A DNA stretch of 64,000 nt from a bacterium (GCA_046331705.1 JAXLQJ010000022.1:1-64000), one strand, 5' to 3'; counted from the stretch's first letter, positions 1-64,000 are shown. The notes: generated by a model from the letters alone, not told the origin. A program made the numbers and translations.

Positions 1-852
1 CTCGCCGGGCCGGCCGTCGCCGAAATCCTGCGTGCCGCGGATGAAGAGCACCGACGCCGGCGGCGTCGGCGGCGCTCCCGTGCCGCCCGCGATGGGGATG
101 AGCACTTGCGCGATGTCGCCGAGCAGGCTCGCGGCGAATCCGCCCGCACTGTGACCGGTGGCGCCCTGGCGCGAGGTGTCGACGTGCCCCGCGAGGAACG
201 CGATGTCGCCCGTCGGGTTCTGGAACTCGGCGAACACCCGCCGCGCATCGCCCACCTGATCGGCCGGCTGGTTCTGGAAGGTCACCAGGTCCTTGAACTC
301 GATGCCGGGATGGTCGGACGCGACCACCACGAAGCCGCGGCTCGCCCAGTGGGTGGCGTTCTCGAGATTCTGGGTGCGAAAGCCCGCGGTGCCGTGGATG
401 AAGTCCACGATCGGATACGGCCCGCTCGCGGTGTCGAGCGGCAGGTCGCGATAGCACGCGCACACCTGCGGCGGGCTCTCGGCATCGCTGACCTTGGCGC
501 GATCGGCCTCGGGGATGTGATCGCGGACGTCGTAGATCACCGGATCTCGCCCCTGCTCGCTGCCGGGCCGCGCCGGGTACCAGACCTCGGTGCGAATGCC
601 GCCGAGCGTCGTCGTGAGCGCGCCGACCGGCCACGGCCCCGGCTGACCCGGGTCCTTGGGACGCGCGCGCAGCACCTGGCCGTCGCAGCTCTCGACGATG
701 TTGGCGCTGCCCGAATCCGCGCACCCGCTGGCGGAAAGCCACGCCAGCGCGATGAGCGTCGCGGCCACGCGCCAGGCCGCCGACGCTGGCGCCGAGACAC
801 GAGTGCTGCAGCGTGGACGGGCTCGCCGTGAACGAAAGAGCATCGCGAACAT
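1..852 (-). CDS. Alpha/beta-hydrolase lipoprotein (chlorophyllase/PAF-acetylhydrolase/dienelactone-hydrolase-like), truncated by window edge
   Basis: Not in the ORF track because it has no stop in the window. Manual translation from ATG 852 gives lipobox-like LSASGC, GPWPVG..EVWYPA, PIVDFIHGTAG, HWASRGFVVVASDHPG and nucleophile elbow GHSAGG. Confidence 0.8.
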   Translation of the reverse strand, partial: MFAMLFRSRRARPRCSTRVSAPASAAWRVAATLIALAWLSASGCADSGSANIVESCDGQVLRARPKDPGQPGPWPVGALTTTLGGIRTEVWYPARPGSEQGRDPVIYDVRDHIPEADRAKVSDAESPPQVCACYRDLPLDTASGPYPIVDFIHGTAGFRTQNLENATHWASRGFVVVASDHPGIEFKDLVTFQNQPADQVGDARRVFAEFQNPTGDIAFLAGHVDTSRQGATGHSAGGFAASLLGDIAQVLIPIAGGTGAPPTPPASVLFIRGTQDFGDGRPGE

Positions 853-1119
853 GGCGCCTCCTGACGACCTCGAATGCCCGCTCCGCGCCGTGCCGCACGA
901 AACGAAGGATGTGGAACGCGCCGAAATGTAGCCGAGGCTCCCGGTCGGCATGGAAGAGGCCGACGTGTCGTGCCCACGGAGATTCGGAGATCGGCATCGA
1001 CACGGAGCCGCGGGACTCTCGGTGGCGGGGATTCGGCACGATCGAGAATCGCCGCACGCGGGCCTTGCGCTCGGCAACGGCGAGGAGTGAGGATGAAGGG
1101 ACCCGCAGCAAGAACACGT

Positions 1120-1479
1120 ATGAAGACCCGTCCACTCACTCGCAAAGCCTTCCTGCGGATCCTCGCCGTGCTGGGGCTCTCAGGCGCGACGATGGGTGCC
1201 ACCGGTTGCGGCAGCAGCGGCGGCGATGGCGGCGGTGGACCACCCCCGCCGGGCAACGAGCGCGTCCAGGTCTTCAAGCTGTCGAGCCGTGGTCACCGCG
1301 GCTGCACCGCCTGCAAGAACCACGCACGCTTCAAGCTGTTTCAGAGCGCTGCAGCGGCGGACGCCCACCGCGCGCATGCAGGCTGCGACTGCTCGATCAA
1401 GGTCGTGGAGGTTTCCGCGACGGACGCGAGCAACTACTTCGCCGGCGGGCCGGTTTACGATCGGCGCTCGAGCGGCTGA
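1120..1479 (+). CDS. Small exported lipoprotein with Cys/His metal-binding motif
   Basis: MKTRPLTRKAFLRILAVLG (Tat-like), lipobox-like ATGC, Gly/Pro linker, then CTAC...HAGCDC. Confidence 0.65.
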   Translation: MKTRPLTRKAFLRILAVLGLSGATMGATGCGSSGGDGGGGPPPPGNERVQVFKLSSRGHRGCTACKNHARFKLFQSAAAADAHRAHAGCDCSIKVVEVSATDASNYFAGGPVYDRRSSG

Positions 1480-1492
1480 CGGGAACGAGGAG

Positions 1493-1652
1493 GGGACAGA
1501 GCGATTCGAACGTTCGGGAAAGGGACGGCGTCACCACCATTTGATTACGCCGAGGGGATCGGCTTCGTGACCTGATCCCAAGCCTGCCGCTGCTCGAGAC
1601 TCATACTCTCACTTCGTCAGGCTCCCTTCCCCGAGCGTTCGAGCCCTGTCTC
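1493..1652. ncRNA. Putative structured RNA / palindromic element (four-way junction)
   Basis: Closing stem 1506-1525/1623-1642 plus 1495-1499/1646-1650 encloses three hairpins (1526-1552, 1555-1579, 1581-1623) in a convergent intergenic gap. Confidence 0.5.
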
Positions 1653-1693
1653 ACCTGCGCGCGCCAGCGCGTTGCCGCGGCGCGCGCTCTCGT

Positions 1694-3217
1694 TCACTCC
1701 GCGGCTTCGAACGCGCCACTGTCGCACCCGGAAGCCGGACGCGCGACGCCCCGCTGGTCGATGGGCTCGCAGCTCGCGGCCCGGCCATGGCCGGCAGCCG
1801 CGCTCCCCGCGGCGATCGCCTGCGTCTGCGTGGGGCCGCCGTTCGCCGCGAGCGCCCCGAGACCCACGGCCGCGGCGCTGGCGCCCACGATGTCGTCCGC
1901 CTCGGCGAAGCCGCAGGTATCGCCTGGGCTCTCGACGTTCCCGCCCAGCGAAGCGCCGGCGACGCCGGAGCAGGTGGCGGCCAGGATGCTGTTGGCGAGG
2001 GTGGTCGCGCCCGAGGCCGCGATCGCCGCGCCGCCCGCGTTCTCGGAGAGCGTCGCGTGCGTGAGCGCGAGCGCGTCGCTGCTGACGATCGCACCGCCGC
2101 TCGAGCCACCCGCGGCGCCGCCGTTCGCGCCGCCAGCCCCGCCCTGCGACGTGTTGCCGGTGATCGTCGCGTTGACCACGGTCGTCGCTGCCGCAACGGC
2201 GATCGCGCCGCCCGCGCCATCACCCGCGCGCCCTCCGGCGATGTTGTACGGGGTCGCAAATCCGTTGCCGCCGCGCCCGCCGAGCGCCGCGTTCGCGGAG
2301 AACGTCGAGCGCGCCACGGCGAGCGTTCCCAACGCGCGCACGCCGCCGCCGACGCCGTTTCCGCCCGCGGAAACGAAGATGTAGCCGGGGATTCCGCCCG
2401 GATTGCCGTCGATGCCCGCGCCACCTCGGGCCTGGTTCCCCGCCACCGTGGTGTCGGTGACCTCGACCGGCCCGGAGGCGAAGATCCCGCCGCCTCGGCC
2501 CTCCGCCGCCCCGACCACGAAACAGCTCAGGCTCAAGCAATCCACGCCCCCTGCGCCACCCAGCGCGAGGTTGTCGGTGACCTCGCTCGCCACCAGCGTG
2601 AGGGAGCCCGAGCTCGCGATACCGCCGCCCTCGGCGTGGGTTCCCGTGGGGGAGAAGAGCGAGTTCCGCGCGGCGCGCGCTTCGTTCGCGGCGACCGTGA
2701 CGCGCGTGAGGGTGAGCGCGCCAGCGTTTCGAATGCCGCCGCCGGCGACGAGCTCGCCCACGGCACCCGTCACGTGACCACCGCGAATCGTGAGGTCGGA
2801 AGCCGACGCCGTGACTCCCGCCGCCACGTCGAGCACGCGATCGCCGATCGCGCTGGCATCGATGCTCGTCGTGGCCGCGCCGGCGCCGACCAAGCTCACG
2901 TCCTCGAGCACGTCGAGGTCGCCGACGTCGTCGCCGCCGCCGGCGAGCGTGAGCGCGTACGTGCCCGCAGGAAGCGCGATCACGTCGGCCCCGGGCTGGC
3001 CGGCGATGCAGGCATCGACCGCCACGTTGGTGTTGGCAGCCACCAGCGCCTCCCGCAGCGTGCAGTTGCCATCGGGGGCGCTCGCCGTGTTCTCGTCCAA
3101 GAGGCTCGTCACCGTGATGGTGCGGTCGCAGGCCAGGCTCGTGGCGAGCAGCAGGAGGCCGCCCAGCGAGGCGAAGCGAGTGGCGGTCGACCGACGCGAT
3201 GCGCTCGAAGCTCGCAC
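1694..3217 (-). CDS. CSLREA-domain / choice-of-anchor-Q-like Gly-rich beta-helix surface lipoprotein
   Basis: Lipobox SLAC, GNCTLREAL motif, repeated N-x-A-x-GG and GGGI units, C-terminal LGALAANGGPTQT...DQRG..R....CDSGAFE. Confidence 0.85.
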   Translation of the reverse strand: MRASSASRRSTATRFASLGGLLLLATSLACDRTITVTSLLDENTASAPDGNCTLREALVAANTNVAVDACIAGQPGADVIALPAGTYALTLAGGGDDVGDLDVLEDVSLVGAGAATTSIDASAIGDRVLDVAAGVTASASDLTIRGGHVTGAVGELVAGGGIRNAGALTLTRVTVAANEARAARNSLFSPTGTHAEGGGIASSGSLTLVASEVTDNLALGGAGGVDCLSLSCFVVGAAEGRGGGIFASGPVEVTDTTVAGNQARGGAGIDGNPGGIPGYIFVSAGGNGVGGGVRALGTLAVARSTFSANAALGGRGGNGFATPYNIAGGRAGDGAGGAIAVAAATTVVNATITGNTSQGGAGGANGGAAGGSSGGAIVSSDALALTHATLSENAGGAAIAASGATTLANSILAATCSGVAGASLGGNVESPGDTCGFAEADDIVGASAAAVGLGALAANGGPTQTQAIAAGSAAAGHGRAASCEPIDQRGVARPASGCDSGAFEAAE

Positions 3218-3394
3218 GTGTTCTTCCTCGTTCGTTTGGGTTCGGCGGAAGCGGCCGTGGGACGGCGTCCGAGCCGCGGACGATCATCCTGACATCGGAA
3301 GCGGCGCGAACGCCACCGCGCGGGCGCCGCTCGCTCGATCCGCGCGGCCGGACCCGCGCCCGCCCCCGCTCGCTGGGGGCGCGCCACGCCGCGC

Positions 3395-4696
3395 TCAGCC
3401 GGCGCTGGCTTCCTCAGGCGAGTAGCCGACGCCGAAGTGCGTGTAGATCGGGCGCTCTTGGCCGTCGGCGGGGCGCCCGACGATTCCGTCCTGGCTACGC
3501 ACGTACATCGCGGCGGATCCGCCCTCGTCGCAAGCCATGACGTTGACGGCGCCGAACGCGGAGAGCAGCCGCCCGACGTCGCTCATGGTCATGCCGAGGC
3601 TGTAGCTCGCTTGGTCGCCGTCCACCTGCAGCAGGTAGAGCCGGTCCCCCGTCGCATCGAGCCCCATCGCCGTGCGAGCGCGCGGGATGTAGCCCTGCGC
3701 GCGCCGGGGCTGGCCATCGACGAGGAGATCCCAGCGCCCCCAGATGGTGTTGTACTTCTCGGGGGTCGGCTCGCGATCGACGATTGCCGCGGGGAAGTAC
3801 TTGCCGTGGTTGTGCGCGTCGAAGCTCAGGAAGGGCCGATCGGCGGAATCCTCGAGCAGGATCGGCTTGCCGCGCACGATCCAGTTGCCGGTCCATTCCT
3901 TGAGCTCGGCGTTCTCCGCGGGCGAGTCACCCGCTTCACCGTTGATCGCGACGACCGCGCCGGTTTCCTCGGCGAACTGCGAGGTCAGTCGCTTGGGCCC
4001 ACGTTCGGGCGTGATCAGGATCCGAATTCCCGGCGCCTTCAGATCCACCATCGCGAGGTAGGCGGCGGCGGGCGCGGTGCCACCGCGGGTGAGCCGGGCG
4101 ACCACGATCGGCGGCGCGACGCGATGGAAGGACGTGCGGAACCCCAGCAGCTGCTCGACGAGCGTGCTCGAGATCGTGCCGAAGTCGAGCAGCGGCGCCA
4201 CCGCGGCGCCCGACTTGACCGCCTTGATCTCGAAGGTCGCCGTGTCGAACTGGCGTTCGAGACTGCGCACGTCCGCCTGCAGCGCGAAATTCTTGAGGTC
4301 GAAGAGAAACACCAGCACGCACACGAGCACGATCGCCAGGCGGCGCCGCGCTGGTGCGCCGGCGGCGCCGCGCGGCCAGCGCCGAACGGCGTGAATCGCG
4401 CCGAGCACGATGAACGGCAGGAAGATGAGCGGCGCGACCGGCGCCGCCGGCGTGAACACCACCACCGCCGTCAGGACGCCGAAGAGAACGAAGCAGCCGA
4501 GCGCGATCCAGAGCCCTGGCCAACGCCAACGATAGCGAGACGCCAGGCGGGCGAAGAGGGTCGCGCCGCCGAGCACCGCGAGCCCAGCGACGGCCAGCAA
4601 CAACAGCAACACCGCCAGCGGGAGGTCGGCGATCTGCATCCACACGAGGTGGATGAAGAGGAAGTAGCTCTTGAGGAAGACCAACACGACACCCAC
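3395..4696 (-). CDS. Membrane-anchored phosphodiester glycosidase (NAGPA-like) family protein
   Basis: Several N-terminal TM helices, then AING, PRARTAMG, LYLLQVDG...S.GMT and DEGGS motifs resembling the NAGPA family. Confidence 0.7.
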   Translation of the reverse strand: MGVVLVFLKSYFLFIHLVWMQIADLPLAVLLLLLAVAGLAVLGGATLFARLASRYRWRWPGLWIALGCFVLFGVLTAVVVFTPAAPVAPLIFLPFIVLGAIHAVRRWPRGAAGAPARRRLAIVLVCVLVFLFDLKNFALQADVRSLERQFDTATFEIKAVKSGAAVAPLLDFGTISSTLVEQLLGFRTSFHRVAPPIVVARLTRGGTAPAAAYLAMVDLKAPGIRILITPERGPKRLTSQFAEETGAVVAINGEAGDSPAENAELKEWTGNWIVRGKPILLEDSADRPFLSFDAHNHGKYFPAAIVDREPTPEKYNTIWGRWDLLVDGQPRRAQGYIPRARTAMGLDATGDRLYLLQVDGDQASYSLGMTMSDVGRLLSAFGAVNVMACDEGGSAAMYVRSQDGIVGRPADGQERPIYTHFGVGYSPEEASAG

Positions 4697-4833
4697 GGTG
4701 AAGCCCTCGGTGAGGAGGTGTGGTCGAGTCTAGACGACGATTCGCGATTTGGATCGACCGCCCCCGAAAACGCAGGCGCGGGCTGTGTCGCTGCCGCGAG
4801 GCGCGCGCGCCGCCGCCAGCGCGAGGGTGCGGG

Positions 4834-5634
4834 TCAGGCGAGCGCGCGCAACCACACCTTGGAGCGCTCTTGCTCCTCGTCGCGGCCACGGCGCAGCGTC
4901 TTGTACTCCTTGCCGCGCGCCGTGAGCACCTCTTGCACGATGGTCCCGGGAAGGTCGGCGCGGATGGTCCTCATCACCGGCTCGTAGTCGAAGAACGTGC
5001 ACGAGAAGATGTCGAAGAAGGCGCGGTTCTCGGCCTCCAGCACGTGCAGGCTGACGTGACTCTCGGCGATCATCGTCATGGCGCTCAAGATCGGCCCGCG
5101 CGCGTCCGTGTGCTCCCGCACCACGTAGGGCCGCATGATCGGGGTCATGCCGATCCGCCGCGGCAGCGAGTCCATGAGCTCGAACATCGCGTCCATGGTC
5201 CGCGGCCCGCGGTAGTCGGCGACCTCCATCAGCACGTGCGGCCCGAAGTCGCTCTCCGGCGTGGTGCGCACCTCGCCGAACACGCGGTCCTTGCGCTCCG
5301 CGCTACGCACCGTGACGGTCGAGCAATGCAGCGCCGTCTGAAGCTGGAGCTCGAGCTTTCGCGCGTCGAACGGCACCAGGCTCAAGAGGTCCGCGAAGTA
5401 GCACTCGCGAAACGAGAACGTGTGGATCGTCATGTGCCCGCCGCGCAGGAAGAGGAAGGCGCTCACGCCGCAATCCTCGGGCACGACTCCGTTGTAGTAA
5501 GGGAGCAGGAAGCTCGGCATCACCGGCTGCAGCCCGAGCTGGGCCGGGAACTCTTCCAGGATCTCTTGCACCAGCTTGATGTCGTCGAACCGCGAGCGAT
5601 AGCCGCGAAAGCCGTCGATCATGAAGTGTTGCAT
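4834..5634 (-). CDS. Tandem two-domain S-adenosylmethionine decarboxylase (SpeD)-family protein
   Basis: C-terminal half has FGPH, IAESHVSLH and FFDIFSC. The N-terminal half is homologous but has RGGHMTIHTF in place of ESH. Confidence 0.8.
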   Translation of the reverse strand: MQHFMIDGFRGYRSRFDDIKLVQEILEEFPAQLGLQPVMPSFLLPYYNGVVPEDCGVSAFLFLRGGHMTIHTFSFRECYFADLLSLVPFDARKLELQLQTALHCSTVTVRSAERKDRVFGEVRTTPESDFGPHVLMEVADYRGPRTMDAMFELMDSLPRRIGMTPIMRPYVVREHTDARGPILSAMTMIAESHVSLHVLEAENRAFFDIFSCTFFDYEPVMRTIRADLPGTIVQEVLTARGKEYKTLRRGRDEEQERSKVWLRALA

Positions 5635-5709
5635 CGCGCCGCCCCCTCTCCGCCGGTCCGAGCCCGGCGCAAGCGGCGCAATGTATCAGCAGCGCATGGC
5701 GAGGCCGAC

Positions 5710-6312
5710 TCACGCTGCGCGAGTCGAAGACCGCGAAGCGCGACGATTCGCCTCGCGAGCGATGGCCGGCAAGAGGAGCCAGCGGATGGGAACGATGCCG
5801 AAGCGGGCCCAGCGCCAGTAGCGAAGAAATCGCTCGCGCGCCGCTGGGTCCGTGGCCACCACCCGCGTCTCGGTGGCGAGCAGGCTGCGGGAGGCCGCCA
5901 GCGGCACGACCTCCAGCGTCCAGGCGATCTTCACCTGACCCGGCTCGGAATAGCCGCGGAAGGCCGCGGGCGCGATCGGAACGAAGCAAACGTCGGGGAG
6001 CCATGGCTGGCAGTGCGCGCCCGCCACGAAGAGCCGCCCGGGAACCTCCGCGAGCGTTCCCCACCCCAACGCCGCCGCTTCCTCGAGCCAGCCCCGCGGC
6101 ACGCGAGCGCCGCCGCCGCGCGCGCCGAGAGCGATCTCGCGCAGGCGGAAGATCGCTCGAACCAAGCCGACCGATTGCATGTCGAACGTGGTCGCCGTTT
6201 CGTAGACCAGCGCCGCGGGAGCGTCCACCGCCACCTGGAACCGCTCGCGCGCGTCGAAGACGGGAACGAACGGCTCGAGCGGAGACGAAGCCTGCACGGC
6301 GGAAACCTGCAT
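5710..6312 (-). CDS. Conserved hypothetical protein (DUF2867-like)
   Basis: Motifs KIAWTL..., LATETRV.ATD..AR..F..YW; lies in a co-oriented gene run. Confidence 0.55.
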   Translation of the reverse strand: MQVSAVQASSPLEPFVPVFDARERFQVAVDAPAALVYETATTFDMQSVGLVRAIFRLREIALGARGGGARVPRGWLEEAAALGWGTLAEVPGRLFVAGAHCQPWLPDVCFVPIAPAAFRGYSEPGQVKIAWTLEVVPLAASRSLLATETRVVATDPAARERFLRYWRWARFGIVPIRWLLLPAIAREANRRASRSSTRAA

Positions 6313-6442
6313 GCCGAAGCGTCACACGCCGTACCCGGGCCTGGCCACCGCCCGCGGCAATCGCGGTCGCGCGACCCACCCGCGCAGGATCGCAGCGAGC
6401 GGATCGCAGTGGCGCATGGCTCGGGCTCCCCGCTCCGCGGGC

Positions 6443-6985
6443 TCAAACACCCGGAGGAATCTTCGTCCGCATCCGCCTTCGCCGATCCAGCCTGCGCCCG
6501 TCCACGACGAACGTGCCATCGCCGATGGCGTGGATGGTGCGCCGCTCCTTCCGCGAGCCATCCACGTACGCGGCGACGCCCTCGAGCACCACGATCGCGT
6601 GCTTCTTCACGATGTCGATCACCTTGCACTCGATGTTGGCCCAGCACTCCTCGATCAGCGGAGCCTTCACGTGTTTCGCCTTCGCGGGTGTGAGCCCGAA
6701 CTTCGCGAACTTGTCGGTGTTCGCTCCCGAGCACGTCCCCACCCCGACGACCCGATCGAGGAGATCGACGGTGGGGATCGCGATCACGCATTGCCGGGAC
6801 CTCGCGAGCGCGGCGTACGAGTGGTTCCAAGGTCCGGTGGTGATGGCGAACACCGGCGTGAAGTCCACGACCATCGTCCACGAGATGGTCATGACGTTGT
6901 CCTTCTCGCCATCGTTGGTGGTGACGAGAACCACGGGACCCGGCTCGATGAGCGTGAATGCCTGGCGGAGGGGAAGCCGCTTCAC
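6443..6985 (-). CDS. Flavin reductase-like (DIM6/NTAB, flavoredoxin) family protein
   Basis: PGPVVLVTT, NVMTISW, VGTCSG...DKF, APLIEEC.ANIECKV. Confidence 0.9.
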   Translation of the reverse strand: MKRLPLRQAFTLIEPGPVVLVTTNDGEKDNVMTISWTMVVDFTPVFAITTGPWNHSYAALARSRQCVIAIPTVDLLDRVVGVGTCSGANTDKFAKFGLTPAKAKHVKAPLIEECWANIECKVIDIVKKHAIVVLEGVAAYVDGSRKERRTIHAIGDGTFVVDGRRLDRRRRMRTKIPPGV

Positions 6986-7114
6986 GACGACACCACCTTT
7001 CCCGCGACCGGCGACGGCGCTCCCTCACGGGATCGTCGGGCCGCGCTCACGCGCTGCGCACCCCAGCCGCGCTGCTCGACGGTGCGGCTCGGCTGGGCTG
7101 CTCCGGTGTGCTGC

Positions 7115-7516
7115 TCAGCCGTGACCCGGCTCCCACTCCGGATACGTCGGAATCGCGCTCGCGTAGTCCAGCCAGGGCACCTCGTGCGACGCCCAGATCC
7201 GAAACCGCGGCGTGCCGCCGGGATCGTCGTCGAGCGTGGCGACCCGCAACACCAAGACATCGCGCCCATCTTTCCGCGCGACGAGCGGGGTGCCGCACCG
7301 CGAGCAGAACATCCGCGTCTTCCCGGGCGACGACTCGAAGCCCGCGAGCAGCTCCTCGCCCGCGAGCCAGCGAAAGTGCTCGCGCTTCACCATCGCTGCC
7401 GTGTTGAACGCCGCCGCGTGCGCCTTGCGACACGTCCGGCACGAACAGTGCGCGATGTCCGAGTCGAGCTGCGTGACCTCGTAGACGATTCCTCCGCACA
7501 GACAAGATCCCCGCAC
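7115..7516 (-). CDS. GFA / CENP-V family Zn-binding protein
   Basis: GTG start; GSCLCG, HCSCRTCRKAHAAAF, RMFCSRCGTPL. Confidence 0.9.
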   Translation of the reverse strand: MRGSCLCGGIVYEVTQLDSDIAHCSCRTCRKAHAAAFNTAAMVKREHFRWLAGEELLAGFESSPGKTRMFCSRCGTPLVARKDGRDVLVLRVATLDDDPGGTPRFRIWASHEVPWLDYASAIPTYPEWEPGHG

Positions 7517-7678
7517 GCTGCCTCCTTTCGCGTCCTTGCGACGCTGGGTTGAGCGGCCGTCGCGCCCCCCGGCGCGAGCCGCGTATCCAACACGCTCGCC
7601 CGCCTGCACGCTCCACCTTGGATCGAGCGGGTCGCGCGAGTTGCGCAGGCGACGTGGGGCTGACCACGAGCATGGCGG

Positions 7679-10093
7679 TTACCGGTTCGGATGGCGGTGC
7701 CGCAGATCGCCGAGAACGTGTTCGAGTGCGGGATCGCGGTTGGCGAGCCAGTCGCGGGACGTGAGCGGATGGCGCCAGGCGGGCGCGAGCGTTCGCACCT
7801 CGAGATCGTATTGGTCGCCGTAGCACGCCGGTTGACCGCTGCAGCCGTGGACGATGTCCCAGAGGCCCGTGTTGATCGAGAAGCAGACCTTCGCGCGCGG
7901 TGCGCACACGTGCGTGCCCTCGGACCACCAACGGGTCCGGTCGCCGACCTCGTCGCCGACGATGACGACTTTCTCGCCGCCGTCGTGGGCGAGCGCCGCG
8001 GCACTCGCGATTCCCGCCGAGAACGTGTAGTTGCCGACCAGGAGGTAGATCTCGCCTCGCACGGAGTCGGCGATCAGGCGCATCAGCCCCCGGTTCTGGG
8101 TGTTGTCGCCACCGGTGTCGAAGCGTAGGTCGACGACCATGTCCTCGGGCGGAGCGGTGCGAAGGCGCTCGGCCACGCTGGCGACGAAGGGCGCGATCTT
8201 CGATTCGTTCACGTCCTCGTTGCTTCGAAACTGCACGTAGAGGGCGTCGAATCCGGGAACTGACCGCGCTCGGAAAGGCTCGTCGGGTCGTTGCAGGTAG
8301 AGCGGCGCCGACGCGGGATCGGCCGCCACGCTCCAGCCGCGCTCGACCTCGCCGGACCACGGCTCGGGCAACCAATAGCGCTGCGGCGGCTGGGGAGGCG
8401 GCAGCGCATCCACCGGCACCGCCTCCACGGTGCGCTCGACGATTCGCCCATCGCGAAGCCGCACCCGCAACCGAACCCGGTCGGCGTCTCGCGCCAACCC
8501 GAGCGCATGGAGCGCTTCGGGGCTCTGGAAGATCCAGGTCAGCTGCCAGCGCCGCAGGGCGTCGGTGCCGCCTTGGACCTCGCGCAGTCGCCGCATGAGC
8601 TCGGCGGGCGAGCGGCCCTCGAAGGCGAGAATGGAAGCGCCGAGAAGGTCGCGTGCCTCGGGTGCAGCGCGCGCCACCACGAGCGCATCGACGAACCAGA
8701 TCAGCCGAAGCGGCAATCGCAGCGTCGGGTGCCAGGCGCCCTCGTCGAGGTAGACGCCATCGTGACCGTTGTCGGCGAGCGCGGCGATGCGAGCGAGCGC
8801 CATCGCGAAGCCGGCGTCGTCGAGCGTGGCAGCGTCGTGGCGCAAGCGAGCGAGCCGTGCACGTGCCTCCGCTCGGGCGCGTGCCGGGAAGCCGGGTGCC
8901 ACCGCCACGTAATCGCGCTCGATCACGTCGAGGTCCGCACGGCGTTCGGCACCGACGTCGGCGTTGCCCGTTGCCGAAGCGGCGCTCACCCACAACACAC
9001 GCGGCGGGCAGCGCGAGACCGCGGGCTCGGGCTCGCGGTAAGTCACCAGCTCGACGGGACGGCCCACCCACGCCGCCGCATCCGCGGGGCGATAGAGCTG
9101 CGGAAAGAGGGCACCGCTCGTGCGATCGCCGAGGCGGCTCACGACGACTTCCTGCCCCTGCCGATCGCAGTCGCCGCCCGGCCAGTAGTGCTCCCGGACG
9201 CGGATTGCCGTGCCCGAGTCGAGAGCGATCTCGAGGAGCGGCGTGGAGCCGTCGACGTCGTCGTCGTAGCTCGCCGCGCGAACGGTGCCCGATTGGCGAC
9301 TCGCGACCTCGAGCTGTGGGATCGGGTGCACGCGGCGCTCGGCTCGAGGGCTCGCGAGCCATTTCAGCGGATTGCCCATCCCCCACGTTCGATCGGGGCT
9401 TTCCCACATGTCCCGGCCACGCTCGGCGTCGAACGAGAAGAGCAGCCGCCGCGCGAGCGGGGGTGCCGCGGGCACAGGCTCGAGGTGGCCCGCCGTGGGC
9501 CGGTAGAGCTGCCCGCCGTAGTACATCCCGCCACCGCGCCGGCGGTCGTCGGCCGGATACCAATCGGTGGCGAGCACCGCGCAGCCGGGCGCCGAGGGAA
9601 GCTGCACGAAGGCGCTCGGGCCGAAGTCCTCGACGGCGAACGCCAACGGTCGCATGCCGGGCTCGAACCCACCGACGTAGAGCAAGTCGCTCGACTCCAC
9701 TCCCAGGCCGTTGCTCGACGACCAGTGGTTGGCGATGACCCAGGTGAGCGCGCCGCGCGCGTCGGGAGCGCGGTAGAGCGCGAAATCCGAGGTGTCACCC
9801 AGGTAGCCGAGCGCCGGCCAACGCCAGCGCTCGGTGGTGCCCTCGAGGAAGAGCAGCACTTCGGGGTCGGTGTCCGGCCGCGCCTTGCAGAGGCGATGCG
9901 CGGCATCGACGGCGATGCAGCTCGCGAACGGATAGCCGGGCAGATCCACGGTGACGGGAGGCGGGTAGCGCTTCACCGCGCACGGTCGTGCGCCACGCAG
10001 GGGGTTCGTCGCCGGCTCTGCCGCGCTCGCCACGCGCGCGGCACCCATCGCGGTCACCGCGAGCCACGCAGCGACGAGGGCGCCTCCCTTCAC
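7679..10093 (-). CDS. Secreted two-part protein: unknown N-terminal domain plus S41-peptidase-like C-terminal domain
   Basis: GTGA overlap with the upstream GNAT stop; signal peptide; C-half has DNGH, LPLRL.WF, VVDLRFDTGGD, TFSAG, VIVGDEVG. Confidence 0.6.
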   Translation of the reverse strand: MKGGALVAAWLAVTAMGAARVASAAEPATNPLRGARPCAVKRYPPPVTVDLPGYPFASCIAVDAAHRLCKARPDTDPEVLLFLEGTTERWRWPALGYLGDTSDFALYRAPDARGALTWVIANHWSSSNGLGVESSDLLYVGGFEPGMRPLAFAVEDFGPSAFVQLPSAPGCAVLATDWYPADDRRRGGGMYYGGQLYRPTAGHLEPVPAAPPLARRLLFSFDAERGRDMWESPDRTWGMGNPLKWLASPRAERRVHPIPQLEVASRQSGTVRAASYDDDVDGSTPLLEIALDSGTAIRVREHYWPGGDCDRQGQEVVVSRLGDRTSGALFPQLYRPADAAAWVGRPVELVTYREPEPAVSRCPPRVLWVSAASATGNADVGAERRADLDVIERDYVAVAPGFPARARAEARARLARLRHDAATLDDAGFAMALARIAALADNGHDGVYLDEGAWHPTLRLPLRLIWFVDALVVARAAPEARDLLGASILAFEGRSPAELMRRLREVQGGTDALRRWQLTWIFQSPEALHALGLARDADRVRLRVRLRDGRIVERTVEAVPVDALPPPQPPQRYWLPEPWSGEVERGWSVAADPASAPLYLQRPDEPFRARSVPGFDALYVQFRSNEDVNESKIAPFVASVAERLRTAPPEDMVVDLRFDTGGDNTQNRGLMRLIADSVRGEIYLLVGNYTFSAGIASAAALAHDGGEKVVIVGDEVGDRTRWWSEGTHVCAPRAKVCFSINTGLWDIVHGCSGQPACYGDQYDLEVRTLAPAWRHPLTSRDWLANRDPALEHVLGDLRHRHPNR

Positions 10094-10695
10094 GTCCGCA
10101 GCGTCCAGATCGGCGGTCCACCACCGGGGCTGGGGGCGATCTCTTCGGTGACCTCGAAGCCGAAGCGCCGATAGAACGCGAGGTTCTTCGGGTTGGTGGT
10201 TTCGAGGTAAGTGAAGACGCCGGCTTCGGCGGCGCGCGCGAGCGCTTTCTCGACGAGCGCCGCGCCCACGCCGCGGCCGTGGAAGCTGGGGTCGGCGCCC
10301 AGCACTTGCACGTAGAGGTGCGGCTCGCGTGGATGCCGGTTGGCGATGACGCGCAGCACGCGCGGTCCGGTGACCAGGAAGCGCAGCGGCGGTGGTGCGG
10401 CAGGCGTGGTCGCGAGGAGGGTGAGCAACCGACCGACACGACGCGCCGGCGACGCATGGACGCGACCGGGCGGAACGAGCGCGATGGTTCCCGCGAGGGC
10501 GTCGAGGTGCGCCGCCCAGATCTCGCCGCGCGTCAGGCATTCCTCGAGCGCCGACGCCATGACCAAGCGCAACCAGGCACGGCGCCCGCGCTCGCTCGGA
10601 AGCAGGAAGCGAAACATCGGATCGGCGTCGAACGCACGCCGGAGCACGTAGGCCGCGTCGCCGATTCGCTCCGGGGGCAGCCGTTCGATGCGCAT
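10090..10695 (-). CDS. GNAT family N-acetyltransferase
   Basis: AF..DPMF, LGADPSFHGRGVG (AcCoA motif A), YLET..PKNL.FYRRFGF. Confidence 0.9.
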   Translation of the reverse strand: MRIERLPPERIGDAAYVLRRAFDADPMFRFLLPSERGRRAWLRLVMASALEECLTRGEIWAAHLDALAGTIALVPPGRVHASPARRVGRLLTLLATTPAAPPPLRFLVTGPRVLRVIANRHPREPHLYVQVLGADPSFHGRGVGAALVEKALARAAEAGVFTYLETTNPKNLAFYRRFGFEVTEEIAPSPGGGPPIWTLRT

Positions 10696-10787
10696 CCGCC
10701 GAAGCTACCCGATCGCTCGGCACGCGACGACTGTCTTCGAGGGCGCTGCGCGGGCTCCGACGCGCGTGCGGAGCGCCCCTGAGGCTC

Positions 10788-11588
10788 TCACTCGAGCGGA
10801 TCGCGTCCGAGCGCCGCGACGTGGGCGTCGTACCACTCGGGATGCCAGCGGCGCATCTCGGCGAGAGTCAGCGTGCCGGTGAACACGTCGCTGCGCGGCG
10901 GGAAGAGCACGCGGTAGCCGTGCCACACGATCGACACCGCGACCACCAACCACGCCTCGTGCGAGTGGATGGTCTCGGCGAAGGCAACGACCGTGCCCGG
11001 CTTCACCTCGAGCCCGACGAGCGCGAGCAGCGCCGCGATCCGAAACGGCACGATCGTGGGGACGGCCAGGATCAGGCCCGTGAGCCCCATCGCCGGAACA
11101 CCCCAGAGGATCGCGAGGTAGTGGAGCTTCGAGCGGTAATGCCAGCGTCCGGCACGATGATCGGCGGGCTCGCGTCCCGCGAAGTAGCGCGCGGTGTGGA
11201 GCGCGTCGGCGGCATCGTCGAGGTTGGGCAGCATCGGGATGCCGCGCCACAGCAGGCCGAGCTTGACCCCGAAGCCGCCGGCAGCGGAGCGCATCGCGCG
11301 CACGGCTCGCACGACGACCGGCAACGCGACCACCACGAGGTGGTGGACGAACATCGCCACCAGCACCAGCGCGGCGATGCGGTGGACGTAGCCCAGCACG
11401 TCGGCACCGCCGAGCCTGCGACCCAGCCGGGCAACCGTCTCCGATCGAAGCGAGAAGCCCGACAGCACCAGCGCAACCACACAGCCCGCGAGCGCTTGGT
11501 GGTGCACGCGCAGCACCTTGGGGTAGGTGGTCACGGGACCGCCGCGCCGGAACTCCTCGAGGCGCTCGGGTGTCACGACCTCGCTCAC
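10788..11588 (-). CDS. Inner-membrane diheme cytochrome b (FdnI/CbcL b-domain-like)
   Basis: GTGA overlap start; TM helices with RVHH..., HRIAA, KLHYLAILWG...LTGL, IHSHEAWL...VWH, and FTG.L...EM...HPEW tail. Confidence 0.8.
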   Translation of the reverse strand: MSEVVTPERLEEFRRGGPVTTYPKVLRVHHQALAGCVVALVLSGFSLRSETVARLGRRLGGADVLGYVHRIAALVLVAMFVHHLVVVALPVVVRAVRAMRSAAGGFGVKLGLLWRGIPMLPNLDDAADALHTARYFAGREPADHRAGRWHYRSKLHYLAILWGVPAMGLTGLILAVPTIVPFRIAALLALVGLEVKPGTVVAFAETIHSHEAWLVVAVSIVWHGYRVLFPPRSDVFTGTLTLAEMRRWHPEWYDAHVAALGRDPLE

Positions 11589-13693
11589 TTCGTCGCTCCC
11601 TTGCGCCGGCGCGCCCAGCGCGTGACCCGGCGCAGCGCATCCAGAAGGGCGTCGCCGCCCGCCCAGGCGACCGTACCGACCCCCACCAGCGAGATCGCCA
11701 GATGGACGTGCTGGCGCGGCGTCTTGCCGTGCGGCACCGCGACCACGTGATCGACGAGCGTCACGTAGTTCGCGTCGGCACCCACGTGGCACTTGCCGTT
11801 CGCGGCGCAGGTGGCGGCGCTCTTCGCGGGGTTGAGGCTCGAGTCCGGGTGCGCCGCGTTCAGCACCGCGTGAGCCGTGTGGCAGCTCGCGCAGGTGGCG
11901 GCGTCGCGCTTGCCGAGGCGCAGCTTCTTGGCGTGGATGCTCTCGCGGTAGGTGGCGAGCGGATCGGAGCGATAGGCGACCGCGGTGGCCGCTTCGCCGT
12001 CGCCCGTCGCGCTCACGACGTCCCACGCTCCCGAATGACACGACTCGGTGCAACCCGTCGCGATCCGGGTCCGCGCGACCTGCGAGCCCGCGTCACCGAG
12101 CTTCCGCACGTCGTGGTCACCGTGGCAGGTGGGGCAACCGGGCGCCGCCGCGGAACGCGCGTCGAAGGCCTGCCCGTGGACATCCTGTCGCCAGCTCACG
12201 GCTTCGGGGCGATGGCACGAGCCGCACGCGAGCGACGCCGCCGAGACCTGCGTGACGCGCTCACCCACGCCGCGCAAGCCGGCGCCCGTAGCCGCTCGCG
12301 GCGAGCCGTCGTCCGTCACGGGACGGCCGCGACCGTCGAGCGGCGCCGCGACCCGCTCGCTGCGCGCGATCGACCGATGCGGCGTCTCGGTCACGTCGAC
12401 GTGGCAATCGGTGCACGCGAGCTTGGCGTGTGCGGAGCGGCCCACGACCTCGAGCCCGCGCTCGTGGTCGTGACACGCACGGCACTCTTGGTCGAGCCGA
12501 GCGGCGCGCGCCTCGTCGAAGACGCGCTCGCCGCGAAAGTCCGACTCGTCGTCGAACGGCGAGGACGCGACGGAGCGCGTCCCTGCGGATTCACCATCGA
12601 GGGCGCGCGGTGCGCGGTCACCGGCGAGCGGCACGCGAAAGAGGTTCACGCCGCCGAGCCGAGCGCCGACGAACACCGCCTCGCGAGCATCGGGAGTGAG
12701 CGCGGGTGCGAACGCGGCGCGGCCTTCGGCGGTCACGAGCTCGGCGCGCATCGATCCCGTCTCGACCAGCCACAGCGCGGGCCCGTGGCCGAGATCGCGG
12801 GCGACCAGGAGGTGCCGCCCGGCGGCGTCGACGGGAACCACGCTCCTCCACGCGGCTCGGTCGCGATTCGCCACCTCTTCCGCGCCAGCTGGCGAGCCAT
12901 CCGCGGCGATCGGCACGCGCGTCCAGAGCGAGTACTCGCCGGCCACACGGACGAACGCCAGCGCGCGGCCACCGCTCTCGGTCGCGACGAAGGCGGGCGA
13001 CGCGCGATCGTCGTCGCCGGTCGCGATCGTCTGCGGCGGGCCCCCCTGCGCGGGCACCACTAGCACGCGGGTCGAGACGGTCTGGCCGCGGGCACGGGGC
13101 TCGCGGCGCGCCACCAGCGCGATCGACTCGCCGTCGGGCGACATCACCGGATCGGCCAGCCGCTCGCCGCCGACACCGCCGGCGAAGAGCACCCGGCTCG
13201 TCTCGGCGGTGGCGCCGAGCGCCACCAGCTCGTCGCGATCCTCGCGCGTGGCACGGCGAATCACGATCAGCCGATCGGATCGCGCGCCGCGCGCGATCGC
13301 CGTGATCTCGTGCTCGCTCGACGCTTCCACGAGCGCGCTGGGAGCTGCGTCGGGCGGGAGCGCCGGCGCACCGCCGGCGAGCGGCAACCGCACGAGGCGC
13401 ACTCCGGCGCGGTCTCGTGCCAGCGCCAGCAGGTAGCCATCGTCGCCCACGACCGGCGAGGACCAGGCGGTCGGGCCGACGGTGAGCGCAGTCCAGTCGT
13501 TCGCGGCGCGCGACCTCGAGGACGGAATCGCGACCGCGAGCGCGAGAAGCAACGTCGCCCGCCGCGGACGGCCGAAGCCACGCGCGCCGTAGGGCTGCGA
13601 CGGAGCGCAGCCCGCCAACCGAGCGCGATCCGGACCTGGAGCGATGCCCTCCGTCGCAACCGAAGGAGCCGCTCGATGGTCGATCGCGGGCAT
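11585..13693 (-). CDS. TolB-like beta-propeller fused to multiheme cytochrome c with C-terminal TM anchor
   Basis: PD40-like repeats (DPVMSPDG, SPAF, APALTPD); 5 CXXCH plus CTESCH and CAANGKCH; C-terminal hydrophobic helix followed by basic residues. Start is approximate. Confidence 0.8.
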   Translation of the reverse strand: MPAIDHRAAPSVATEGIAPGPDRARLAGCAPSQPYGARGFGRPRRATLLLALAVAIPSSRSRAANDWTALTVGPTAWSSPVVGDDGYLLALARDRAGVRLVRLPLAGGAPALPPDAAPSALVEASSEHEITAIARGARSDRLIVIRRATREDRDELVALGATAETSRVLFAGGVGGERLADPVMSPDGESIALVARREPRARGQTVSTRVLVVPAQGGPPQTIATGDDDRASPAFVATESGGRALAFVRVAGEYSLWTRVPIAADGSPAGAEEVANRDRAAWRSVVPVDAAGRHLLVARDLGHGPALWLVETGSMRAELVTAEGRAAFAPALTPDAREAVFVGARLGGVNLFRVPLAGDRAPRALDGESAGTRSVASSPFDDESDFRGERVFDEARAARLDQECRACHDHERGLEVVGRSAHAKLACTDCHVDVTETPHRSIARSERVAAPLDGRGRPVTDDGSPRAATGAGLRGVGERVTQVSAASLACGSCHRPEAVSWRQDVHGQAFDARSAAAPGCPTCHGDHDVRKLGDAGSQVARTRIATGCTESCHSGAWDVVSATGDGEAATAVAYRSDPLATYRESIHAKKLRLGKRDAATCASCHTAHAVLNAAHPDSSLNPAKSAATCAANGKCHVGADANYVTLVDHVVAVPHGKTPRQHVHLAISLVGVGTVAWAGGDALLDALRRVTRWARRRKGATK

Positions 13694-13707
13694 CCGGGGG
13701 TTCTTGC

Positions 13708-14400
13708 TCAGCCGCTTCCGCGGGTGGCGCCAGCCGGCAGCGGCGCCCAATCGCCGTGGTCCTTCTTGGCGGGACCTTCGGTGCCGTCCTTCCCCTGGAT
13801 CGTGGGGTGCTGCCACTTGTACCAGCGGGTCAGGAAGTCGGCGTGATAGGTCGGGCTCTCCGGGTTGTGACAGCGGGTGCAGGTCTCGAGCACCTCTTCC
13901 TTGGTCTTGATGTGGCTGAAGCCCACCTCGAGCGCCGCGGCGTACGCCTCCGCGTGCACCTCCTTCTTCTTGTACTTGGAGCCCGGGCCGTGACAGCCCT
14001 CGCACGTCACTCCTTCCTCGCGAGCGTAGAACTTTCCCTGCTGGGCCACGTCGGCTTCACCGGCGGTGGCGTGGCATCTCACGCATCTCACGTCGGTGGT
14101 GGCGTCGGCGATCCCCAGCTTGGCGGCGATCTCCTTCGATTGAGCGTTGGCCAAGGTCTTCATGGCCGTGGCGTGCGGGGACTTCTCCCACAGCTCGTAA
14201 ACGTTGTCGTAATAGTCCCGCTTGGTCATCGAGTGGCATTTCTTGCAGACGTAGACCCCTTCGTACTGAAGCGGCTCGCCCGCGCCAGCGCTCGTCACGG
14301 GTACCGCGCTCGCGAGCACGAGCGCGATCCCCAACCACCATCCGATTCGCGACATTCCGGCCGTCCCGTTCACACACGCCCCCTCTTCGTCGACGTTCAT
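13708..14400 (-). CDS. Tetraheme cytochrome c554-family protein
   Basis: Signal peptide; Y.G...CKKCH, W.KSPHA.A, CVRCH, EGVTCEGCHGPGS.Y, CTRCH. ATGA overlap at 14400; alternative start 14355. Confidence 0.85.
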   Translation of the reverse strand: MNVDEEGACVNGTAGMSRIGWWLGIALVLASAVPVTSAGAGEPLQYEGVYVCKKCHSMTKRDYYDNVYELWEKSPHATAMKTLANAQSKEIAAKLGIADATTDVRCVRCHATAGEADVAQQGKFYAREEGVTCEGCHGPGSKYKKKEVHAEAYAAALEVGFSHIKTKEEVLETCTRCHNPESPTYHADFLTRWYKWQHPTIQGKDGTEGPAKKDHGDWAPLPAGATRGSG

Positions 14401-15419
14401 CGCTCGTGGCACGCGGCGCACGTGGCGCCGAATTCGTGGCAGGTGAGACAGGCGCGCACGTTGGTGCGCGCGAAACGCTGATGTCCGTCCCCGGGGAACT
14501 GGAAGCGCGGGAACGAATGGCTGCGCGGCGGGATCGCGTGGCAGGCCTCGCAGAACTCGGCCTCGTGGCAGGTGGCGCAGCGGCGTCGGTCGTGCTGGGC
14601 GAAGCGCCCGTGAAGCGATTGGTCCCAGCGCGCGACGTGGCTGCGCGGCCGCATCGTGGTGTGGCAGGAAACACAGAACTCGGTGGCGGCCAGACCGGAC
14701 TCGGGAAACGCGAGCCGGCGCGATCCTTCGTGGCACCAATGGCAGTTGGCGGCGGCGCGCTCCGCCTCGAAGCCGTGGGATTCGAGCCAACCGGCGCCGC
14801 GATGCGAGGGCGGGCGAACGTCGGGACGGCGCTGCTCGTGGCACGTGGCGCAATCGCTGGGCGCGCCCTCGGCGGCGTGACAGGTCATGCACGCCTCCAT
14901 CGAGAGCGGATACGTGAAGACCGACCGTTTCACCGCGCCGAACTTGGGGTTGTCGATCGGCAACGTGTGGCAACGCTGGCAATCGATGGGCTCGCCGACG
15001 CCATTCTTGGTGTGGTCGGCGTGCCGGAACTTCACGTCCTGGAAGACGTGCGGCTTCCAGATGACCTCGCCGGTCTCGGCGGTGTGGCATTCCTTGCAGA
15101 AGCGATTGGGGCTCGCCTTCGCTTCCTCGATGGGCACGGCCACGTCGTGGCAGCCGCCGTCCTTGCCGTAGCAACCGGTGGCGCCTTGGTGCGAGGGGCG
15201 CGTGTACTCGCGACCGTCGGCGTCGAGCGCGTGGCACGCGACGCATCGGTCGTAGCCGGGCTCGTCCTTGATCTGGTCGGGGTGCTCGCCATGGGAGAAG
15301 TGCAGCCCCGTGTCGTAGCCGAATCCGAGACAGCCGCCCGCGACCAGCATCGCCGCCGCCGCGATCCCGACGACGGCACGGGTCCATGCCGCGCGGCGCA
15401 CACGTTCGAGTTGGCTCAT
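14397..15419 (-). CDS. Multiheme (about 12) cytochrome c lipoprotein, c3/c7-like
   Basis: Lipobox-like AGGC; 11 CXXCH plus CYGKDGGCH; FSH..H and FRH..H distal-ligand motifs. Confidence 0.9.
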   Translation of the reverse strand: MSQLERVRRAAWTRAVVGIAAAAMLVAGGCLGFGYDTGLHFSHGEHPDQIKDEPGYDRCVACHALDADGREYTRPSHQGATGCYGKDGGCHDVAVPIEEAKASPNRFCKECHTAETGEVIWKPHVFQDVKFRHADHTKNGVGEPIDCQRCHTLPIDNPKFGAVKRSVFTYPLSMEACMTCHAAEGAPSDCATCHEQRRPDVRPPSHRGAGWLESHGFEAERAAANCHWCHEGSRRLAFPESGLAATEFCVSCHTTMRPRSHVARWDQSLHGRFAQHDRRRCATCHEAEFCEACHAIPPRSHSFPRFQFPGDGHQRFARTNVRACLTCHEFGATCAACHER

Positions 15420-15434
15420 GGCTCGCGAATCGCC

Positions 15435-17021
15435 TCAGAAATGCACCGTCGCGTCCACGAAGAGCTGCTGGACGCGGCTCAGATCGGGAAGGACGGTCGG
15501 GAACTCGTCGGCGGGCACCGTGATCGGTGAGCCCGGATATCGCACCACCAGATCCTTCAGGTAACCGTAGCCCGCGGTGAGCACCATCCGGCTGGGCCAG
15601 CGATAGCGAACGTAGGCCGTCACGTCCCACGACGTGAGATCGTTGCTGGTCGCGAATCGGGTGCGCGACTCGTCGAAGAACCGGTAGCCCGGTCGCACCA
15701 CGAGCAGCAGCCGCGAGCCGAGCGCGCGCAGCGTGGCTTCGCCGAGCACCTCGGTGTAGGCGGTCTCGCCTTCGCCCGTCGTGTCGGAGAGATCGTCGGC
15801 GCCCAGATCGGCGGGGATGTCGGCGCGGAAGATCTCGTGACGCAGCCCGGTGAGCGAGAGATCGAGCGCTTCGATCGGGCCGAGCCCGCGCAGATCCGTG
15901 ACGTAGGCACCGCCGCCCACCTCGACGAAATCCGAGTTGCTCGTCGCAGCGCCGGCACTTCCCTCGAAGACGCGGGCGACCAAGGACGCCGTGAGTCCCA
16001 GCGAAGCCCAGCTCGGTCGCAGCACGGTGACGCTGCCGTCGAGCTGCCATTCGTGAAACGGCGGCAATGGCGGCAAGAGCAGGCGATCGAGCTTGGACGA
16101 GTCGGTGGGGAGCTGGGCGGCGGACGTGAGATCGAAGCGCAGGTCGTCCTCGGCGTCCGCGGCCTTGTAGAGGTACGAGCCGAAGACCGCGGCATCGCGA
16201 CCTTCGAGCCCGCCTTCCCCGGAATCGAACCACGAGGTGTTGAGCGTGAGCTCGCGCAGGCCGGCATCGAGGCTCGTGATCTCGAACGAGCCGTCCCAGG
16301 TATCGGAGAGCTCCTGGAAGACGTAGAGGTTGGCTTCGTTCTTGGCGTAGTAGACGTCGGAGAGCTCGACGCGGGTGTGGCTCGCGGGGCGGAAGATCCA
16401 GCTGCCGCCCGCGACCAGCTCGTCCTCGGGATCCGTGTCGTAGGTGACGCGGCGCCCGGCGAGCGCCAGGAAACGGCCATCGAGCGGCGCCACGAAGGAA
16501 ACCTCGCCGCCGTCGAAATGAAGCGGCTCGACCAAGTAGCGATAGGCGCGCCCGACCCGGACCTCGCCGCTCGCCGGGAAGCCCTGGTAATCGGCCCACC
16601 CTTCGAGGAGCCGCACGTCGCGATTGCCGTCGTAGTGATCGCGGGCGTCGACGAACGGCGAGCCGTCGCCGGTGCCGTCCAGATCCTGCTCGTAGCGCAG
16701 CGTCGCTGCCGCCGAGAGTCCCTCCGTGCCGATGCCGCTCAGGTGGAGCTTGAGATCCTCGAAGAGATCGTCGTCGTGGACCGATGCGTGGGTCGGATCC
16801 TCGGTCGTGCCCCATTCGTGGCGATAACGGCTGCGCAGCGACCCCCACACCTCGGGAGTCGCGAACGCATCGGCGAGCGCCGAGACCGGCACGAGCGTGA
16901 GCGCCAGCATCGAGATGAGCGACGCGAGCGCGAGGCCGACGGCGCGATCGGTGGCGGCACGCGGGCGACGCGCGAACGCCACGGGACGGGCGCTCCGCTG
17001 CCGACGCTCCGCCGGGCTCAT
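15435..17021 (-). CDS. Outer-membrane beta-barrel (porin of a porin-cytochrome complex)
   Basis: ATGA overlap start; signal peptide ending VSALA; amphipathic aromatic-rich strands; terminal LFVDATVHF (BAM-type C-terminal Phe); flanked by multiheme cytochromes. Confidence 0.8.
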   Translation of the reverse strand: MSPAERRQRSARPVAFARRPRAATDRAVGLALASLISMLALTLVPVSALADAFATPEVWGSLRSRYRHEWGTTEDPTHASVHDDDLFEDLKLHLSGIGTEGLSAAATLRYEQDLDGTGDGSPFVDARDHYDGNRDVRLLEGWADYQGFPASGEVRVGRAYRYLVEPLHFDGGEVSFVAPLDGRFLALAGRRVTYDTDPEDELVAGGSWIFRPASHTRVELSDVYYAKNEANLYVFQELSDTWDGSFEITSLDAGLRELTLNTSWFDSGEGGLEGRDAAVFGSYLYKAADAEDDLRFDLTSAAQLPTDSSKLDRLLLPPLPPFHEWQLDGSVTVLRPSWASLGLTASLVARVFEGSAGAATSNSDFVEVGGGAYVTDLRGLGPIEALDLSLTGLRHEIFRADIPADLGADDLSDTTGEGETAYTEVLGEATLRALGSRLLLVVRPGYRFFDESRTRFATSNDLTSWDVTAYVRYRWPSRMVLTAGYGYLKDLVVRYPGSPITVPADEFPTVLPDLSRVQQLFVDATVHF

Positions 17022-19339
17022 GGTTCGTCCGCCAGCGTCCCGGGCCGCTGGCCACGCGCGTCCGCGAGCCGATCCTTGGGGCGGAAGTGGTAGGTGTGGC
17101 ACGACTCGCACGCGAGCTCCGCGGCGCGGCCGTCGCGGTGACATGCGACGCACGTTTCCATCGGCCGCGGGTACTCGCCGGCTTTGCGCACCACTTCCTC
17201 GAACTCCTCGTTGCCGTCGAAGTCACCCACGTGGCAACGGCGGCAATCGAGCGTTCCCTCGGTCGTGAAGAGCTGCCGCGCGTTCTTCGCCTCGAGATGC
17301 TCGCGGTGCGTGAAGCGCACGTGCACCGAACGCCGGGGGAGGGCGGGAACCGAACCATCGGCGGTGGTGTGGCACTCCTTGCAGAAGCGGTTGGGCGCCT
17401 TCTTCGCCTCCGCGATCGGCACCGCCGCGGTGTGGCAGCTCTCGCCCTCGCCGCCGGCGCAACCCTTGGCACCCTCGTGCGAGGGGATCGCGAACTCGCG
17501 CTTCTCGGTCTCGGTGTGGCAGCCCAAGCAGCCGCCTTCGCGATGCTCCTGCTCGTTGGTCTTCAGGTGCTCGTGATGGGAGAAGACCAGCGTCGTGTGG
17601 ATGGGTTCGCCGCGACCGCTCGCCGCGTATCGTCCCTCGGGCCGTTCGAGCTCGGTGCCGCCGTGGATCAGCGTGTGGCAACCCGAGGTCTGACACGTCG
17701 CCGGCGCGAGCTCGGCCAGGCTCGCGCGATCGCGGTGCTCGAAATGACACGCGGCACAGTCCTCGTGGCCCTCCGTCCGATGCGTGCCTTCCATCCCGGG
17801 ATGGCAGCCGGCGGTCGCGCAGCGCAGGTCGATGCCGTCGAGACGGAACGAGCCATGACAAGCGCTGCAGCTCTTCTCGAGCTTGGCGTGCTTCTTCGAG
17901 GGGACCCGCTCGGGAAAGTCCGGACGCAGCTGACCGCCCTGGTACGGGTCGAGGGGAATACCCTCGCGGAGCACGCGGCTCAGGACGTTGCCCTCGCTCG
18001 CCACGTGGCAGTCGCCGCAGCGCGCCGCTTCCTCGGCGGGCTGGGTGGCGTGATCGACCGAGACGAGATCGCTCGCATCCACGGTGACGCGCGCGACCTC
18101 GCCGCTCGGCGAGAAGCCCGCCGCCTTTCCGCCGGCGACGGCAGCCGCGGCCCACTCGTCCGGCGCCGAGGCGAGCGCGGCGGGGTCGATCGGCAGCGGC
18201 AGAGCGCCGTCGTAGGTGCCCGGCAAGGCGCGTGCGCCGTCGGCGGCGAGCACGACCTCGATCGGCAGGAAGGGCTTGAGCTTGGCGCGAAACGCGCCCT
18301 GACGCCCGGCACCCGCGGTGGCGTCGTAGGCGGCGAGATCGCGCTCCCACACCCAGCGCAGCCGCGGTCGCTGCATGCCGCGGAAGGTGATCGCCGGTCG
18401 CGGCGCCGCACCGGTCGTTCGTGGCGCGAGCTGGGTGAGATCGATCCGCAACGCCGGCACGTCGCGGGTGTGGCAGGCACCGCACGCGAGGATCTCCTGG
18501 TGCCGCTCGATGCGCTCGTCGTGGTGGATCGGGGCCGCGTGGCAGTGCGCGGCCTGGCACGAAGCCGACTCGCGGCGATCGTGCGCGGGATCGGCTCGAC
18601 CGGTGACGGACGTGGCCGCGCCTTGCTGCTTCGCCACCGTCTGCGGTCGGTGCGACGTCGCGAGGTGGCACGTGAAGCACGTCTTCTCGACGGCGGAGGG
18701 ATCGCTCGAGTCGAGACCGCGCAGGTGAACGTCCCGCCCAGGCTTTCCCGACGCATCCGGCGGCGCCTCGGCGATGGCGCGCGCGACCGCCGTCGCGAGC
18801 GAGCCGCCATGACAGGTGAGGCAACGCGTGCCGGACGCGTCACCCACGCGCGCATCGCTCGGGAACCCACCCGCCACCAGCAGATCGAGCGAATGGGAGT
18901 GGCAGCCGACGCATGCCTCCCCCGCGGGGGCGCCGCGCGGACCCGGCGCACGGGTGCCGGTGGCGCGCGGCGGATCGACGCCCTCGACGTGACAGCTCGC
19001 GCAGCCTGCGAGCGGCGCGTGATCGGTCGCGGCGAGCGTCGCCAGGAACACCGCCCAGCCCGGTAGCCCCGAGGCACACACCCGCCCGAGCGATTCACCT
19101 CCGAGCACCGCCCCTCGGGCGTGATCCTGCTCCATGGACGAGGTCATCTTGCCGGGATGGCAGCTCTCGCAGCTCGGGGTCGCGCCGAAGTCGAACGCCG
19201 GCTCGAGGTTGCGAGCGGAAGCGGGCGCGACGAGTCCCAGCCAGATCACCAACAGCCTCCCGATCCATCGCACGTCGACACGCCGGCGCCTCTTCCGCGC
19301 CGCCGCAGCGGCCGGCTCGTCCTCGGACGCGGCGCTCAT
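17018..19339 (-). CDS. Large multiheme (about 18) cytochrome c
   Basis: ATGA overlap start; signal peptide ending APASA; 14 CXXCH, 3 CX4CH and 1 CX7CH. Confidence 0.9.
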   Translation of the reverse strand: MSAASEDEPAAAAARKRRRRVDVRWIGRLLVIWLGLVAPASARNLEPAFDFGATPSCESCHPGKMTSSMEQDHARGAVLGGESLGRVCASGLPGWAVFLATLAATDHAPLAGCASCHVEGVDPPRATGTRAPGPRGAPAGEACVGCHSHSLDLLVAGGFPSDARVGDASGTRCLTCHGGSLATAVARAIAEAPPDASGKPGRDVHLRGLDSSDPSAVEKTCFTCHLATSHRPQTVAKQQGAATSVTGRADPAHDRRESASCQAAHCHAAPIHHDERIERHQEILACGACHTRDVPALRIDLTQLAPRTTGAAPRPAITFRGMQRPRLRWVWERDLAAYDATAGAGRQGAFRAKLKPFLPIEVVLAADGARALPGTYDGALPLPIDPAALASAPDEWAAAAVAGGKAAGFSPSGEVARVTVDASDLVSVDHATQPAEEAARCGDCHVASEGNVLSRVLREGIPLDPYQGGQLRPDFPERVPSKKHAKLEKSCSACHGSFRLDGIDLRCATAGCHPGMEGTHRTEGHEDCAACHFEHRDRASLAELAPATCQTSGCHTLIHGGTELERPEGRYAASGRGEPIHTTLVFSHHEHLKTNEQEHREGGCLGCHTETEKREFAIPSHEGAKGCAGGEGESCHTAAVPIAEAKKAPNRFCKECHTTADGSVPALPRRSVHVRFTHREHLEAKNARQLFTTEGTLDCRRCHVGDFDGNEEFEEVVRKAGEYPRPMETCVACHRDGRAAELACESCHTYHFRPKDRLADARGQRPGTLADEP

Positions 19340-20430
19340 CCTTGGGGATGCGCGGCGTCGAACTCGGCTTTCTTCTGACGCACGGCGCTTTCGGGCTCGC
19401 CGATCGGCAACGTCTCCCAGAACGACGTGCTCGCCGGTGCCGTGAGCGTGTGATGACCCGAAACGTGGCAGTTGTAGCATTGCCGGCGCGTCAGCGGATC
19501 GTCGGGCAGCTCACCGTTCTCGCCCGAGACGTGGCAGAAGACGCACGAGCCCTTGGTGCGCTGCGGCGGTGCCGCGAACGGCACGAACGCGTCCGTGGTG
19601 GTGATCAGCAACCGGTGCGCGGTGAAGCGACCGTTGGCTCCTTCGGGGTTGGTGGTTCGGAACCAGTGGCAGTCGTTGCACGACGGCATCTCGCCGTGGC
19701 GCGCTTCGCCGCTCAGATCGTGACAGCCGCCACACCCCGGCGCCACGCGCTCCACCGACATGGTGCTCGACTGGAGCTTCTGGCCGTCCCATTGCCAGCC
19801 CTCGCGGAGGATCTGGCGGTGCTTGGGAGCGTTGTCACCCGTCACGAGGATCGCGCCGGCGGCAGCGGCCGAGGTCTCGAGCAGCGAGTAAGGATCGAGC
19901 GGGCCTTCCCAGTACGGCAGCAGCCGGAACAGGTTGGTGAAGCCGGTCTGGAACACGGGCTCCTTGAGCCAGTCGTGGCAGCCCGAGGCGCAGTCGGTGC
20001 CACCCGCGTAGAGCAGGCCGAGCGCCGGCTGCGGGTAGACGTTGCGGTTCTGGGCATAGTCCTGCGCCGTGGAGTGGCCGACGTGACAGGTGCGGCACGC
20101 CTCGAGGTCGCGCGCCGCGTGAGCGCCGCGGCGGGGGAACACCACGCGCGAGCCCGGCTCGTAGCCGAAGCCGTCGCCGAGTTGATCGACCACCTCGCGC
20201 GCCGAGCCCCGCACCTTCACGCCGGTGAGCGTCGCGGCGGGGTGGCAGTCGAGGCAGAAGGCGGACGCCGTGGTCACGGCGCCGTCGTCACCCGCGCAAC
20301 CCACCGCCAGCGCCAACGCGCACGCGCCGAGCGCGATCCGCAGCGCCCCGCTGCGGCGGGCCAACGCGATTCGCGTGCGCAAGACCGGGTCGCGAGGCTC
20401 GAGTCGTGACGGCGCAACCGTCATGGGCAT
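19336..20430 (-). CDS. Multiheme (about 7) cytochrome c lipoprotein
   Basis: Lipobox LAVGC; 6 CXXCH plus CASGCH. Confidence 0.85.
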   Translation of the reverse strand: MPMTVAPSRLEPRDPVLRTRIALARRSGALRIALGACALALAVGCAGDDGAVTTASAFCLDCHPAATLTGVKVRGSAREVVDQLGDGFGYEPGSRVVFPRRGAHAARDLEACRTCHVGHSTAQDYAQNRNVYPQPALGLLYAGGTDCASGCHDWLKEPVFQTGFTNLFRLLPYWEGPLDPYSLLETSAAAAGAILVTGDNAPKHRQILREGWQWDGQKLQSSTMSVERVAPGCGGCHDLSGEARHGEMPSCNDCHWFRTTNPEGANGRFTAHRLLITTTDAFVPFAAPPQRTKGSCVFCHVSGENGELPDDPLTRRQCYNCHVSGHHTLTAPASTSFWETLPIGEPESAVRQKKAEFDAAHPQG

Positions 20431-20475
20431 CCGAACGCGCAAACGCGCAGCACGTGCATCACGCGAGCGATCCGA

Positions 20476-21207
20476 TCAGCGCAAGCGCTCGCGGCGAGCA
20501 TCCCACGCATCGAGCCACGACTGGAGCTTGCCGTGGAAGGTCTCGAGCCTGGAGCCACCCAGCGAGACCTGGCTCAGACACCAGCACTCCTCCTCCACGT
20601 CCGTCCACGGCGAGTGGCGGGTACCGGGCTCGCCTTCGATCCAGTCCCCGGTGAGCACCTGATCTTCGGCAAGCTCGACCGGCGGCGCCATCCCACGTTT
20701 GTAGCCCCCCGCGAGGATGACGTTGTCTTCGCGCTCCAGGTGATAGTGCAGCGGAAACGCGCTGTTCTTGCCGTAGTAGGTCAGGTAGAGCTCGGTACCC
20801 GCCGCGGGCTCGCGAACCAGCACGGTGAAGCGCGTGCGGCTCGGCCAGAGATTGGTCCACGACCAGCGCTCGGCGGGTTCGAGCTCGGCGAGCACGTTCG
20901 GCGGCAGCACGGCCGCTTCCGGCGGCCAGCGCACCGCGCGGCGCGACTCGATCCGCGACCAGAGCCGATCGAAGGCCGGCAGCGGTTGGTCGCGCGGCGC
21001 CGCCGAACCGCGTGCCTCGCGCCAGGGCTCGTCGAGCGGCGGGCGCGCCGCCGTCACCGCGCTCGTGCAGGCGTCGCAGTGGAAGAGATGCGCCTCGAGC
21101 ACGATGCGCTCGGTCCTAGAGGCGCGTCCCTCCGCGAACGCGAGCAAGCGCTCGGCGGGCGGATGACGCGTGGGGACGCGAACGCGCTCGGCGCGCGGGG
21201 CGATCAT
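20476..21207 (-). CDS. ChrR-like anti-sigma factor (ZAS domain plus cupin)
   Basis: ATGA overlap with the sigma gene; HP...LLAFAEG...EAHLFHCDAC (H-X3-C-X2-C); C-terminal cupin with PLHYH...E..VIL.G...HSP. Confidence 0.8.
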   Translation of the reverse strand: MIAPRAERVRVPTRHPPAERLLAFAEGRASRTERIVLEAHLFHCDACTSAVTAARPPLDEPWREARGSAAPRDQPLPAFDRLWSRIESRRAVRWPPEAAVLPPNVLAELEPAERWSWTNLWPSRTRFTVLVREPAAGTELYLTYYGKNSAFPLHYHLEREDNVILAGGYKRGMAPPVELAEDQVLTGDWIEGEPGTRHSPWTDVEEECWCLSQVSLGGSRLETFHGKLQSWLDAWDARRERLR

Positions 21208-21773
21208 CGCTCGCCCTCGATCGCGGCGCGCATCGCCAGCAGCGCCGCGTGAACTCGCGACTTGACCGTCCCGAGCGGGATCCCCAGCTCGCGCGCGGCT
21301 TCCTGGAAGCGCAGATCCTTCAAGTACACGAGCTCCACCAGCTGGCGCTGCTCCGGGGTGAGCGTGCCCAGCGCTCGCTGCGCCAACCGTCGGCGATCCA
21401 GCTCGGCCGAGACGCCAGGCGGCGCGGGCGGCGCGTGGTCGACCGCTTCGCCGAGCGCTTCGCCGAGCCGGCCCAGCCGTCGCCAGTGATCGTGCAGCTT
21501 GTTGCGCGTGATCGCGAACAGCCACTGCTCCACCGAGCCCCGCTCGGGGCGGAAGCCCTTGGCGCCCACCCACACCGCCACGAACACGTCCTGGACGATG
21601 TCCGCGGTGACATCCGGATCGGTGGTGTGCTTGAAGACACTGGCATACACCCGTCGCGCGAACCGTTCGTAGAGCACCCGTAGCGCGTCGCGCTCCGCTC
21701 CGGCGACCCGAAGCAGCAGCTCGTCATCCGCTGGCGGCATTGCGACCGAGGGCCGCGGGTCCGTGCTCGGCAT
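21204..21773 (-). CDS. ECF (sigma-70 group 4) RNA polymerase sigma factor
   Basis: DDELL, DIVQDVFVAVW, WLFAITRN...DHWR, L.PEQR....LVY, GIPLGTVKSR. Confidence 0.92.
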   Translation of the reverse strand: MPSTDPRPSVAMPPADDELLLRVAGAERDALRVLYERFARRVYASVFKHTTDPDVTADIVQDVFVAVWVGAKGFRPERGSVEQWLFAITRNKLHDHWRRLGRLGEALGEAVDHAPPAPPGVSAELDRRRLAQRALGTLTPEQRQLVELVYLKDLRFQEAARELGIPLGTVKSRVHAALLAMRAAIEGER

Positions 21774-21947
21774 GTATTCGCGAGACGGCGCGAGGAGGTT
21801 CGCGTTTATAGCAGAGCTCGTGCCGCTGCGAACCATCCACCGCCCCCGGACGAATGCCACATGCGTTGTGTGGCGCGCGCGCGCCGATCACCGGATACTG
21901 GCGCGGTTGCGCGCCGCGATCCGCGCGAGCGCGCAAGGAAGGGTTTC

Positions 21948-23036
21948 GTGGCCGGCTCCCCTGCAGCAACCTCGTCCTTCCTCGACGTCCACACGTACGC
22001 GCCGGCTCACGAGTATCCCCAGCTCGAGCTGCTCGAAGGTGTGCTCCGCCAGGCGCGGCCGGAGCGCCGCACGCGGCGGCTGCTCGAGACGCTGTTTCGG
22101 CGCAGCGGCATCACGACACGCTTCATGGCAGTACCAGACTTCGCGCAGGGGGCCGATCCGGTTCTCTACCGCGAGCCGGGAGTCGAGCCCTCGACCCAGG
22201 ACCGCATGCGGCTCTTCGCCGCGCTCGCGCCGCTGCAGGCGCTGGGCGCCGCCCGGCCGCTCGTCGAGCGACACGCGGTGGCGGAGCGGATCACCCACGT
22301 GGTGACCTCGTGCTGCACCGGCTTCGTGGCCCCTGGCTGGGACCTCCGGGTGATCGACGAGCTGGGGATCCCCGAGGGTGCGGGGCGGGTGCACGTCGGC
22401 TACATGGGCTGCCACGCCGCCGTGAACGCGCTCCGCGTGGCCCACGCGTTCGCGCTCGGGAATCCGGAAGCGCTGGTGCTGGTGATCGCCAACGAGCTCT
22501 CCTCGCTCCACTTCAACTTCAGCGATCGCATCGACAACCTGCTCTCCTGCACGATCTTCGCCGACGGCGCCGCCGCGGCGCTGATCGGCGGCGCGGCGTG
22601 GCGCGAGCGGGCGCGCGGCCAGCTGGGCGGCTTCCGCTCGCAACGCGTCCCCGGCACCTCGGCGCTGATGGGCTGGCGGATCGGCAACGTGGGCTTCGAG
22701 ATGGACCTGAGCCCCGAGCTGCCGGACGCCATCGAGCGTTTCGTCGCCGAGCGCGGCGTCGCGAGCGAGCGGCCTGGCGACGAACGGGTCCAAGACCTCG
22801 TTCACGCCGGCGGCAAGGCGATCCTCGAAGCCTTCGCGAAAGGGCGCGGCACCGGGGCCGACGGTATCCGCTACAGCTTCGAGGTCCTGGCCCGGAACGG
22901 GAACATGTCGTCCGGCACGATCCTCTTCATTCTCTCGCGCTGGCTCGACGATCCCCACGGCCTGCCGTCCGCCGAGGCCCACGCCTTCGGCCCCGGCGTG
23001 GTGGCGGAGCGGTTTCATCTGGCCCGCACCAGGTGA
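21948..23036 (+). CDS. Type III polyketide synthase (chalcone synthase-like)
   Basis: GTG after AAGGAAGG; catalytic triad Cys (MGCHAA), His (HAGG), Asn (GNMSS); IFADGAAA; AFGPG. Confidence 0.88.
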   Translation: MAGSPAATSSFLDVHTYAPAHEYPQLELLEGVLRQARPERRTRRLLETLFRRSGITTRFMAVPDFAQGADPVLYREPGVEPSTQDRMRLFAALAPLQALGAARPLVERHAVAERITHVVTSCCTGFVAPGWDLRVIDELGIPEGAGRVHVGYMGCHAAVNALRVAHAFALGNPEALVLVIANELSSLHFNFSDRIDNLLSCTIFADGAAAALIGGAAWRERARGQLGGFRSQRVPGTSALMGWRIGNVGFEMDLSPELPDAIERFVAERGVASERPGDERVQDLVHAGGKAILEAFAKGRGTGADGIRYSFEVLARNGNMSSGTILFILSRWLDDPHGLPSAEAHAFGPGVVAERFHLARTR

Positions 23037-23502
23037 GACGCTGAGCTCGGCGCCACGGGTGGGCCGCGATGGGCGCGACCGGTCGGCTTCGCAGCCGCCC
23101 ACGTCGAGCTGCGCGCGGTGGCCGCCGCCGCGGCGGGAGCGTCGTGATCACGCCTGTCGCGGCGCGGGTGACGAAGACCTCCTGGAGCGGCGAGGTCGAG
23201 CGGTCGACGACACTCGTCGATCCGAACGCACGGTGCCGCCGCGTCCGACGACGCGTTCGCCACCACGCGTGACGGAGGTCTGGCGCTCACGGGCGGAACG
23301 AGCGAACCGTCGCAGCGGTGGAGATGCTGAAGACCGACGGGTTCGGTCGCTTCACTCCCTCGACTCCGGGATCCCGAGCATTCGCGAGCCGGAACCCGTG
23401 GCCGCGACGGAGCGCGGCCCTCCACCCCAACGAGCACGTCGGACTTGCGCGAGCGCAGGATCTCGAACGAGCGAGGCGAGCCCGAAGCGCGGCGCCTCGG
23501 GA

Positions 23503-23525
23503 GCGGGGGGTGGAACATCCCCCGC
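23503..23525. repeat. Palindromic hairpin with GAA triloop
   Basis: GCGGGGGGTG-GAA-CATCCCCCGC, 10-bp stem with one G-T; related to the hairpin at 47228-47252. Confidence 0.5.
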
Positions 23526-23569
23526 AACCACCTCACCCATCCGCAACGAGCGCCAGGCGCTCGATGCGG

Positions 23570-24796
23570 CTAGTTCACGCCGACATAGAGGTAGTTCGGG
23601 TAGGAATCGCCCCAGTAGATGAGGTCGCGGTTCTCGGGGTGATGATGGAAGAACTGCGACCAGCGCGTGGAAACGGAGCTGTCGATGCTGCCGTTCGCGT
23701 AGAGCGTCCACGCCGACCACAACCCGCCCTGCACCCGCGAGAAGTAATACAGGTTGTTGCCGTGGCCGCTGATCGGACCGCTGGGGGTGCCGTGGCCGTA
23801 GATGTAGATCGTGCCGGTCAGGTCGGTGCCGAGCGATGGGTTGTGGGTGATCTGCGTGGGCGGTTGGAGATCGCCCTTCCAACCGGTGCCGTCGTCGTAC
23901 CAGTAGCGGATGCGGTTGCTGGTATCGAGGAACGTGAGGTGAGCGACGCCGTCCGGGGTCACGATCATCGACGGCCCCTGGTCGATGCCGCTCTGGGCGC
24001 TGCTCGCGATCGCCACCGAGGCTTGCCACGCGCCCGCGGTGGTGCGCTTGCGCACCCGCACGCGGCCATCGGGCACGTAGTCGTAGGTGCCGTTGAGCCA
24101 GGCCAAGAGCAGCTCGCCGCTGGGCGTGAAGGCGAGCGTGGGGTGCCAGGCGTTGCAGTAGTCGGATGCGGGGTTGCAGTCGACGACGTCCGCCACGTCC
24201 ACGGGCGTCTCCCAGCCCGCCGCCAAGCGGCGCGCGTACTTGAGGCGCAGCCGGTTGTTGATGCCGGTGCGGGTGTTCCAGACCGCGTGCGGGATCCCCG
24301 CGGAATCGAGCGCCAACGCCGCGCCCTGCTCGCCTTGCCCGAAGTCCGTCCAGCCCGTCGAGCCGAGGCTCTCGGCGGCGCCCCAGGTGTCGGTCGCGGT
24401 GTCGAACACCGCATAGCGCATGGTGCCGCTGCGCTTGTGCCAGAGCACGTGGATCTTGTTCTGGCCGTCGATGGCGACCGCTGGCGAGCCCACGCCACCG
24501 CCCGGCGCGTGGACCGCATCGAGCTCGCTGAAGGCGGCGGGTGTGCCCGCCTGATTGCCCTTGTGAACGCGTAGCACGTTGTTCGGACAGTCGGGGTAAT
24601 CCGAGCAGGTGGGAGCGACGGTGTAGATCACGTTCGCCGTGGTGCGCACGATCTGGTGCGGCGACACGTCGCTGTACCCCTCGCCCCACGGGATCTGGTG
24701 ATTGGTGGGCGAGGGCACGAGGCATTCATCGGCCCCGCTCAGCGCGAGCAAGAGTGGAAGCAAGAACCGGGTGGAGCGGCGCATCGACGACATCAT
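23570..24796 (-). CDS. Secreted beta-propeller-like protein (BNR-repeat-like), function unknown
   Basis: Signal peptide; repeated P-x-[LI]-A-[IL]-D..G..H-x-x-W/Y blade motifs. Confidence 0.6.
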   Translation of the reverse strand: MMSSMRRSTRFLLPLLLALSGADECLVPSPTNHQIPWGEGYSDVSPHQIVRTTANVIYTVAPTCSDYPDCPNNVLRVHKGNQAGTPAAFSELDAVHAPGGGVGSPAVAIDGQNKIHVLWHKRSGTMRYAVFDTATDTWGAAESLGSTGWTDFGQGEQGAALALDSAGIPHAVWNTRTGINNRLRLKYARRLAAGWETPVDVADVVDCNPASDYCNAWHPTLAFTPSGELLLAWLNGTYDYVPDGRVRVRKRTTAGAWQASVAIASSAQSGIDQGPSMIVTPDGVAHLTFLDTSNRIRYWYDDGTGWKGDLQPPTQITHNPSLGTDLTGTIYIYGHGTPSGPISGHGNNLYYFSRVQGGLWSAWTLYANGSIDSSVSTRWSQFFHHHPENRDLIYWGDSYPNYLYVGVN

Positions 24797-24953
24797 CCAT
24801 TCCCTCGAGAACGATTGCGGTGACGGCGCGGACCGAGCGCGGACCCAGCGGGGGACGCGAGAGATCCTGCAGAGGCCTGCCCATGGTAGGCGCTAGGATG
24901 CATCCGATGGAAGCGGCAAGGCGCAACCCGTCGGGGGCTCGGAGAGGCGGGCC

Positions 24954-26717
24954 GTGAAGGTCCTCGGAATCGGCGACGGCCACGGCGCGGGCGCGGTGCT
25001 GATCGACGACGGCCGGGTCCTCGCCGCCGTGAGCGAGGAGCGGCTCTCCGGCCGCAAGCGCGAGCGCGGGTTTCCGCGCCGGGCGATCGCCTGGGTGCTG
25101 CGCGAGACCCACGTCGCACCCGCGGAGCTCGCGTGTGTGGCCTACGCCTCGCTCTGGGGCCGATCCGTGACGCGGTTCTTCGACGACGCGTACCGCGCTG
25201 GGCGCGAGGGCGGCGGACCGACGCGCTGGCCCGCCCGCTTCCACGCGGCGTTCGAGAACGAGGTGGCGCAGCATCCCGGCGTGCGCGAGATCGACGCTCG
25301 CGCCAGCCGCAAGCTGCTCGAGCAGCGCCTCGCCGAGCTCGATCTGGGCGGCCGGCCGCTGGTGGCCGTCGAGCACCACACCGCGCACGCGCTGGGCGCG
25401 GTGCTGAGCGCGGGAACCCCGCGCGGCGACGGCGGCGCTGGCGGTCCCGAGCGAGAGATCGCGCTCACCCTCGACGGCTACGGAGACGGGATCTCGGGAG
25501 CGGCGGCGCTCGTGACCCGCGACGAACGGGGCGCGCCGGTGCTGCGCCGCTACCTGAGCCTGCCCTGGGAAGAGAGCCTCGGGCTCGTCTACGGGGCGAT
25601 CACCGAGCACCTGGGATTCGCCGAGGGCGACGAGGGCCAGGTCACGGCGATCGCCGCGAGCGGCGATCCCGAGCGTTGTCGGGCGGCGTTCGCGAACCTG
25701 ATCCCGTTGCGGGACGTCACCGAGGCCGGCGCGAGCCCGTTCACGGTCGATCGCAAGCTGCTCTACGGCAGCCTGCGCAAATCGCTCGCGGGCGCGAGCC
25801 CCGCCGACGTGGCGCGCGCGCTCCAGGACCGGGTCGAGGACGCGGTGGTGCGCTTCGCCGAGGTCGCGCTCGGCCACTCGGCCGCCGGCCCATCCGTCCC
25901 CACGCGCCTGGCGTGCTCCGGCGGGCTCTTCGCGAACGTGCGGCTCGCGTCGCGTCTCGCGGTGCTCGATGGCGTGACGCGCGTGGACGTGTGCCCGGCG
26001 ATGAGCGACGAGGGCCTGGCGCTGGGCGCGGCGCTGGCGCAGAGCCCGAGCATCGCGCCGGACGCCTGCGAGTCGGTGGCGTGGGGGCCCGAGATCACGG
26101 GCGAGAGCGCGGCCAAGGCGCTCGAGCGCAGTGGCTTGAGGGTGATCGCGAGCGACCCCGAGCACGCGCTCGAGCTCGCCGTGGAAGCGCTCGCGGACGG
26201 TGCGGTCGTGGCGCTCGCCGACGGCCGCCTCGAGTTCGGGCCGCGCGCGCTCGGGCAGCGATCGCTGCTCTTCGACGCACGCCGGCCGGCGCTCGCCGCG
26301 CACGTCTCGCGGGCGCTCGCGCGCCCCACCCACATGCCCTTCGCGCCCGCCACCCTCGCCGACGAAGCGGAGCGCTGCTACCTCGGGCTCGCCGCGCTGG
26401 GGCGGACCGCGCGCTTCATGACCGCGGCGCTCGCCACCACCGATGGGTTTCGCGCGAGCTGCCCGCTCGCGGTCCACGTCGATGGCAGCGCTCGCGCGCA
26501 GCTCGTCACCGCCGCCAGCGCGCCGCGCTTGCACGCGCTCTTGGCGCGCTTTCGGGAGCGCACGGGGGTGGGGACGCTCGTCAACACCAGCCTCAACCTG
26601 CACGGCGAGCCGATCGTGGCCGATGCCGACCACGCGCTGCGCACCTTCCTGGCGTCGGGAGTCGACGGGCTCTGGCTCGGCGGCCATTGGGTCCGCCACC
26701 CGCACCCGCTGCACTGA
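24954..26717 (+). CDS. Carbamoyltransferase (NodU/CmcH/TobZ family)
   Basis: EERLS, EHHTAH, LDGYGD, SGGLFANV, EFGPRALG.RS, MPFAP, HVDGSAR.Q, NTS.NLHGEPIV. Confidence 0.9.
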   Translation: MKVLGIGDGHGAGAVLIDDGRVLAAVSEERLSGRKRERGFPRRAIAWVLRETHVAPAELACVAYASLWGRSVTRFFDDAYRAGREGGGPTRWPARFHAAFENEVAQHPGVREIDARASRKLLEQRLAELDLGGRPLVAVEHHTAHALGAVLSAGTPRGDGGAGGPEREIALTLDGYGDGISGAAALVTRDERGAPVLRRYLSLPWEESLGLVYGAITEHLGFAEGDEGQVTAIAASGDPERCRAAFANLIPLRDVTEAGASPFTVDRKLLYGSLRKSLAGASPADVARALQDRVEDAVVRFAEVALGHSAAGPSVPTRLACSGGLFANVRLASRLAVLDGVTRVDVCPAMSDEGLALGAALAQSPSIAPDACESVAWGPEITGESAAKALERSGLRVIASDPEHALELAVEALADGAVVALADGRLEFGPRALGQRSLLFDARRPALAAHVSRALARPTHMPFAPATLADEAERCYLGLAALGRTARFMTAALATTDGFRASCPLAVHVDGSARAQLVTAASAPRLHALLARFRERTGVGTLVNTSLNLHGEPIVADADHALRTFLASGVDGLWLGGHWVRHPHPLH

Positions 26718-26748
26718 CGGATGCGCGAGCTCGCTCGAGGCGGGCCGC

Positions 26749-27561
26749 TCAGGACGACGCGCCGGTGCGCGCGGCGACCCGGTTGGCGAGCTCGCGCAAC
26801 GCCACGCCGGAGCGCTCCTGCAGGAATAGCCCGCCGAGGCGCGCGAAGTTGTTCTCCGTGGGGTTGATCACGATGATCCGCCCGCCGCCCTGGCGGCACG
26901 CGTGCGGCAGATCCGCCGCGGGATAGACCATGCCGGAGGTGCCGACCACCAGCATGAGATCGGCAGCCCCCGCCATCTCGTAGGCTTCGTCGAGGCTCTG
27001 CACCGCCTCGCCGAAGAGCACGACGTCGAGCCGCACCAGCTCGCCGCAGGCCTCGCAGCGCGGCAGCCGGTCGAAGATCGCCTTCACGCTCAGATCGCCC
27101 GAGAACGCGCGCTCGAGGCGCGCCGCGAGCGTCTTGCGATCGATCTTCTCGGTGCGGCCGCACTCGATGCACTTGAGGCGGAACACGTTCCCGTGCAGCT
27201 CCACCACCTGCTGGGAGCCGGCGCGCTGGTGCAGATCGTCGACGTTCTGGGTGATGACGCCGCCCAGCCGGCCGCTTCCCTCCAGCGCCGCGAGCGCTTC
27301 GTGGCCGGGATTGGGCTGGGCACGCAGCACCGAGTCGAGCGCCTCGCGCAGGAAGCCGTAGAGCCGCGCCGGGCCGCTCTTGAGCAGGCTCAGGATGCCG
27401 GACGGCGTCCCGACCAGCTCGGGGTCGAAGCGTTCCCAGATCCCGCCGGGGTCGCGGAAGGTGGCGATCCCGCTCTCGGCGCTGGCGCCGGCGCCCGAGA
27501 ACGCGACGGGCCGGCGCGCCTCGGCGACCCAATCGGCGGCGGTATCGAGCGGATCGCGCAT
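26749..27561 (-). CDS. cobB: NAD-dependent protein deacylase (Sir2/CobB family)
   Basis: [26 protein letters not shown], two CxxC, VVLFGE, VGTS..VYPAA. Confidence 0.88.
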
Positions 27562-27619
27562 GCGCCGGGTTTCCTCTCGCCTCGCTTCCGCAAGGTATCA
27601 TCGCACGGGAAACGACGCG

Positions 27620-28735
27620 TTGAGCGCGCAATCGACCGACCCCCGAACGCTGCGCGTGGCCTTGATCGGCTGCGGCAATCGCGCGCGCGATTACTACGTC
27701 CCGCTGCTCACGCGCCTGCCCGGCTTCGCCGCGGTGGGATGCGTGGGGCGAACGCGGGAACGCGCCGTTGCCGTGGCGCAGGCTCTCGACGCTCCCGCGT
27801 TCCGCGACCTCGACGAGCTACTCGCGCGAGCGCGGCCGGACTTCGTGGTGGTGGCGGTGCCCTACCACTCGAACGGCGCCCTGGGGCTCGAGCTGGTCGA
27901 GCGCGGCGTGCCGTTCCTGGCCGAGACACCGCTCGCGCACCAGCTCGCCGACGGCGACGCGATCGTGGCGCGGGCCCGCGTCCGCGGACTGGTGGTGGGC
28001 GTCGCCGAGCAGTTCCCCCGTTTCCCGATCGCGGCGCTCACGCGGCGCGCGATCGCGAACGGGATCTTCGGCCGCGTGCTCCACGCCGCCGCCGATTTCG
28101 CCGGCCACGGCTATCACGGCATGGCGCTCGCGCGCAGCCTGCTCGGCCTCGATCGCAAACCGGTGCAAGCGCTCGGCGTGCAGCGCGCGTTCGACGTGGC
28201 TCCGCACTGGTCGCGGATCGAGGGGCGCTTCGGGCGCGCCCGGGAACGCTGGGATCACGGCTCGATCGAGCTCTCCGACGGCAGCTTCCTGAGCTTCCTC
28301 TTCACCGACCACGGCTACGATTCGCCGCTGCGCTGGCATCGTCAGGTGCGCTTCTTCGCGACCCACGGCATGGGCGTGGACGATCGGCTCGCGGTGCTCG
28401 ACGAGGACGGGCGCGAGCCCCACCCACTGGCGATCCAGTGGGAGACCCACGAGGCGAACGGCCGCACCTGGGTCCGCGCGCTCCGGCTGACGGTGCCGCC
28501 GTGGCGCGGCGGCGCGACCGTCGAGTGGCGCAATCCCTTCCCCGACGTCCCGCTGCGCGACGACGAGATCGCCGTGGCGCAAGGGCTCGCGGACATGGCC
28601 ACCGCCCTTCGCGACGGGACCCCGCTCGAGTACGACGCGGCGCAGGGATTGCTCGACCAGGAATGCACGCTGGCGATCGAGCGCTCCCACGAGCGCGGCG
28701 GAGCCCCCTGTCGGTTTCCGCTGGAACGCGGTTGA
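27620..28735 (+). CDS. Gfo/Idh/MocA family oxidoreductase
   Basis: RVALIGCGNRA Rossmann motif; ETP in place of the usual EKP; start is approximate (TTG). Confidence 0.8.
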   Translation: MSAQSTDPRTLRVALIGCGNRARDYYVPLLTRLPGFAAVGCVGRTRERAVAVAQALDAPAFRDLDELLARARPDFVVVAVPYHSNGALGLELVERGVPFLAETPLAHQLADGDAIVARARVRGLVVGVAEQFPRFPIAALTRRAIANGIFGRVLHAAADFAGHGYHGMALARSLLGLDRKPVQALGVQRAFDVAPHWSRIEGRFGRARERWDHGSIELSDGSFLSFLFTDHGYDSPLRWHRQVRFFATHGMGVDDRLAVLDEDGREPHPLAIQWETHEANGRTWVRALRLTVPPWRGGATVEWRNPFPDVPLRDDEIAVAQGLADMATALRDGTPLEYDAAQGLLDQECTLAIERSHERGGAPCRFPLERG

Positions 28736-28792
28736 GCCACGCAGGCGCCGCGCGCAGCGCCGCGGGGCCGCGGCAACACCGGAGAGCCGCGC

Positions 28793-31700
28793 TCAGGTGG
28801 GCGGGTCGAGGTGCTCGAGGAGCGCGTGACGAACGCGCTCGAACTCCTTCTCGGCGCGCTCGGCGATGCCCAGGGCGTCGTCCACGCGACCTTCCCGACC
28901 GAGGATCTCGAGCTCGCGACAGAGCGCCGAGAGCCGGCGTGCGCCCAAGAAGGCGCTGCTCGATTTGAGCGTGTGCGCCGAGTACGCCACGCCCTGCGCG
29001 TCGCGCTGCTCGGCGGCGCGCAGCAACGCCTCCAGCAGGCGCGGCGTGGTGTCGAGGTACGAGCCGATGGCGCGCGCCAGAACGTTCGGCGATCCGGGTC
29101 GCGCCAGCGCGCGGATCTCGGCGATCGCCTGCTCGTCGATCACGGGCAGCTCGCGCGCGGGGGCCGATGGCGGGGAGTCCGGCACGTCCCCGCGCGGCGT
29201 GCTGGCGGGAGGCGCAGGGACCGGCGCGGGGGCGGGCGCAGGGGCCGCGGCAGCCGGCGCCACCGCGGGCGCTTCCGCCGCGGCGCGGGCGCCGCGCGGA
29301 CGCTTCTCGAGCCAGCGGTCGAGCATGCCGCGCAGCTCGTCGAGCCGAAACGGCTTGGGGAGCAGATCGTTCATGCCGAGCGCGCGGTATTCCTCCTCGT
29401 CACCCGGAAGCGCGTCGCCACACAGCGCGATGATCGGCACGCGCGCGTCCTCGGGCGTACCGCGGGCCGCCTCGATCGCGCGGATGCGCTGGGTCGCCAC
29501 GCGCCCGTCGGCGACCGGCATGTTGATGTCCATGAGGATCACGCTCGCGCCGTGCTCCTCGAACGCCTGGATCGCCTGCGCGCCGTCGACGACCGCTTCG
29601 ACGTCGTGCCCGAGGCGCCGCGCGATGCTCTCCATCAGGCCACGGCTCGACTCGTCGTCGTCGGCCACCAGCACACGCGGCTTCGCGGATGGCGCAGCGG
29701 CGGTTGTCGCGGCGGAGACGGCTACGGGCGCTGCTGCCGAAGCGGGTGCGCTCGGCGCCGCGGCGACCGCGGCGGCGCCTGGAGCTGCCGGCGATGCGAC
29801 GGCGTCGCCTCGTCGGGGCAGCCAGCGGGCGAGGCGCTCGGCGAGCGCCCGCAGGGTGAATGGCTTGGCGAGGTAATCGTCCATCCCCGCCATGAGGCAG
29901 ATCTCGCGGTCGCCGCGCTGGGCGTTGGCGGTGAGCGCCACCACCGGCACCGCCGAGTCCGGTGCATCCGGATCCTGGGCCCGACGATCGGCTTCCAGCG
30001 CGCGGATCCGCTGAGTCGCCTCGAAGCCGTCCATGATGGGCATCTGGCAGTCCATCAGGATCAGGTCGTAACTCTGGCGCTGCACGGCGCGCACGGCTTC
30101 GAGCCCCGAGCTGGCCACGTCGGCGCCGAGCCCCAAGCGGTCGAGCATGGCGAGCACCACGTCCTGGTTCGCCGGGTTGTCCTCGACCAGGAGCACGTGC
30201 CCCGCCAGCGCGGGCAGGTCCGCGGTGCGCGATCCCAAGCCCGACTCGTCGCGCGGCGCGTCCTCGCTCTCCGTCACGGCGAGAAGCGCGTTCAAGAGCT
30301 CGTCCTGACGGACCGGCTTGGTGAGCCACACGCCGATCCCGACGTCCTTGAGCGTCTGGGTCAACGCACCGGTGGCGTTCACCGAGGTCAGGATCACGAG
30401 CGCCATGGATTTGAGGTCGGGATGGGCGCGAATCGCCCGCGCCAGCGCGAGGCCGTCCATTTCCGGCATGTGCAGGTCGAGGATCGCGATGTCGTACGCG
30501 GCGCCCGCGCGAGCGGCGGAGACGAGCTCCTTGAGCGCGGAGATGCCGCCCGGTTGCGAGCTCGAGATCAGCCCCCACGAGGCGAGCTGGAGCTGGACGA
30601 TCTCGCGATTGGTCGCGCTGTCGTCGACCACCATCACGCGCCGGCCGCTCAGCGCCGCCGCCCGCGAGCGCAGCGTGGAGTCCGTGGGCTCGGCGATCCG
30701 GAACGGGATGAGCGCGGTGAAGAGCGAGCCCTCCCCCGCCTCGCTCTCGACGCTCACCGTGCCGCCCATGAGCTCGATGAGCTGGCGCGAGATCGCGAGC
30801 CCGAGACCGGCGCCGCCGTAGCGGCGGCTCATCGAGGCGTCCACCTGGGTGAACGGCTCGAAGAGCGTCGCGAGCAGCGCTCGCGGGATGCCGATGCCGG
30901 TGTCGCGCACCTGGAAGCGCACCATGGCGGTGCGCTCGTCGCGCTCCACCACGTCGACGTCCAGCACCACCTCGCCCTTCTCGGTGAACTTGATCGCGTT
31001 GCCGAGGAGATTGGTGAGGATCTGCCGCAGGCGAGCCGGGTCCGTGGTGATCGCCTCGGGCAGCGTCGCGGCCTGCGAGACGATCAGCTCGAGGCCCTTG
31101 CGCTGCGCGCGCTCGCCCAAGAGCTCGACCACGTCCGCCACCAAGCGCCTGAGATCGCAGTCGACGGCTTCCAGGTCGAGGTTGCCCACCTCGCACTTGG
31201 AGAAATCGAGCACGTCGTTGATGACGTGCAGCAACGCCTCCGCCGAACGGTACACGGTCTGCGCGAAGCGCCGCTGGGTGGGGTTGAGCTCGGTGCCGAG
31301 CAGGAGGTCGGTCATGCCGAGCACGCCGTTCATCGGGGTGCGGATCTCGTGGCTCATGTTCGCCACGAATTGCGCCTTCACGCGGTTCGAATCCTGCGCG
31401 AAGCGCGCCAGCTCGCGGGCCTCGGCGGTCGCGCGCTCGAGGTCGTAGGTGCGGGTCGCCACCCGCTCCTCCAGGGTCCGCTGGATCTGCTCCGATTCGG
31501 TGCGGCAGTCCCGCATGCGGCTGAGCATGAAGGCGAGCGATTCGCCGAGCTCGCGGATGTCGGGCTGGGACGAGGGCTCGATCGCCAGCTCCAGGTTGCC
31601 GCCGGCGATCTCGCGAACGGCATGGGCGAGCCGGCGCAAGGGTCGCACCACGCGCCGCGAGGCGAGCAGCACCAGCGCCGTGCCCGCGAGGCACGCGCCG

Positions 31701-32014
31701 AACGCCGCGGCGGCCACCAGATCGATCCTGTCGAGCGCCTCGCCGACGTCGTGGCGCCGAAGCGAGCCCCAGAGCATCGTGAGGGCGATCGCGTTCAACA
31801 CGACCAGCGCGTGCCGGCCGCGCGACGAGCGCCGGGGGGGCTCGCTGCTCGTCCCGCCCGCGCCGTTGGTGGAGCCGGCGGCGCCTCCCGCTCCCGAGGA
31901 ACCGTCGCGCATCGATCGCAGGACGCGGGTCGAGCGGGCGGCGGGGCCACGCGAACGCTCGAGCGCGCCGAGCTGCACACGGGTGACGACCGGCTTCGAG
32001 GTCATGCGCTGCAT
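28793..32014 (-). CDS. Hybrid sensor histidine kinase (2 TM, HAMP, HisKA, HATPase, 3 REC, Hpt)
   Basis: [35 protein letters not shown]; three receiver domains (DLHMP, DCQMP, DINMP); Hpt AHTLKSSS. Start is approximate. Confidence 0.93.
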
Positions 32015-32427
32015 GCCGCGGGGAGCGAGGGGTGAGGGGCTCGAGGCCATGGTTTCCGGTCGCTTCGCAGCGCGCGCGGCGGATGGGGCGGCGCGCGCCG
32101 ACGTGCAACGCTTCGCAGCCGCGGATGCCCCGGCCGCACGCACCTCGGGCCACCCGCACGCGGGAGACGGGAAGCCAACTTCGTGCCGGATCGATCGAAG
32201 GCATCCGCTCGCGGCCGAAATCGCTTTCGCGCCGGGGGGTTGGCGCGAGATGGCGCGGCGGCGGCGCGATCTCGCCAATCCCGCGCGCGGTCGTGGGCGG
32301 GCAAAATCGACCCGGCTTCACGCGTGGCGTCGATCGCGATGGCCGGGACGGTCTGCATGTAGTACACGAGCGAGGACGTTTCGCGTGGCTCGTCTCGGCA
32401 ACGCGAGATCGGGTGATCGACATCCCC

Positions 32428-34650
32428 ATGGGCACCCGCCGCCGACCGCAAAACAACGACGCCGAGCCGGTGGGGCCGCACGTCTACCGCAAGCGCGGCG
32501 ACAAGCGCCGGCGCGACGACCGCCCGCCACGGCGAGCGGACGAGCCGCGCGACCGCGAGCTCGCGGCGTTGCTGGCGAACATCGGCGTCCCCGCTCCCGC
32601 TCCGTTCGAAGCCGACCCGTTCCAGCGTCAGGCGCTCGAGGCCATCCGCGACCACGACGTGATCGTCACGGCGCCCACCGGCGCCGGAAAGACCTGGATC
32701 GCCGTGGAGGCCATTCGACGCGAGCTCGAGCGCGGCGGCCGCGCCTGGTACACGTCGCCGCTCAAGGCGCTCTCGAACAGCAAGTACGTCGAGCTCTGCC
32801 GCACCTTCGGCGAAGACCAGGTGGGCATCGTGACGGGCGACCGCCAGGAGAATCTGGCGGCGCCGGTCCTGGTGGCCACCGCCGAGATCTATCGCAACCG
32901 TCTCTACGATTTCCTGCGCGGCGAGTGCGGTATCGACCACGGCCTGGTGGTCTTCGACGAGGCGCACTATCTGGCCGATCTCGATCGCGGCGTGACCTGG
33001 GAAGAGGCGTGGATCTTCTCGCCGCCCGCGGTGCGCTGCCTGTTGCTCTCCGCGACCATCGCCAACGCCGATCAGCTCGCCGAGTGGATGGCCCGGGTGC
33101 GCGGCACCCGGGTCCAGATCGTCGCGACCCGCCATCGCCCGGTACCGATGGAGACGCTGTTCACGTATCCGGACGGGTGGCGCCTGGGGCCGTTCTGGAG
33201 CAGTGGTCGACGCATCCACGCCGACGTGCAGCGCGCGGCCAGCGAGGCGCGCGGCGGCGCCACCGGCAAGCGCGGACCGCGGCGCTTCCGCCACGCCGTG
33301 CGACCGCGCGACCTGATCGCGCTGCTTCGGCGCCACGATCTGCTGCCGGCGCTGGTCTTCATGGGCTCGCGCGCGGCGTGCGACGACGCCGCCGAGTGGT
33401 GCTCGCGCCACGCGCGGCACGTGGAAGGAGAGCGCGGGCGGCGCATCCAAGCGGTGCTGAGCCAGATCGTCGGCGAGGTCCCGGCGCTCGCCGGTCATCG
33501 CCACATGGAAAGCGTGCTTCGCGCCGGTGTGGCGGCGCACCACGCCGGACATCACCCGGCGTGGAAGCTGGCGCTCGAAACGCTCATGGCCGAAGGGCTC
33601 CTGGACGCGCTCTTCTCGACCACCACGATGGCAGCGGGGGTCGACTTCCCCACCCGCTCGGCCTGCATCACGCGGTCGGTCACCTGGGACGGTCGCGACG
33701 AGCGGCCGTTCCTGGCGCGCGAGCTGCAGCAGATGACCGGCCGCGCCGGGCGCCGCGGCAAGGACCGCGTGGGCTTCGCCATCGTCGTGCCGGGACCGGC
33801 GATGGACGTCGACGAGATCGCCCACGCGCTGCGCAGCCAGCCCGAGCCCATCGCGAGCCAGTTCAAGGCCAGCTACACGATGGCGCTCAACCTGCTCGGC
33901 GCCTTCGAGCCGCGCCAGGTGCGCGAGCTGCTCGACAAGAGCTTCGCCCAGTACCAGCGCGCCATCACCGTCGGCGAGCTACGCGCCGAGGCCGACGCGT
34001 TGGAACGCCGAGCGCCCACCAGCGGCGAGACTCGCGCGGTGCTGAGGCGGCGGCGCAAGAACGCCGAGGAGCTGCGGGTCCGGGCGGCGCAGCTGGAAGA
34101 AGGGCTGTGGGAGGAGTTCGAGCGCTACGTCGCGGTGCTGCGCCGTTTCGGCTATCTGGGCGAGGACCGCCGGCCCACGGCGGAAGGCTCGTGGGCCGCG
34201 CTGTTGCGGCTCGACCATCCGCTGCTCCTGGCGGAGGGAATCCGCAACGGCGTGCTGGTGCCCGACCGCAGCCTGGTGGCGATCGCGGCGGCGCTGGCGG
34301 GTGGCGACCGCGAGTTCAAGCGCGATCCCGAGCTCGCGGCCGAGATCGGCCAGCCGATGGTGAAGCTGGTGGCGATCGCGCAGCACATCGCGCACGTGGA
34401 GCGCGAGCTGGGTGTCGCGGAGCGCCCGAACGTGAACCTGAGCGCCGCGTGGACGATGGACCGGATCGTCACCGGCGACGGCTGGCCCGCGGTGGACTGC
34501 GACGAAGGCGATCTCGTGCGGCTCGCGTGGCGCACCGTCGACGTGCTGCGCCAGATCGGCAACCTCGTCGACACTCACCCCAAGCTGGCCTTCGAGGCTC
34601 GCCACTGGATGCACCGCCTTCAGGAAGACCCGAGCCTGGTCTTCGAGTGA
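32428..34650 (+). CDS. Ski2/HelY-like DEAD/DEAH-box helicase
   Basis: APTGAGKT, SPLKALSN, DEAH, LSAT, HHAG, QMTGRAGRRGKD; DSHCT-like EGDLVR tail. Confidence 0.9.
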   Translation: MGTRRRPQNNDAEPVGPHVYRKRGDKRRRDDRPPRRADEPRDRELAALLANIGVPAPAPFEADPFQRQALEAIRDHDVIVTAPTGAGKTWIAVEAIRRELERGGRAWYTSPLKALSNSKYVELCRTFGEDQVGIVTGDRQENLAAPVLVATAEIYRNRLYDFLRGECGIDHGLVVFDEAHYLADLDRGVTWEEAWIFSPPAVRCLLLSATIANADQLAEWMARVRGTRVQIVATRHRPVPMETLFTYPDGWRLGPFWSSGRRIHADVQRAASEARGGATGKRGPRRFRHAVRPRDLIALLRRHDLLPALVFMGSRAACDDAAEWCSRHARHVEGERGRRIQAVLSQIVGEVPALAGHRHMESVLRAGVAAHHAGHHPAWKLALETLMAEGLLDALFSTTTMAAGVDFPTRSACITRSVTWDGRDERPFLARELQQMTGRAGRRGKDRVGFAIVVPGPAMDVDEIAHALRSQPEPIASQFKASYTMALNLLGAFEPRQVRELLDKSFAQYQRAITVGELRAEADALERRAPTSGETRAVLRRRRKNAEELRVRAAQLEEGLWEEFERYVAVLRRFGYLGEDRRPTAEGSWAALLRLDHPLLLAEGIRNGVLVPDRSLVAIAAALAGGDREFKRDPELAAEIGQPMVKLVAIAQHIAHVERELGVAERPNVNLSAAWTMDRIVTGDGWPAVDCDEGDLVRLAWRTVDVLRQIGNLVDTHPKLAFEARHWMHRLQEDPSLVFE

Positions 34651-34708
34651 TCGTGCACGAGCCGCCTGGCTCGTCGTCCGTCGGATCGCCGGGCGACGAG
34701 CCATCGAT

Positions 34709-35644
34709 TCAGCCCCGCTCGCGGCGTTCCGAGGTCGCTTCGGCGGCGCTCAGCAGTCGCTCCAGCAGCTCGAGGCGCGGGACGGGGACGCGGTGGCGGC
34801 GTGCGATCGCCAAGGGGCGACGCAGGATCGGCTCCAGCTCGAGCACGCGGCCGCGCTCGCGATCGAGCCGCATCGAGGTCACGTAGGGGCTGAAGTTCAC
34901 CTCGGCTTCGAGGCTCTTCTCCAGCCAATCGAGGGGCAGATCGACGCCCTCGGCGCGCGCCACGGCGCGCACTTCCTCCATCACCGCACGCAGCTCCACG
35001 CGCATGCCGTCGACGCGCATGAGGTCGCCGCAGGTGCCACCGACCAGCGTGTTGATCGAGTTGAACGCGGCATTCCACATGACCTTGCGCCACAGCGCGG
35101 CCTGGACCTGATCGACGACGCGCACCGGGAAGCCGCCCACGGCGAGGGCGTCGCACAGCGTTTGCGCCGCGGCGCTCGGCGGACCGTCCGGCTCGCCGAA
35201 CGCCATCCGGCCTTCGGTGGTGTGGCGGATCACTCCGGGTGCCTCGATGGAAGCCCCGACGAACGCCATCCCCAAGAGCACGTGACCCTGTGGCACCAGC
35301 CGCCGCAGCACGGGCTCGTGGCCGATGCCGTTGAGCAGCGAGAGCACCACCCCGCCCGGCTTCAGGTGCGGCTGAGCCGTGGCGAGCGCGTCCTCGAGGT
35401 CGCGGTGCTTGACCGCCACCACCAGCGCGTCGGCGGAGATGGTGGCGTCGCCGCGCGCGACCACCTGGGGACGAACGACGATCTCGGTCCCACCGGTGCG
35501 CACCCGCAAGCCTTCGGCGCGGATCGCATCGGCGTGAACGCCGCGCGCGAGGAAGGCGACGTCGCCGCCACGCGCGGCGACGCAGCCGCCGAAGTAGCCG
35601 CCCACGCCTCCCGCACCGACGAACAGGATTCGCATGCGCGCCAT
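34709..35644 (-). CDS. panE: 2-dehydropantoate 2-reductase
   Basis: GAGGVGGYFG, VAVK, LLNGIGH, W.K..WN...N, TSM..D...GR.LE. Confidence 0.88.
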   Translation of the reverse strand: MARMRILFVGAGGVGGYFGGCVAARGGDVAFLARGVHADAIRAEGLRVRTGGTEIVVRPQVVARGDATISADALVVAVKHRDLEDALATAQPHLKPGGVVLSLLNGIGHEPVLRRLVPQGHVLLGMAFVGASIEAPGVIRHTTEGRMAFGEPDGPPSAAAQTLCDALAVGGFPVRVVDQVQAALWRKVMWNAAFNSINTLVGGTCGDLMRVDGMRVELRAVMEEVRAVARAEGVDLPLDWLEKSLEAEVNFSPYVTSMRLDRERGRVLELEPILRRPLAIARRHRVPVPRLELLERLLSAAEATSERRERG

Positions 35645-35737
35645 ATATCACGCCGAAATCGTCAAGAAATGTCGCGCTGACCCGCATGACAGCGAATCGC
35701 TCGCCTCCATACACTGCGCGGTAACGCCGACGTTCCG

Positions 35738-38227
35738 ATGATTCGTGCTCGCCCTCTCTCGCTCGCGCTCGCGCTGCTCGTCTGTGCGAACGGATCCGCC
35801 CGTGCGGCCTCGCTTCCGCCCGGGTTCCAAGAGACCGTGGTGTGGAGCGGCCTCAAGAACCCGACGGCCGTCCGCCTCGCTCCCGACGGGCGGATCTTCG
35901 TCGCCGAGAAATCCGGCCTCGTCAAGGTGTTCAGCGACCTCGCCGACACCACGCCGGACGTGCTCGCCGACCTGCGCCCGCAGGTCATGAACTACTGGGA
36001 TCGCGGGTTGCTCGGGCTCGCCATCGATCCGCAATTCCCCGTACGACCCTACGTCTGGGTGCTCTACGCGTACGACGCGCCGCCGGGCGGCACGGCGCCG
36101 ACCTGGAACGACGCCTGCCCGAGCCCGCCCGGTCCCACCACCGACGGCTGCGTGGTGACCGGGCGGCTCTCGAAGCTCACCGTCGGACCTGGCAACACGC
36201 TGGGCGCCCCCGAGCAAGTGCTGATCTCCGGCCAATGGTGTCAGCAGTATCCATCGCACTCGCTGGGCGATCTGCGGTTCGGGGCCGACGGCGCGCTCTA
36301 CGTGAGCGCCGGCGAGGGAGCGAGCTTCACCTTCGCCGATTGGGGTCAGGGCGGCGGCTCGCCGGGCAGCGTCACCCCCAAGAACCCGTGCGGCGATCCG
36401 CCCGGCGGGATCGGTGGAGATCAAGCTCCCCCCAGCGCCGAGGGCGGCGCACTTCGCGCGCAGGACCTGCGCACCACCGGCGATCCCGCGGCCTACGGCG
36501 GCACGATCCTGCGCGTGGATCCGGACACCGGCGCGGCGCTCCCGAGCAATCCGCTCTTCGGCTCTGCCACGCCCGATGCCGACCGGATCGTCGCCTACGG
36601 CTTTCGAAACCCGTTTCGCTTCACGTTCCGTCCCGGCACCAACGAGCTGTGGGTGGGCGACGTGGGCTGGAGCGCCTGGGAAGAGATCGATCGCATCCTC
36701 GACCCGATCGCGGGAGTGAAGAATTTCGGCTGGCCCTGCTACGAGGGCGTTCCCAAGCAGGGCAGCTACGCCGCGGCGCACCTCGGCGTTTGCGACAACC
36801 TCTACGCCACCCCGAGCGCGGCGACTCCCCCCTTCTTCAGCTACGCCCACGACGCCATCCCCGATCCGGAGCGCTGTGGCGGCGGCACCAGCGCCTCGAT
36901 CACCGGCATCGCGTTCCTGAGCGCGGGATCGTTCCCGGCCGAATGGGCGGGCCGGCTCGCGTTCGCGGACTACGCGCGGAACTGCATCTGGACGCTCGGC
37001 AAGGATGCGAACGGCAATCCCGATCCCGCCACCATCGCGACCTTCGCCTCGTCGGTGGCGTCGCCGGTGGATCTTCAGGTGGGCCCGAGCGGCGAGCTGC
37101 TCTACGCCGATCTCAATGGCGACAGCATCCGGCGCATCGCGTATTTCCCGATCAATCAGCCGCCGGTGGCGGACCTCAAGGCGAGCGCCACGGCGGGGCC
37201 GGCGCCGCTCTCGATCGACTTCGACGGATCGGCCTCGAGCGACGCGGACGCGGGTGATTCGATCACGTTCGCGTGGGATCTCGACGGCGACGGCGAGCTC
37301 GACGATTCCACGGACGCGGCACCGACCTGGGTCTTCGAGGAACCAGGCGATCACACGGTCACGTTGCAGGTCACCGACTCCCACGCCGCCAGCTCCACCG
37401 CCTCGGTCGTCATCCACGCCGAGAACACGCCGCCCGTCGCCACCATCGCGGCGCCGCTGCCGGACCTCGCGTGGCACGTGGGCGACACCATCGCCTTGGC
37501 CGCCGAGGCGAGCGACGCGCAGGACGAGACGCTGCCCGAATCCGCGTTCCGCTGGGAGGTCGTGCTCATGCACTGCCCCAGCGATTGCCACGCGCACGTG
37601 ATCAACACCATCGAGGGCTCCTCGACGGCGACCCTCTCCGCCCCCGATCACGATTACCCGTCGCACCTCGAGATCCGCCTCGAGGTGACCGACTCGGGCG
37701 GGCTCACGGGTTCCGCCGCCGTGGAGATCTTTCCCAGGACCGTGACGCTGACGCTCGACACGGTTCCGGCCGGGCTCGCCGTGACGCTCGGCAGCGACAC
37801 GGCGGCCGCGCCGCTCACGCGCACCGTGATCGCCGGTTCGGCGCTGGGCGTGGGCACCGAATCGCCGCAGAACGGCGCCGCGACGGTCTATCGCTGGCGC
37901 TCGTGGTCGGACGGGGGCGACGTCACGCACAACCTGGTGGCGCCCGACGCCGACACCACCCTCGTCGCGACGTTCGTGGCCGATCAAGACGGCGACGGCG
38001 TTCCCGACGGCCAGGACAACTGCTGGGCGATACCCAACCCCGATCAGGCGGACGCGGACGGCAACGGCGTCGGCGACGCGTGTCAGGGCCGGATCTGCGG
38101 CGCGGTGGTCGCTGGCGCCGGCGACTCGCCGGCGTCGGCGCTGCTGCCGCTCGCGGCGGTGGTGCTGGCGGCCGCAGCCATGAGGCGCCGCCGCACGAGC
38201 CGCACCCGCGACGCCAGGAACGGCTGA
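35738..38227 (+). CDS. PQQ-dependent sugar dehydrogenase (GSDH) family protein with PKD domains, TSP3 repeat and C-terminal sorting tail
   Basis: [36 protein letters not shown]...[48 protein letters not shown]; Cys-TM-RRRR tail. Confidence 0.88.
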
Positions 38228-39723
38228 TCGAGCTCGACGTCGAAGTGCTCCGCCACGGCGCGCTCGAGGATGTCGTGGTGGAAGTCGATGCCAACCGAGG
38301 ACCAGATCGTGTCGGTCACCAGCCACATCCGCTCCGGCTGTCCCGGCAACGCCGCGACCACCCGCATCACGTCGTCGGTCGAGTGGAGCTGGGTGTCGGC
38401 GAGCCGCCAATGGTCCGGATCGTTGGCGCTCGGGATCGGAACGATGCGATTGGGACCGGCGTAATGGATGCGCAGCGGCAGCTCGGTGGGCGCGCGGAAG
38501 GTCAGGATCGGCTGACCGGGTTGCTCGTGAGCCTCGATGAAGCGCGCCACGCGCAGCCAATCGCCGCGCTTCGCCGGCTGCGGCAGGTAGGTGGCGGCGA
38601 GCGCCGCGACGTCGAAGGCGAGCACCACCCCGGCGCCGGCTGCCACCGCGCGCCGTCCCCCGAGCTCGGCGAGCAAGAGGAACGCGAACAGCACCACGGG
38701 CACGAAGACGCCGACGGTGTGCCGTACCAGCACCATGTCCTGCGTTCCCGTGAGGTGCACGGTGAGCACGTAACAGGCGGTGCTGCCCGCCACGATCCCG
38801 CCCAGCACCCACGTCGTTCGCGCGAGCCGCGGTCGCGGCCCGCGCGCCAGACGCAGCCCGATCGCGCCGAACGCGGCGAGCATCACGGCGTCGCGCGCCA
38901 GCTTCACGAGCCGCGGCGACTCGGTCTCCCGCGGCAGCACGTAGTACGCGAGGCGCGTGTAGACGAACTTCACCTGCGCCACGACCCCGAACGGCTCGTG
39001 GGAGCCTTGCGCGTGACCCTCGAGCTGACCGCTCAACGCGCCCAGGAAGGGCAGCAGCGCCAGGCCGGCGATCGCCATCGCCACCAGATAGCCGCGCACC
39101 GCCCGCCAGCGACGCAGCAGCACCAGCACGCCGCCTTGGACCGCGAGCAGGAAGCCCAAGTAGTACTGGGTCCAGAGCGCCGCGAGCGAGGCGGCCGTGA
39201 AGGCCGCCTTCCGGGCACGCGAGTTTCCGTCGCCGACGTACTCACCGAGATAGAGCGCCAGGACCAGCGTGGAGAGGAGCATCGCCACCGCGTAGAGGCG
39301 AATTTCCACTGCGGCGTACACCGTGAACGGATGGAACGCCAGCGCCGCCACGACCCAGCCCGGGTGCACGTCGGGACGCAAGCGACGCCACAGTCGCGCC
39401 ACGGCGATCAGCACCAGCATCGTGCACACCAGCGACAGGATCCGGGCGAACACGTAGTCGGACGAGAGACTTCGCCAGGCCGCGAGCAAGGTGAAGTAGA
39501 GCGGCGGCTGCATCTCGAAGCTGATCGAGCGCCGCAACGCCGTGGCCAGCCCCGCGGACGTGGTCTCGAGCGAGAACGCCTCGTCGAGCCACACGTTGAG
39601 CGCGCGCGCCAGGACGCCCGCGAGCACCGCGTGCGCGGCGACCAGTGCGAGCACGATCGGTCCGATCGCGCGCGGAGGATGGGACGCGGCGGGCCACTCT
39701 CGAGAGCGCGAGGGGGTGCTCAT
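38083..39723 (-). CDS. GT-C fold membrane glycosyltransferase (family 39/ArnT-like)
   Basis: WLDEAFS, QPPLYF.LL..W, EIRLYA, multiple TM helices, C-terminal periplasmic domain starting DW..VA.FI. Confidence 0.85.
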
Positions 39724-39870
39724 GCGGGGGTTCGGATCGGCGCGTGCTCGATCGCGGCGCTGCCGCGGTCGCGGAGCCTGGGCTGGATCCAGGACCTCGC
39801 TCGGATATCGCGGCGCTCGCGAGCTCGAGCGCTTCGGCCAACGTTTGTCGAATGCGGCGACGGCAACGAG

Positions 39871-39885
39871 TGGCACAGAACCTGC
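39871..39885 (+). promoter_or_regulatory. Sigma-54 (-24/-12) promoter of the sugar-modification operon
   Basis: TGGCACAGAACCTGC: GG-N10-GC, close to the TGGCAC-N5-TTGC consensus. Confidence 0.65.
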
Positions 39886-40148
39886 TCGATCGCAAGGGCG
39901 GGGACGTCTCGTGAGGCCCGAGGTGGGGCGTCACGCTTGACCCGCGCCCGGATCGAGTGGCAGCCTCACCAATGAGAGAAATCGGACCAACCGCGAATTT
40001 TCCCACGCATTTCCAGGCGTCGCACGAGCGCGCCGAGCTGGGAGACGCGCGGCCTAGCGCAGATCGCGCCCCTTCCTCCGTGGCTCCCCAAGACCCTTCG
40101 CATGCGGAAGTCAATTCCGTGACGGATCGTCAGTCGCCGTCCGGCGGC

Positions 40149-41858
40149 ATGCGACAGCGTCACGTGCTGACGGTGAACGTGGAGGACTACTTCCACGTCG
40201 GCGCGTTCGAAGGCACGGTGTTGCGCAAGCACTGGACACGCTTCCCGTCCCGCCTCGAGAAGAACGTCCAAGAGGTGCTGGAGTTGCTCGACCGCCACCA
40301 GGCGAAGGCCACGTTCTTCGTGCTCGGCTGGATCGCGGATCGCCAGCCGAACGTGGTGGCCGACATCGTCAACGCCGGCCACGAGGTCGCGAGCCGCGGC
40401 TACTGGCCAGGCGGCAGCATCCGCAGCCGGCTCCGCGAGGAGTTCCGGGAGGACATCCGGCGCGCCCGGGTGGCGCTCGAGGACGCCGGCGCGTCACCGG
40501 TCGTGGGCTATCGCTCGTCTCAGTGGATCCACGCGCAGGATGCGTGGATTCTCGACATCCTCGCCGAGGAGGGGTACCAGTACGACTCGAGCATCAATCC
40601 CATCCTGCGCCGCTTCGCGTGGGACCCGCGCTGCTTCGAGGTCAATCGCCATCGCCATTCGGCGAGCGACCTGACGCTCTGGGAATATCCGATCTCCACG
40701 CTGAGCCTGCTCGGGCTCAGGATCGCGATCTCGGGCGGCAACTACCTGCGCCAGTTCCCGCACCCGCTCATGCGCAGCGCCGTGCGCTGGTGGGACAAGC
40801 ACAAACGTTCGCCGCTGGTTTTCTATTTCATGAGCTGGGAGATGGACAAGGACCAGCCCGAGGTGCGCGCGCTGCCTCGGCTCAACCGCATTCGCCACTA
40901 CCGCAACCTGGAGCGAATGCCCGAGGTCCTCGATTATTACCTGAGCCATTACCGCTTCCAGGCGATCGGCGACGACCTGGGAATCGCCCGCGCGACGGCG
41001 GCGCCGCGCCGCGAGCGTCCGGCTGGGATCATCGACCTCGGCACCGACGCGATCGCACCGCCCGCCATCGCGCCCGACGCCGAGCCCGTCACCCTGGTCA
41101 TTCCGCTCTACAACGAAGAAGCCAACGTCACCTACCTGCACCGCACGCTGATCGAGCTGCGCCGCAAGCTCGCGCAGAAGTACCGCATCTACTTCAACCT
41201 GGTGGACGACGGGTCGAGCGACCACACCTGGGCGGCGCTCGAGGCGCGCTTCAAGAGCGTGCCCGACTGCCGGTTGCTCAGGCACCCGACCAACAAGGGG
41301 ATCGGCGCGGCGCTGGTGACCGGCATCCGCGCGGCGACCACGGAAGTGGTGTGCTCGCTCGATTGCGATTGCTCGTACGACCCCAGCGAGCTCGAGGCGA
41401 TGATCCCGATGCTCGCCACCGCGGACCTGGTGACGGCGTCGCCGTACCACCCGCAGGGACACGTCTTCAACGTGCCGCCGTGGCGGCTCTTCCTGTCGAA
41501 GACGCTGTCGCGGCTCTACAGCGCGGCACTCGGGGATCGCATCCACACCTACACGAGCTGCTGCCGGGTCTACCGCAAGAGCGCGGTGGATCGGATCCAG
41601 CTCCGCAACCAAGGCTTCCTCGGCGTGGCGGAGCTGCTCATCCAGGCGAAGCTCGCGGGCGCACGCATCTCCGAGCACCCCGCCACGCTCGAATCGCGGC
41701 TCTTCGGCGAGTCCAAGATGAAGATCGTGCGCACCATCGCCGCGCATCTCGGCTTGCTTCGCGACCTCGCGCGTCGGCGGCAGGTCCTGCACCTCGCGAA
41801 CGGGCCCGCGCCCGATCCCTCGCCCGCCCGCGTGAACGCGGCTCCTTCCCATTCATGA
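40149..41858 (+). CDS. Fusion: degenerate polysaccharide deacetylase (DUF3473/XrtA-system type) plus GT2 (polyprenol-phosphate transferase-like)
   Basis: N-half TVNVEDYFH, KATFFVLGWIA, GG.YLR.FP; C-half VIPLYNEE, VDDGSSD, NKGIG, DCD, ASPYHP, GESKM. The start may be as early as 39972. Confidence 0.85.
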   Translation: MRQRHVLTVNVEDYFHVGAFEGTVLRKHWTRFPSRLEKNVQEVLELLDRHQAKATFFVLGWIADRQPNVVADIVNAGHEVASRGYWPGGSIRSRLREEFREDIRRARVALEDAGASPVVGYRSSQWIHAQDAWILDILAEEGYQYDSSINPILRRFAWDPRCFEVNRHRHSASDLTLWEYPISTLSLLGLRIAISGGNYLRQFPHPLMRSAVRWWDKHKRSPLVFYFMSWEMDKDQPEVRALPRLNRIRHYRNLERMPEVLDYYLSHYRFQAIGDDLGIARATAAPRRERPAGIIDLGTDAIAPPAIAPDAEPVTLVIPLYNEEANVTYLHRTLIELRRKLAQKYRIYFNLVDDGSSDHTWAALEARFKSVPDCRLLRHPTNKGIGAALVTGIRAATTEVVCSLDCDCSYDPSELEAMIPMLATADLVTASPYHPQGHVFNVPPWRLFLSKTLSRLYSAALGDRIHTYTSCCRVYRKSAVDRIQLRNQGFLGVAELLIQAKLAGARISEHPATLESRLFGESKMKIVRTIAAHLGLLRDLARRRQVLHLANGPAPDPSPARVNAAPSHS

Positions 41859-42865
41859 CCGATCCGAATCCGAGCGTCGCCGCGCCCCCGGGCGCGGTCA
41901 TCTCGCTCTCGCTCGACATCGACAACCAGTGGGCGTACATGCGCACCCACGGCGATGCCGGCTGGGAGGAGTTCCCGACCTACCTCGAGCCGCTCTTCGA
42001 CACCGTGCTCCCCTGGCTCGAGCGAGAGCGCACGCGCATCACGTTCTTCGTGGTGGGCAAGGACGCGTCGCTCGACGCGAACCGCGCGGCGTTCCGTCGC
42101 CTGGGGGCCTCGGGGCACGAGATCGGCAACCACTCGTTCCTCCACGAGCAGTGGCTGCACCTCTACTCGGCGGAGGACCTGGACCGGGATCTCGGCGCGG
42201 CGGAGGAGCACATCGAGGCCAGCACCGGGCACCGTCCGCGCGGGTTTCGCGGACCGGGCTTCAGCCTCTCCGGCGCGACGCTCGACGTGCTCGCGCGACG
42301 CGGCTATCGCTACGACGCCTCCACGTTCCCGACGTTCCTGGGACCGCTGGCACGGCTCTATTACTTCTGGGGCGCGCGCAACCTGAGCGCCGAGGAGCGC
42401 TCCAAGCGCAGCCAGCTCTTCGGCACGCTCGCCGACGGCTTGCGCCCACTCGCGCCCTACCTCTGGCAGCTCGACGCGCGCGAGGATCTGGTCGAGATCC
42501 CCGTGACGACGATGCCGCTCACGCGCGCCCCGTTCCACATGAGCTACCTGCTCTATCTCTCGCGCTACTCGAAGATCGTGGCGCTGGCGTACCTGGAGCT
42601 CGCGCTCGCGTTGTGTCGAGTCGCGGGGGTCGAGCCGTCGTTCCTGCTTCATCCGCTCGACTTCCTCGGCTGCGACCAGGTCGCCGGGCTGCGGTTCTTC
42701 CCGGGCATGGACCTCACGACCGCCACCAAGCTCGAGTTCGTGGCGCGCGCGATGACGCGCATCCGCCGTAACTTCACGCCGATCACCATGGACGAGCACG
42801 CCGCGCGCGCGTTGAGCCGCGCCTCGTCCCTTCGGCGCATTCGCTTCCCAGGAGGTACCGCATGA
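41855..42865 (+). CDS. Polysaccharide deacetylase (CE4/NodB-like)
   Basis: ATGA overlap; SLDIDNQW, ITFFVVG, GHEIGNHSFLH, GFRGPGFS, YDAS, LLHPLD. Confidence 0.88.
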   Translation: MTDPNPSVAAPPGAVISLSLDIDNQWAYMRTHGDAGWEEFPTYLEPLFDTVLPWLERERTRITFFVVGKDASLDANRAAFRRLGASGHEIGNHSFLHEQWLHLYSAEDLDRDLGAAEEHIEASTGHRPRGFRGPGFSLSGATLDVLARRGYRYDASTFPTFLGPLARLYYFWGARNLSAEERSKRSQLFGTLADGLRPLAPYLWQLDAREDLVEIPVTTMPLTRAPFHMSYLLYLSRYSKIVALAYLELALALCRVAGVEPSFLLHPLDFLGCDQVAGLRFFPGMDLTTATKLEFVARAMTRIRRNFTPITMDEHAARALSRASSLRRIRFPGGTA

Positions 42866-44088
42866 GTGACGTGAAACCCGTGAGCCTTCCTTCCGATCAG
42901 AACGCCAGCGGCCGTTCGTTCGGCGCCGAAGAGCTCGAGCTGCTGCGGCAGGTGATCGAGTCGGGCACGCTCAATTGCACCAAGGGCACGGTGGTCCGCG
43001 AGCTGGAGGCGCGCTTCGCCAAGAAGGTCGGCTCGACGAGCTGCCGCACCACGACCTCGGGCACGGCCGCGATCCACGCCGCGGTGGCGAGCATCGACCC
43101 CGAGCCCGGCGACGAGATCGTCACCACTCCCATCACCGACATGGGCGGCATCACGCCCATCCTCTACCAGACGGCGATCCCGGTGTTCGCGGACTGCGAT
43201 CCGCTCACCTACAACGTCACCGCGGAGACGATCGCCAAGAAGATCACCCGGCGCACCAAGGCGATCCTGGTGACGCACCTCTTCGGCAACCCGTGCGACA
43301 TGGATCCGATCATGGACCTGGCCAACGCGAAGGGCCTGCCGGTGATCGAGGACTGCGCGCAGGCCTACGGCACCACCTACAAGGGCAAGCACGTCGGGAA
43401 CATCGGCGCGATCGGCGCGTTCAGCCTGCAGCAGGGCAAGCACATGACCACCGGCGAGGGTGGCTTCGTGGTCACCAACGATCCCGCCCACGAGCGCCGC
43501 ATGCGGCTCTTCATCGACAAGGCGTGGGGCTACGGCGACCGCAATCCCGATCACTACTTCCTGGCCATGAACTACCGCATGACGGAGCTGCAGGGCGCGG
43601 TGGCGCTGGCGCAGCTCGAGAAGCTCGACGCGATGGTGGCCCATCGCATCGCCATGGCCGATCGGCTGACCGCGGCCATCGCCGACGTGCGCGGCGTCGC
43701 CGTGCCCAAGGTCACGCCGGGCGGGCGCCACACTTACTGGAAGTACTGCGTGCGCATCGATCCCCACAAGATCAAGGGCGGCTCGGTGGGATTCGGCGAC
43801 GCGCTCAAGCCGCTCGGCGTGATGTCGGCACCGCGCTACATCCAGAAGCTCGCCTTCGAGTGCGAGGTGCTGCGCGATCACGTGACCTTCGGCAAGAGCA
43901 AGTTCCCGTACGAGGGACCGCACCGCGCCGGCGAGCCGCCCGTCGTCTACGACAAGGCCGAGTACCCGGGCTCGACGGAAGCGCTCGCCGACGTGGTCGT
44001 GCTGCCGTGGAACGAGCGCTACACCACCGAGCACGTCGACGCCATCGCCGCCATCATCCGCAAGGCCGCCGCCGATCTCGCGATCTGA
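42862..44088 (+). CDS. DegT/DnrJ/EryC1/StrS sugar aminotransferase
   Basis: SGTAAIH, VIEDCAQA, FSLQQGKH.TTGEGG (PLP Lys), NYRMTE; RBS GGAGG. Confidence 0.93.
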   Translation: MSDVKPVSLPSDQNASGRSFGAEELELLRQVIESGTLNCTKGTVVRELEARFAKKVGSTSCRTTTSGTAAIHAAVASIDPEPGDEIVTTPITDMGGITPILYQTAIPVFADCDPLTYNVTAETIAKKITRRTKAILVTHLFGNPCDMDPIMDLANAKGLPVIEDCAQAYGTTYKGKHVGNIGAIGAFSLQQGKHMTTGEGGFVVTNDPAHERRMRLFIDKAWGYGDRNPDHYFLAMNYRMTELQGAVALAQLEKLDAMVAHRIAMADRLTAAIADVRGVAVPKVTPGGRHTYWKYCVRIDPHKIKGGSVGFGDALKPLGVMSAPRYIQKLAFECEVLRDHVTFGKSKFPYEGPHRAGEPPVVYDKAEYPGSTEALADVVVLPWNERYTTEHVDAIAAIIRKAAADLAI

Positions 44089-44121
44089 CGGCCGGCACCG
44101 AAGCAAGCGAGGAGAATCCCC

Positions 44122-45123
44122 ATGTCCACTTCCACGCAACCGCTGCGCGCCGCCCTGGTGGGCTGCGGGCGCATCGCCCAGTCCCATCTCGAAGCGCTGG
44201 CGCACATCCCCGACATCCAGCTCGAGGCCGTGGTCGACGTGAAGAGCGCCGCCGCCGAGGCCGTCGCCGAGCAGCGCCGCTGCAAGCTGCTCACGGATTA
44301 CCGGGACACGTCGCTGCTGGCGTCGATCGACGCGGCGATCATCTGCACGCCGCCGAGCACCCACTTCGCGATGGCGAAGCATTTCCTCTCGAACGGCGTC
44401 CACGTGCTCTGCGAGAAGCCGCTCACGATCGCCTCCTCCGAGGCGCAAGAGCTGGTCGAGCTCAGCGAGCGTGCGGGCCTCAGGCTCATGATGGCGTCCA
44501 AGTTCCGCTACGTGGACGACATCATCAAAGCGAAGGCGATCATCGAGGCCGGCATCCTGGGCAAGCTGATCCTCTTCGAGAACGCCTTCTGCAGCAAAGT
44601 GCTGATGAAGGACCGCTGGAACTCGCAGCGCGCGGCGGCCGGCGGCGGCGTGCTCATCGACAACGGCTGTCACTCGGCCGACATCGCCCGCTATCTCCTC
44701 GGCCCGATCCAGTCGGTGCAGGCCGAGTTCGGGATCTCGGCGCAGGGCCTCGAGGTCGAGGACACCGCCCGCATCCAGTTCCGCACCGAGGGCGGCGTGA
44801 TGGGGACGATCGATTTGAGCTGGAGCCTGAACAAGGACTCCGAGAGCTACATCAGCGTGCACGGCTCCTCGGGCACGCTGCACATCGGCTGGGCGGGAAG
44901 CCGCTACCGCCAGGACGGCAACTCGAACTGGGTGGGCTTCGGCACCGGCTACCAGAAGGTGGCCGCGTTCAAGAGCCAGCTCGAGAATTTCCTGGGCTGG
45001 ATCCGCGGCTCGGACGTGCCCCGGATCACGACCGCCGACGCGCTCGCCTCCGTTCGCGTGATCGAAGCGGCCTACGCCGCTGCCGGGCGCGACAACTGGC
45101 TGGTCGTGCCGAGGGCAGCGTGA
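44122..45123 (+). CDS. Gfo/Idh/MocA NDP-sugar dehydrogenase (WbpB-like)
   Basis: VGCGRIA, HVLCEKP, GGGVLIDNGCH..D; RBS GAGGAG. Confidence 0.88.
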   Translation: MSTSTQPLRAALVGCGRIAQSHLEALAHIPDIQLEAVVDVKSAAAEAVAEQRRCKLLTDYRDTSLLASIDAAIICTPPSTHFAMAKHFLSNGVHVLCEKPLTIASSEAQELVELSERAGLRLMMASKFRYVDDIIKAKAIIEAGILGKLILFENAFCSKVLMKDRWNSQRAAAGGGVLIDNGCHSADIARYLLGPIQSVQAEFGISAQGLEVEDTARIQFRTEGGVMGTIDLSWSLNKDSESYISVHGSSGTLHIGWAGSRYRQDGNSNWVGFGTGYQKVAAFKSQLENFLGWIRGSDVPRITTADALASVRVIEAAYAAAGRDNWLVVPRAA

Positions 45124-45782
45124 GCGGCGCGACAGCGCCGGCCCTCGAACCGGCCTGGACGCACCCGTCCGCGCTCGTCGAGGCGGGCGTCGAGCTCGGA
45201 CCGGGAACGAAGGTCTGGGACAACGTCCACATCCGCCGCAACGCCCGGATCGGCAAGTCGTGCATCATCGGCGAGAAGACGTACGTCGCGTACGAGGTGC
45301 AGATCGGCGACTTCTGCAAGCTCAACGCGTCGGTTTACGTGTGCGCCCAGGTGACCATCGAGGATTTCGTGATGATCGCGGCGCACACGGTCTTCACCAA
45401 CGATCGCTACCCGCGCGCCGGCAACCTCGCGCTCACCGGGCTCGAGACCTCGGACGTCACCGACGAGACGCTGGCGACGCGCGTGTGCCGCGGCGTCACC
45501 ATCGGCGCCAACGCGACGATCGGGCCGGGCATCACGCTCGGCGAGTTCTCGATGGTCGGCATGGGCTCGGTCGTGACCCGCGACGTCCCGCCGTTTCGGC
45601 TGGTGGCGGGCAATCCGGCGCGGCCGGTGGCGTGGGTGTGCGCCTGTGGCGAGCCGCTCGCCAAGGGCGAGGACGGCGAGGTCGCGCCCGGGCAAGCCGC
45701 GCGCCAGCTCGACTGTCACCGCTGCCAGCGCCGCTATCGACTCGACGCGTTCGAGGGTCTGCGCCCGCTCGAGGACGGGTGA
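45120..45782 (+). CDS. Hexapeptide-repeat sugar N-acyltransferase (WbpD-like) with C-terminal Zn ribbon
   Basis: GTGA overlap; HPSA.VE, TKVW, VFTND.YPRA, IGANATI, VAGNPAR...WVCACG...CHRC. Confidence 0.88.
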   Translation: MSGATAPALEPAWTHPSALVEAGVELGPGTKVWDNVHIRRNARIGKSCIIGEKTYVAYEVQIGDFCKLNASVYVCAQVTIEDFVMIAAHTVFTNDRYPRAGNLALTGLETSDVTDETLATRVCRGVTIGANATIGPGITLGEFSMVGMGSVVTRDVPPFRLVAGNPARPVAWVCACGEPLAKGEDGEVAPGQAARQLDCHRCQRRYRLDAFEGLRPLEDG

Positions 45783-47146
45783 TGAGGACCGCCGTCGTCG
45801 GCGGCGGTCTTCTCGGGCTCACGCTCGCGCACCGGCTCACGGGGCTCGGCCACGCGGTCGAGCTCTTCGAGGCGGCGCCCGAGCTCGGTGGCCTGGCGTG
45901 CTCCCACGACTACGGCTCCTTCACGTGGGACCGCTTCTACCACTGCATCCTGCCGCAGGATCAGGCGCTGATCGCGCTGCTCGAGGAGCTCGGCCTCGGC
46001 AGCGAGCTCTGCTTCCGAACCACCGGCACGGGGTACTGGTCGGCGAATCGTTTCCATTCGATGAGCAGCAACACGGACTTCCTGCGCTTTCCGTTGCTCT
46101 CGTTCGTCGACAAGGGGCGTCTCGGCGCCGCGATCGTGTACGCGACCCGCTTCGCGGACCCCTTCGAGCTCTACCGGGTGACCGCCCAGGACTGGCTCAC
46201 CAAGATCTGCGGTCGCCGCACCTACGAGGTCTTCTGGCGACCGTTGCTCAAGGCGAAGTTCGGAACCTTCTACGATCAAGTCGCCGCGGTCTTCATCTGG
46301 GCCACGCTCACACGACTCTTCGGTGCGCGGCGCGGCGCCGGCGCCAAGGAGAATCTCGGTTACGCGCGCGGCGGCTACGCGCGAATCCTGCGCACCCTCG
46401 CGACGAAGCTCACCGAGCGCGGCACGGTCATCCACCTGCAGACACCCGTGGCCGGGATCCGTCGCGTCCCCGCGCGAGCGGGCGCACGCGAGGGCTGTGC
46501 GCTCGCGTGGTCCACCGCGGACGGCCAGCCGGCGCACGACGAGTTCGACCAGGTCTTCTTCACGGCCCCCACCCGCCTCGCCGAGCATCTGGTCGGGGAC
46601 GACCTGATCTCGCACGTGCAGCGGATGGCCGCGGATTTTCCGACCTCGAATGCGTATCTGGGCGTCGCGTGCGCCGTGCTCGCCCTCAAGAAGCCGCTCA
46701 CGCCCTACTACGTTCTCAACATCGGCGACGAGTCCGTCGAGCTCACCGGCGTGATCGAGATGACGAACCTGGTGGATCGGGATGCCGAGACCAACGGCCG
46801 CGCGCTGGTCTATCTGCCGCGCTACCTGGGCGCCGACGACGAGCGGCTTGCCGCCCCGGACAGCGAGCTGCTCGACGCTCTCGTCGGCCGCGGCCTGAAG
46901 ACGATCTTCCCCGAGTTCCGCGACTCCGACATCGACTACGCCGGCGTCCACCGCGCCCGTTACGTCCAGCCGCTTCCGCTGGTCGGCGCCGCGCCCACCG
47001 ACGCGAAGAAGCAAGCCGGCCTCGAGCGCCCCTTCCAGATCGTGAACACCGCGATGCTCACCTGCGCGACCCTCAACAACAACGAGGTCGTTTCCCTCGT
47101 CGACAACTACGTCCGTCGCCACGCCGCCGAGCTCAGCGCGTCGTGA
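45782..47146 (+). CDS. FAD-dependent oxidoreductase (protoporphyrinogen/amine oxidase-like, glycan-locus type)
   Basis: VVGGGLLGL, FEA..ELGGLA, DRFYHCI, LGY.RGG. Confidence 0.8.
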   Translation: MRTAVVGGGLLGLTLAHRLTGLGHAVELFEAAPELGGLACSHDYGSFTWDRFYHCILPQDQALIALLEELGLGSELCFRTTGTGYWSANRFHSMSSNTDFLRFPLLSFVDKGRLGAAIVYATRFADPFELYRVTAQDWLTKICGRRTYEVFWRPLLKAKFGTFYDQVAAVFIWATLTRLFGARRGAGAKENLGYARGGYARILRTLATKLTERGTVIHLQTPVAGIRRVPARAGAREGCALAWSTADGQPAHDEFDQVFFTAPTRLAEHLVGDDLISHVQRMAADFPTSNAYLGVACAVLALKKPLTPYYVLNIGDESVELTGVIEMTNLVDRDAETNGRALVYLPRYLGADDERLAAPDSELLDALVGRGLKTIFPEFRDSDIDYAGVHRARYVQPLPLVGAAPTDAKKQAGLERPFQIVNTAMLTCATLNNNEVVSLVDNYVRRHAAELSAS

Positions 47147-47165
47147 CGGGGTCTGCCAGGGCGAG

Positions 47166-47305
47166 CAGGCTGCTGAAGAAGACACGCGCCCGAGGCGTGC
47201 CGACGAGCGTCGCGAGTCGGCTTGGGGTCGGGGGTCTGGAACAGACCCCCGAGCAAGCATCGGCGGGCTCGAACGACTCGCGACTGCGAGCTGTTCAGCA
47301 GCCTG
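47166..47305. repeat. Nested inverted-repeat element (REP/MITE-like)
   Basis: 12-bp terminal IR CAGGCTGCTGAA/TTCAGCAGCCTG; 11-bp internal IR 47209-47219/47274-47284; 11-bp GAA-loop hairpin 47228-47252. Confidence 0.65.
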
Positions 47306-47323
47306 GGACACCGGGCCGCGTGC

Positions 47324-47839
47324 TCACGCGGCCAGCGCCGGCCCGAACATCCGCGCGCACGCGTCGGGATTCATGAACCCTCGGTAACGCTTGGCCTCGG
47401 CGCGCGTCAGCACCTCGATCAGGAAGGTGCCGTCGATCCACACCTCGATCACGCGAAAGACACCACCGCGCTCGCAGCCGAGCGCGCGCCAGCCAGCGCG
47501 GGCCGCGATCTCGAGCACCCGCGTCTCGCTCAGGTCGGAGACGATCGCCGCATGGAACGCCGAGGCACCGAGCCGCGGCCCGTCGGGACGGATCTGATCT
47601 TCCCAGGGCATCGGCTCCGGGCCCGACGGCTGGCGCGCAGGATCGACGTCTCCCTCGCCGGGATGGTGGGCCATCCGCTCGGGCATGACCTCGATGGCAA
47701 GGCCGGAGCCGTCGTTGGCGACGGCGACGAACGATCCCGGCACCACCGGGAAGGCGAACACGGATCCCGAGACGAGCTCGGCGAGTGCGCGCGCGGTGGC
47801 TTCCGGCGCACGGGATGCGATCGAGAAGTGAGCAATCAT
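47324..47839 (-). CDS. Conserved hypothetical protein (VOC/glyoxalase-like fold)
   Basis: RBS AGGAGG; MIAHFSI...A..LAEL, AIEV.P, FHAAI, F.VIEVWI....LIEV. Confidence 0.65.
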   Translation of the reverse strand: MIAHFSIASRAPEATARALAELVSGSVFAFPVVPGSFVAVANDGSGLAIEVMPERMAHHPGEGDVDPARQPSGPEPMPWEDQIRPDGPRLGASAFHAAIVSDLSETRVLEIAARAGWRALGCERGGVFRVIEVWIDGTFLIEVLTRAEAKRYRGFMNPDACARMFGPALAA

Positions 47840-47843
47840 GGCG

Positions 47844-48506
47844 TTACCTCCTGGTGGAACGTGACGAGACGCGATCGCGCGCATCCGCGGCGCCATCGCG
47901 CGACTGTTTGCGGAGATCGGCGAGAATCAGCCGGATGACCCACGCGGCGGCCGCCGCCGCTTCCTCGCCGGCGAGGCCCCACTGCTCACGCAGGGAGAGC
48001 CAGGCGTAGGCGCTGTGGAGAAGCTGGATCACCGCGGCCCCGCGGCGCCGGCGCTGCGCATCGAGCCCGCGCGTGGCGTCGGCGATCGCCGCCAGGAACG
48101 CGCGCTGGCGCTCGGCATCCAGCGCCGCGCGCATCTCGCGACCGCGCGGCGAGAGCACCGAGGCCTTGATCTGCGCCGGCATCCGATCGAAGCCGGTGAA
48201 CAGCGGCGCGAGCTGCTCGGTGAGCGATGCCTCGCTCGTCGGCATCCCGATCTCCGGGCTGATGCGCGCGTTGATCCACGCCCAGAGCCCCGTGAGCAGC
48301 GCGTCGCGCGTGGGGAAGTGCCGGTAGACCGTCATCTCGGTCACCTCCGCCCTCGCGGCCACGGCTCGATAGGTCAGCGTCTCGGCGGAGTCGCTCTCGC
48401 CGAGCAGCGACGACATCGCCTCCAGGATGCGCTGCCGGGTGGCGGCGGTCTGCGCGCGGCGCAACGGTGACTCGTATGTTGTCGATGCTTTCTTCATGTT
48501 AGTCAT
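47844..48506 (-). CDS. TetR/AcrR family transcriptional regulator
   Basis: TRQRILEA...LTYRAVAARAEV.EMTVYRHFPTRDALL HTH; alternative start 48497. Confidence 0.9.
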   Translation of the reverse strand: MTNMKKASTTYESPLRRAQTAATRQRILEAMSSLLGESDSAETLTYRAVAARAEVTEMTVYRHFPTRDALLTGLWAWINARISPEIGMPTSEASLTEQLAPLFTGFDRMPAQIKASVLSPRGREMRAALDAERQRAFLAAIADATRGLDAQRRRRGAAVIQLLHSAYAWLSLREQWGLAGEEAAAAAAWVIRLILADLRKQSRDGAADARDRVSSRSTRR

Positions 48507-48514
48507 ACTAACAT
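48496..48514. promoter_or_regulatory. Probable TetR operator
   Basis: AT-rich perfect palindrome ATGTTAGT-CAT-ACTAACAT over the tetR start codon. Confidence 0.65.
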
Positions 48515-48649
48515 CACGATCACGAGCCCGCAAGTCGGCGCGCCGCCGATTCGAGCCTTCGACGACGAGCCGGGGAATCCCGGGGCACGCGGTGCCCGCA
48601 GGCGCCCACGAGAGCGCCGCTCCCGCACCGACACCCGTCCCAGCGGGCG

Positions 48650-51166
48650 TCACTCCGCGAGGCGCAGCGTCTCGCCGATCTGGTGGGTGGTGATCTCGGT
48701 CTCGCAGTAAGGGAAGCGGACCCATTCCTTGCGGGAGTACAGGGCGGTCTGGTCGCCGAAATGGGGGCTTTCGGGGTCGGTCGACTGGGAGTGCGTCAGG
48801 ATGGTCTCGGCGATGGGGCAATCGCCGTCATCCCAGGTGACGGCCTGGATGTACGAGTTGCCGTAGTCGACGTCGAAGTAGCCGCCGCGTTCGAGCGGGG
48901 CGCCGATGACGCCGAAGGTGCCGAGACCCGTGTCGCCGCCGTGGAGCGGAACGACGACCTCGTTGCGGGGGTAGAACTGCACCTCGCCCCAGCGGGCATC
49001 GAGGGCGACGCCGGCGTCGTCGAGCGCGGTGACGGCGTTGGCGAGCAGGCCCAGCACGAGCGTGCGGTTCGCCTCCACGCTGGTGTCGATGCCGCGCGGG
49101 GTGTGCACGGGATCGGCGCGATCGAAGTCCACGCGCCAGAGCTCGCCCGAGCGCACCACACCTTGGAACTCGTCGCCGCGCTCGGCTTCCATGCCGCGCC
49201 AGAGCTCGGTCCACACCTGGGCACCGCGACTCTCGAGGTTCACCTTGCGGTCCCAGCCGCGCAGCGCATCACACGCCGCGAGGGCGCGCCTGGCGATGTC
49301 GTCGGTCGCGGGTGCGGCGCCGTCGCAGATCGCGAGCACGTCGTCGAGGGCGATCTCGGCACCCAGGACGCGGTTCGCGTACATGAGCGCCTGGAGCGTG
49401 GGCAGATCGAAGCCGGCCTCGCTGCCGAGGCCGTCGCTGCGATCCTTGCGCGCCGCGACCAGCACGTGCCCCATCCGTGCGCGCAGGCTCTGCGGCTCGT
49501 TCTCCCATTGCGTCCAGCCCATCACCAGCGGGAAACCGGTGAGGGGCGTGCTCGGGTTGGCGATCCAGTAGCTGTTGTTGCCGTTCGCCACGTAGTCGGT
49601 GGTGCGCAGCACGGGGCGCGAGGCGTAGCCGAAGGCGTTCGAGCCGGGCGGCGAGTCGGCGTCCTCGCCCCATTCGCACGCCGACGTCGAACCGTCGAGC
49701 GCCAGGATCGCGTTCGAGGTCGCCCGCGCGAGCACCTGCCCCACGACACTCTTCGAGCAGCGTTCGAGCTGGGCTTGGGTGACGTGCGGCACGGCGGACA
49801 CCTCGCCGTAGAACGCCTCGCCGTCGCGATCGGCGGCCAGGGTGTGGAAGACGGGATTGCCGATCGAGCGCAGCGCCGTCGTGAAGTCGTCGAGGTTTCG
49901 CGACTGGCCCACGGCAATCCATTGCTGTGCGGAGCGCAACGGCGTGGTGAGGTTCGCGTCGCGCATCGCCAGGAGCTTGCCGTTCACCATCGGCCACCCG
50001 TCGAGCAGCGAGCTGAAGGCGGCGAGGTCGAGGATCAGGCCGTGATGCGAGCTGTAGAAGGTGTGGCTGCGGGATTCGAGCGAGCCGTCGGCGCGCCGGA
50101 CCTGGATCTCGATGGTGTCGGCGGTGATGTCGCGCCAGCCGTCGTCGTAGCGGTAGCGCAGCGGGTTCGCGGGATCGATCTCGAGCTGGTAGAGCGTGAA
50201 GCGAGTGGCTTGCGAGACGGTGTGGGTCCACGCGACGTCGCGGTTGAAGCCGATGCCCACCCACGGCAATCCCTGCAGCGCCGCACCGGCGGCGTCGTAG
50301 ACCCCGGGGATCGTGAGGTGGACCTCGTACCAGCGGCCGCTGCCGTTCCACGGCTGGTGTGGATTGCCGAGCAACATGCCCTTGCCGCTGCGCGTGAGGT
50401 CGCGGCCGAGGGCAATCCCGTTCGAGCCACCGTGATCGTGGAGCGACGCCGCGAGACGCGCGAGGCCGGGCACGGCGTCGACCGCGAGCGCCGCGGCAAG
50501 CGCGTCCTCGGTGCGCGCCGCGGCCGACGCTGCGCCAGCGGTGCGCGCGCCGCCGGGGCCGTTCACCGCGAGGATCGCGTCACGGATGACTCCGAGATCC
50601 GAGCTTCCCGCCAGCGCGATGCGCCGCAGGTACATCCAGAGATCGACGTCGTCCACCTCGTACACCCACGGCGCGCTCCGGCACCCCGCGGGTCCCAGGG
50701 CGAGCCGATCGATACCGGTGTCGCGCAGATAACGGTTCATCCCCGCCGCGAAACCGCGGCCCAGGGCCTGCACCTCGCCGGGCAACGCGTCGACGAAGCG
50801 CGCGCGGAATTGCTCCTTGGTTCCGTTCAGGAAGCGGAACAGGAAATCCGCGCCGGGATCGCCCTCGTCCTCGCCCATCCGCTCCGCCGAACGTCCCGAC
50901 GCGAGCGCGATCTCGCGCATCGTCACGCAATAGTCGTCTTGGGAATAGGCATAGCCGTAGCCGAACGCGAGGCTCTCCCAGTCGCCGGCGGTCACGTGCG
51001 GGATGCCGTACTCCGTGCGACGGATGTCGGCGGAGAGGCGGCGGGCGCTCCCAGTCGAATCGCCGCACGCGGAGCCGACGGCGAGCGCGAGGAAGAGCAG
51101 CAGCGCCAAGCGTAGGTGAGAAGGTCGCTGGCGTAGGCCAGTGACGCGGGTATCGGCCGTCGTCAT
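48650..51166 (-). CDS. Penicillin acylase-family Ntn hydrolase (AHL acylase/PvdQ-like) lipoprotein
   Basis: Lipobox [20 protein letters not shown], beta-chain start [38 protein letters not shown]. Confidence 0.9.
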
Positions 51167-51349
51167 GACGCGAACGCTAGTGCATCGCCCCCCGCACGCG
51201 CCACTCGGGTGCTCGCGCTCGGGTGCTCGCGCATGCGCGCGGGAGTGCTCGCTCGCGTGAACCCACGCCGCAAGCCTCGCCGATGCGCCCAGCCTGGTAC
51301 CGCCCGCTCCCTTCGGCGCGAGCCCTCGACGCGAACCGGGACGAAGCGA

Positions 51350-52924
<1,575 letters not shown>

Positions 52925-52955
52925 CGATAACTCCGCTATCCAACGCATAACGCTC

Positions 52956-52980
52956 GATCGTTATTCGCACCATAACGATC
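52956..52980. promoter_or_regulatory. Candidate NorR enhancer region
   Basis: GT-N7-AC at 52960-52970 inside the perfect IR GATCGTTAT-N7-ATAACGATC. Confidence 0.5.
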
Positions 52981-53014
52981 AGTCCAAACTTCTGCCATCA
53001 CAGGAGTTTTCGAT

Positions 53015-53029
53015 CGGCATCGGACCTGC
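53015..53029 (+). promoter_or_regulatory. Sigma-54 promoter of ric-qnor
   Basis: CGGCATCGGACCTGC, GG-N10-GC, followed by RBS AGGAGG and ATG 53057; adjacent to norR. Confidence 0.65.
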
Positions 53030-53056
53030 GTTGGGACCTGAGCAGGAGGAAGCGCC

Positions 53057-53719
53057 ATGAACCCAAGCCACATCACGCTCGCCGAGCTCGCGGTCACGCG
53101 ACCGGGAGCCATCCACGTCTTTCGACACCACGGTCTCGACTTCTGTTGCCACGGGCGCCGCAGCCTCGCCGAAGCGTGCGCCGAAAAGGGCATCGATCCG
53201 CATGCCATCTCGAGCGAGATCGACGCCGCCGAGCCGCAGCTTCACCGCGGCACCGACTGGGCCGCGCGTCCGCTCGGCGAGGTGCTCGACTTCATCGAGA
53301 GCCGCTACCACGCGGCGCTGCGCAGCGACCTGCCGATGCTGATCGACCTCGCGCGCAAGGTGGAGCGCGTCCACGCCGACAAGGCGAGCTGCCCGCGCGG
53401 TCTCTCCACCCACCTCACGCGGATGCAGGAAGCGATCGACGAGCACCTGGCCAAGGAAGAGCAGGTGCTCTTCCCGATCGTGCGCGCGGGACGCGGCCGC
53501 ATGGCCGCCTGCCCGGTCCAAGTCATGGAGCGCGAGCACGAGGACCACGGTCGCTCGCTCGAGCTCCTGCGCTCGCTCACCGGCGATTTCCAGCTGCCAG
53601 CGGAGGCCTGCGGTTCGTGGCGCGCGCTCTACGCCGGGCTCGAGCGGCTGACTTCGGACCTGATCGAGCACATCCACCTGGAAAACAACGTCGTCTTCCC
53701 CCGCGCGCTCTGCGAGTGA
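53057..53719 (+). CDS. ytfE: Iron-sulfur cluster repair di-iron protein (RIC/YtfE)
   Basis: LDFCCHG, RYH, KVERVH, HLAKEEQVLFP, MEREHEDH, HIHLENNVVFP. Confidence 0.93.
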   Translation: MNPSHITLAELAVTRPGAIHVFRHHGLDFCCHGRRSLAEACAEKGIDPHAISSEIDAAEPQLHRGTDWAARPLGEVLDFIESRYHAALRSDLPMLIDLARKVERVHADKASCPRGLSTHLTRMQEAIDEHLAKEEQVLFPIVRAGRGRMAACPVQVMEREHEDHGRSLELLRSLTGDFQLPAEACGSWRALYAGLERLTSDLIEHIHLENNVVFPRALCE

Positions 53720-53751
53720 GCGCCTCGAGAGAGAGAATCGAGACACGTGCC

Positions 53752-56064
53752 ATGAACGACATCGGCAAACGCTTCGCTTGGCTGGGCGGGACGGTGATCG
53801 TGGCGTTCACGATCCTGGGCTTCTTCGGACGCGAGGTGTACCGCCAAGCGCCGCCGATCCCCGAGCGGGTGGTGACGCGCTCGGGAACGGTCCTCACCAC
53901 CAAGGACGAGATCCTGAACGGCCAACAGGTCTGGCAGTCGACCGGCGGCCAGCAGCTCGGGTCGGTTTGGGGGCACGGTGCCTACCAGGCGCCCGACTGG
54001 TCTGCAGACTGGTTGCACCGCGAGAGCACGGCGCTGCTCGACGTGTGGGCCGAGCGCGAAGGTGCGGCTTCCTTCGGCGCATTGCCGTCGGAGCGCCAGC
54101 GCACGCTCGAGTCACGGCTGCCCGCGGCGATGCGCGCGAACGGCTTCGATCCGGCGAGCGGCGTGCTCACGCTCGATCCCGACCGCGCCGAGGCGATCGC
54201 GCGAGTCGCGCGCCACTACGAGGCGCTCTTCGGCGGCGCGCCCGAGCTCGCGTCGCTGCGCGAGAGCTACGCCATGCAATCAGTGACGGTGCCGGACGCC
54301 ACGCGCCGCGCCGAGCTCACTCGGTTCGTCTTCTGGACGGCGTGGGCGTGCGCCACCGAGCGCCCGGGCTCGCACGTGACCTACACGAACAACTGGCCCC
54401 ACGAGCCGCTCATCGGGAATCATCCCACCGGCGCGAACGTGGTGTGGTCGATGGTGAGCGTGGTGCTGCTGTTGGGCGCGATCGGCGCGGTCGTGTGGTG
54501 GACGGCGTTTCGCGGCGAGCGCGAGCCCGCGGTCGCGGCACCGCGCCGCGATCCGCTGGCGCGAGTGACGCTCACCCCGTCGATGCGCGCCGTCGCGAAG
54601 TATCTGGGCGTGGTGGTGGCGCTCTTCGTCGTGCAAGTGCTGCTCGGTGCGCTCACGGCGCACTACACCGTCGAGGGGCAATCGTTCTTCGGCATCCCCA
54701 TCGGCGAGATCCTCCCCTACGCGGTCACGCGCACCTGGCACATCCAAACGGGAGTGTTCTGGATCGCCACCGCCTTCCTCGCCGCGGGGCTCTTCCTGGC
54801 TCCGGTGATCGGCGGACGCGAGCCGCGTTTCCAGCGGCTCGGCGTGAACGTGCTCTTCGGTGCGTTGCTGTTGGTGGTGGCCGGCTCGCTGGGCGGCGAA
54901 TGGCTCTCGATCCAGCAGCGCCTCGGGCTGCGCGCCGGCTTCTGGTTCGGCCATCAGGGCTACGAGTACGTGGATCTGGGCCGAGCGTGGCAGGTGGCGC
55001 TCTTCGTCGGCTTGGTGCTCTGGCTCACGTTGATGCTGCGTGGCTTGTGGCCGGCGCTGCGGGTGCGCGAGGAATCGCGACCGCTGGTGCTCATGTTCGC
55101 GGGAGCCAGCGCCGCGATCGGTCTCATGTACGCCGCCGGGTTCTTGTTCGGCGCGCGCACCCACCTCTCGGTGATGGAGTACTGGCGGTGGTGGGTGGTT
55201 CACCTCTGGGTCGAGGGCTTCTTCGAGGTGTTCGCCACCGCGGCCCTGGCCTTCGTGTTCGCTCGCCTCGGGCTCGTGAACGTGAAGCACGCCGGCGCGG
55301 CGGTGATCGGGTCGAGCACGTTGTTCCTGGCGGGCGGCATTCCAGGGACCTTCCACCACCTCTACTTCAGCGGCACGCCGACCCCGATCATGGCGGTGGG
55401 CGCGGTGGCGAGCGCCTTGGAAGTGGTGCCGCTGGTGCTGATCGGCATCGAGGCGTTCCAGACGCATCGCAAGCAGCACGCCGCGGCGTGGGCGGCGCGC
55501 TATCGCTGGCCGATTCGCTTCTTCGTGGGCGTCGCGTTCTGGAACCTCGTGGGAGCGGGCCTCTTCGGCTTCCTCATCAACCCACCGATCGCGCTCTATT
55601 ACATGCAGGGGCTCAACACGACTCCGGTGCACGCGCACACGGCGCTCTTCGGCGTGTACGGGCTCTTGGCGCTCGGGCTCACGCTGCTGGTGGCGCGACT
55701 GCTGACCGGCGAGCGCGCGTGGCGCGAGCGGCCTCTGGCCATCGCGTTCTGGGCGATGAACGCCGGGCTGGCGTTGATGGTGGTGCTGAGCCTGCTCCCG
55801 ATTGGCCTGGCGCAAACCTGGGCGAGCGTCGAGCACGGGCTGTGGTACGCGCGCAGCGCCGAGTTCTCGGCGCTTCCGTGGGTCACGACGCTGCGCTGGC
55901 TGCGGATGGTCGGCGACGTCGTGTTCCTCGGCGGTGTCGCGGCGTTCGGCTACTTCATGATCGGCTTGTGGACCGGCCACGGCGTGGAACCCGTCCACGC
56001 CGCGGACCTCGACATCGGCGATTCGCCACGGTGGGATCACGATCCCGCGACGGCGCCGGTCTGA
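53752..56064 (+). CDS. norB: Quinol-dependent nitric oxide reductase (qNOR)
   Basis: GSVWGHGAYQAPDWSAD, YTNNWP, GHQGYEYVDLGR, WWVVHLWVEGFFEVF, GTFHHLYF, HAHTALFG. Confidence 0.95.
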   Translation: MNDIGKRFAWLGGTVIVAFTILGFFGREVYRQAPPIPERVVTRSGTVLTTKDEILNGQQVWQSTGGQQLGSVWGHGAYQAPDWSADWLHRESTALLDVWAEREGAASFGALPSERQRTLESRLPAAMRANGFDPASGVLTLDPDRAEAIARVARHYEALFGGAPELASLRESYAMQSVTVPDATRRAELTRFVFWTAWACATERPGSHVTYTNNWPHEPLIGNHPTGANVVWSMVSVVLLLGAIGAVVWWTAFRGEREPAVAAPRRDPLARVTLTPSMRAVAKYLGVVVALFVVQVLLGALTAHYTVEGQSFFGIPIGEILPYAVTRTWHIQTGVFWIATAFLAAGLFLAPVIGGREPRFQRLGVNVLFGALLLVVAGSLGGEWLSIQQRLGLRAGFWFGHQGYEYVDLGRAWQVALFVGLVLWLTLMLRGLWPALRVREESRPLVLMFAGASAAIGLMYAAGFLFGARTHLSVMEYWRWWVVHLWVEGFFEVFATAALAFVFARLGLVNVKHAGAAVIGSSTLFLAGGIPGTFHHLYFSGTPTPIMAVGAVASALEVVPLVLIGIEAFQTHRKQHAAAWAARYRWPIRFFVGVAFWNLVGAGLFGFLINPPIALYYMQGLNTTPVHAHTALFGVYGLLALGLTLLVARLLTGERAWRERPLAIAFWAMNAGLALMVVLSLLPIGLAQTWASVEHGLWYARSAEFSALPWVTTLRWLRMVGDVVFLGGVAAFGYFMIGLWTGHGVEPVHAADLDIGDSPRWDHDPATAPV

Positions 56065-56090
56065 CCTCACGTTCCTTCGGCGCCACCCAG

Positions 56091-56126
56091 CGGGCGCGCG
56101 CTCCTCGTGAGAGGGGTGCGCGCCCG
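56091..56126 (+). terminator. Hairpin downstream of qNOR (terminator or RNA stabiliser)
   Basis: 16-bp stem CGGGCGCGCGCTCCTC / GAGGGGTGCGCGCCCG with two G-U pairs and a GTGA (GNRA) loop; only a weak pyrimidine tail. Confidence 0.55.
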
Positions 56127-56240
56127 TACCTTCTCCACCCCGGCGGGTCGGTGCTTCCAGGCTGCCGAGAACCTACCGCTGTGCGTCCTGCGCGCGGCCC
56201 GGCGCGTGCCGGCTTCGGCAGCCTGTTAGTCTCGCGCGTC

Positions 56241-58619
56241 ATGCTGCGTTCGAGATCGATCTTCCGCGACGGGCTCACGTGCTTCGTGGCGATCGCGCTC
56301 GGCCTCGTGGGCTGCGGGGGCGACTCGGGAACGAGCGAGCCCGGATTGCCGGGCGCCAAACCCTTCGAACCGGCGCCGATCGCCGAGCCGTACGTCGACG
56401 CGGCGTATCTGCAGGAGCAAAACCACACCACCAACGAGGTGGACCCGCTGCTCGCGAGCCTCGTTGCGGTGCTGGTACCGCCCCCCGCGTTCGCGGAGTG
56501 GGGAACACCGCTGCAGGTGACGCCGCGGGCGCTGGTGGCGCGAAGCGACGACGAGCTACACGAGCTGGTGACGTTGACCACCGGGGACGCGGATCTCGTC
56601 GCTGCGGCCGCCACAGGGGATTGCGTGGTGCTGGTCTCGCCGCACCAGTTGATCCGCGCGCGCTCGAGCCAGGACATCGAGCGTTTCGCCGCACCCGCGG
56701 GAGTGGAGCTGCTGGGTGCCGCGAGCGCCGGAGACGCGATCGTGTTCTTCGGCTCGGCGGGCGCGGGCGCGCTGCGCGCGAGCGGTGAGCCGAGCTGGCC
56801 CGGCGCCGCTTCGCCGGTATTGCTCGCGGCCACCGAGCGAGCCGGCGCGATCGTCGGCGCCGGCGCGGGCTTCGTGGCCGGTTATGCGAGCGCGGAGGAT
56901 CTGCTCGCCGGACGCGCCGCCTGGACGGTGAGCGGCGGCGTGCTCTCCGACGATCGGATTCGCGCGCTGGTCGCGGACGTGTCGTCACCGCGCGCGATCG
57001 ACGTGGTGGCGATCGGCGAAGGCGGCGTGTACGCGATCGCCGTGACGCAGGGCTCGCAAGGTGCCGTGAGCGCGAAGGTCGTCGACGTGCCCGAGCTGCG
57101 CGCGGGCCGGGTGCCGCTCGGAGGCGCCGCGGCACTTCCGCGCGGCGCCACGCGCGCTGCCGACGGCGGCTTCGCGGTCGCCACCTCGGGCGGTGCCTAT
57201 CGCGCGATCCAGCGCGTCGACGGCTTCGAGTGGCGCGTCTACCCGGCCGAGCGCTGGCTGCCCTCGGAGGACGTGCGCGCCGTCGCAACCGACCCGAGCA
57301 CCCCCGACGGCCCGCTCTGGTTCGCCACGGCGAAGGGACTCGCCACCGTCACCGCCCGCCGCCTGACGCTGGAAGAAAAGCTCGGCCCATTCGTGGACCG
57401 CATCGTCGAGCGCCACGATCGCGACGGCGCCGTCGCCGACTCGCATCTCGTGGTGCGCGGTGACCTGAGCTCGAACGTGAAGTGGGACTCGGACAACGAC
57501 GGCGGCTGGACCGCTTACTGGGTGCTCGGCGAGTGCTACCGCTGGAAGGTCACGGGCGCCGCCGACGCCCGCGCGAACTTCGATCGCGCGATGGAGGGGA
57601 TGCTCAGGCTCTCCGAGATCACCGGCACCGATTACTTCCTGGCGCGCAGCGTGATTCGCAAGTCCACGTGCGATCTCGACGACTGCGACGATCCCGACGA
57701 CGGCGCCTGGTACACGTCCGCCGACGGCGAATGGTGGATCAAGCGCGACACCTCGAACGACGAGGTGATCTCCCACCTCTTCATGATGGGTCCGGCGTAC
57801 GACCTCTGCGCCGACCCCGGCCAGCGCGCCCGGATCCGCAAGCACGTCGGCGGCATCGTGGGCGGCATCATGGACCACGGCTGGCAGCTCATCGACCCCA
57901 TCACCAACGAGGTCACCACCTACGGCCAGTTCGATCCCGGCTACGTCGATTCGCCCGTGGGCGGACGCTTCGCCGACGGCGGTCAGCGGGCGCTGGCGAT
58001 CCTCGCCGGTCTCACCGAAGCGCACTACATGACCGGCGAGCAGCGCTTCCTCGACGGCAAGAAGCAGCTCGTGGACGAGCACGGCTACGCCGACAAGGCG
58101 CAGGCGGAAGTCGACTATCCGCTGCGCGGCCTGAGCTACAGCGGCGACGGCGACGAGCTCTCGGCGCAGGCGTGGTTCGCGCTGCTGCGCTACGAACAAG
58201 ACCCTGCGCTCAGGGCCCGCTGGCTGGATGGCTGGAAGCGTCACCACGAGCACACCGCCCAGCAGCAAGGCGCGCTGTGGGACGTGCTCGACGGCTTCGT
58301 CGGCGGCGAGGTCGCCCCCGGCTTCGCGAACGCGGCGCGCTGGCTGCGCACCGCACCCGTCGACATGATCCGCTGGAACATCCACAACTGGCACCGCCTC
58401 GACCTGGCGCCGCCACCGCTCTTCTACGCGGATCGCGGCCGCCAGCGCAGCGACGGCCGCATCCTCCCCTACGACGAGCGCGCCTGCGAGCGCTGGAACA
58501 CCAGCCAATACCGCATGAACGGCGGCATGGACGCGATGATCGAGATGGACGGCGCCGACGTGCTCGCGCCCTACTGGATGGCGCGCTACGCGGGCTTCAT
58601 CGCGCCCGACGCGCCTTGA
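56241..58619 (+). CDS. Large lipoprotein: propeller-like N-half plus helical glycoside-hydrolase-like C-half, function unknown
   Basis: Lipobox LVGC; WLPSEDVRA...LWFAT.KG; DSDNDGGWT, WIKRDTSNDE, PYWMARY.GF. Confidence 0.65.
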   Translation: MLRSRSIFRDGLTCFVAIALGLVGCGGDSGTSEPGLPGAKPFEPAPIAEPYVDAAYLQEQNHTTNEVDPLLASLVAVLVPPPAFAEWGTPLQVTPRALVARSDDELHELVTLTTGDADLVAAAATGDCVVLVSPHQLIRARSSQDIERFAAPAGVELLGAASAGDAIVFFGSAGAGALRASGEPSWPGAASPVLLAATERAGAIVGAGAGFVAGYASAEDLLAGRAAWTVSGGVLSDDRIRALVADVSSPRAIDVVAIGEGGVYAIAVTQGSQGAVSAKVVDVPELRAGRVPLGGAAALPRGATRAADGGFAVATSGGAYRAIQRVDGFEWRVYPAERWLPSEDVRAVATDPSTPDGPLWFATAKGLATVTARRLTLEEKLGPFVDRIVERHDRDGAVADSHLVVRGDLSSNVKWDSDNDGGWTAYWVLGECYRWKVTGAADARANFDRAMEGMLRLSEITGTDYFLARSVIRKSTCDLDDCDDPDDGAWYTSADGEWWIKRDTSNDEVISHLFMMGPAYDLCADPGQRARIRKHVGGIVGGIMDHGWQLIDPITNEVTTYGQFDPGYVDSPVGGRFADGGQRALAILAGLTEAHYMTGEQRFLDGKKQLVDEHGYADKAQAEVDYPLRGLSYSGDGDELSAQAWFALLRYEQDPALRARWLDGWKRHHEHTAQQQGALWDVLDGFVGGEVAPGFANAARWLRTAPVDMIRWNIHNWHRLDLAPPPLFYADRGRQRSDGRILPYDERACERWNTSQYRMNGGMDAMIEMDGADVLAPYWMARYAGFIAPDAP

Positions 58620-58825
58620 GCGGAGGCGCTTTTCCGCGCCGAACGGCCGGAATCGACGCGCGAGCGCACGCGACCGGCGGAGACCGAGCCCACCGGTTCC
58701 GCCGCCGCGAAGCGCGACCTCGTGCAAGACCCCATTCCCCCGGCCATGCCTGGCGGGCGAGAATGGGACCGCCAGCCGAGGAGCATCTCGGCGGGCTCTC
58801 CCGCGTCACACAGAAGGGGTCTCGA

Positions 58826-60559
58826 ATGACCGTCCGATCCGATCGTGCTCTCGCGTCGTCTTCCCGCGGGTTGCGCTGGCCCGCGTTGCTCGCGTTCGTG
58901 ATCACGCTCGGGTTGCCGCTCGGCGTCGGCGCGACCACCGGGCCCGTGAAGCTCGGCGATCCCGCCGGCAATCCCGGCTCCGTCCACGTGGTGAAGGCCT
59001 CCAAGCACGACATGACCAAGCCGCTGCGCACGATGACGATCGTGCCGGTCCGCCCGCGCAATCACGAGATGGAGCCCGAGCGCACTCGGCGCCCCCTCGG
59101 CACGACGCAGACTCCGGACGCCGCGCTGCAGACGTCCATACCGAGCACCGGCAAGACGATGCCGTCGGCGGCGCTCGAGTTCGAAGGGATGAGCGACGCG
59201 ACCGCGGGCTGCAACTGCACGCCCCCGGACACCAACGGCGAGATCGGCCCCCACCACTTCGTGCAGATGGTGAACAGCGCGCTGCAGGTCTTCGATCGAA
59301 CCGGCACCAGCGTGTGGGGTCCCGCCGACATCAACACGATCTGGGCCGGGTTCGGCGGCTCCTGCGAAACGGAGAATGCAGGCGACCCCGTGGTGGTCTA
59401 CGACCAGCTCGCCGACCGCTGGGTGATCTCCCAGTTCACCGACTCGACCGCCCCCTACTACGAGTGCGTCGCCGTTTCGGCCACCGGCGATCCCTCTGGT
59501 TCCTGGTACCGCTACGCGTTCCAGACCAGCACCACCAAGTTCAACGACTACCCCAAGCTCGGCGTGTGGCCGGACGGCTACTACATGAGCGCCAACCTGT
59601 TCATCGGCAACAGCTGGGCCGGCACCGGTGCCTACGTCATGGATCGCGCCAGCATGCTGACGGGTGCAGCCGCCACGATGCAGTTCTTCGAGCTGCCCGT
59701 GTCCGATTGGGGCGGCATGCTGCCGTCGGACATCGACGGCTTCGCGCTCCCGCCGTCGGGTGCGGTGAACGTGTTCGCGGAGGTCGTGGACGGCGCCTGG
59801 GATCCGGTCAACTGGCCCAACGACGAGCTCCAGTTCCACCAATTCCACGTCGACTGGGCCACGCCCGCCAACACCACCTTCAACTCGAGCCCGATCCAGC
59901 TCGCGGTCTCCACCTTCGACGGCTTGCTCTGCAGCTTCGCCGAGTGCGTGCCCCAGCAGACCGTCGCCCAGAAGCTCGACACGCTCTCCGACCGCCTGAT
60001 GTTCCGGCTCGCCTACCGCAACTTCGGCGATCACGAGGCGCTGGTGCTCAACCACACCGTCGACGCGGGAAGCGATCGCTCCGCGATCCGCTGGTACGAG
60101 ATCCGCAACCCGCGCGCGAATCCGCCCACGATCTATCAGCAGAGCACCTTCGCGCCCGGCTCGCTGCACCGCTGGATGGGCAGCATCGCCATGGACTCCG
60201 AGGGTGACATCGCGCTCGGCTACAGCGGCTCGAGCGCGAGCCAGCATCCCGACCTGCGCTTCACCGGCCGCCTCGTGAGCGATTCGCTCAACAGCTTGCC
60301 GCAAGGCGAGACGGTGTTCCTGACCAGCGCGCGCTCGCAGTTCGGCGCGTCCCGCTGGGGCGACTACAGCGACCTGACGATCGACCCGCGCAACGACTGC
60401 ACGTTCTGGTACACGCACGAGTACGTCGATCCGACGACGGGCAGCGCCTTCAGCTGGCATACCCGCGTGGCGTCGTTCACCTACCCGAGCTGCACCACCA
60501 TCTTCCGTGACAGCTTCGAGATCGGCGCGACGAGCTACTGGGACTCGGCCATTCCCTGA
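58826..60559 (+). CDS. Secreted protein of unknown function (PPD.NG..GP.H motif) with C-terminal IFxDxFE tail
   Basis: Signal peptide; PPDTNGEIGPHHFVQMVN, GDPVVVYDQLADRW, DYPKLGVWPDGYY, RWMGSIAMD, RWGDYS; tail TIFRDSFEIG.TSYW. Confidence 0.75.
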   Translation: MTVRSDRALASSSRGLRWPALLAFVITLGLPLGVGATTGPVKLGDPAGNPGSVHVVKASKHDMTKPLRTMTIVPVRPRNHEMEPERTRRPLGTTQTPDAALQTSIPSTGKTMPSAALEFEGMSDATAGCNCTPPDTNGEIGPHHFVQMVNSALQVFDRTGTSVWGPADINTIWAGFGGSCETENAGDPVVVYDQLADRWVISQFTDSTAPYYECVAVSATGDPSGSWYRYAFQTSTTKFNDYPKLGVWPDGYYMSANLFIGNSWAGTGAYVMDRASMLTGAAATMQFFELPVSDWGGMLPSDIDGFALPPSGAVNVFAEVVDGAWDPVNWPNDELQFHQFHVDWATPANTTFNSSPIQLAVSTFDGLLCSFAECVPQQTVAQKLDTLSDRLMFRLAYRNFGDHEALVLNHTVDAGSDRSAIRWYEIRNPRANPPTIYQQSTFAPGSLHRWMGSIAMDSEGDIALGYSGSSASQHPDLRFTGRLVSDSLNSLPQGETVFLTSARSQFGASRWGDYSDLTIDPRNDCTFWYTHEYVDPTTGSAFSWHTRVASFTYPSCTTIFRDSFEIGATSYWDSAIP

Positions 60560-60723
60560 CCGGCGCCGCTCCATTCCGCGCGCTGAGACGCCGGCCGGTG
60601 GCGGATGCGCGGCTGAGGGGTTGGGTGAGTCGGGCTGACCCCGACGAGCTTGCGCATTGCTGGAAGCCCCGCGACTCGGACGTCCTTGCGCGCGATTCGG
60701 ATGCCTGAGCCACCGAGCGTTCC

Positions 60724-61728
60724 ATGTCCGAGATCCGGCCCGAGGGGCCCCGCCGGGCCATCCCAGGTAGGCCCACGAAGCGCGGTCGCTGCGGGCTGAC
60801 CGGCGCGCTGATTGCCCTCGGGCTCTCGCCCTTCGCGACGGTGACGCGAGCAGCCGCCGAATCGACTCTCGAGAGCGTGGTGACCGAGGTCCTCGAGGAT
60901 CCAGCCCGCACGGAGCGGCCGGCGTACCTGACCGTCGCGCTCGGAGCGTTCGCCCAGCCCCGAGTGAGGTCGGGGGCTGCAACCCTCGACGAACGCCGCG
61001 TGGACGCATCGTTCGGGACCGCGTTTCCGCCCACCGAGGGACTCTTGCTCACCGCCGGGATCGACCTCGCGTACACGAGCCATCGGTGGGAGGATTCCAC
61101 GAAGCTCGCGCTCGCCGAGCCGATCCGCGACCGTTACACCGCGCGTTTCAGCCCCGGGTTCGTGCTCTCGATCACCGAAGGCTGGACGCTCATCGTCGCC
61201 GGCGACCTCGACTCGTCCTTCGCCGACGATGCCGAGCTCGGCGACTCGCTCACCTACGGCGGCATCACGATCTTGTCCCATCGGGTCACCGATACGCTGA
61301 CCATCGCCGGTGTGCTCATCGTCAAGACGCGGCTCGATCGGGACGTGCAGGTGCTGCCGGTGGGTGGCTTCGAGTGGACGCCCACCGCGGGGTTCACCGT
61401 AGAGCTGACTGGCGACGTGGCTGGCCCCACGCTGCGCGCTCGCCATCGCTTTGCGGACCACTGGTGGTGGTCGCTGGCGGGTCGCTTCGAAGACGAGATC
61501 TACCGAATCGATCTCGCGGCGAACGACGAGGGCACGTTCGAAGACGAGCGGATCACGGCGCTGGGCGGGATCACCTGGCGGCCGGGACCGAGGCTCGCGA
61601 TCGGCCTGCGCGCTGGCGTCGCGCTCAGCGACGAGGTCCGCATCGACTCGGCCGCGAAGGGACGCGTCGGCTCCGTTTCGTTCGATCCGAGCCCGGTGGT
61701 CGGCCTGATGCTGGATCTCGGCATCTGA
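60724..61728 (+). CDS. Outer-membrane beta-barrel protein (DUF6268-like)
   Basis: Signal peptide, alternating amphipathic strands, VLPVGGFEW.P motif. Confidence 0.6.
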   Translation: MSEIRPEGPRRAIPGRPTKRGRCGLTGALIALGLSPFATVTRAAAESTLESVVTEVLEDPARTERPAYLTVALGAFAQPRVRSGAATLDERRVDASFGTAFPPTEGLLLTAGIDLAYTSHRWEDSTKLALAEPIRDRYTARFSPGFVLSITEGWTLIVAGDLDSSFADDAELGDSLTYGGITILSHRVTDTLTIAGVLIVKTRLDRDVQVLPVGGFEWTPTAGFTVELTGDVAGPTLRARHRFADHWWWSLAGRFEDEIYRIDLAANDEGTFEDERITALGGITWRPGPRLAIGLRAGVALSDEVRIDSAAKGRVGSVSFDPSPVVGLMLDLGI

Positions 61729-61746
61729 ACGCGACCGGGGATCCGC

Positions 61747-63429
61747 TCAGTACCCCTGGCAGAACGGGCCGACCTGATCGGTGCCGCCGAGAATCGCGTT
61801 GCAGACGAACGCCGGCGTGCCGTAGGCGAACCACGCCTTGCCGTCGGACGATGCGGCGCAGCGGTGGGTCGATGCGGCACCGCCCTTCTCGACCAAGCAG
61901 CTCTCACCGCGGCGCACCACCACGGTCGCAGGGTCGGCACCGGCCTGGGCGGCGCAGAAGCTCGCGACACCGGTTTCGCTCCAGCCCAATGCCGCGGGGA
62001 AGTCCGCGCAGTTGTTCGGCGCGAAGCTGCTCTGGTAGCGGCAGGTCAGCACCTCGCCGTCGACGGGTACCGGGTCGCACGCGCTGCGCGGGCACAGGCT
62101 CGGGTCGGCGACGCACGAGCCATCGGGGCACGCGAAGCTCGTGTCACCCGAGCACCCCGTGTGGACCGGCTCCAGCGTGATGTCCATCGCTTTCACGGTC
62201 TGGCGATGCGCTTCGCCGTCGAAGGGGAACGTGAGCGGCGCGGCGTCCTTGCCGTAGTAGAAGTCACCGTCCACCGGGAGCGGCGGGAACTTGGGCTCGA
62301 GCTGCAGATGGACGTAGAGGTGGTAGGCACCCGAGAGCAACGCCTCGCGGTAGTAGGTGCAACCCGGAATCTCGATCGTGAGCGGCTTCTCCACGTCGAT
62401 GTCGGGGCTCAAGATCTGGTTGGTATCGGTGCCGCCGTCGGGTGGCCGCGCGGGCGGGAACTCCCAGTCGGCGTCGGTGTAGAAGAACGCGAGGAGCTGG
62501 CTCGCGACGTGCGGGAGCTTCTCGGGCACGTGGATGGTGAGCGCGAGCTTGTCGCTCTGCGGACAGACGTCGATGTCGCACTCGGTGGCGACCGAGGGAT
62601 CGGGCGAGAAGTCGGTCTTCACGCACGGTCCGCAACCGCATTGCTCGGGTGGCGCGGCGTCGCCGGTGCGCACGCAACGAACGTCGCCGTAGCTGCACAC
62701 GTGGTTGAAGCCGACGGCGCCGGTGTCGAAGGTGACGTACGCGACCCAGCGCTCGGGATCGTCGACGGCGCGGTCGCTGGCCCAGGTCTCGAGCGGATGG
62801 CCGTGGACGGCAGGGTCCGGCTTGTCGCAGGTACCCGTCAGGGCGCCGGCCCAGTAGCAGCCGTCCGCGCCCGGTCCCGCGTACTCGTCGCCACCCAGGC
62901 ACGCGGGATCGAGGCCGTCGCCGGTCTTGCTGCCGGACCGGACGCCGCACGAGCCGCCGGTCTGGGTGCTCGCGTGGCCCGCCACCAGCGTGCGTAGCTC
63001 GTCGATGGTGGGCACGCGCCAATCGTCGTAGCCGCCCAGCACCAGCTCGTCGCAGTAGCGCTGGGCTTCCTCGGGACGCAGACCGACGTCGGCGGCGGTG
63101 TAGGCGTCCTTCTGCGGGTCCTGCCAGCACAGGCCGGTCTTGGGATCACACCAGACGGGCGGGTGGCAGGTACCGTGATCGTCACACGCGCCCTCCGGGC
63201 AACCGGTGCCAGGCGCCGCCGCGCGAAACGTGCACACCTCGCGTTCGTCACAGACACCGACCCGGCAGGGATCGTCGCTGACGCAGGTGTCCTCGCACGC
63301 GAGCTCCTGCGGCACTCCGCCGCCACCGCCGGCTCCGTCACCGGCGGACCGATCGCAGCCCGACGCCGACAGCCACGCGCACAACCCCGCTGCAGCAACG
63401 AGCCGTGCGAGCGCCGACTGGTGCGACAT
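61747..63429 (-). CDS. Cys-rich lipoprotein with DUF1566 (Lcl C-terminal) domain
   Basis: Lipobox ASGC; Cys-rich repeat; DPKTGLCWQ, YC..L.LGGYDDWRVPTIDELRTL, VRCVR. Confidence 0.8.
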   Translation of the reverse strand: MSHQSALARLVAAAGLCAWLSASGCDRSAGDGAGGGGGVPQELACEDTCVSDDPCRVGVCDEREVCTFRAAAPGTGCPEGACDDHGTCHPPVWCDPKTGLCWQDPQKDAYTAADVGLRPEEAQRYCDELVLGGYDDWRVPTIDELRTLVAGHASTQTGGSCGVRSGSKTGDGLDPACLGGDEYAGPGADGCYWAGALTGTCDKPDPAVHGHPLETWASDRAVDDPERWVAYVTFDTGAVGFNHVCSYGDVRCVRTGDAAPPEQCGCGPCVKTDFSPDPSVATECDIDVCPQSDKLALTIHVPEKLPHVASQLLAFFYTDADWEFPPARPPDGGTDTNQILSPDIDVEKPLTIEIPGCTYYREALLSGAYHLYVHLQLEPKFPPLPVDGDFYYGKDAAPLTFPFDGEAHRQTVKAMDITLEPVHTGCSGDTSFACPDGSCVADPSLCPRSACDPVPVDGEVLTCRYQSSFAPNNCADFPAALGWSETGVASFCAAQAGADPATVVVRRGESCLVEKGGAASTHRCAASSDGKAWFAYGTPAFVCNAILGGTDQVGPFCQGY

Positions 63430-63568
63430 CGTCTCCCCCTCCTCGAGCTGCCGCCGGGCCCCGTCCGGCCGCGCCGCAGGGCGCCCGCGCGAGCGCCGTC
63501 GCCGAATCTACGGCACGGCGCACGCGGATTCGACGCTGCTCCGACCCAGAGCTTGCGCACCAGGGCGG

Positions 63569-63612
63569 TTGTTGATATTTTGTATAGGTATTGACAACGT
63601 ATTGAGCAGGGA
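63569..63612. promoter_or_regulatory. Four tandem 11-bp direct repeats (CarH/LitR-like operator)
   Basis: TTG recurs at 63569, 63580, 63591 and 63602; the minus strand reads TCAACA, TATACA, TTGTCA, TGCTCA at 11-bp spacing in an AT-rich patch. Confidence 0.55.
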
Positions 63613-63618
63613 GAACCG

Positions 63619-64000
63619 ATGCGCACGAGTGATCCCGGAAGCAACCGAATCCGCGTGGGAGTGAGCGCCTGCCTGGTGGGCGCGCAAGTCCGCTTCGATG
63701 GCGGCCACAAGCGCGACCGGCGGGTCGCCGAGACGCTGGCGCGCCACTTCGAGCTGGTGACGGTCTGTCCGGAGGTCGAGGTGGGCATGGGCACGCCACG
63801 CGAGACCGTGCGTCTCGTGAGCGATCGGGAGCGGCCACGGCTCGTGACGTCGCGCAGCGCCGTGGATTGGACCGAGCGCATGGAGAGCTACGCGACGGCG
63901 CGGGTGACCCGGGCGGACCTCGCGGATCTCCGAGGCTTCATCCTCAAGAGCGACTCGCCGAGCTGCGGCCTGGAGCGCGTCCGGGTGTACGGCGCGAGCG
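63619..64000 (+). CDS. DUF523 (YbbK/TudS-like) domain protein, probably DUF523-DUF1722 (YbgA-type), truncated by window edge
   Basis: Not in the ORF track. Manual translation: RVGVSACLVG..VRFDGGHK, VCPEVEVGMGTPRE, GFILKSDSPSCG. Confidence 0.88.
   Translation, partial: MRTSDPGSNRIRVGVSACLVGAQVRFDGGHKRDRRVAETLARHFELVTVCPEVEVGMGTPRETVRLVSDRERPRLVTSRSAVDWTERMESYATARVTRADLADLRGFILKSDSPSCGLERVRVYGAS

What the first reader, a model, noticed from the sequence alone, without database searches (positions are those of the whole stretch)
10788..20430. Single-operon trans-envelope electron conduit: quinone-pool cytochrome b, periplasmic multihemes, porin and lipoprotein cytochromes (~48 heme motifs)
Seen: seven co-oriented genes, four junctions being ATGA/GTGA overlaps and two being ~15-bp gaps. 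Order: 7-heme lipoprotein, 18-heme cytochrome, beta-barrel ending in Phe, 12-heme lipoprotein, c554-like tetraheme, propeller plus 7-heme TM-anchored protein, cytochrome b. No catalytic subunit (molybdopterin, NiFe, flavin or CXXCK heme) is present. Known: MtrCAB and the Geobacter OmaB-OmbB-OmcB and ExtABCD porin-cytochrome complexes cross the outer membrane, while CymA, ImcH and CbcL are generally encoded elsewhere. Inference: a self-contained, non-Mtr extracellular electron-transfer system spanning both membranes. Its direction (metal/electrode reduction, uptake or interspecies transfer) is unknown. This is my best candidate for an undescribed system.
Basis: partly seen in the sequence, partly recalled or inferred. 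Interest (0 to 1): 0.88.

Follow-up and report, generated by a model that had tools for sequence, protein, structure and literature searches.

The report
Porin-cytochrome operon with own quinone module

Summary
In detail: seven coupled minus-strand genes carry 40 CXXCH plus 8 atypical motifs, and all seven genes occur in all six genomes of the phylum. It is not a new kind of system. The barrel models as a 22-strand pore with no plug and is a remote OmbB relative. The 12-heme lipoprotein beside it holds an OmaB core. The last two genes are a split CbcL/MtrH-type bc cytochrome, not CbcBA. Pcc, Mtr and PCC3/4 clusters with membrane b/bc modules are in print (PMC4245776, PMC6295460, PMC5566968). 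'No catalytic subunit' is unsafe: the 18-heme protein opens with an OTR-like octaheme that keeps the active-site Cys but lacks the Lys ligand. New here: that fusion, a propeller-fused split CbcL with shifted histidines, a c554-like carrier and an upstream ECF sigma pair. No homologue of genes 1, 5, 6 or 7 lay in 50 distant barrel loci. Binding, localisation, direction and expression are unshown. The scan noted other porin-cytochrome conduits on other DNA, none matching this one.

The parts
21204..21860 (-). ECF-type sigma factor (start uncertain); ATGA-coupled to the next gene; likely regulator or first gene of the unit (inferred)
   Evidence: Sigma70_r2 and r4 over cut-off; same position in 4 of the 5 relatives, contig ends in the fifth
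20476..21207 (-). zf-HC2 plus ChrR-cupin-like anti-sigma; ends 45 nt before gene 1
   Evidence: PF13490 over cut-off, PF12973 under; ATG overlaps the sigma stop; directly upstream of the cytochrome genes in 5 of 5 relatives
19336..20430 (-). g1: 6 CXXCH + 1 CX3CH cytochrome with a probable lipoprotein signal; candidate surface cytochrome; not an obligatory operon member
   Evidence: only generic c7 hits, no solved relative; in G005 it lies on another contig at 49% identity
17018..19339 (-). g2: 18-motif cytochrome with a signal peptide, built of an OTR-like octaheme, a c3-like tetraheme and a copy of the g4 N-terminal module
17954..19210 (-). OTR-like domain of g2 (residues 44-462): eight motifs collinear with OTR, Cys88 kept, Lys ligand absent
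   Evidence: profile hit to PDB 1SP3 at E 2.4e-4; PF11783-bearing clusters lead the Atlas lists at scores of only 0.88-0.89 and TM under 0.5; alignments
17051..17596 (-). C-terminal six-heme module of g2 (residues 582-763), a duplicate of g4 residues 37-208
   Evidence: 43% identity within the window, 41-43% against the copies in relatives
15435..17021 (-). g3: 22-strand outer-membrane beta-barrel without a plug domain; remote member of the OmbB (Pcc porin) superfamily
   Evidence: AlphaFold2 pLDDT 85, pTM 0.79; barrels fill the fold lists; profile links to OmbB-type porins with negative controls; tree
14397..15419 (-). g4: 11 CXXCH + 1 CX6CH probable lipoprotein; C-terminal half is an OmaB-type core, expected to sit in the barrel (inferred)
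   Evidence: 23-32% to 8-heme OmaB-type proteins; invariant Cys/His columns from residue 206 to 338 in a 30-row alignment; the D. kysingii homologue is labelled OmaC-B in PMC11492766
13708..14400 (-). g5: c554-like tetraheme with a signal peptide; probable periplasmic carrier
   Evidence: PF13435 E 5e-13, over cut-off; PDB 1BVB E 3e-5; NF043010 far under its cut-off
11585..13693 (-). g6: TolB-like propeller (weak), CbcL-type heme domain (5 CXXCH + 2 atypical) and C-terminal anchor in which Asp681 replaces the CbcL His
   Evidence: 26-32% to five CbcL-type proteins, E 1e-21 to 9e-27 in a 7-sequence set; Asp in 6 of 6 genomes
10788..11588 (-). g7: FdnI/HydC-like cytochrome b, the membrane half of a split CbcL; His31, 69, 208 and 223 kept, extra His210 and His156
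   Evidence: PF01292 over cut-off; best hit in 5 of 5 Desulfobacterota genomes tested is a 9-heme, roughly 630-aa CbcL-type frame; His210 in 6 of 6 genomes

Best explanation
A Pcc-family porin-cytochrome conduit encoded together with its own quinol-oxidising module, working outward. Quinol is oxidised at the diheme cytochrome b (g7). Electrons pass to the anchored CbcL-type heme domain (g6), across the periplasm through the c554-like tetraheme (g5) and the 18-heme protein (g2), into the OmaB-type half of g4 seated in the 22-strand barrel (g3), and to the surface, where g1 may act as the terminal cytochrome toward metal oxides, humics, electrodes or partner cells. Shown here: gene order, coupling, conservation, barrel fold, homology to OmbB/OmaB and CbcL. 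Inferred: every contact, the localisation of g1 and g2, the order of carriers, ECF-sigma control and the outward direction.
For: The barrel profile hits the porin in front of D. kysingii genes labelled OmaC-B and OmcB-C (E 1.2e-20) and the porins of 403-aa porin + 8-heme + 9-12-heme cassettes (E 1e-22 to 7e-29). Nearest barrel relatives against 13 OmbB-type porins give hhalign 99.1% over 375 columns; three unrelated barrels score under 4%. A g4 homologue lies in 46 of 50 distant barrel loci. Strand number and heme number fall in the published Pcc range of 18-22 strands and 5-14 hemes, with 338-344-aa, 12-14-heme examples (PMC4245776). g6+g7 align with CbcL, which G. sulfurreducens needs for low-potential acceptors. 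The genome has a T2SS secretin and cytochrome c assembly genes over their cut-offs, 53 frames with 3 or more CXXCH and further CbcL-like and ImcH-like genes. ImcH has been tied only to quinol oxidation (PMC6295460), which favours outward flow; the ImcH label here is my reading of the architecture.
Against: The direct link of the query's own four-sequence profile to OmbB is weak (48%, E 1.8e-4), so membership is transitive, and the tree puts the barrel outside the OmbB clade (quick method). g1 shows no similarity to the OmcB-type lipoproteins in the loci and sits outside the operon in G005. CbcL/MtrH/MtoC homologues serve both directions and no sequence feature separates them (PMC6295460). The genome has six heme-copper oxidase subunit I matches and its DNA is found mainly in activated sludge and wastewater runs, so an anaerobic metal-respiring life is not evident. 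g2 keeps a lone invariant Cys that a pure wire would not need.
Confidence: 0.55

Rival explanations
1. The chain ends in an enzyme. The OTR-like domain of g2 has swapped Lys ligation for a His/Cys-ligated heme 2 and reduces a sulfur, selenium or nitrogen compound in the periplasm or at the surface; the Pcc pair supplies or exports the electrons.
For: Cys88 is the only one of 37 Cys outside a motif and is invariant across 5 orthologues and 5 OTR-family proteins. His/Cys hemes are catalytic in TsdA and MccSep (PMC13510729). In 12 of 12 close Desulfobacterota loci the porin + 12-heme pair is followed by a multiheme gene interrupted by an in-frame TGA, one of which gave a weak OTR-family hit, so this barrel family often travels with a possible enzyme.
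Against: The Lys that defines OTR catalysis (10.1101/2023.04.20.537704) is missing in 4 of 4 sequences. MmcA shows that OTR relatives can be pure conduits (same paper). The g2 domain profile did not pick up those Desulfobacterota proteins (best E 2.5). The domain's geometry is unknown.
Confidence: 0.2
2. The same hardware runs inward: extracellular Fe(II), reduced humics or partner cells donate electrons, and g6/g7 reduce quinone for aerobic or nitrate respiration.
For: MtoC, a CbcL homologue, lies in mtoAB clusters of Fe(II) oxidisers (PMC6295460). Six heme-copper oxidase matches and two alternative complex III-like clusters are in the genome. The histidine and acidic-residue pattern of g7 differs from Geobacter CbcL.
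Against: The only Pcc complex described as characterised in PMC4245776 acts in Fe(III) reduction. The genome also carries ImcH-like and NrfA/H-like genes typical of reducers (labels from architecture and recall).
Confidence: 0.15
3. A stress-induced redox sink or capacitor under the upstream ECF sigma/ChrR-like anti-sigma, not a growth-supporting respiratory chain; or a periplasmic chain in which the barrel no longer houses a cytochrome.
For: The sigma/anti-sigma pair is fixed upstream even where g1 has moved away. ChrR-type anti-sigmas respond to oxidative stress (recalled). About 48 hemes give storage capacity.
Against: The barrel and g4 are conserved at 74-91% in all relatives and as a pair across phyla. 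The cupin hit is under its cut-off. No promoter evidence links the sigma to the operon (one search covers sigma-70 sites only).
Confidence: 0.1

Closest known systems
Pcc porin-cytochrome complexes, OmbB-OmaB-OmcB of Geobacter/Desulfuromonadia and relatives (Shi et al. 2014, PMC4245776; parts 2 and 3 of 6 read)
   Same: Barrel of 22 strands homologous to OmbB-type porins, followed directly by a cytochrome with an OmaB core. Size and heme number match the 12-14-heme periplasmic type. The paper already reports pcc clusters with FDH-cytochrome-b-like membrane cytochromes (Dester_0351, Theam_0871).
   Different: Outside the OmbB clade. The OmaB-type protein is a probable lipoprotein with an extra N-terminal heme module. 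No OmcB homologue. OTR-like fusion, c554-like carrier and split CbcL are in the same operon.
CbcL / MtrH / MtoC bc-type quinol oxidoreductases (PMC6295460 and 10.1101/2021.04.15.440034, passages read)
   Same: Homologous heme domain, anchor helix and FdnI/HydC-like b domain. mtrH/mtoC already occur inside mtrAB/mtoAB clusters.
   Different: Split in two genes, 5+2 motifs in place of 9, a propeller-like N-terminal domain, anchor His replaced by Asp and an added His in the last helix in 6 of 6 genomes.
CbcBA of Geobacter sulfurreducens (10.1101/2021.04.15.440034, passages read)
   Same: A seven-motif cytochrome anchored at its C-terminus next to a separate cytochrome b.
   Different: Sequence matches go to CbcL. 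The His that CbcA is proposed to donate is absent. The upstream regulator is an ECF sigma, not BccR/sigma-54.
PCC3 and PCC4 (He et al. 2017, PMC5566968, passages read)
   Same: One cluster proposed to span both membranes: porin, several multihemes and a diheme-b-like inner membrane protein. Untested.
   Different: Their membrane protein has five helices with two WX3HX13H motifs, which g7 lacks. PCC3 porins are larger. No homology to them was tested here.
Octaheme tetrathionate reductase (PDB 1SP3) and its conduit relative MmcA (10.1101/2023.04.20.537704, passages read)
   Same: Eight collinear heme motifs, distal His positions and the active-site Cys.
   Different: The Lys ligand is absent, heme 2 is kept (unlike MmcA), and the domain is fused to ten further hemes.
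MtrCAB / MtoAB / PioAB
   Same: General porin-cytochrome principle. MtrB (6R2Q chain B) aligns at Z 14.6, rmsd 4.9 over 367 residues.
   Different: No family hit, 11% identity, rank 20 among unrelated barrels, and no MtrA-type decaheme over its cut-off.

Membership tests
Pcc (OmbB-OmaB-OmcB family) | Outer-membrane porin of 18-22 strands | tested here: met
   22 strands counted from the DSSP list of a pLDDT-85 model; range from PMC4245776
Pcc (OmbB-OmaB-OmcB family) | Porin homologous to OmbB | tested here: met
   Transitive: hhalign 99.1% through the nearest relatives. A profile without 8 Desulfobacterota-type bridge rows (62 of 70 kept) gives E 2e-17 and 2e-14 against 0.013 for a GSU2204-family barrel. 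The direct four-sequence profile gives only 48%. Outside the OmbB clade.
Pcc (OmbB-OmaB-OmcB family) | Adjacent 5-14-heme cytochrome homologous to OmaB | tested here: met
Pcc (OmbB-OmaB-OmcB family) | Outer-surface cytochrome (present in most but not all pcc clusters) | tested here: inconclusive
   g1 is a probable lipoprotein but has no hit at E<1e-3 in 50 distant loci, many of which hold OmcB-type genes; localisation unknown
Pcc (OmbB-OmaB-OmcB family) | Porin and cytochromes form a complex that passes electrons across the membrane | not testable with these tools
MtrCAB/MtoAB/PioAB | MtrB/PioB-family porin | tested here: not met
   No such hit for g3 or for 0 of 70 family members in Pfam or NCBIfam; PF11854 not found in the genome
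MtrCAB/MtoAB/PioAB | MtrA-type decaheme | tested here: not met
   TIGR03508 best score 25.8 bits against a cut-off of 192, on g5 only
CbcL/MtrH/MtoC | Multiheme c domain joined to an FdnI/HydC-like diheme b domain by homology | tested here: met
   homology over both halves
CbcL/MtrH/MtoC | One polypeptide with nine hemes and six helices, His in the first helix | tested here: not met
   Two genes, 5+2 motifs, Asp681 at the His position in 6 of 6 genomes
CbcBA | Seven-heme C-terminally anchored cytochrome plus separate cytochrome b | tested here: met
   Architecture only, counting two atypical motifs
CbcBA | CbcB-type sequence, His from the CbcA anchor, BccR/sigma-54 control | tested here: not met
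   Only CbcL-type frames were hit in 5 of 5 genomes; anchor His absent; ECF sigma upstream
PCC3/PCC4 | Inner membrane protein with two WX3HX13H motifs | tested here: not met
   His list of g7 and its sequence show no Trp four residues before any His
PCC3/PCC4 | Porin homology to PCC3 or PCC4 porins | not tested
OTR (octaheme tetrathionate reductase) | Eight collinear heme motifs and the active-site Cys | tested here: met
OTR (octaheme tetrathionate reductase) | Lys ligand of heme 2 | tested here: not met
   No Lys between the first distal His and Cys88 in 4 of 4 sequences; TIGR04315 19 bits against 375
Cytochrome c554 | PF13435 domain with four motifs | tested here: met
   50.3 bits against 20.8
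Cytochrome c554 | Equivalog of Nitrosomonas c554, with HAO partner | tested here: not met
   NF043010 39 bits against 400; no HAO gene among the seven

The most novel reading that the evidence does not exclude
The OTR-like domain of g2 is a new His/Cys-ligated catalyst, wired by its duplicated module to a Pcc pore and by a re-liganded split CbcL to the quinone pool. The operon would then be a self-contained, ECF-sigma-controlled respiratory enzyme system spanning the envelope, giving an uncultured six-genome phylum of wastewater sludge an unrecognised role in sulfur, selenium or metal redox.
Probability: 0.17. Interest if true: 0.78.

Novelty: new variant of a known kind. Interest (0 to 1): 0.5.

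Why it matters
It extends the Pcc family to a phylum with no cultured model in my data and to a barrel family that Pfam and NCBIfam miss entirely (0 of 70 members), so marker-based surveys undercount such conduits. One 9.6-kb operon holds all predicted steps from quinol to surface, which makes it a compact test case for heterologous extracellular electron transfer. The natural His-to-Asp and Asp-to-His changes bear on the open question of how CbcL's five histidines bind two b hemes. The OTR-like domain without its Lys is a natural probe of how OTR enzymes turn into wires. Near-identical DNA occurs in runs of ten sludge or wastewater studies, so the organism may take part in electron exchange in engineered systems.

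Tried and rejected
Word-indexed homologue searches found only the four own-phylum proteins; the full HMMER search was needed (86 hits). Three barrel alignments were too diverse for the locus finder, so distant neighbourhoods come from a Desulfobacterota subgroup query, one metagenome scan with 3 loci and 20 stretches chosen from the 55 of 351 genomes hit. Neighbourhoods of the nearest barrel relatives were not seen, apart from the short L051-L053. No solved OmbB or OmaB chain turned up by sequence or fold; absence from these lists excludes nothing. AlphaFold2 of the OTR-like domain failed (pLDDT 38), so no fold search was run on it. Complex prediction of barrel with g4 was not available. My first reading, that g6+g7 are CbcBA, was dropped. 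The idea that g2 is orthologous to the TGA-interrupted multiheme beside Desulfobacterota barrels was not supported. Two RNA runs of one study gave 13 and 15 laid contigs, the listed pieces short and at depth 2-6; contigs cannot show transcription and DNA carry-over is possible. The sigma-70 promoter and terminator scan found nothing above chance. The careful tree did not finish; only the quick tree is used. Paper searches returned no description of this gene set in the listings or passages I read. The genes have no names to search, most subscription journals and bioRxiv supplements are not covered, and I did not read the supplements of PMC4245776 or PMC5566968, which list cluster members.


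Full report
Observation. The seven minus-strand genes, four overlaps and two gaps (15 and 14 nt) are as described. There are 40 canonical CXXCH motifs, and 48 with eight atypical CX3-7CH motifs, against about 0.1 expected from the genome's six-frame background. Whether the longer atypical motifs bind heme is open; PMC4245776 says the same for spacings above four. An ECF sigma and a zinc-finger/cupin anti-sigma lie just upstream on the same strand.

Distribution. The phylum holds six genomes, all of one family, and the barrel is in 6 of 6. None of 35 genomes drawn from elsewhere in the domain matched the single protein. The seven genes are in order on one contig in G002, G003 and G004 and across two contig ends in G001. 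In G005, the second genus, g2-g7 follow the sigma pair across two contig ends, and g1 sits elsewhere at 49% identity. These genomes are kin and not independent tests. Eighteen DNA runs from ten studies hold 63-91% of the sampled words; 17 are labelled sludge, wastewater or digester, and one may be the source.

The barrel. No Pfam or NCBIfam family matches it. A full HMMER search gave 86 relatives. I aligned 70 sequences; none hit NCBIfam, and Pfam hit only Temptin_C in 3 and TSP3_bac in 1. The model has pLDDT 85 and 22 strands, starting right after the signal peptide. Fold searches return many outer-membrane barrels with no clear winner; MtrB is rank 20. Neighbourhoods identify the family. Of 27 loci, 12 carry a close porin followed by a 12-heme probable lipoprotein that matches g4 over its length at 28-33%. 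The other 15 carry roughly 404-aa porins followed by a 10-heme protein and, where the contig extends, mostly a 10-16-heme probable lipoprotein (with L036 and L037). In Desulfuromusa kysingii those two cytochromes are WP_092344091.1 and WP_092344090.1, labelled OmaC-B and OmcB-C in supplementary file 7 of PMC11492766. Four further loci show 403-aa porin + 8-heme + 9-12-heme cassettes, one in tandem, hit at E 1e-22 to 7e-29. The five nearest relatives align with 13 such porins at 99.1% over 375 columns. Three other barrels score under 4%, and removing eight bridging rows leaves E 2e-17 and 2e-14. Against this, the query's own four-sequence profile gives only 48%, and the quick tree places it apart from the OmbB clade, among uncharacterised barrels. 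It is a remote member of the superfamily, not an OmbB orthologue.

The partner. g4 residues 172-339 match the OmaB-type proteins at 23-32%, and the Cys and His columns from 206 to 338 are invariant or nearly so in a 30-row alignment. A g4 homologue occurs in 46 of 50 distant barrel loci. Some of these loci come from the same genome and many stop at contig ends. The N-terminal half of g4 is duplicated at the C-terminus of g2 (43%). That g4 sits in the pore is inferred from the Pcc model; no complex prediction could be run.

The membrane module. In 5 of 5 Desulfobacterota genomes tested the only g7 match is a 9-heme frame of about 630 aa, which reads like the G. sulfurreducens CbcL printed in the supplement of PMC11492766 (compared by eye). 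g6 matches its heme domain at 26-32%. CbcA has a different sequence. So g6+g7 are a split CbcL/MtrH type. CbcL has five candidate b-heme histidines (10.1101/2021.04.15.440034). Here the anchor His is Asp and a new His lies two residues after the first His of the last helix, in 6 of 6 genomes. The four FdnI-type positions remain (assignment recalled). The N-terminal propeller is weakly supported.

The 18-heme protein. Residues 44-462 hit Shewanella OTR (1SP3, E 2.4e-4). PF11783 clusters lead the Atlas lists, at lead-level scores. All eight motifs are collinear with five OTR-family proteins. The MmcA preprint names three catalytic features of OTR: the second motif, a Lys ligand and a Cys. The motif and Cys88 are kept and the Lys is absent in 4 of 4 sequences. 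The lack of CXXCK therefore does not exclude catalysis, but the canonical OTR site is not intact either. The structure prediction failed.

Mechanism. Most likely: quinol to g7 to g6, then g5 and g2, then g4 inside g3, then the surface and perhaps g1. Outward flow is favoured by the characterised Pcc and CbcL relatives and by other reducer-type genes in the genome; a T2SS secretin and cytochrome c assembly genes are present. Six heme-copper oxidase matches and the two-way use of CbcL homologues (PMC6295460) keep inward flow open. I put outward conduit at 0.55, enzyme-terminated chain at 0.2, inward at 0.15 and stress sink or other at 0.1.

Comparison and novelty. PMC4245776 (parts 2-3 of 6 read) gives the Pcc ranges and reports pcc clusters with membrane cytochromes resembling formate dehydrogenase cytochrome b. 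PMC6295460 (passages) reports mtrH/mtoC and cymA inside mtrAB clusters. PMC5566968 (passages) proposes PCC3 and PCC4 as envelope-spanning clusters. The premise that the quinone module is generally encoded elsewhere holds for the model organisms only. What I did not find elsewhere is this gene set: no g1, g5, g6 or g7 hit at E<1e-3 in 50 distant loci, and no description in nine paper searches, within the limits given under Tried and rejected. Other papers seen as passages: PMC10553843, PMC11492766 (plus supplement searches), PMC7096707, PMC12133095, PMC13591261, PMC13510729. Earlier scan notes list other conduits on other DNA; look-ups by place and sequence found nothing like this one.

Verdict. 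A real, conserved operon and a new variant of a known kind: a remote Pcc conduit packaged with a modified split CbcL, a c554-like carrier and an OTR-derived 18-heme protein. Interest 0.5.

Noticed in passing
L024-L035 (for example L026:2482-6498): In 12 of 12 close Desulfobacterota loci the porin + 12-heme pair is followed by a 1-heme ORF that ends at an in-frame TGA and continues without a break into a roughly 1200-aa 7-heme frame. This looks like an eight-heme selenoprotein with weak OTR similarity, unlike the five-heme MccSep of PMC13510729. No SECIS test was done.
   Followed up: partly
G000:C19:66000-94500 (L012, L013): A second large cytochrome region: OmcE-like tetraheme (label recalled), NHL-repeat proteins, 5-, 8-, 10- and 13-heme proteins, CbcL-like and ImcH-like genes and another porin-like ORF. 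It resembles the porin-NHL-cytochrome clusters named in scan note e1-2993867.
   Followed up: partly
G000:C48:12352-20613 (L016): Adjacent 32- and 24-motif cytochromes between a His-rich membrane ORF and an apparent flavin/FeS ORF.
   Followed up: no
G000:C8:2071-7686 (L015): Another split CbcL-type pair (11 hemes + cytochrome b) that keeps the anchor His, next to NiFe hydrogenase genes.
   Followed up: partly
G000 contigs C6, C7, C23, C26, C28, C42, C53, C63: About two dozen 680-1030-aa frames with 4-5 CXXCH motifs each, apparently an expanded family.
   Followed up: no
P0059, P0066, P0090: Barrel relatives with an N-terminal single-CXXCH domain, probably the three Temptin_C hits, a Cyc2-like fused heme-porin layout.
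   Followed up: no
L106:272-5631 (G005:C135): G005 has a second Pcc cassette (12-heme, porin, 13-heme) whose porin groups with the OmbB clade on a long branch.
   Followed up: partly
window 21861-23036 and 10090-10695: A divergent type III polyketide synthase upstream and a GNAT acetyltransferase downstream flank the operon in most relatives.
   Followed up: no
window 54589-55923: A heme-copper oxidase subunit I family match lies in this window.
   Followed up: no
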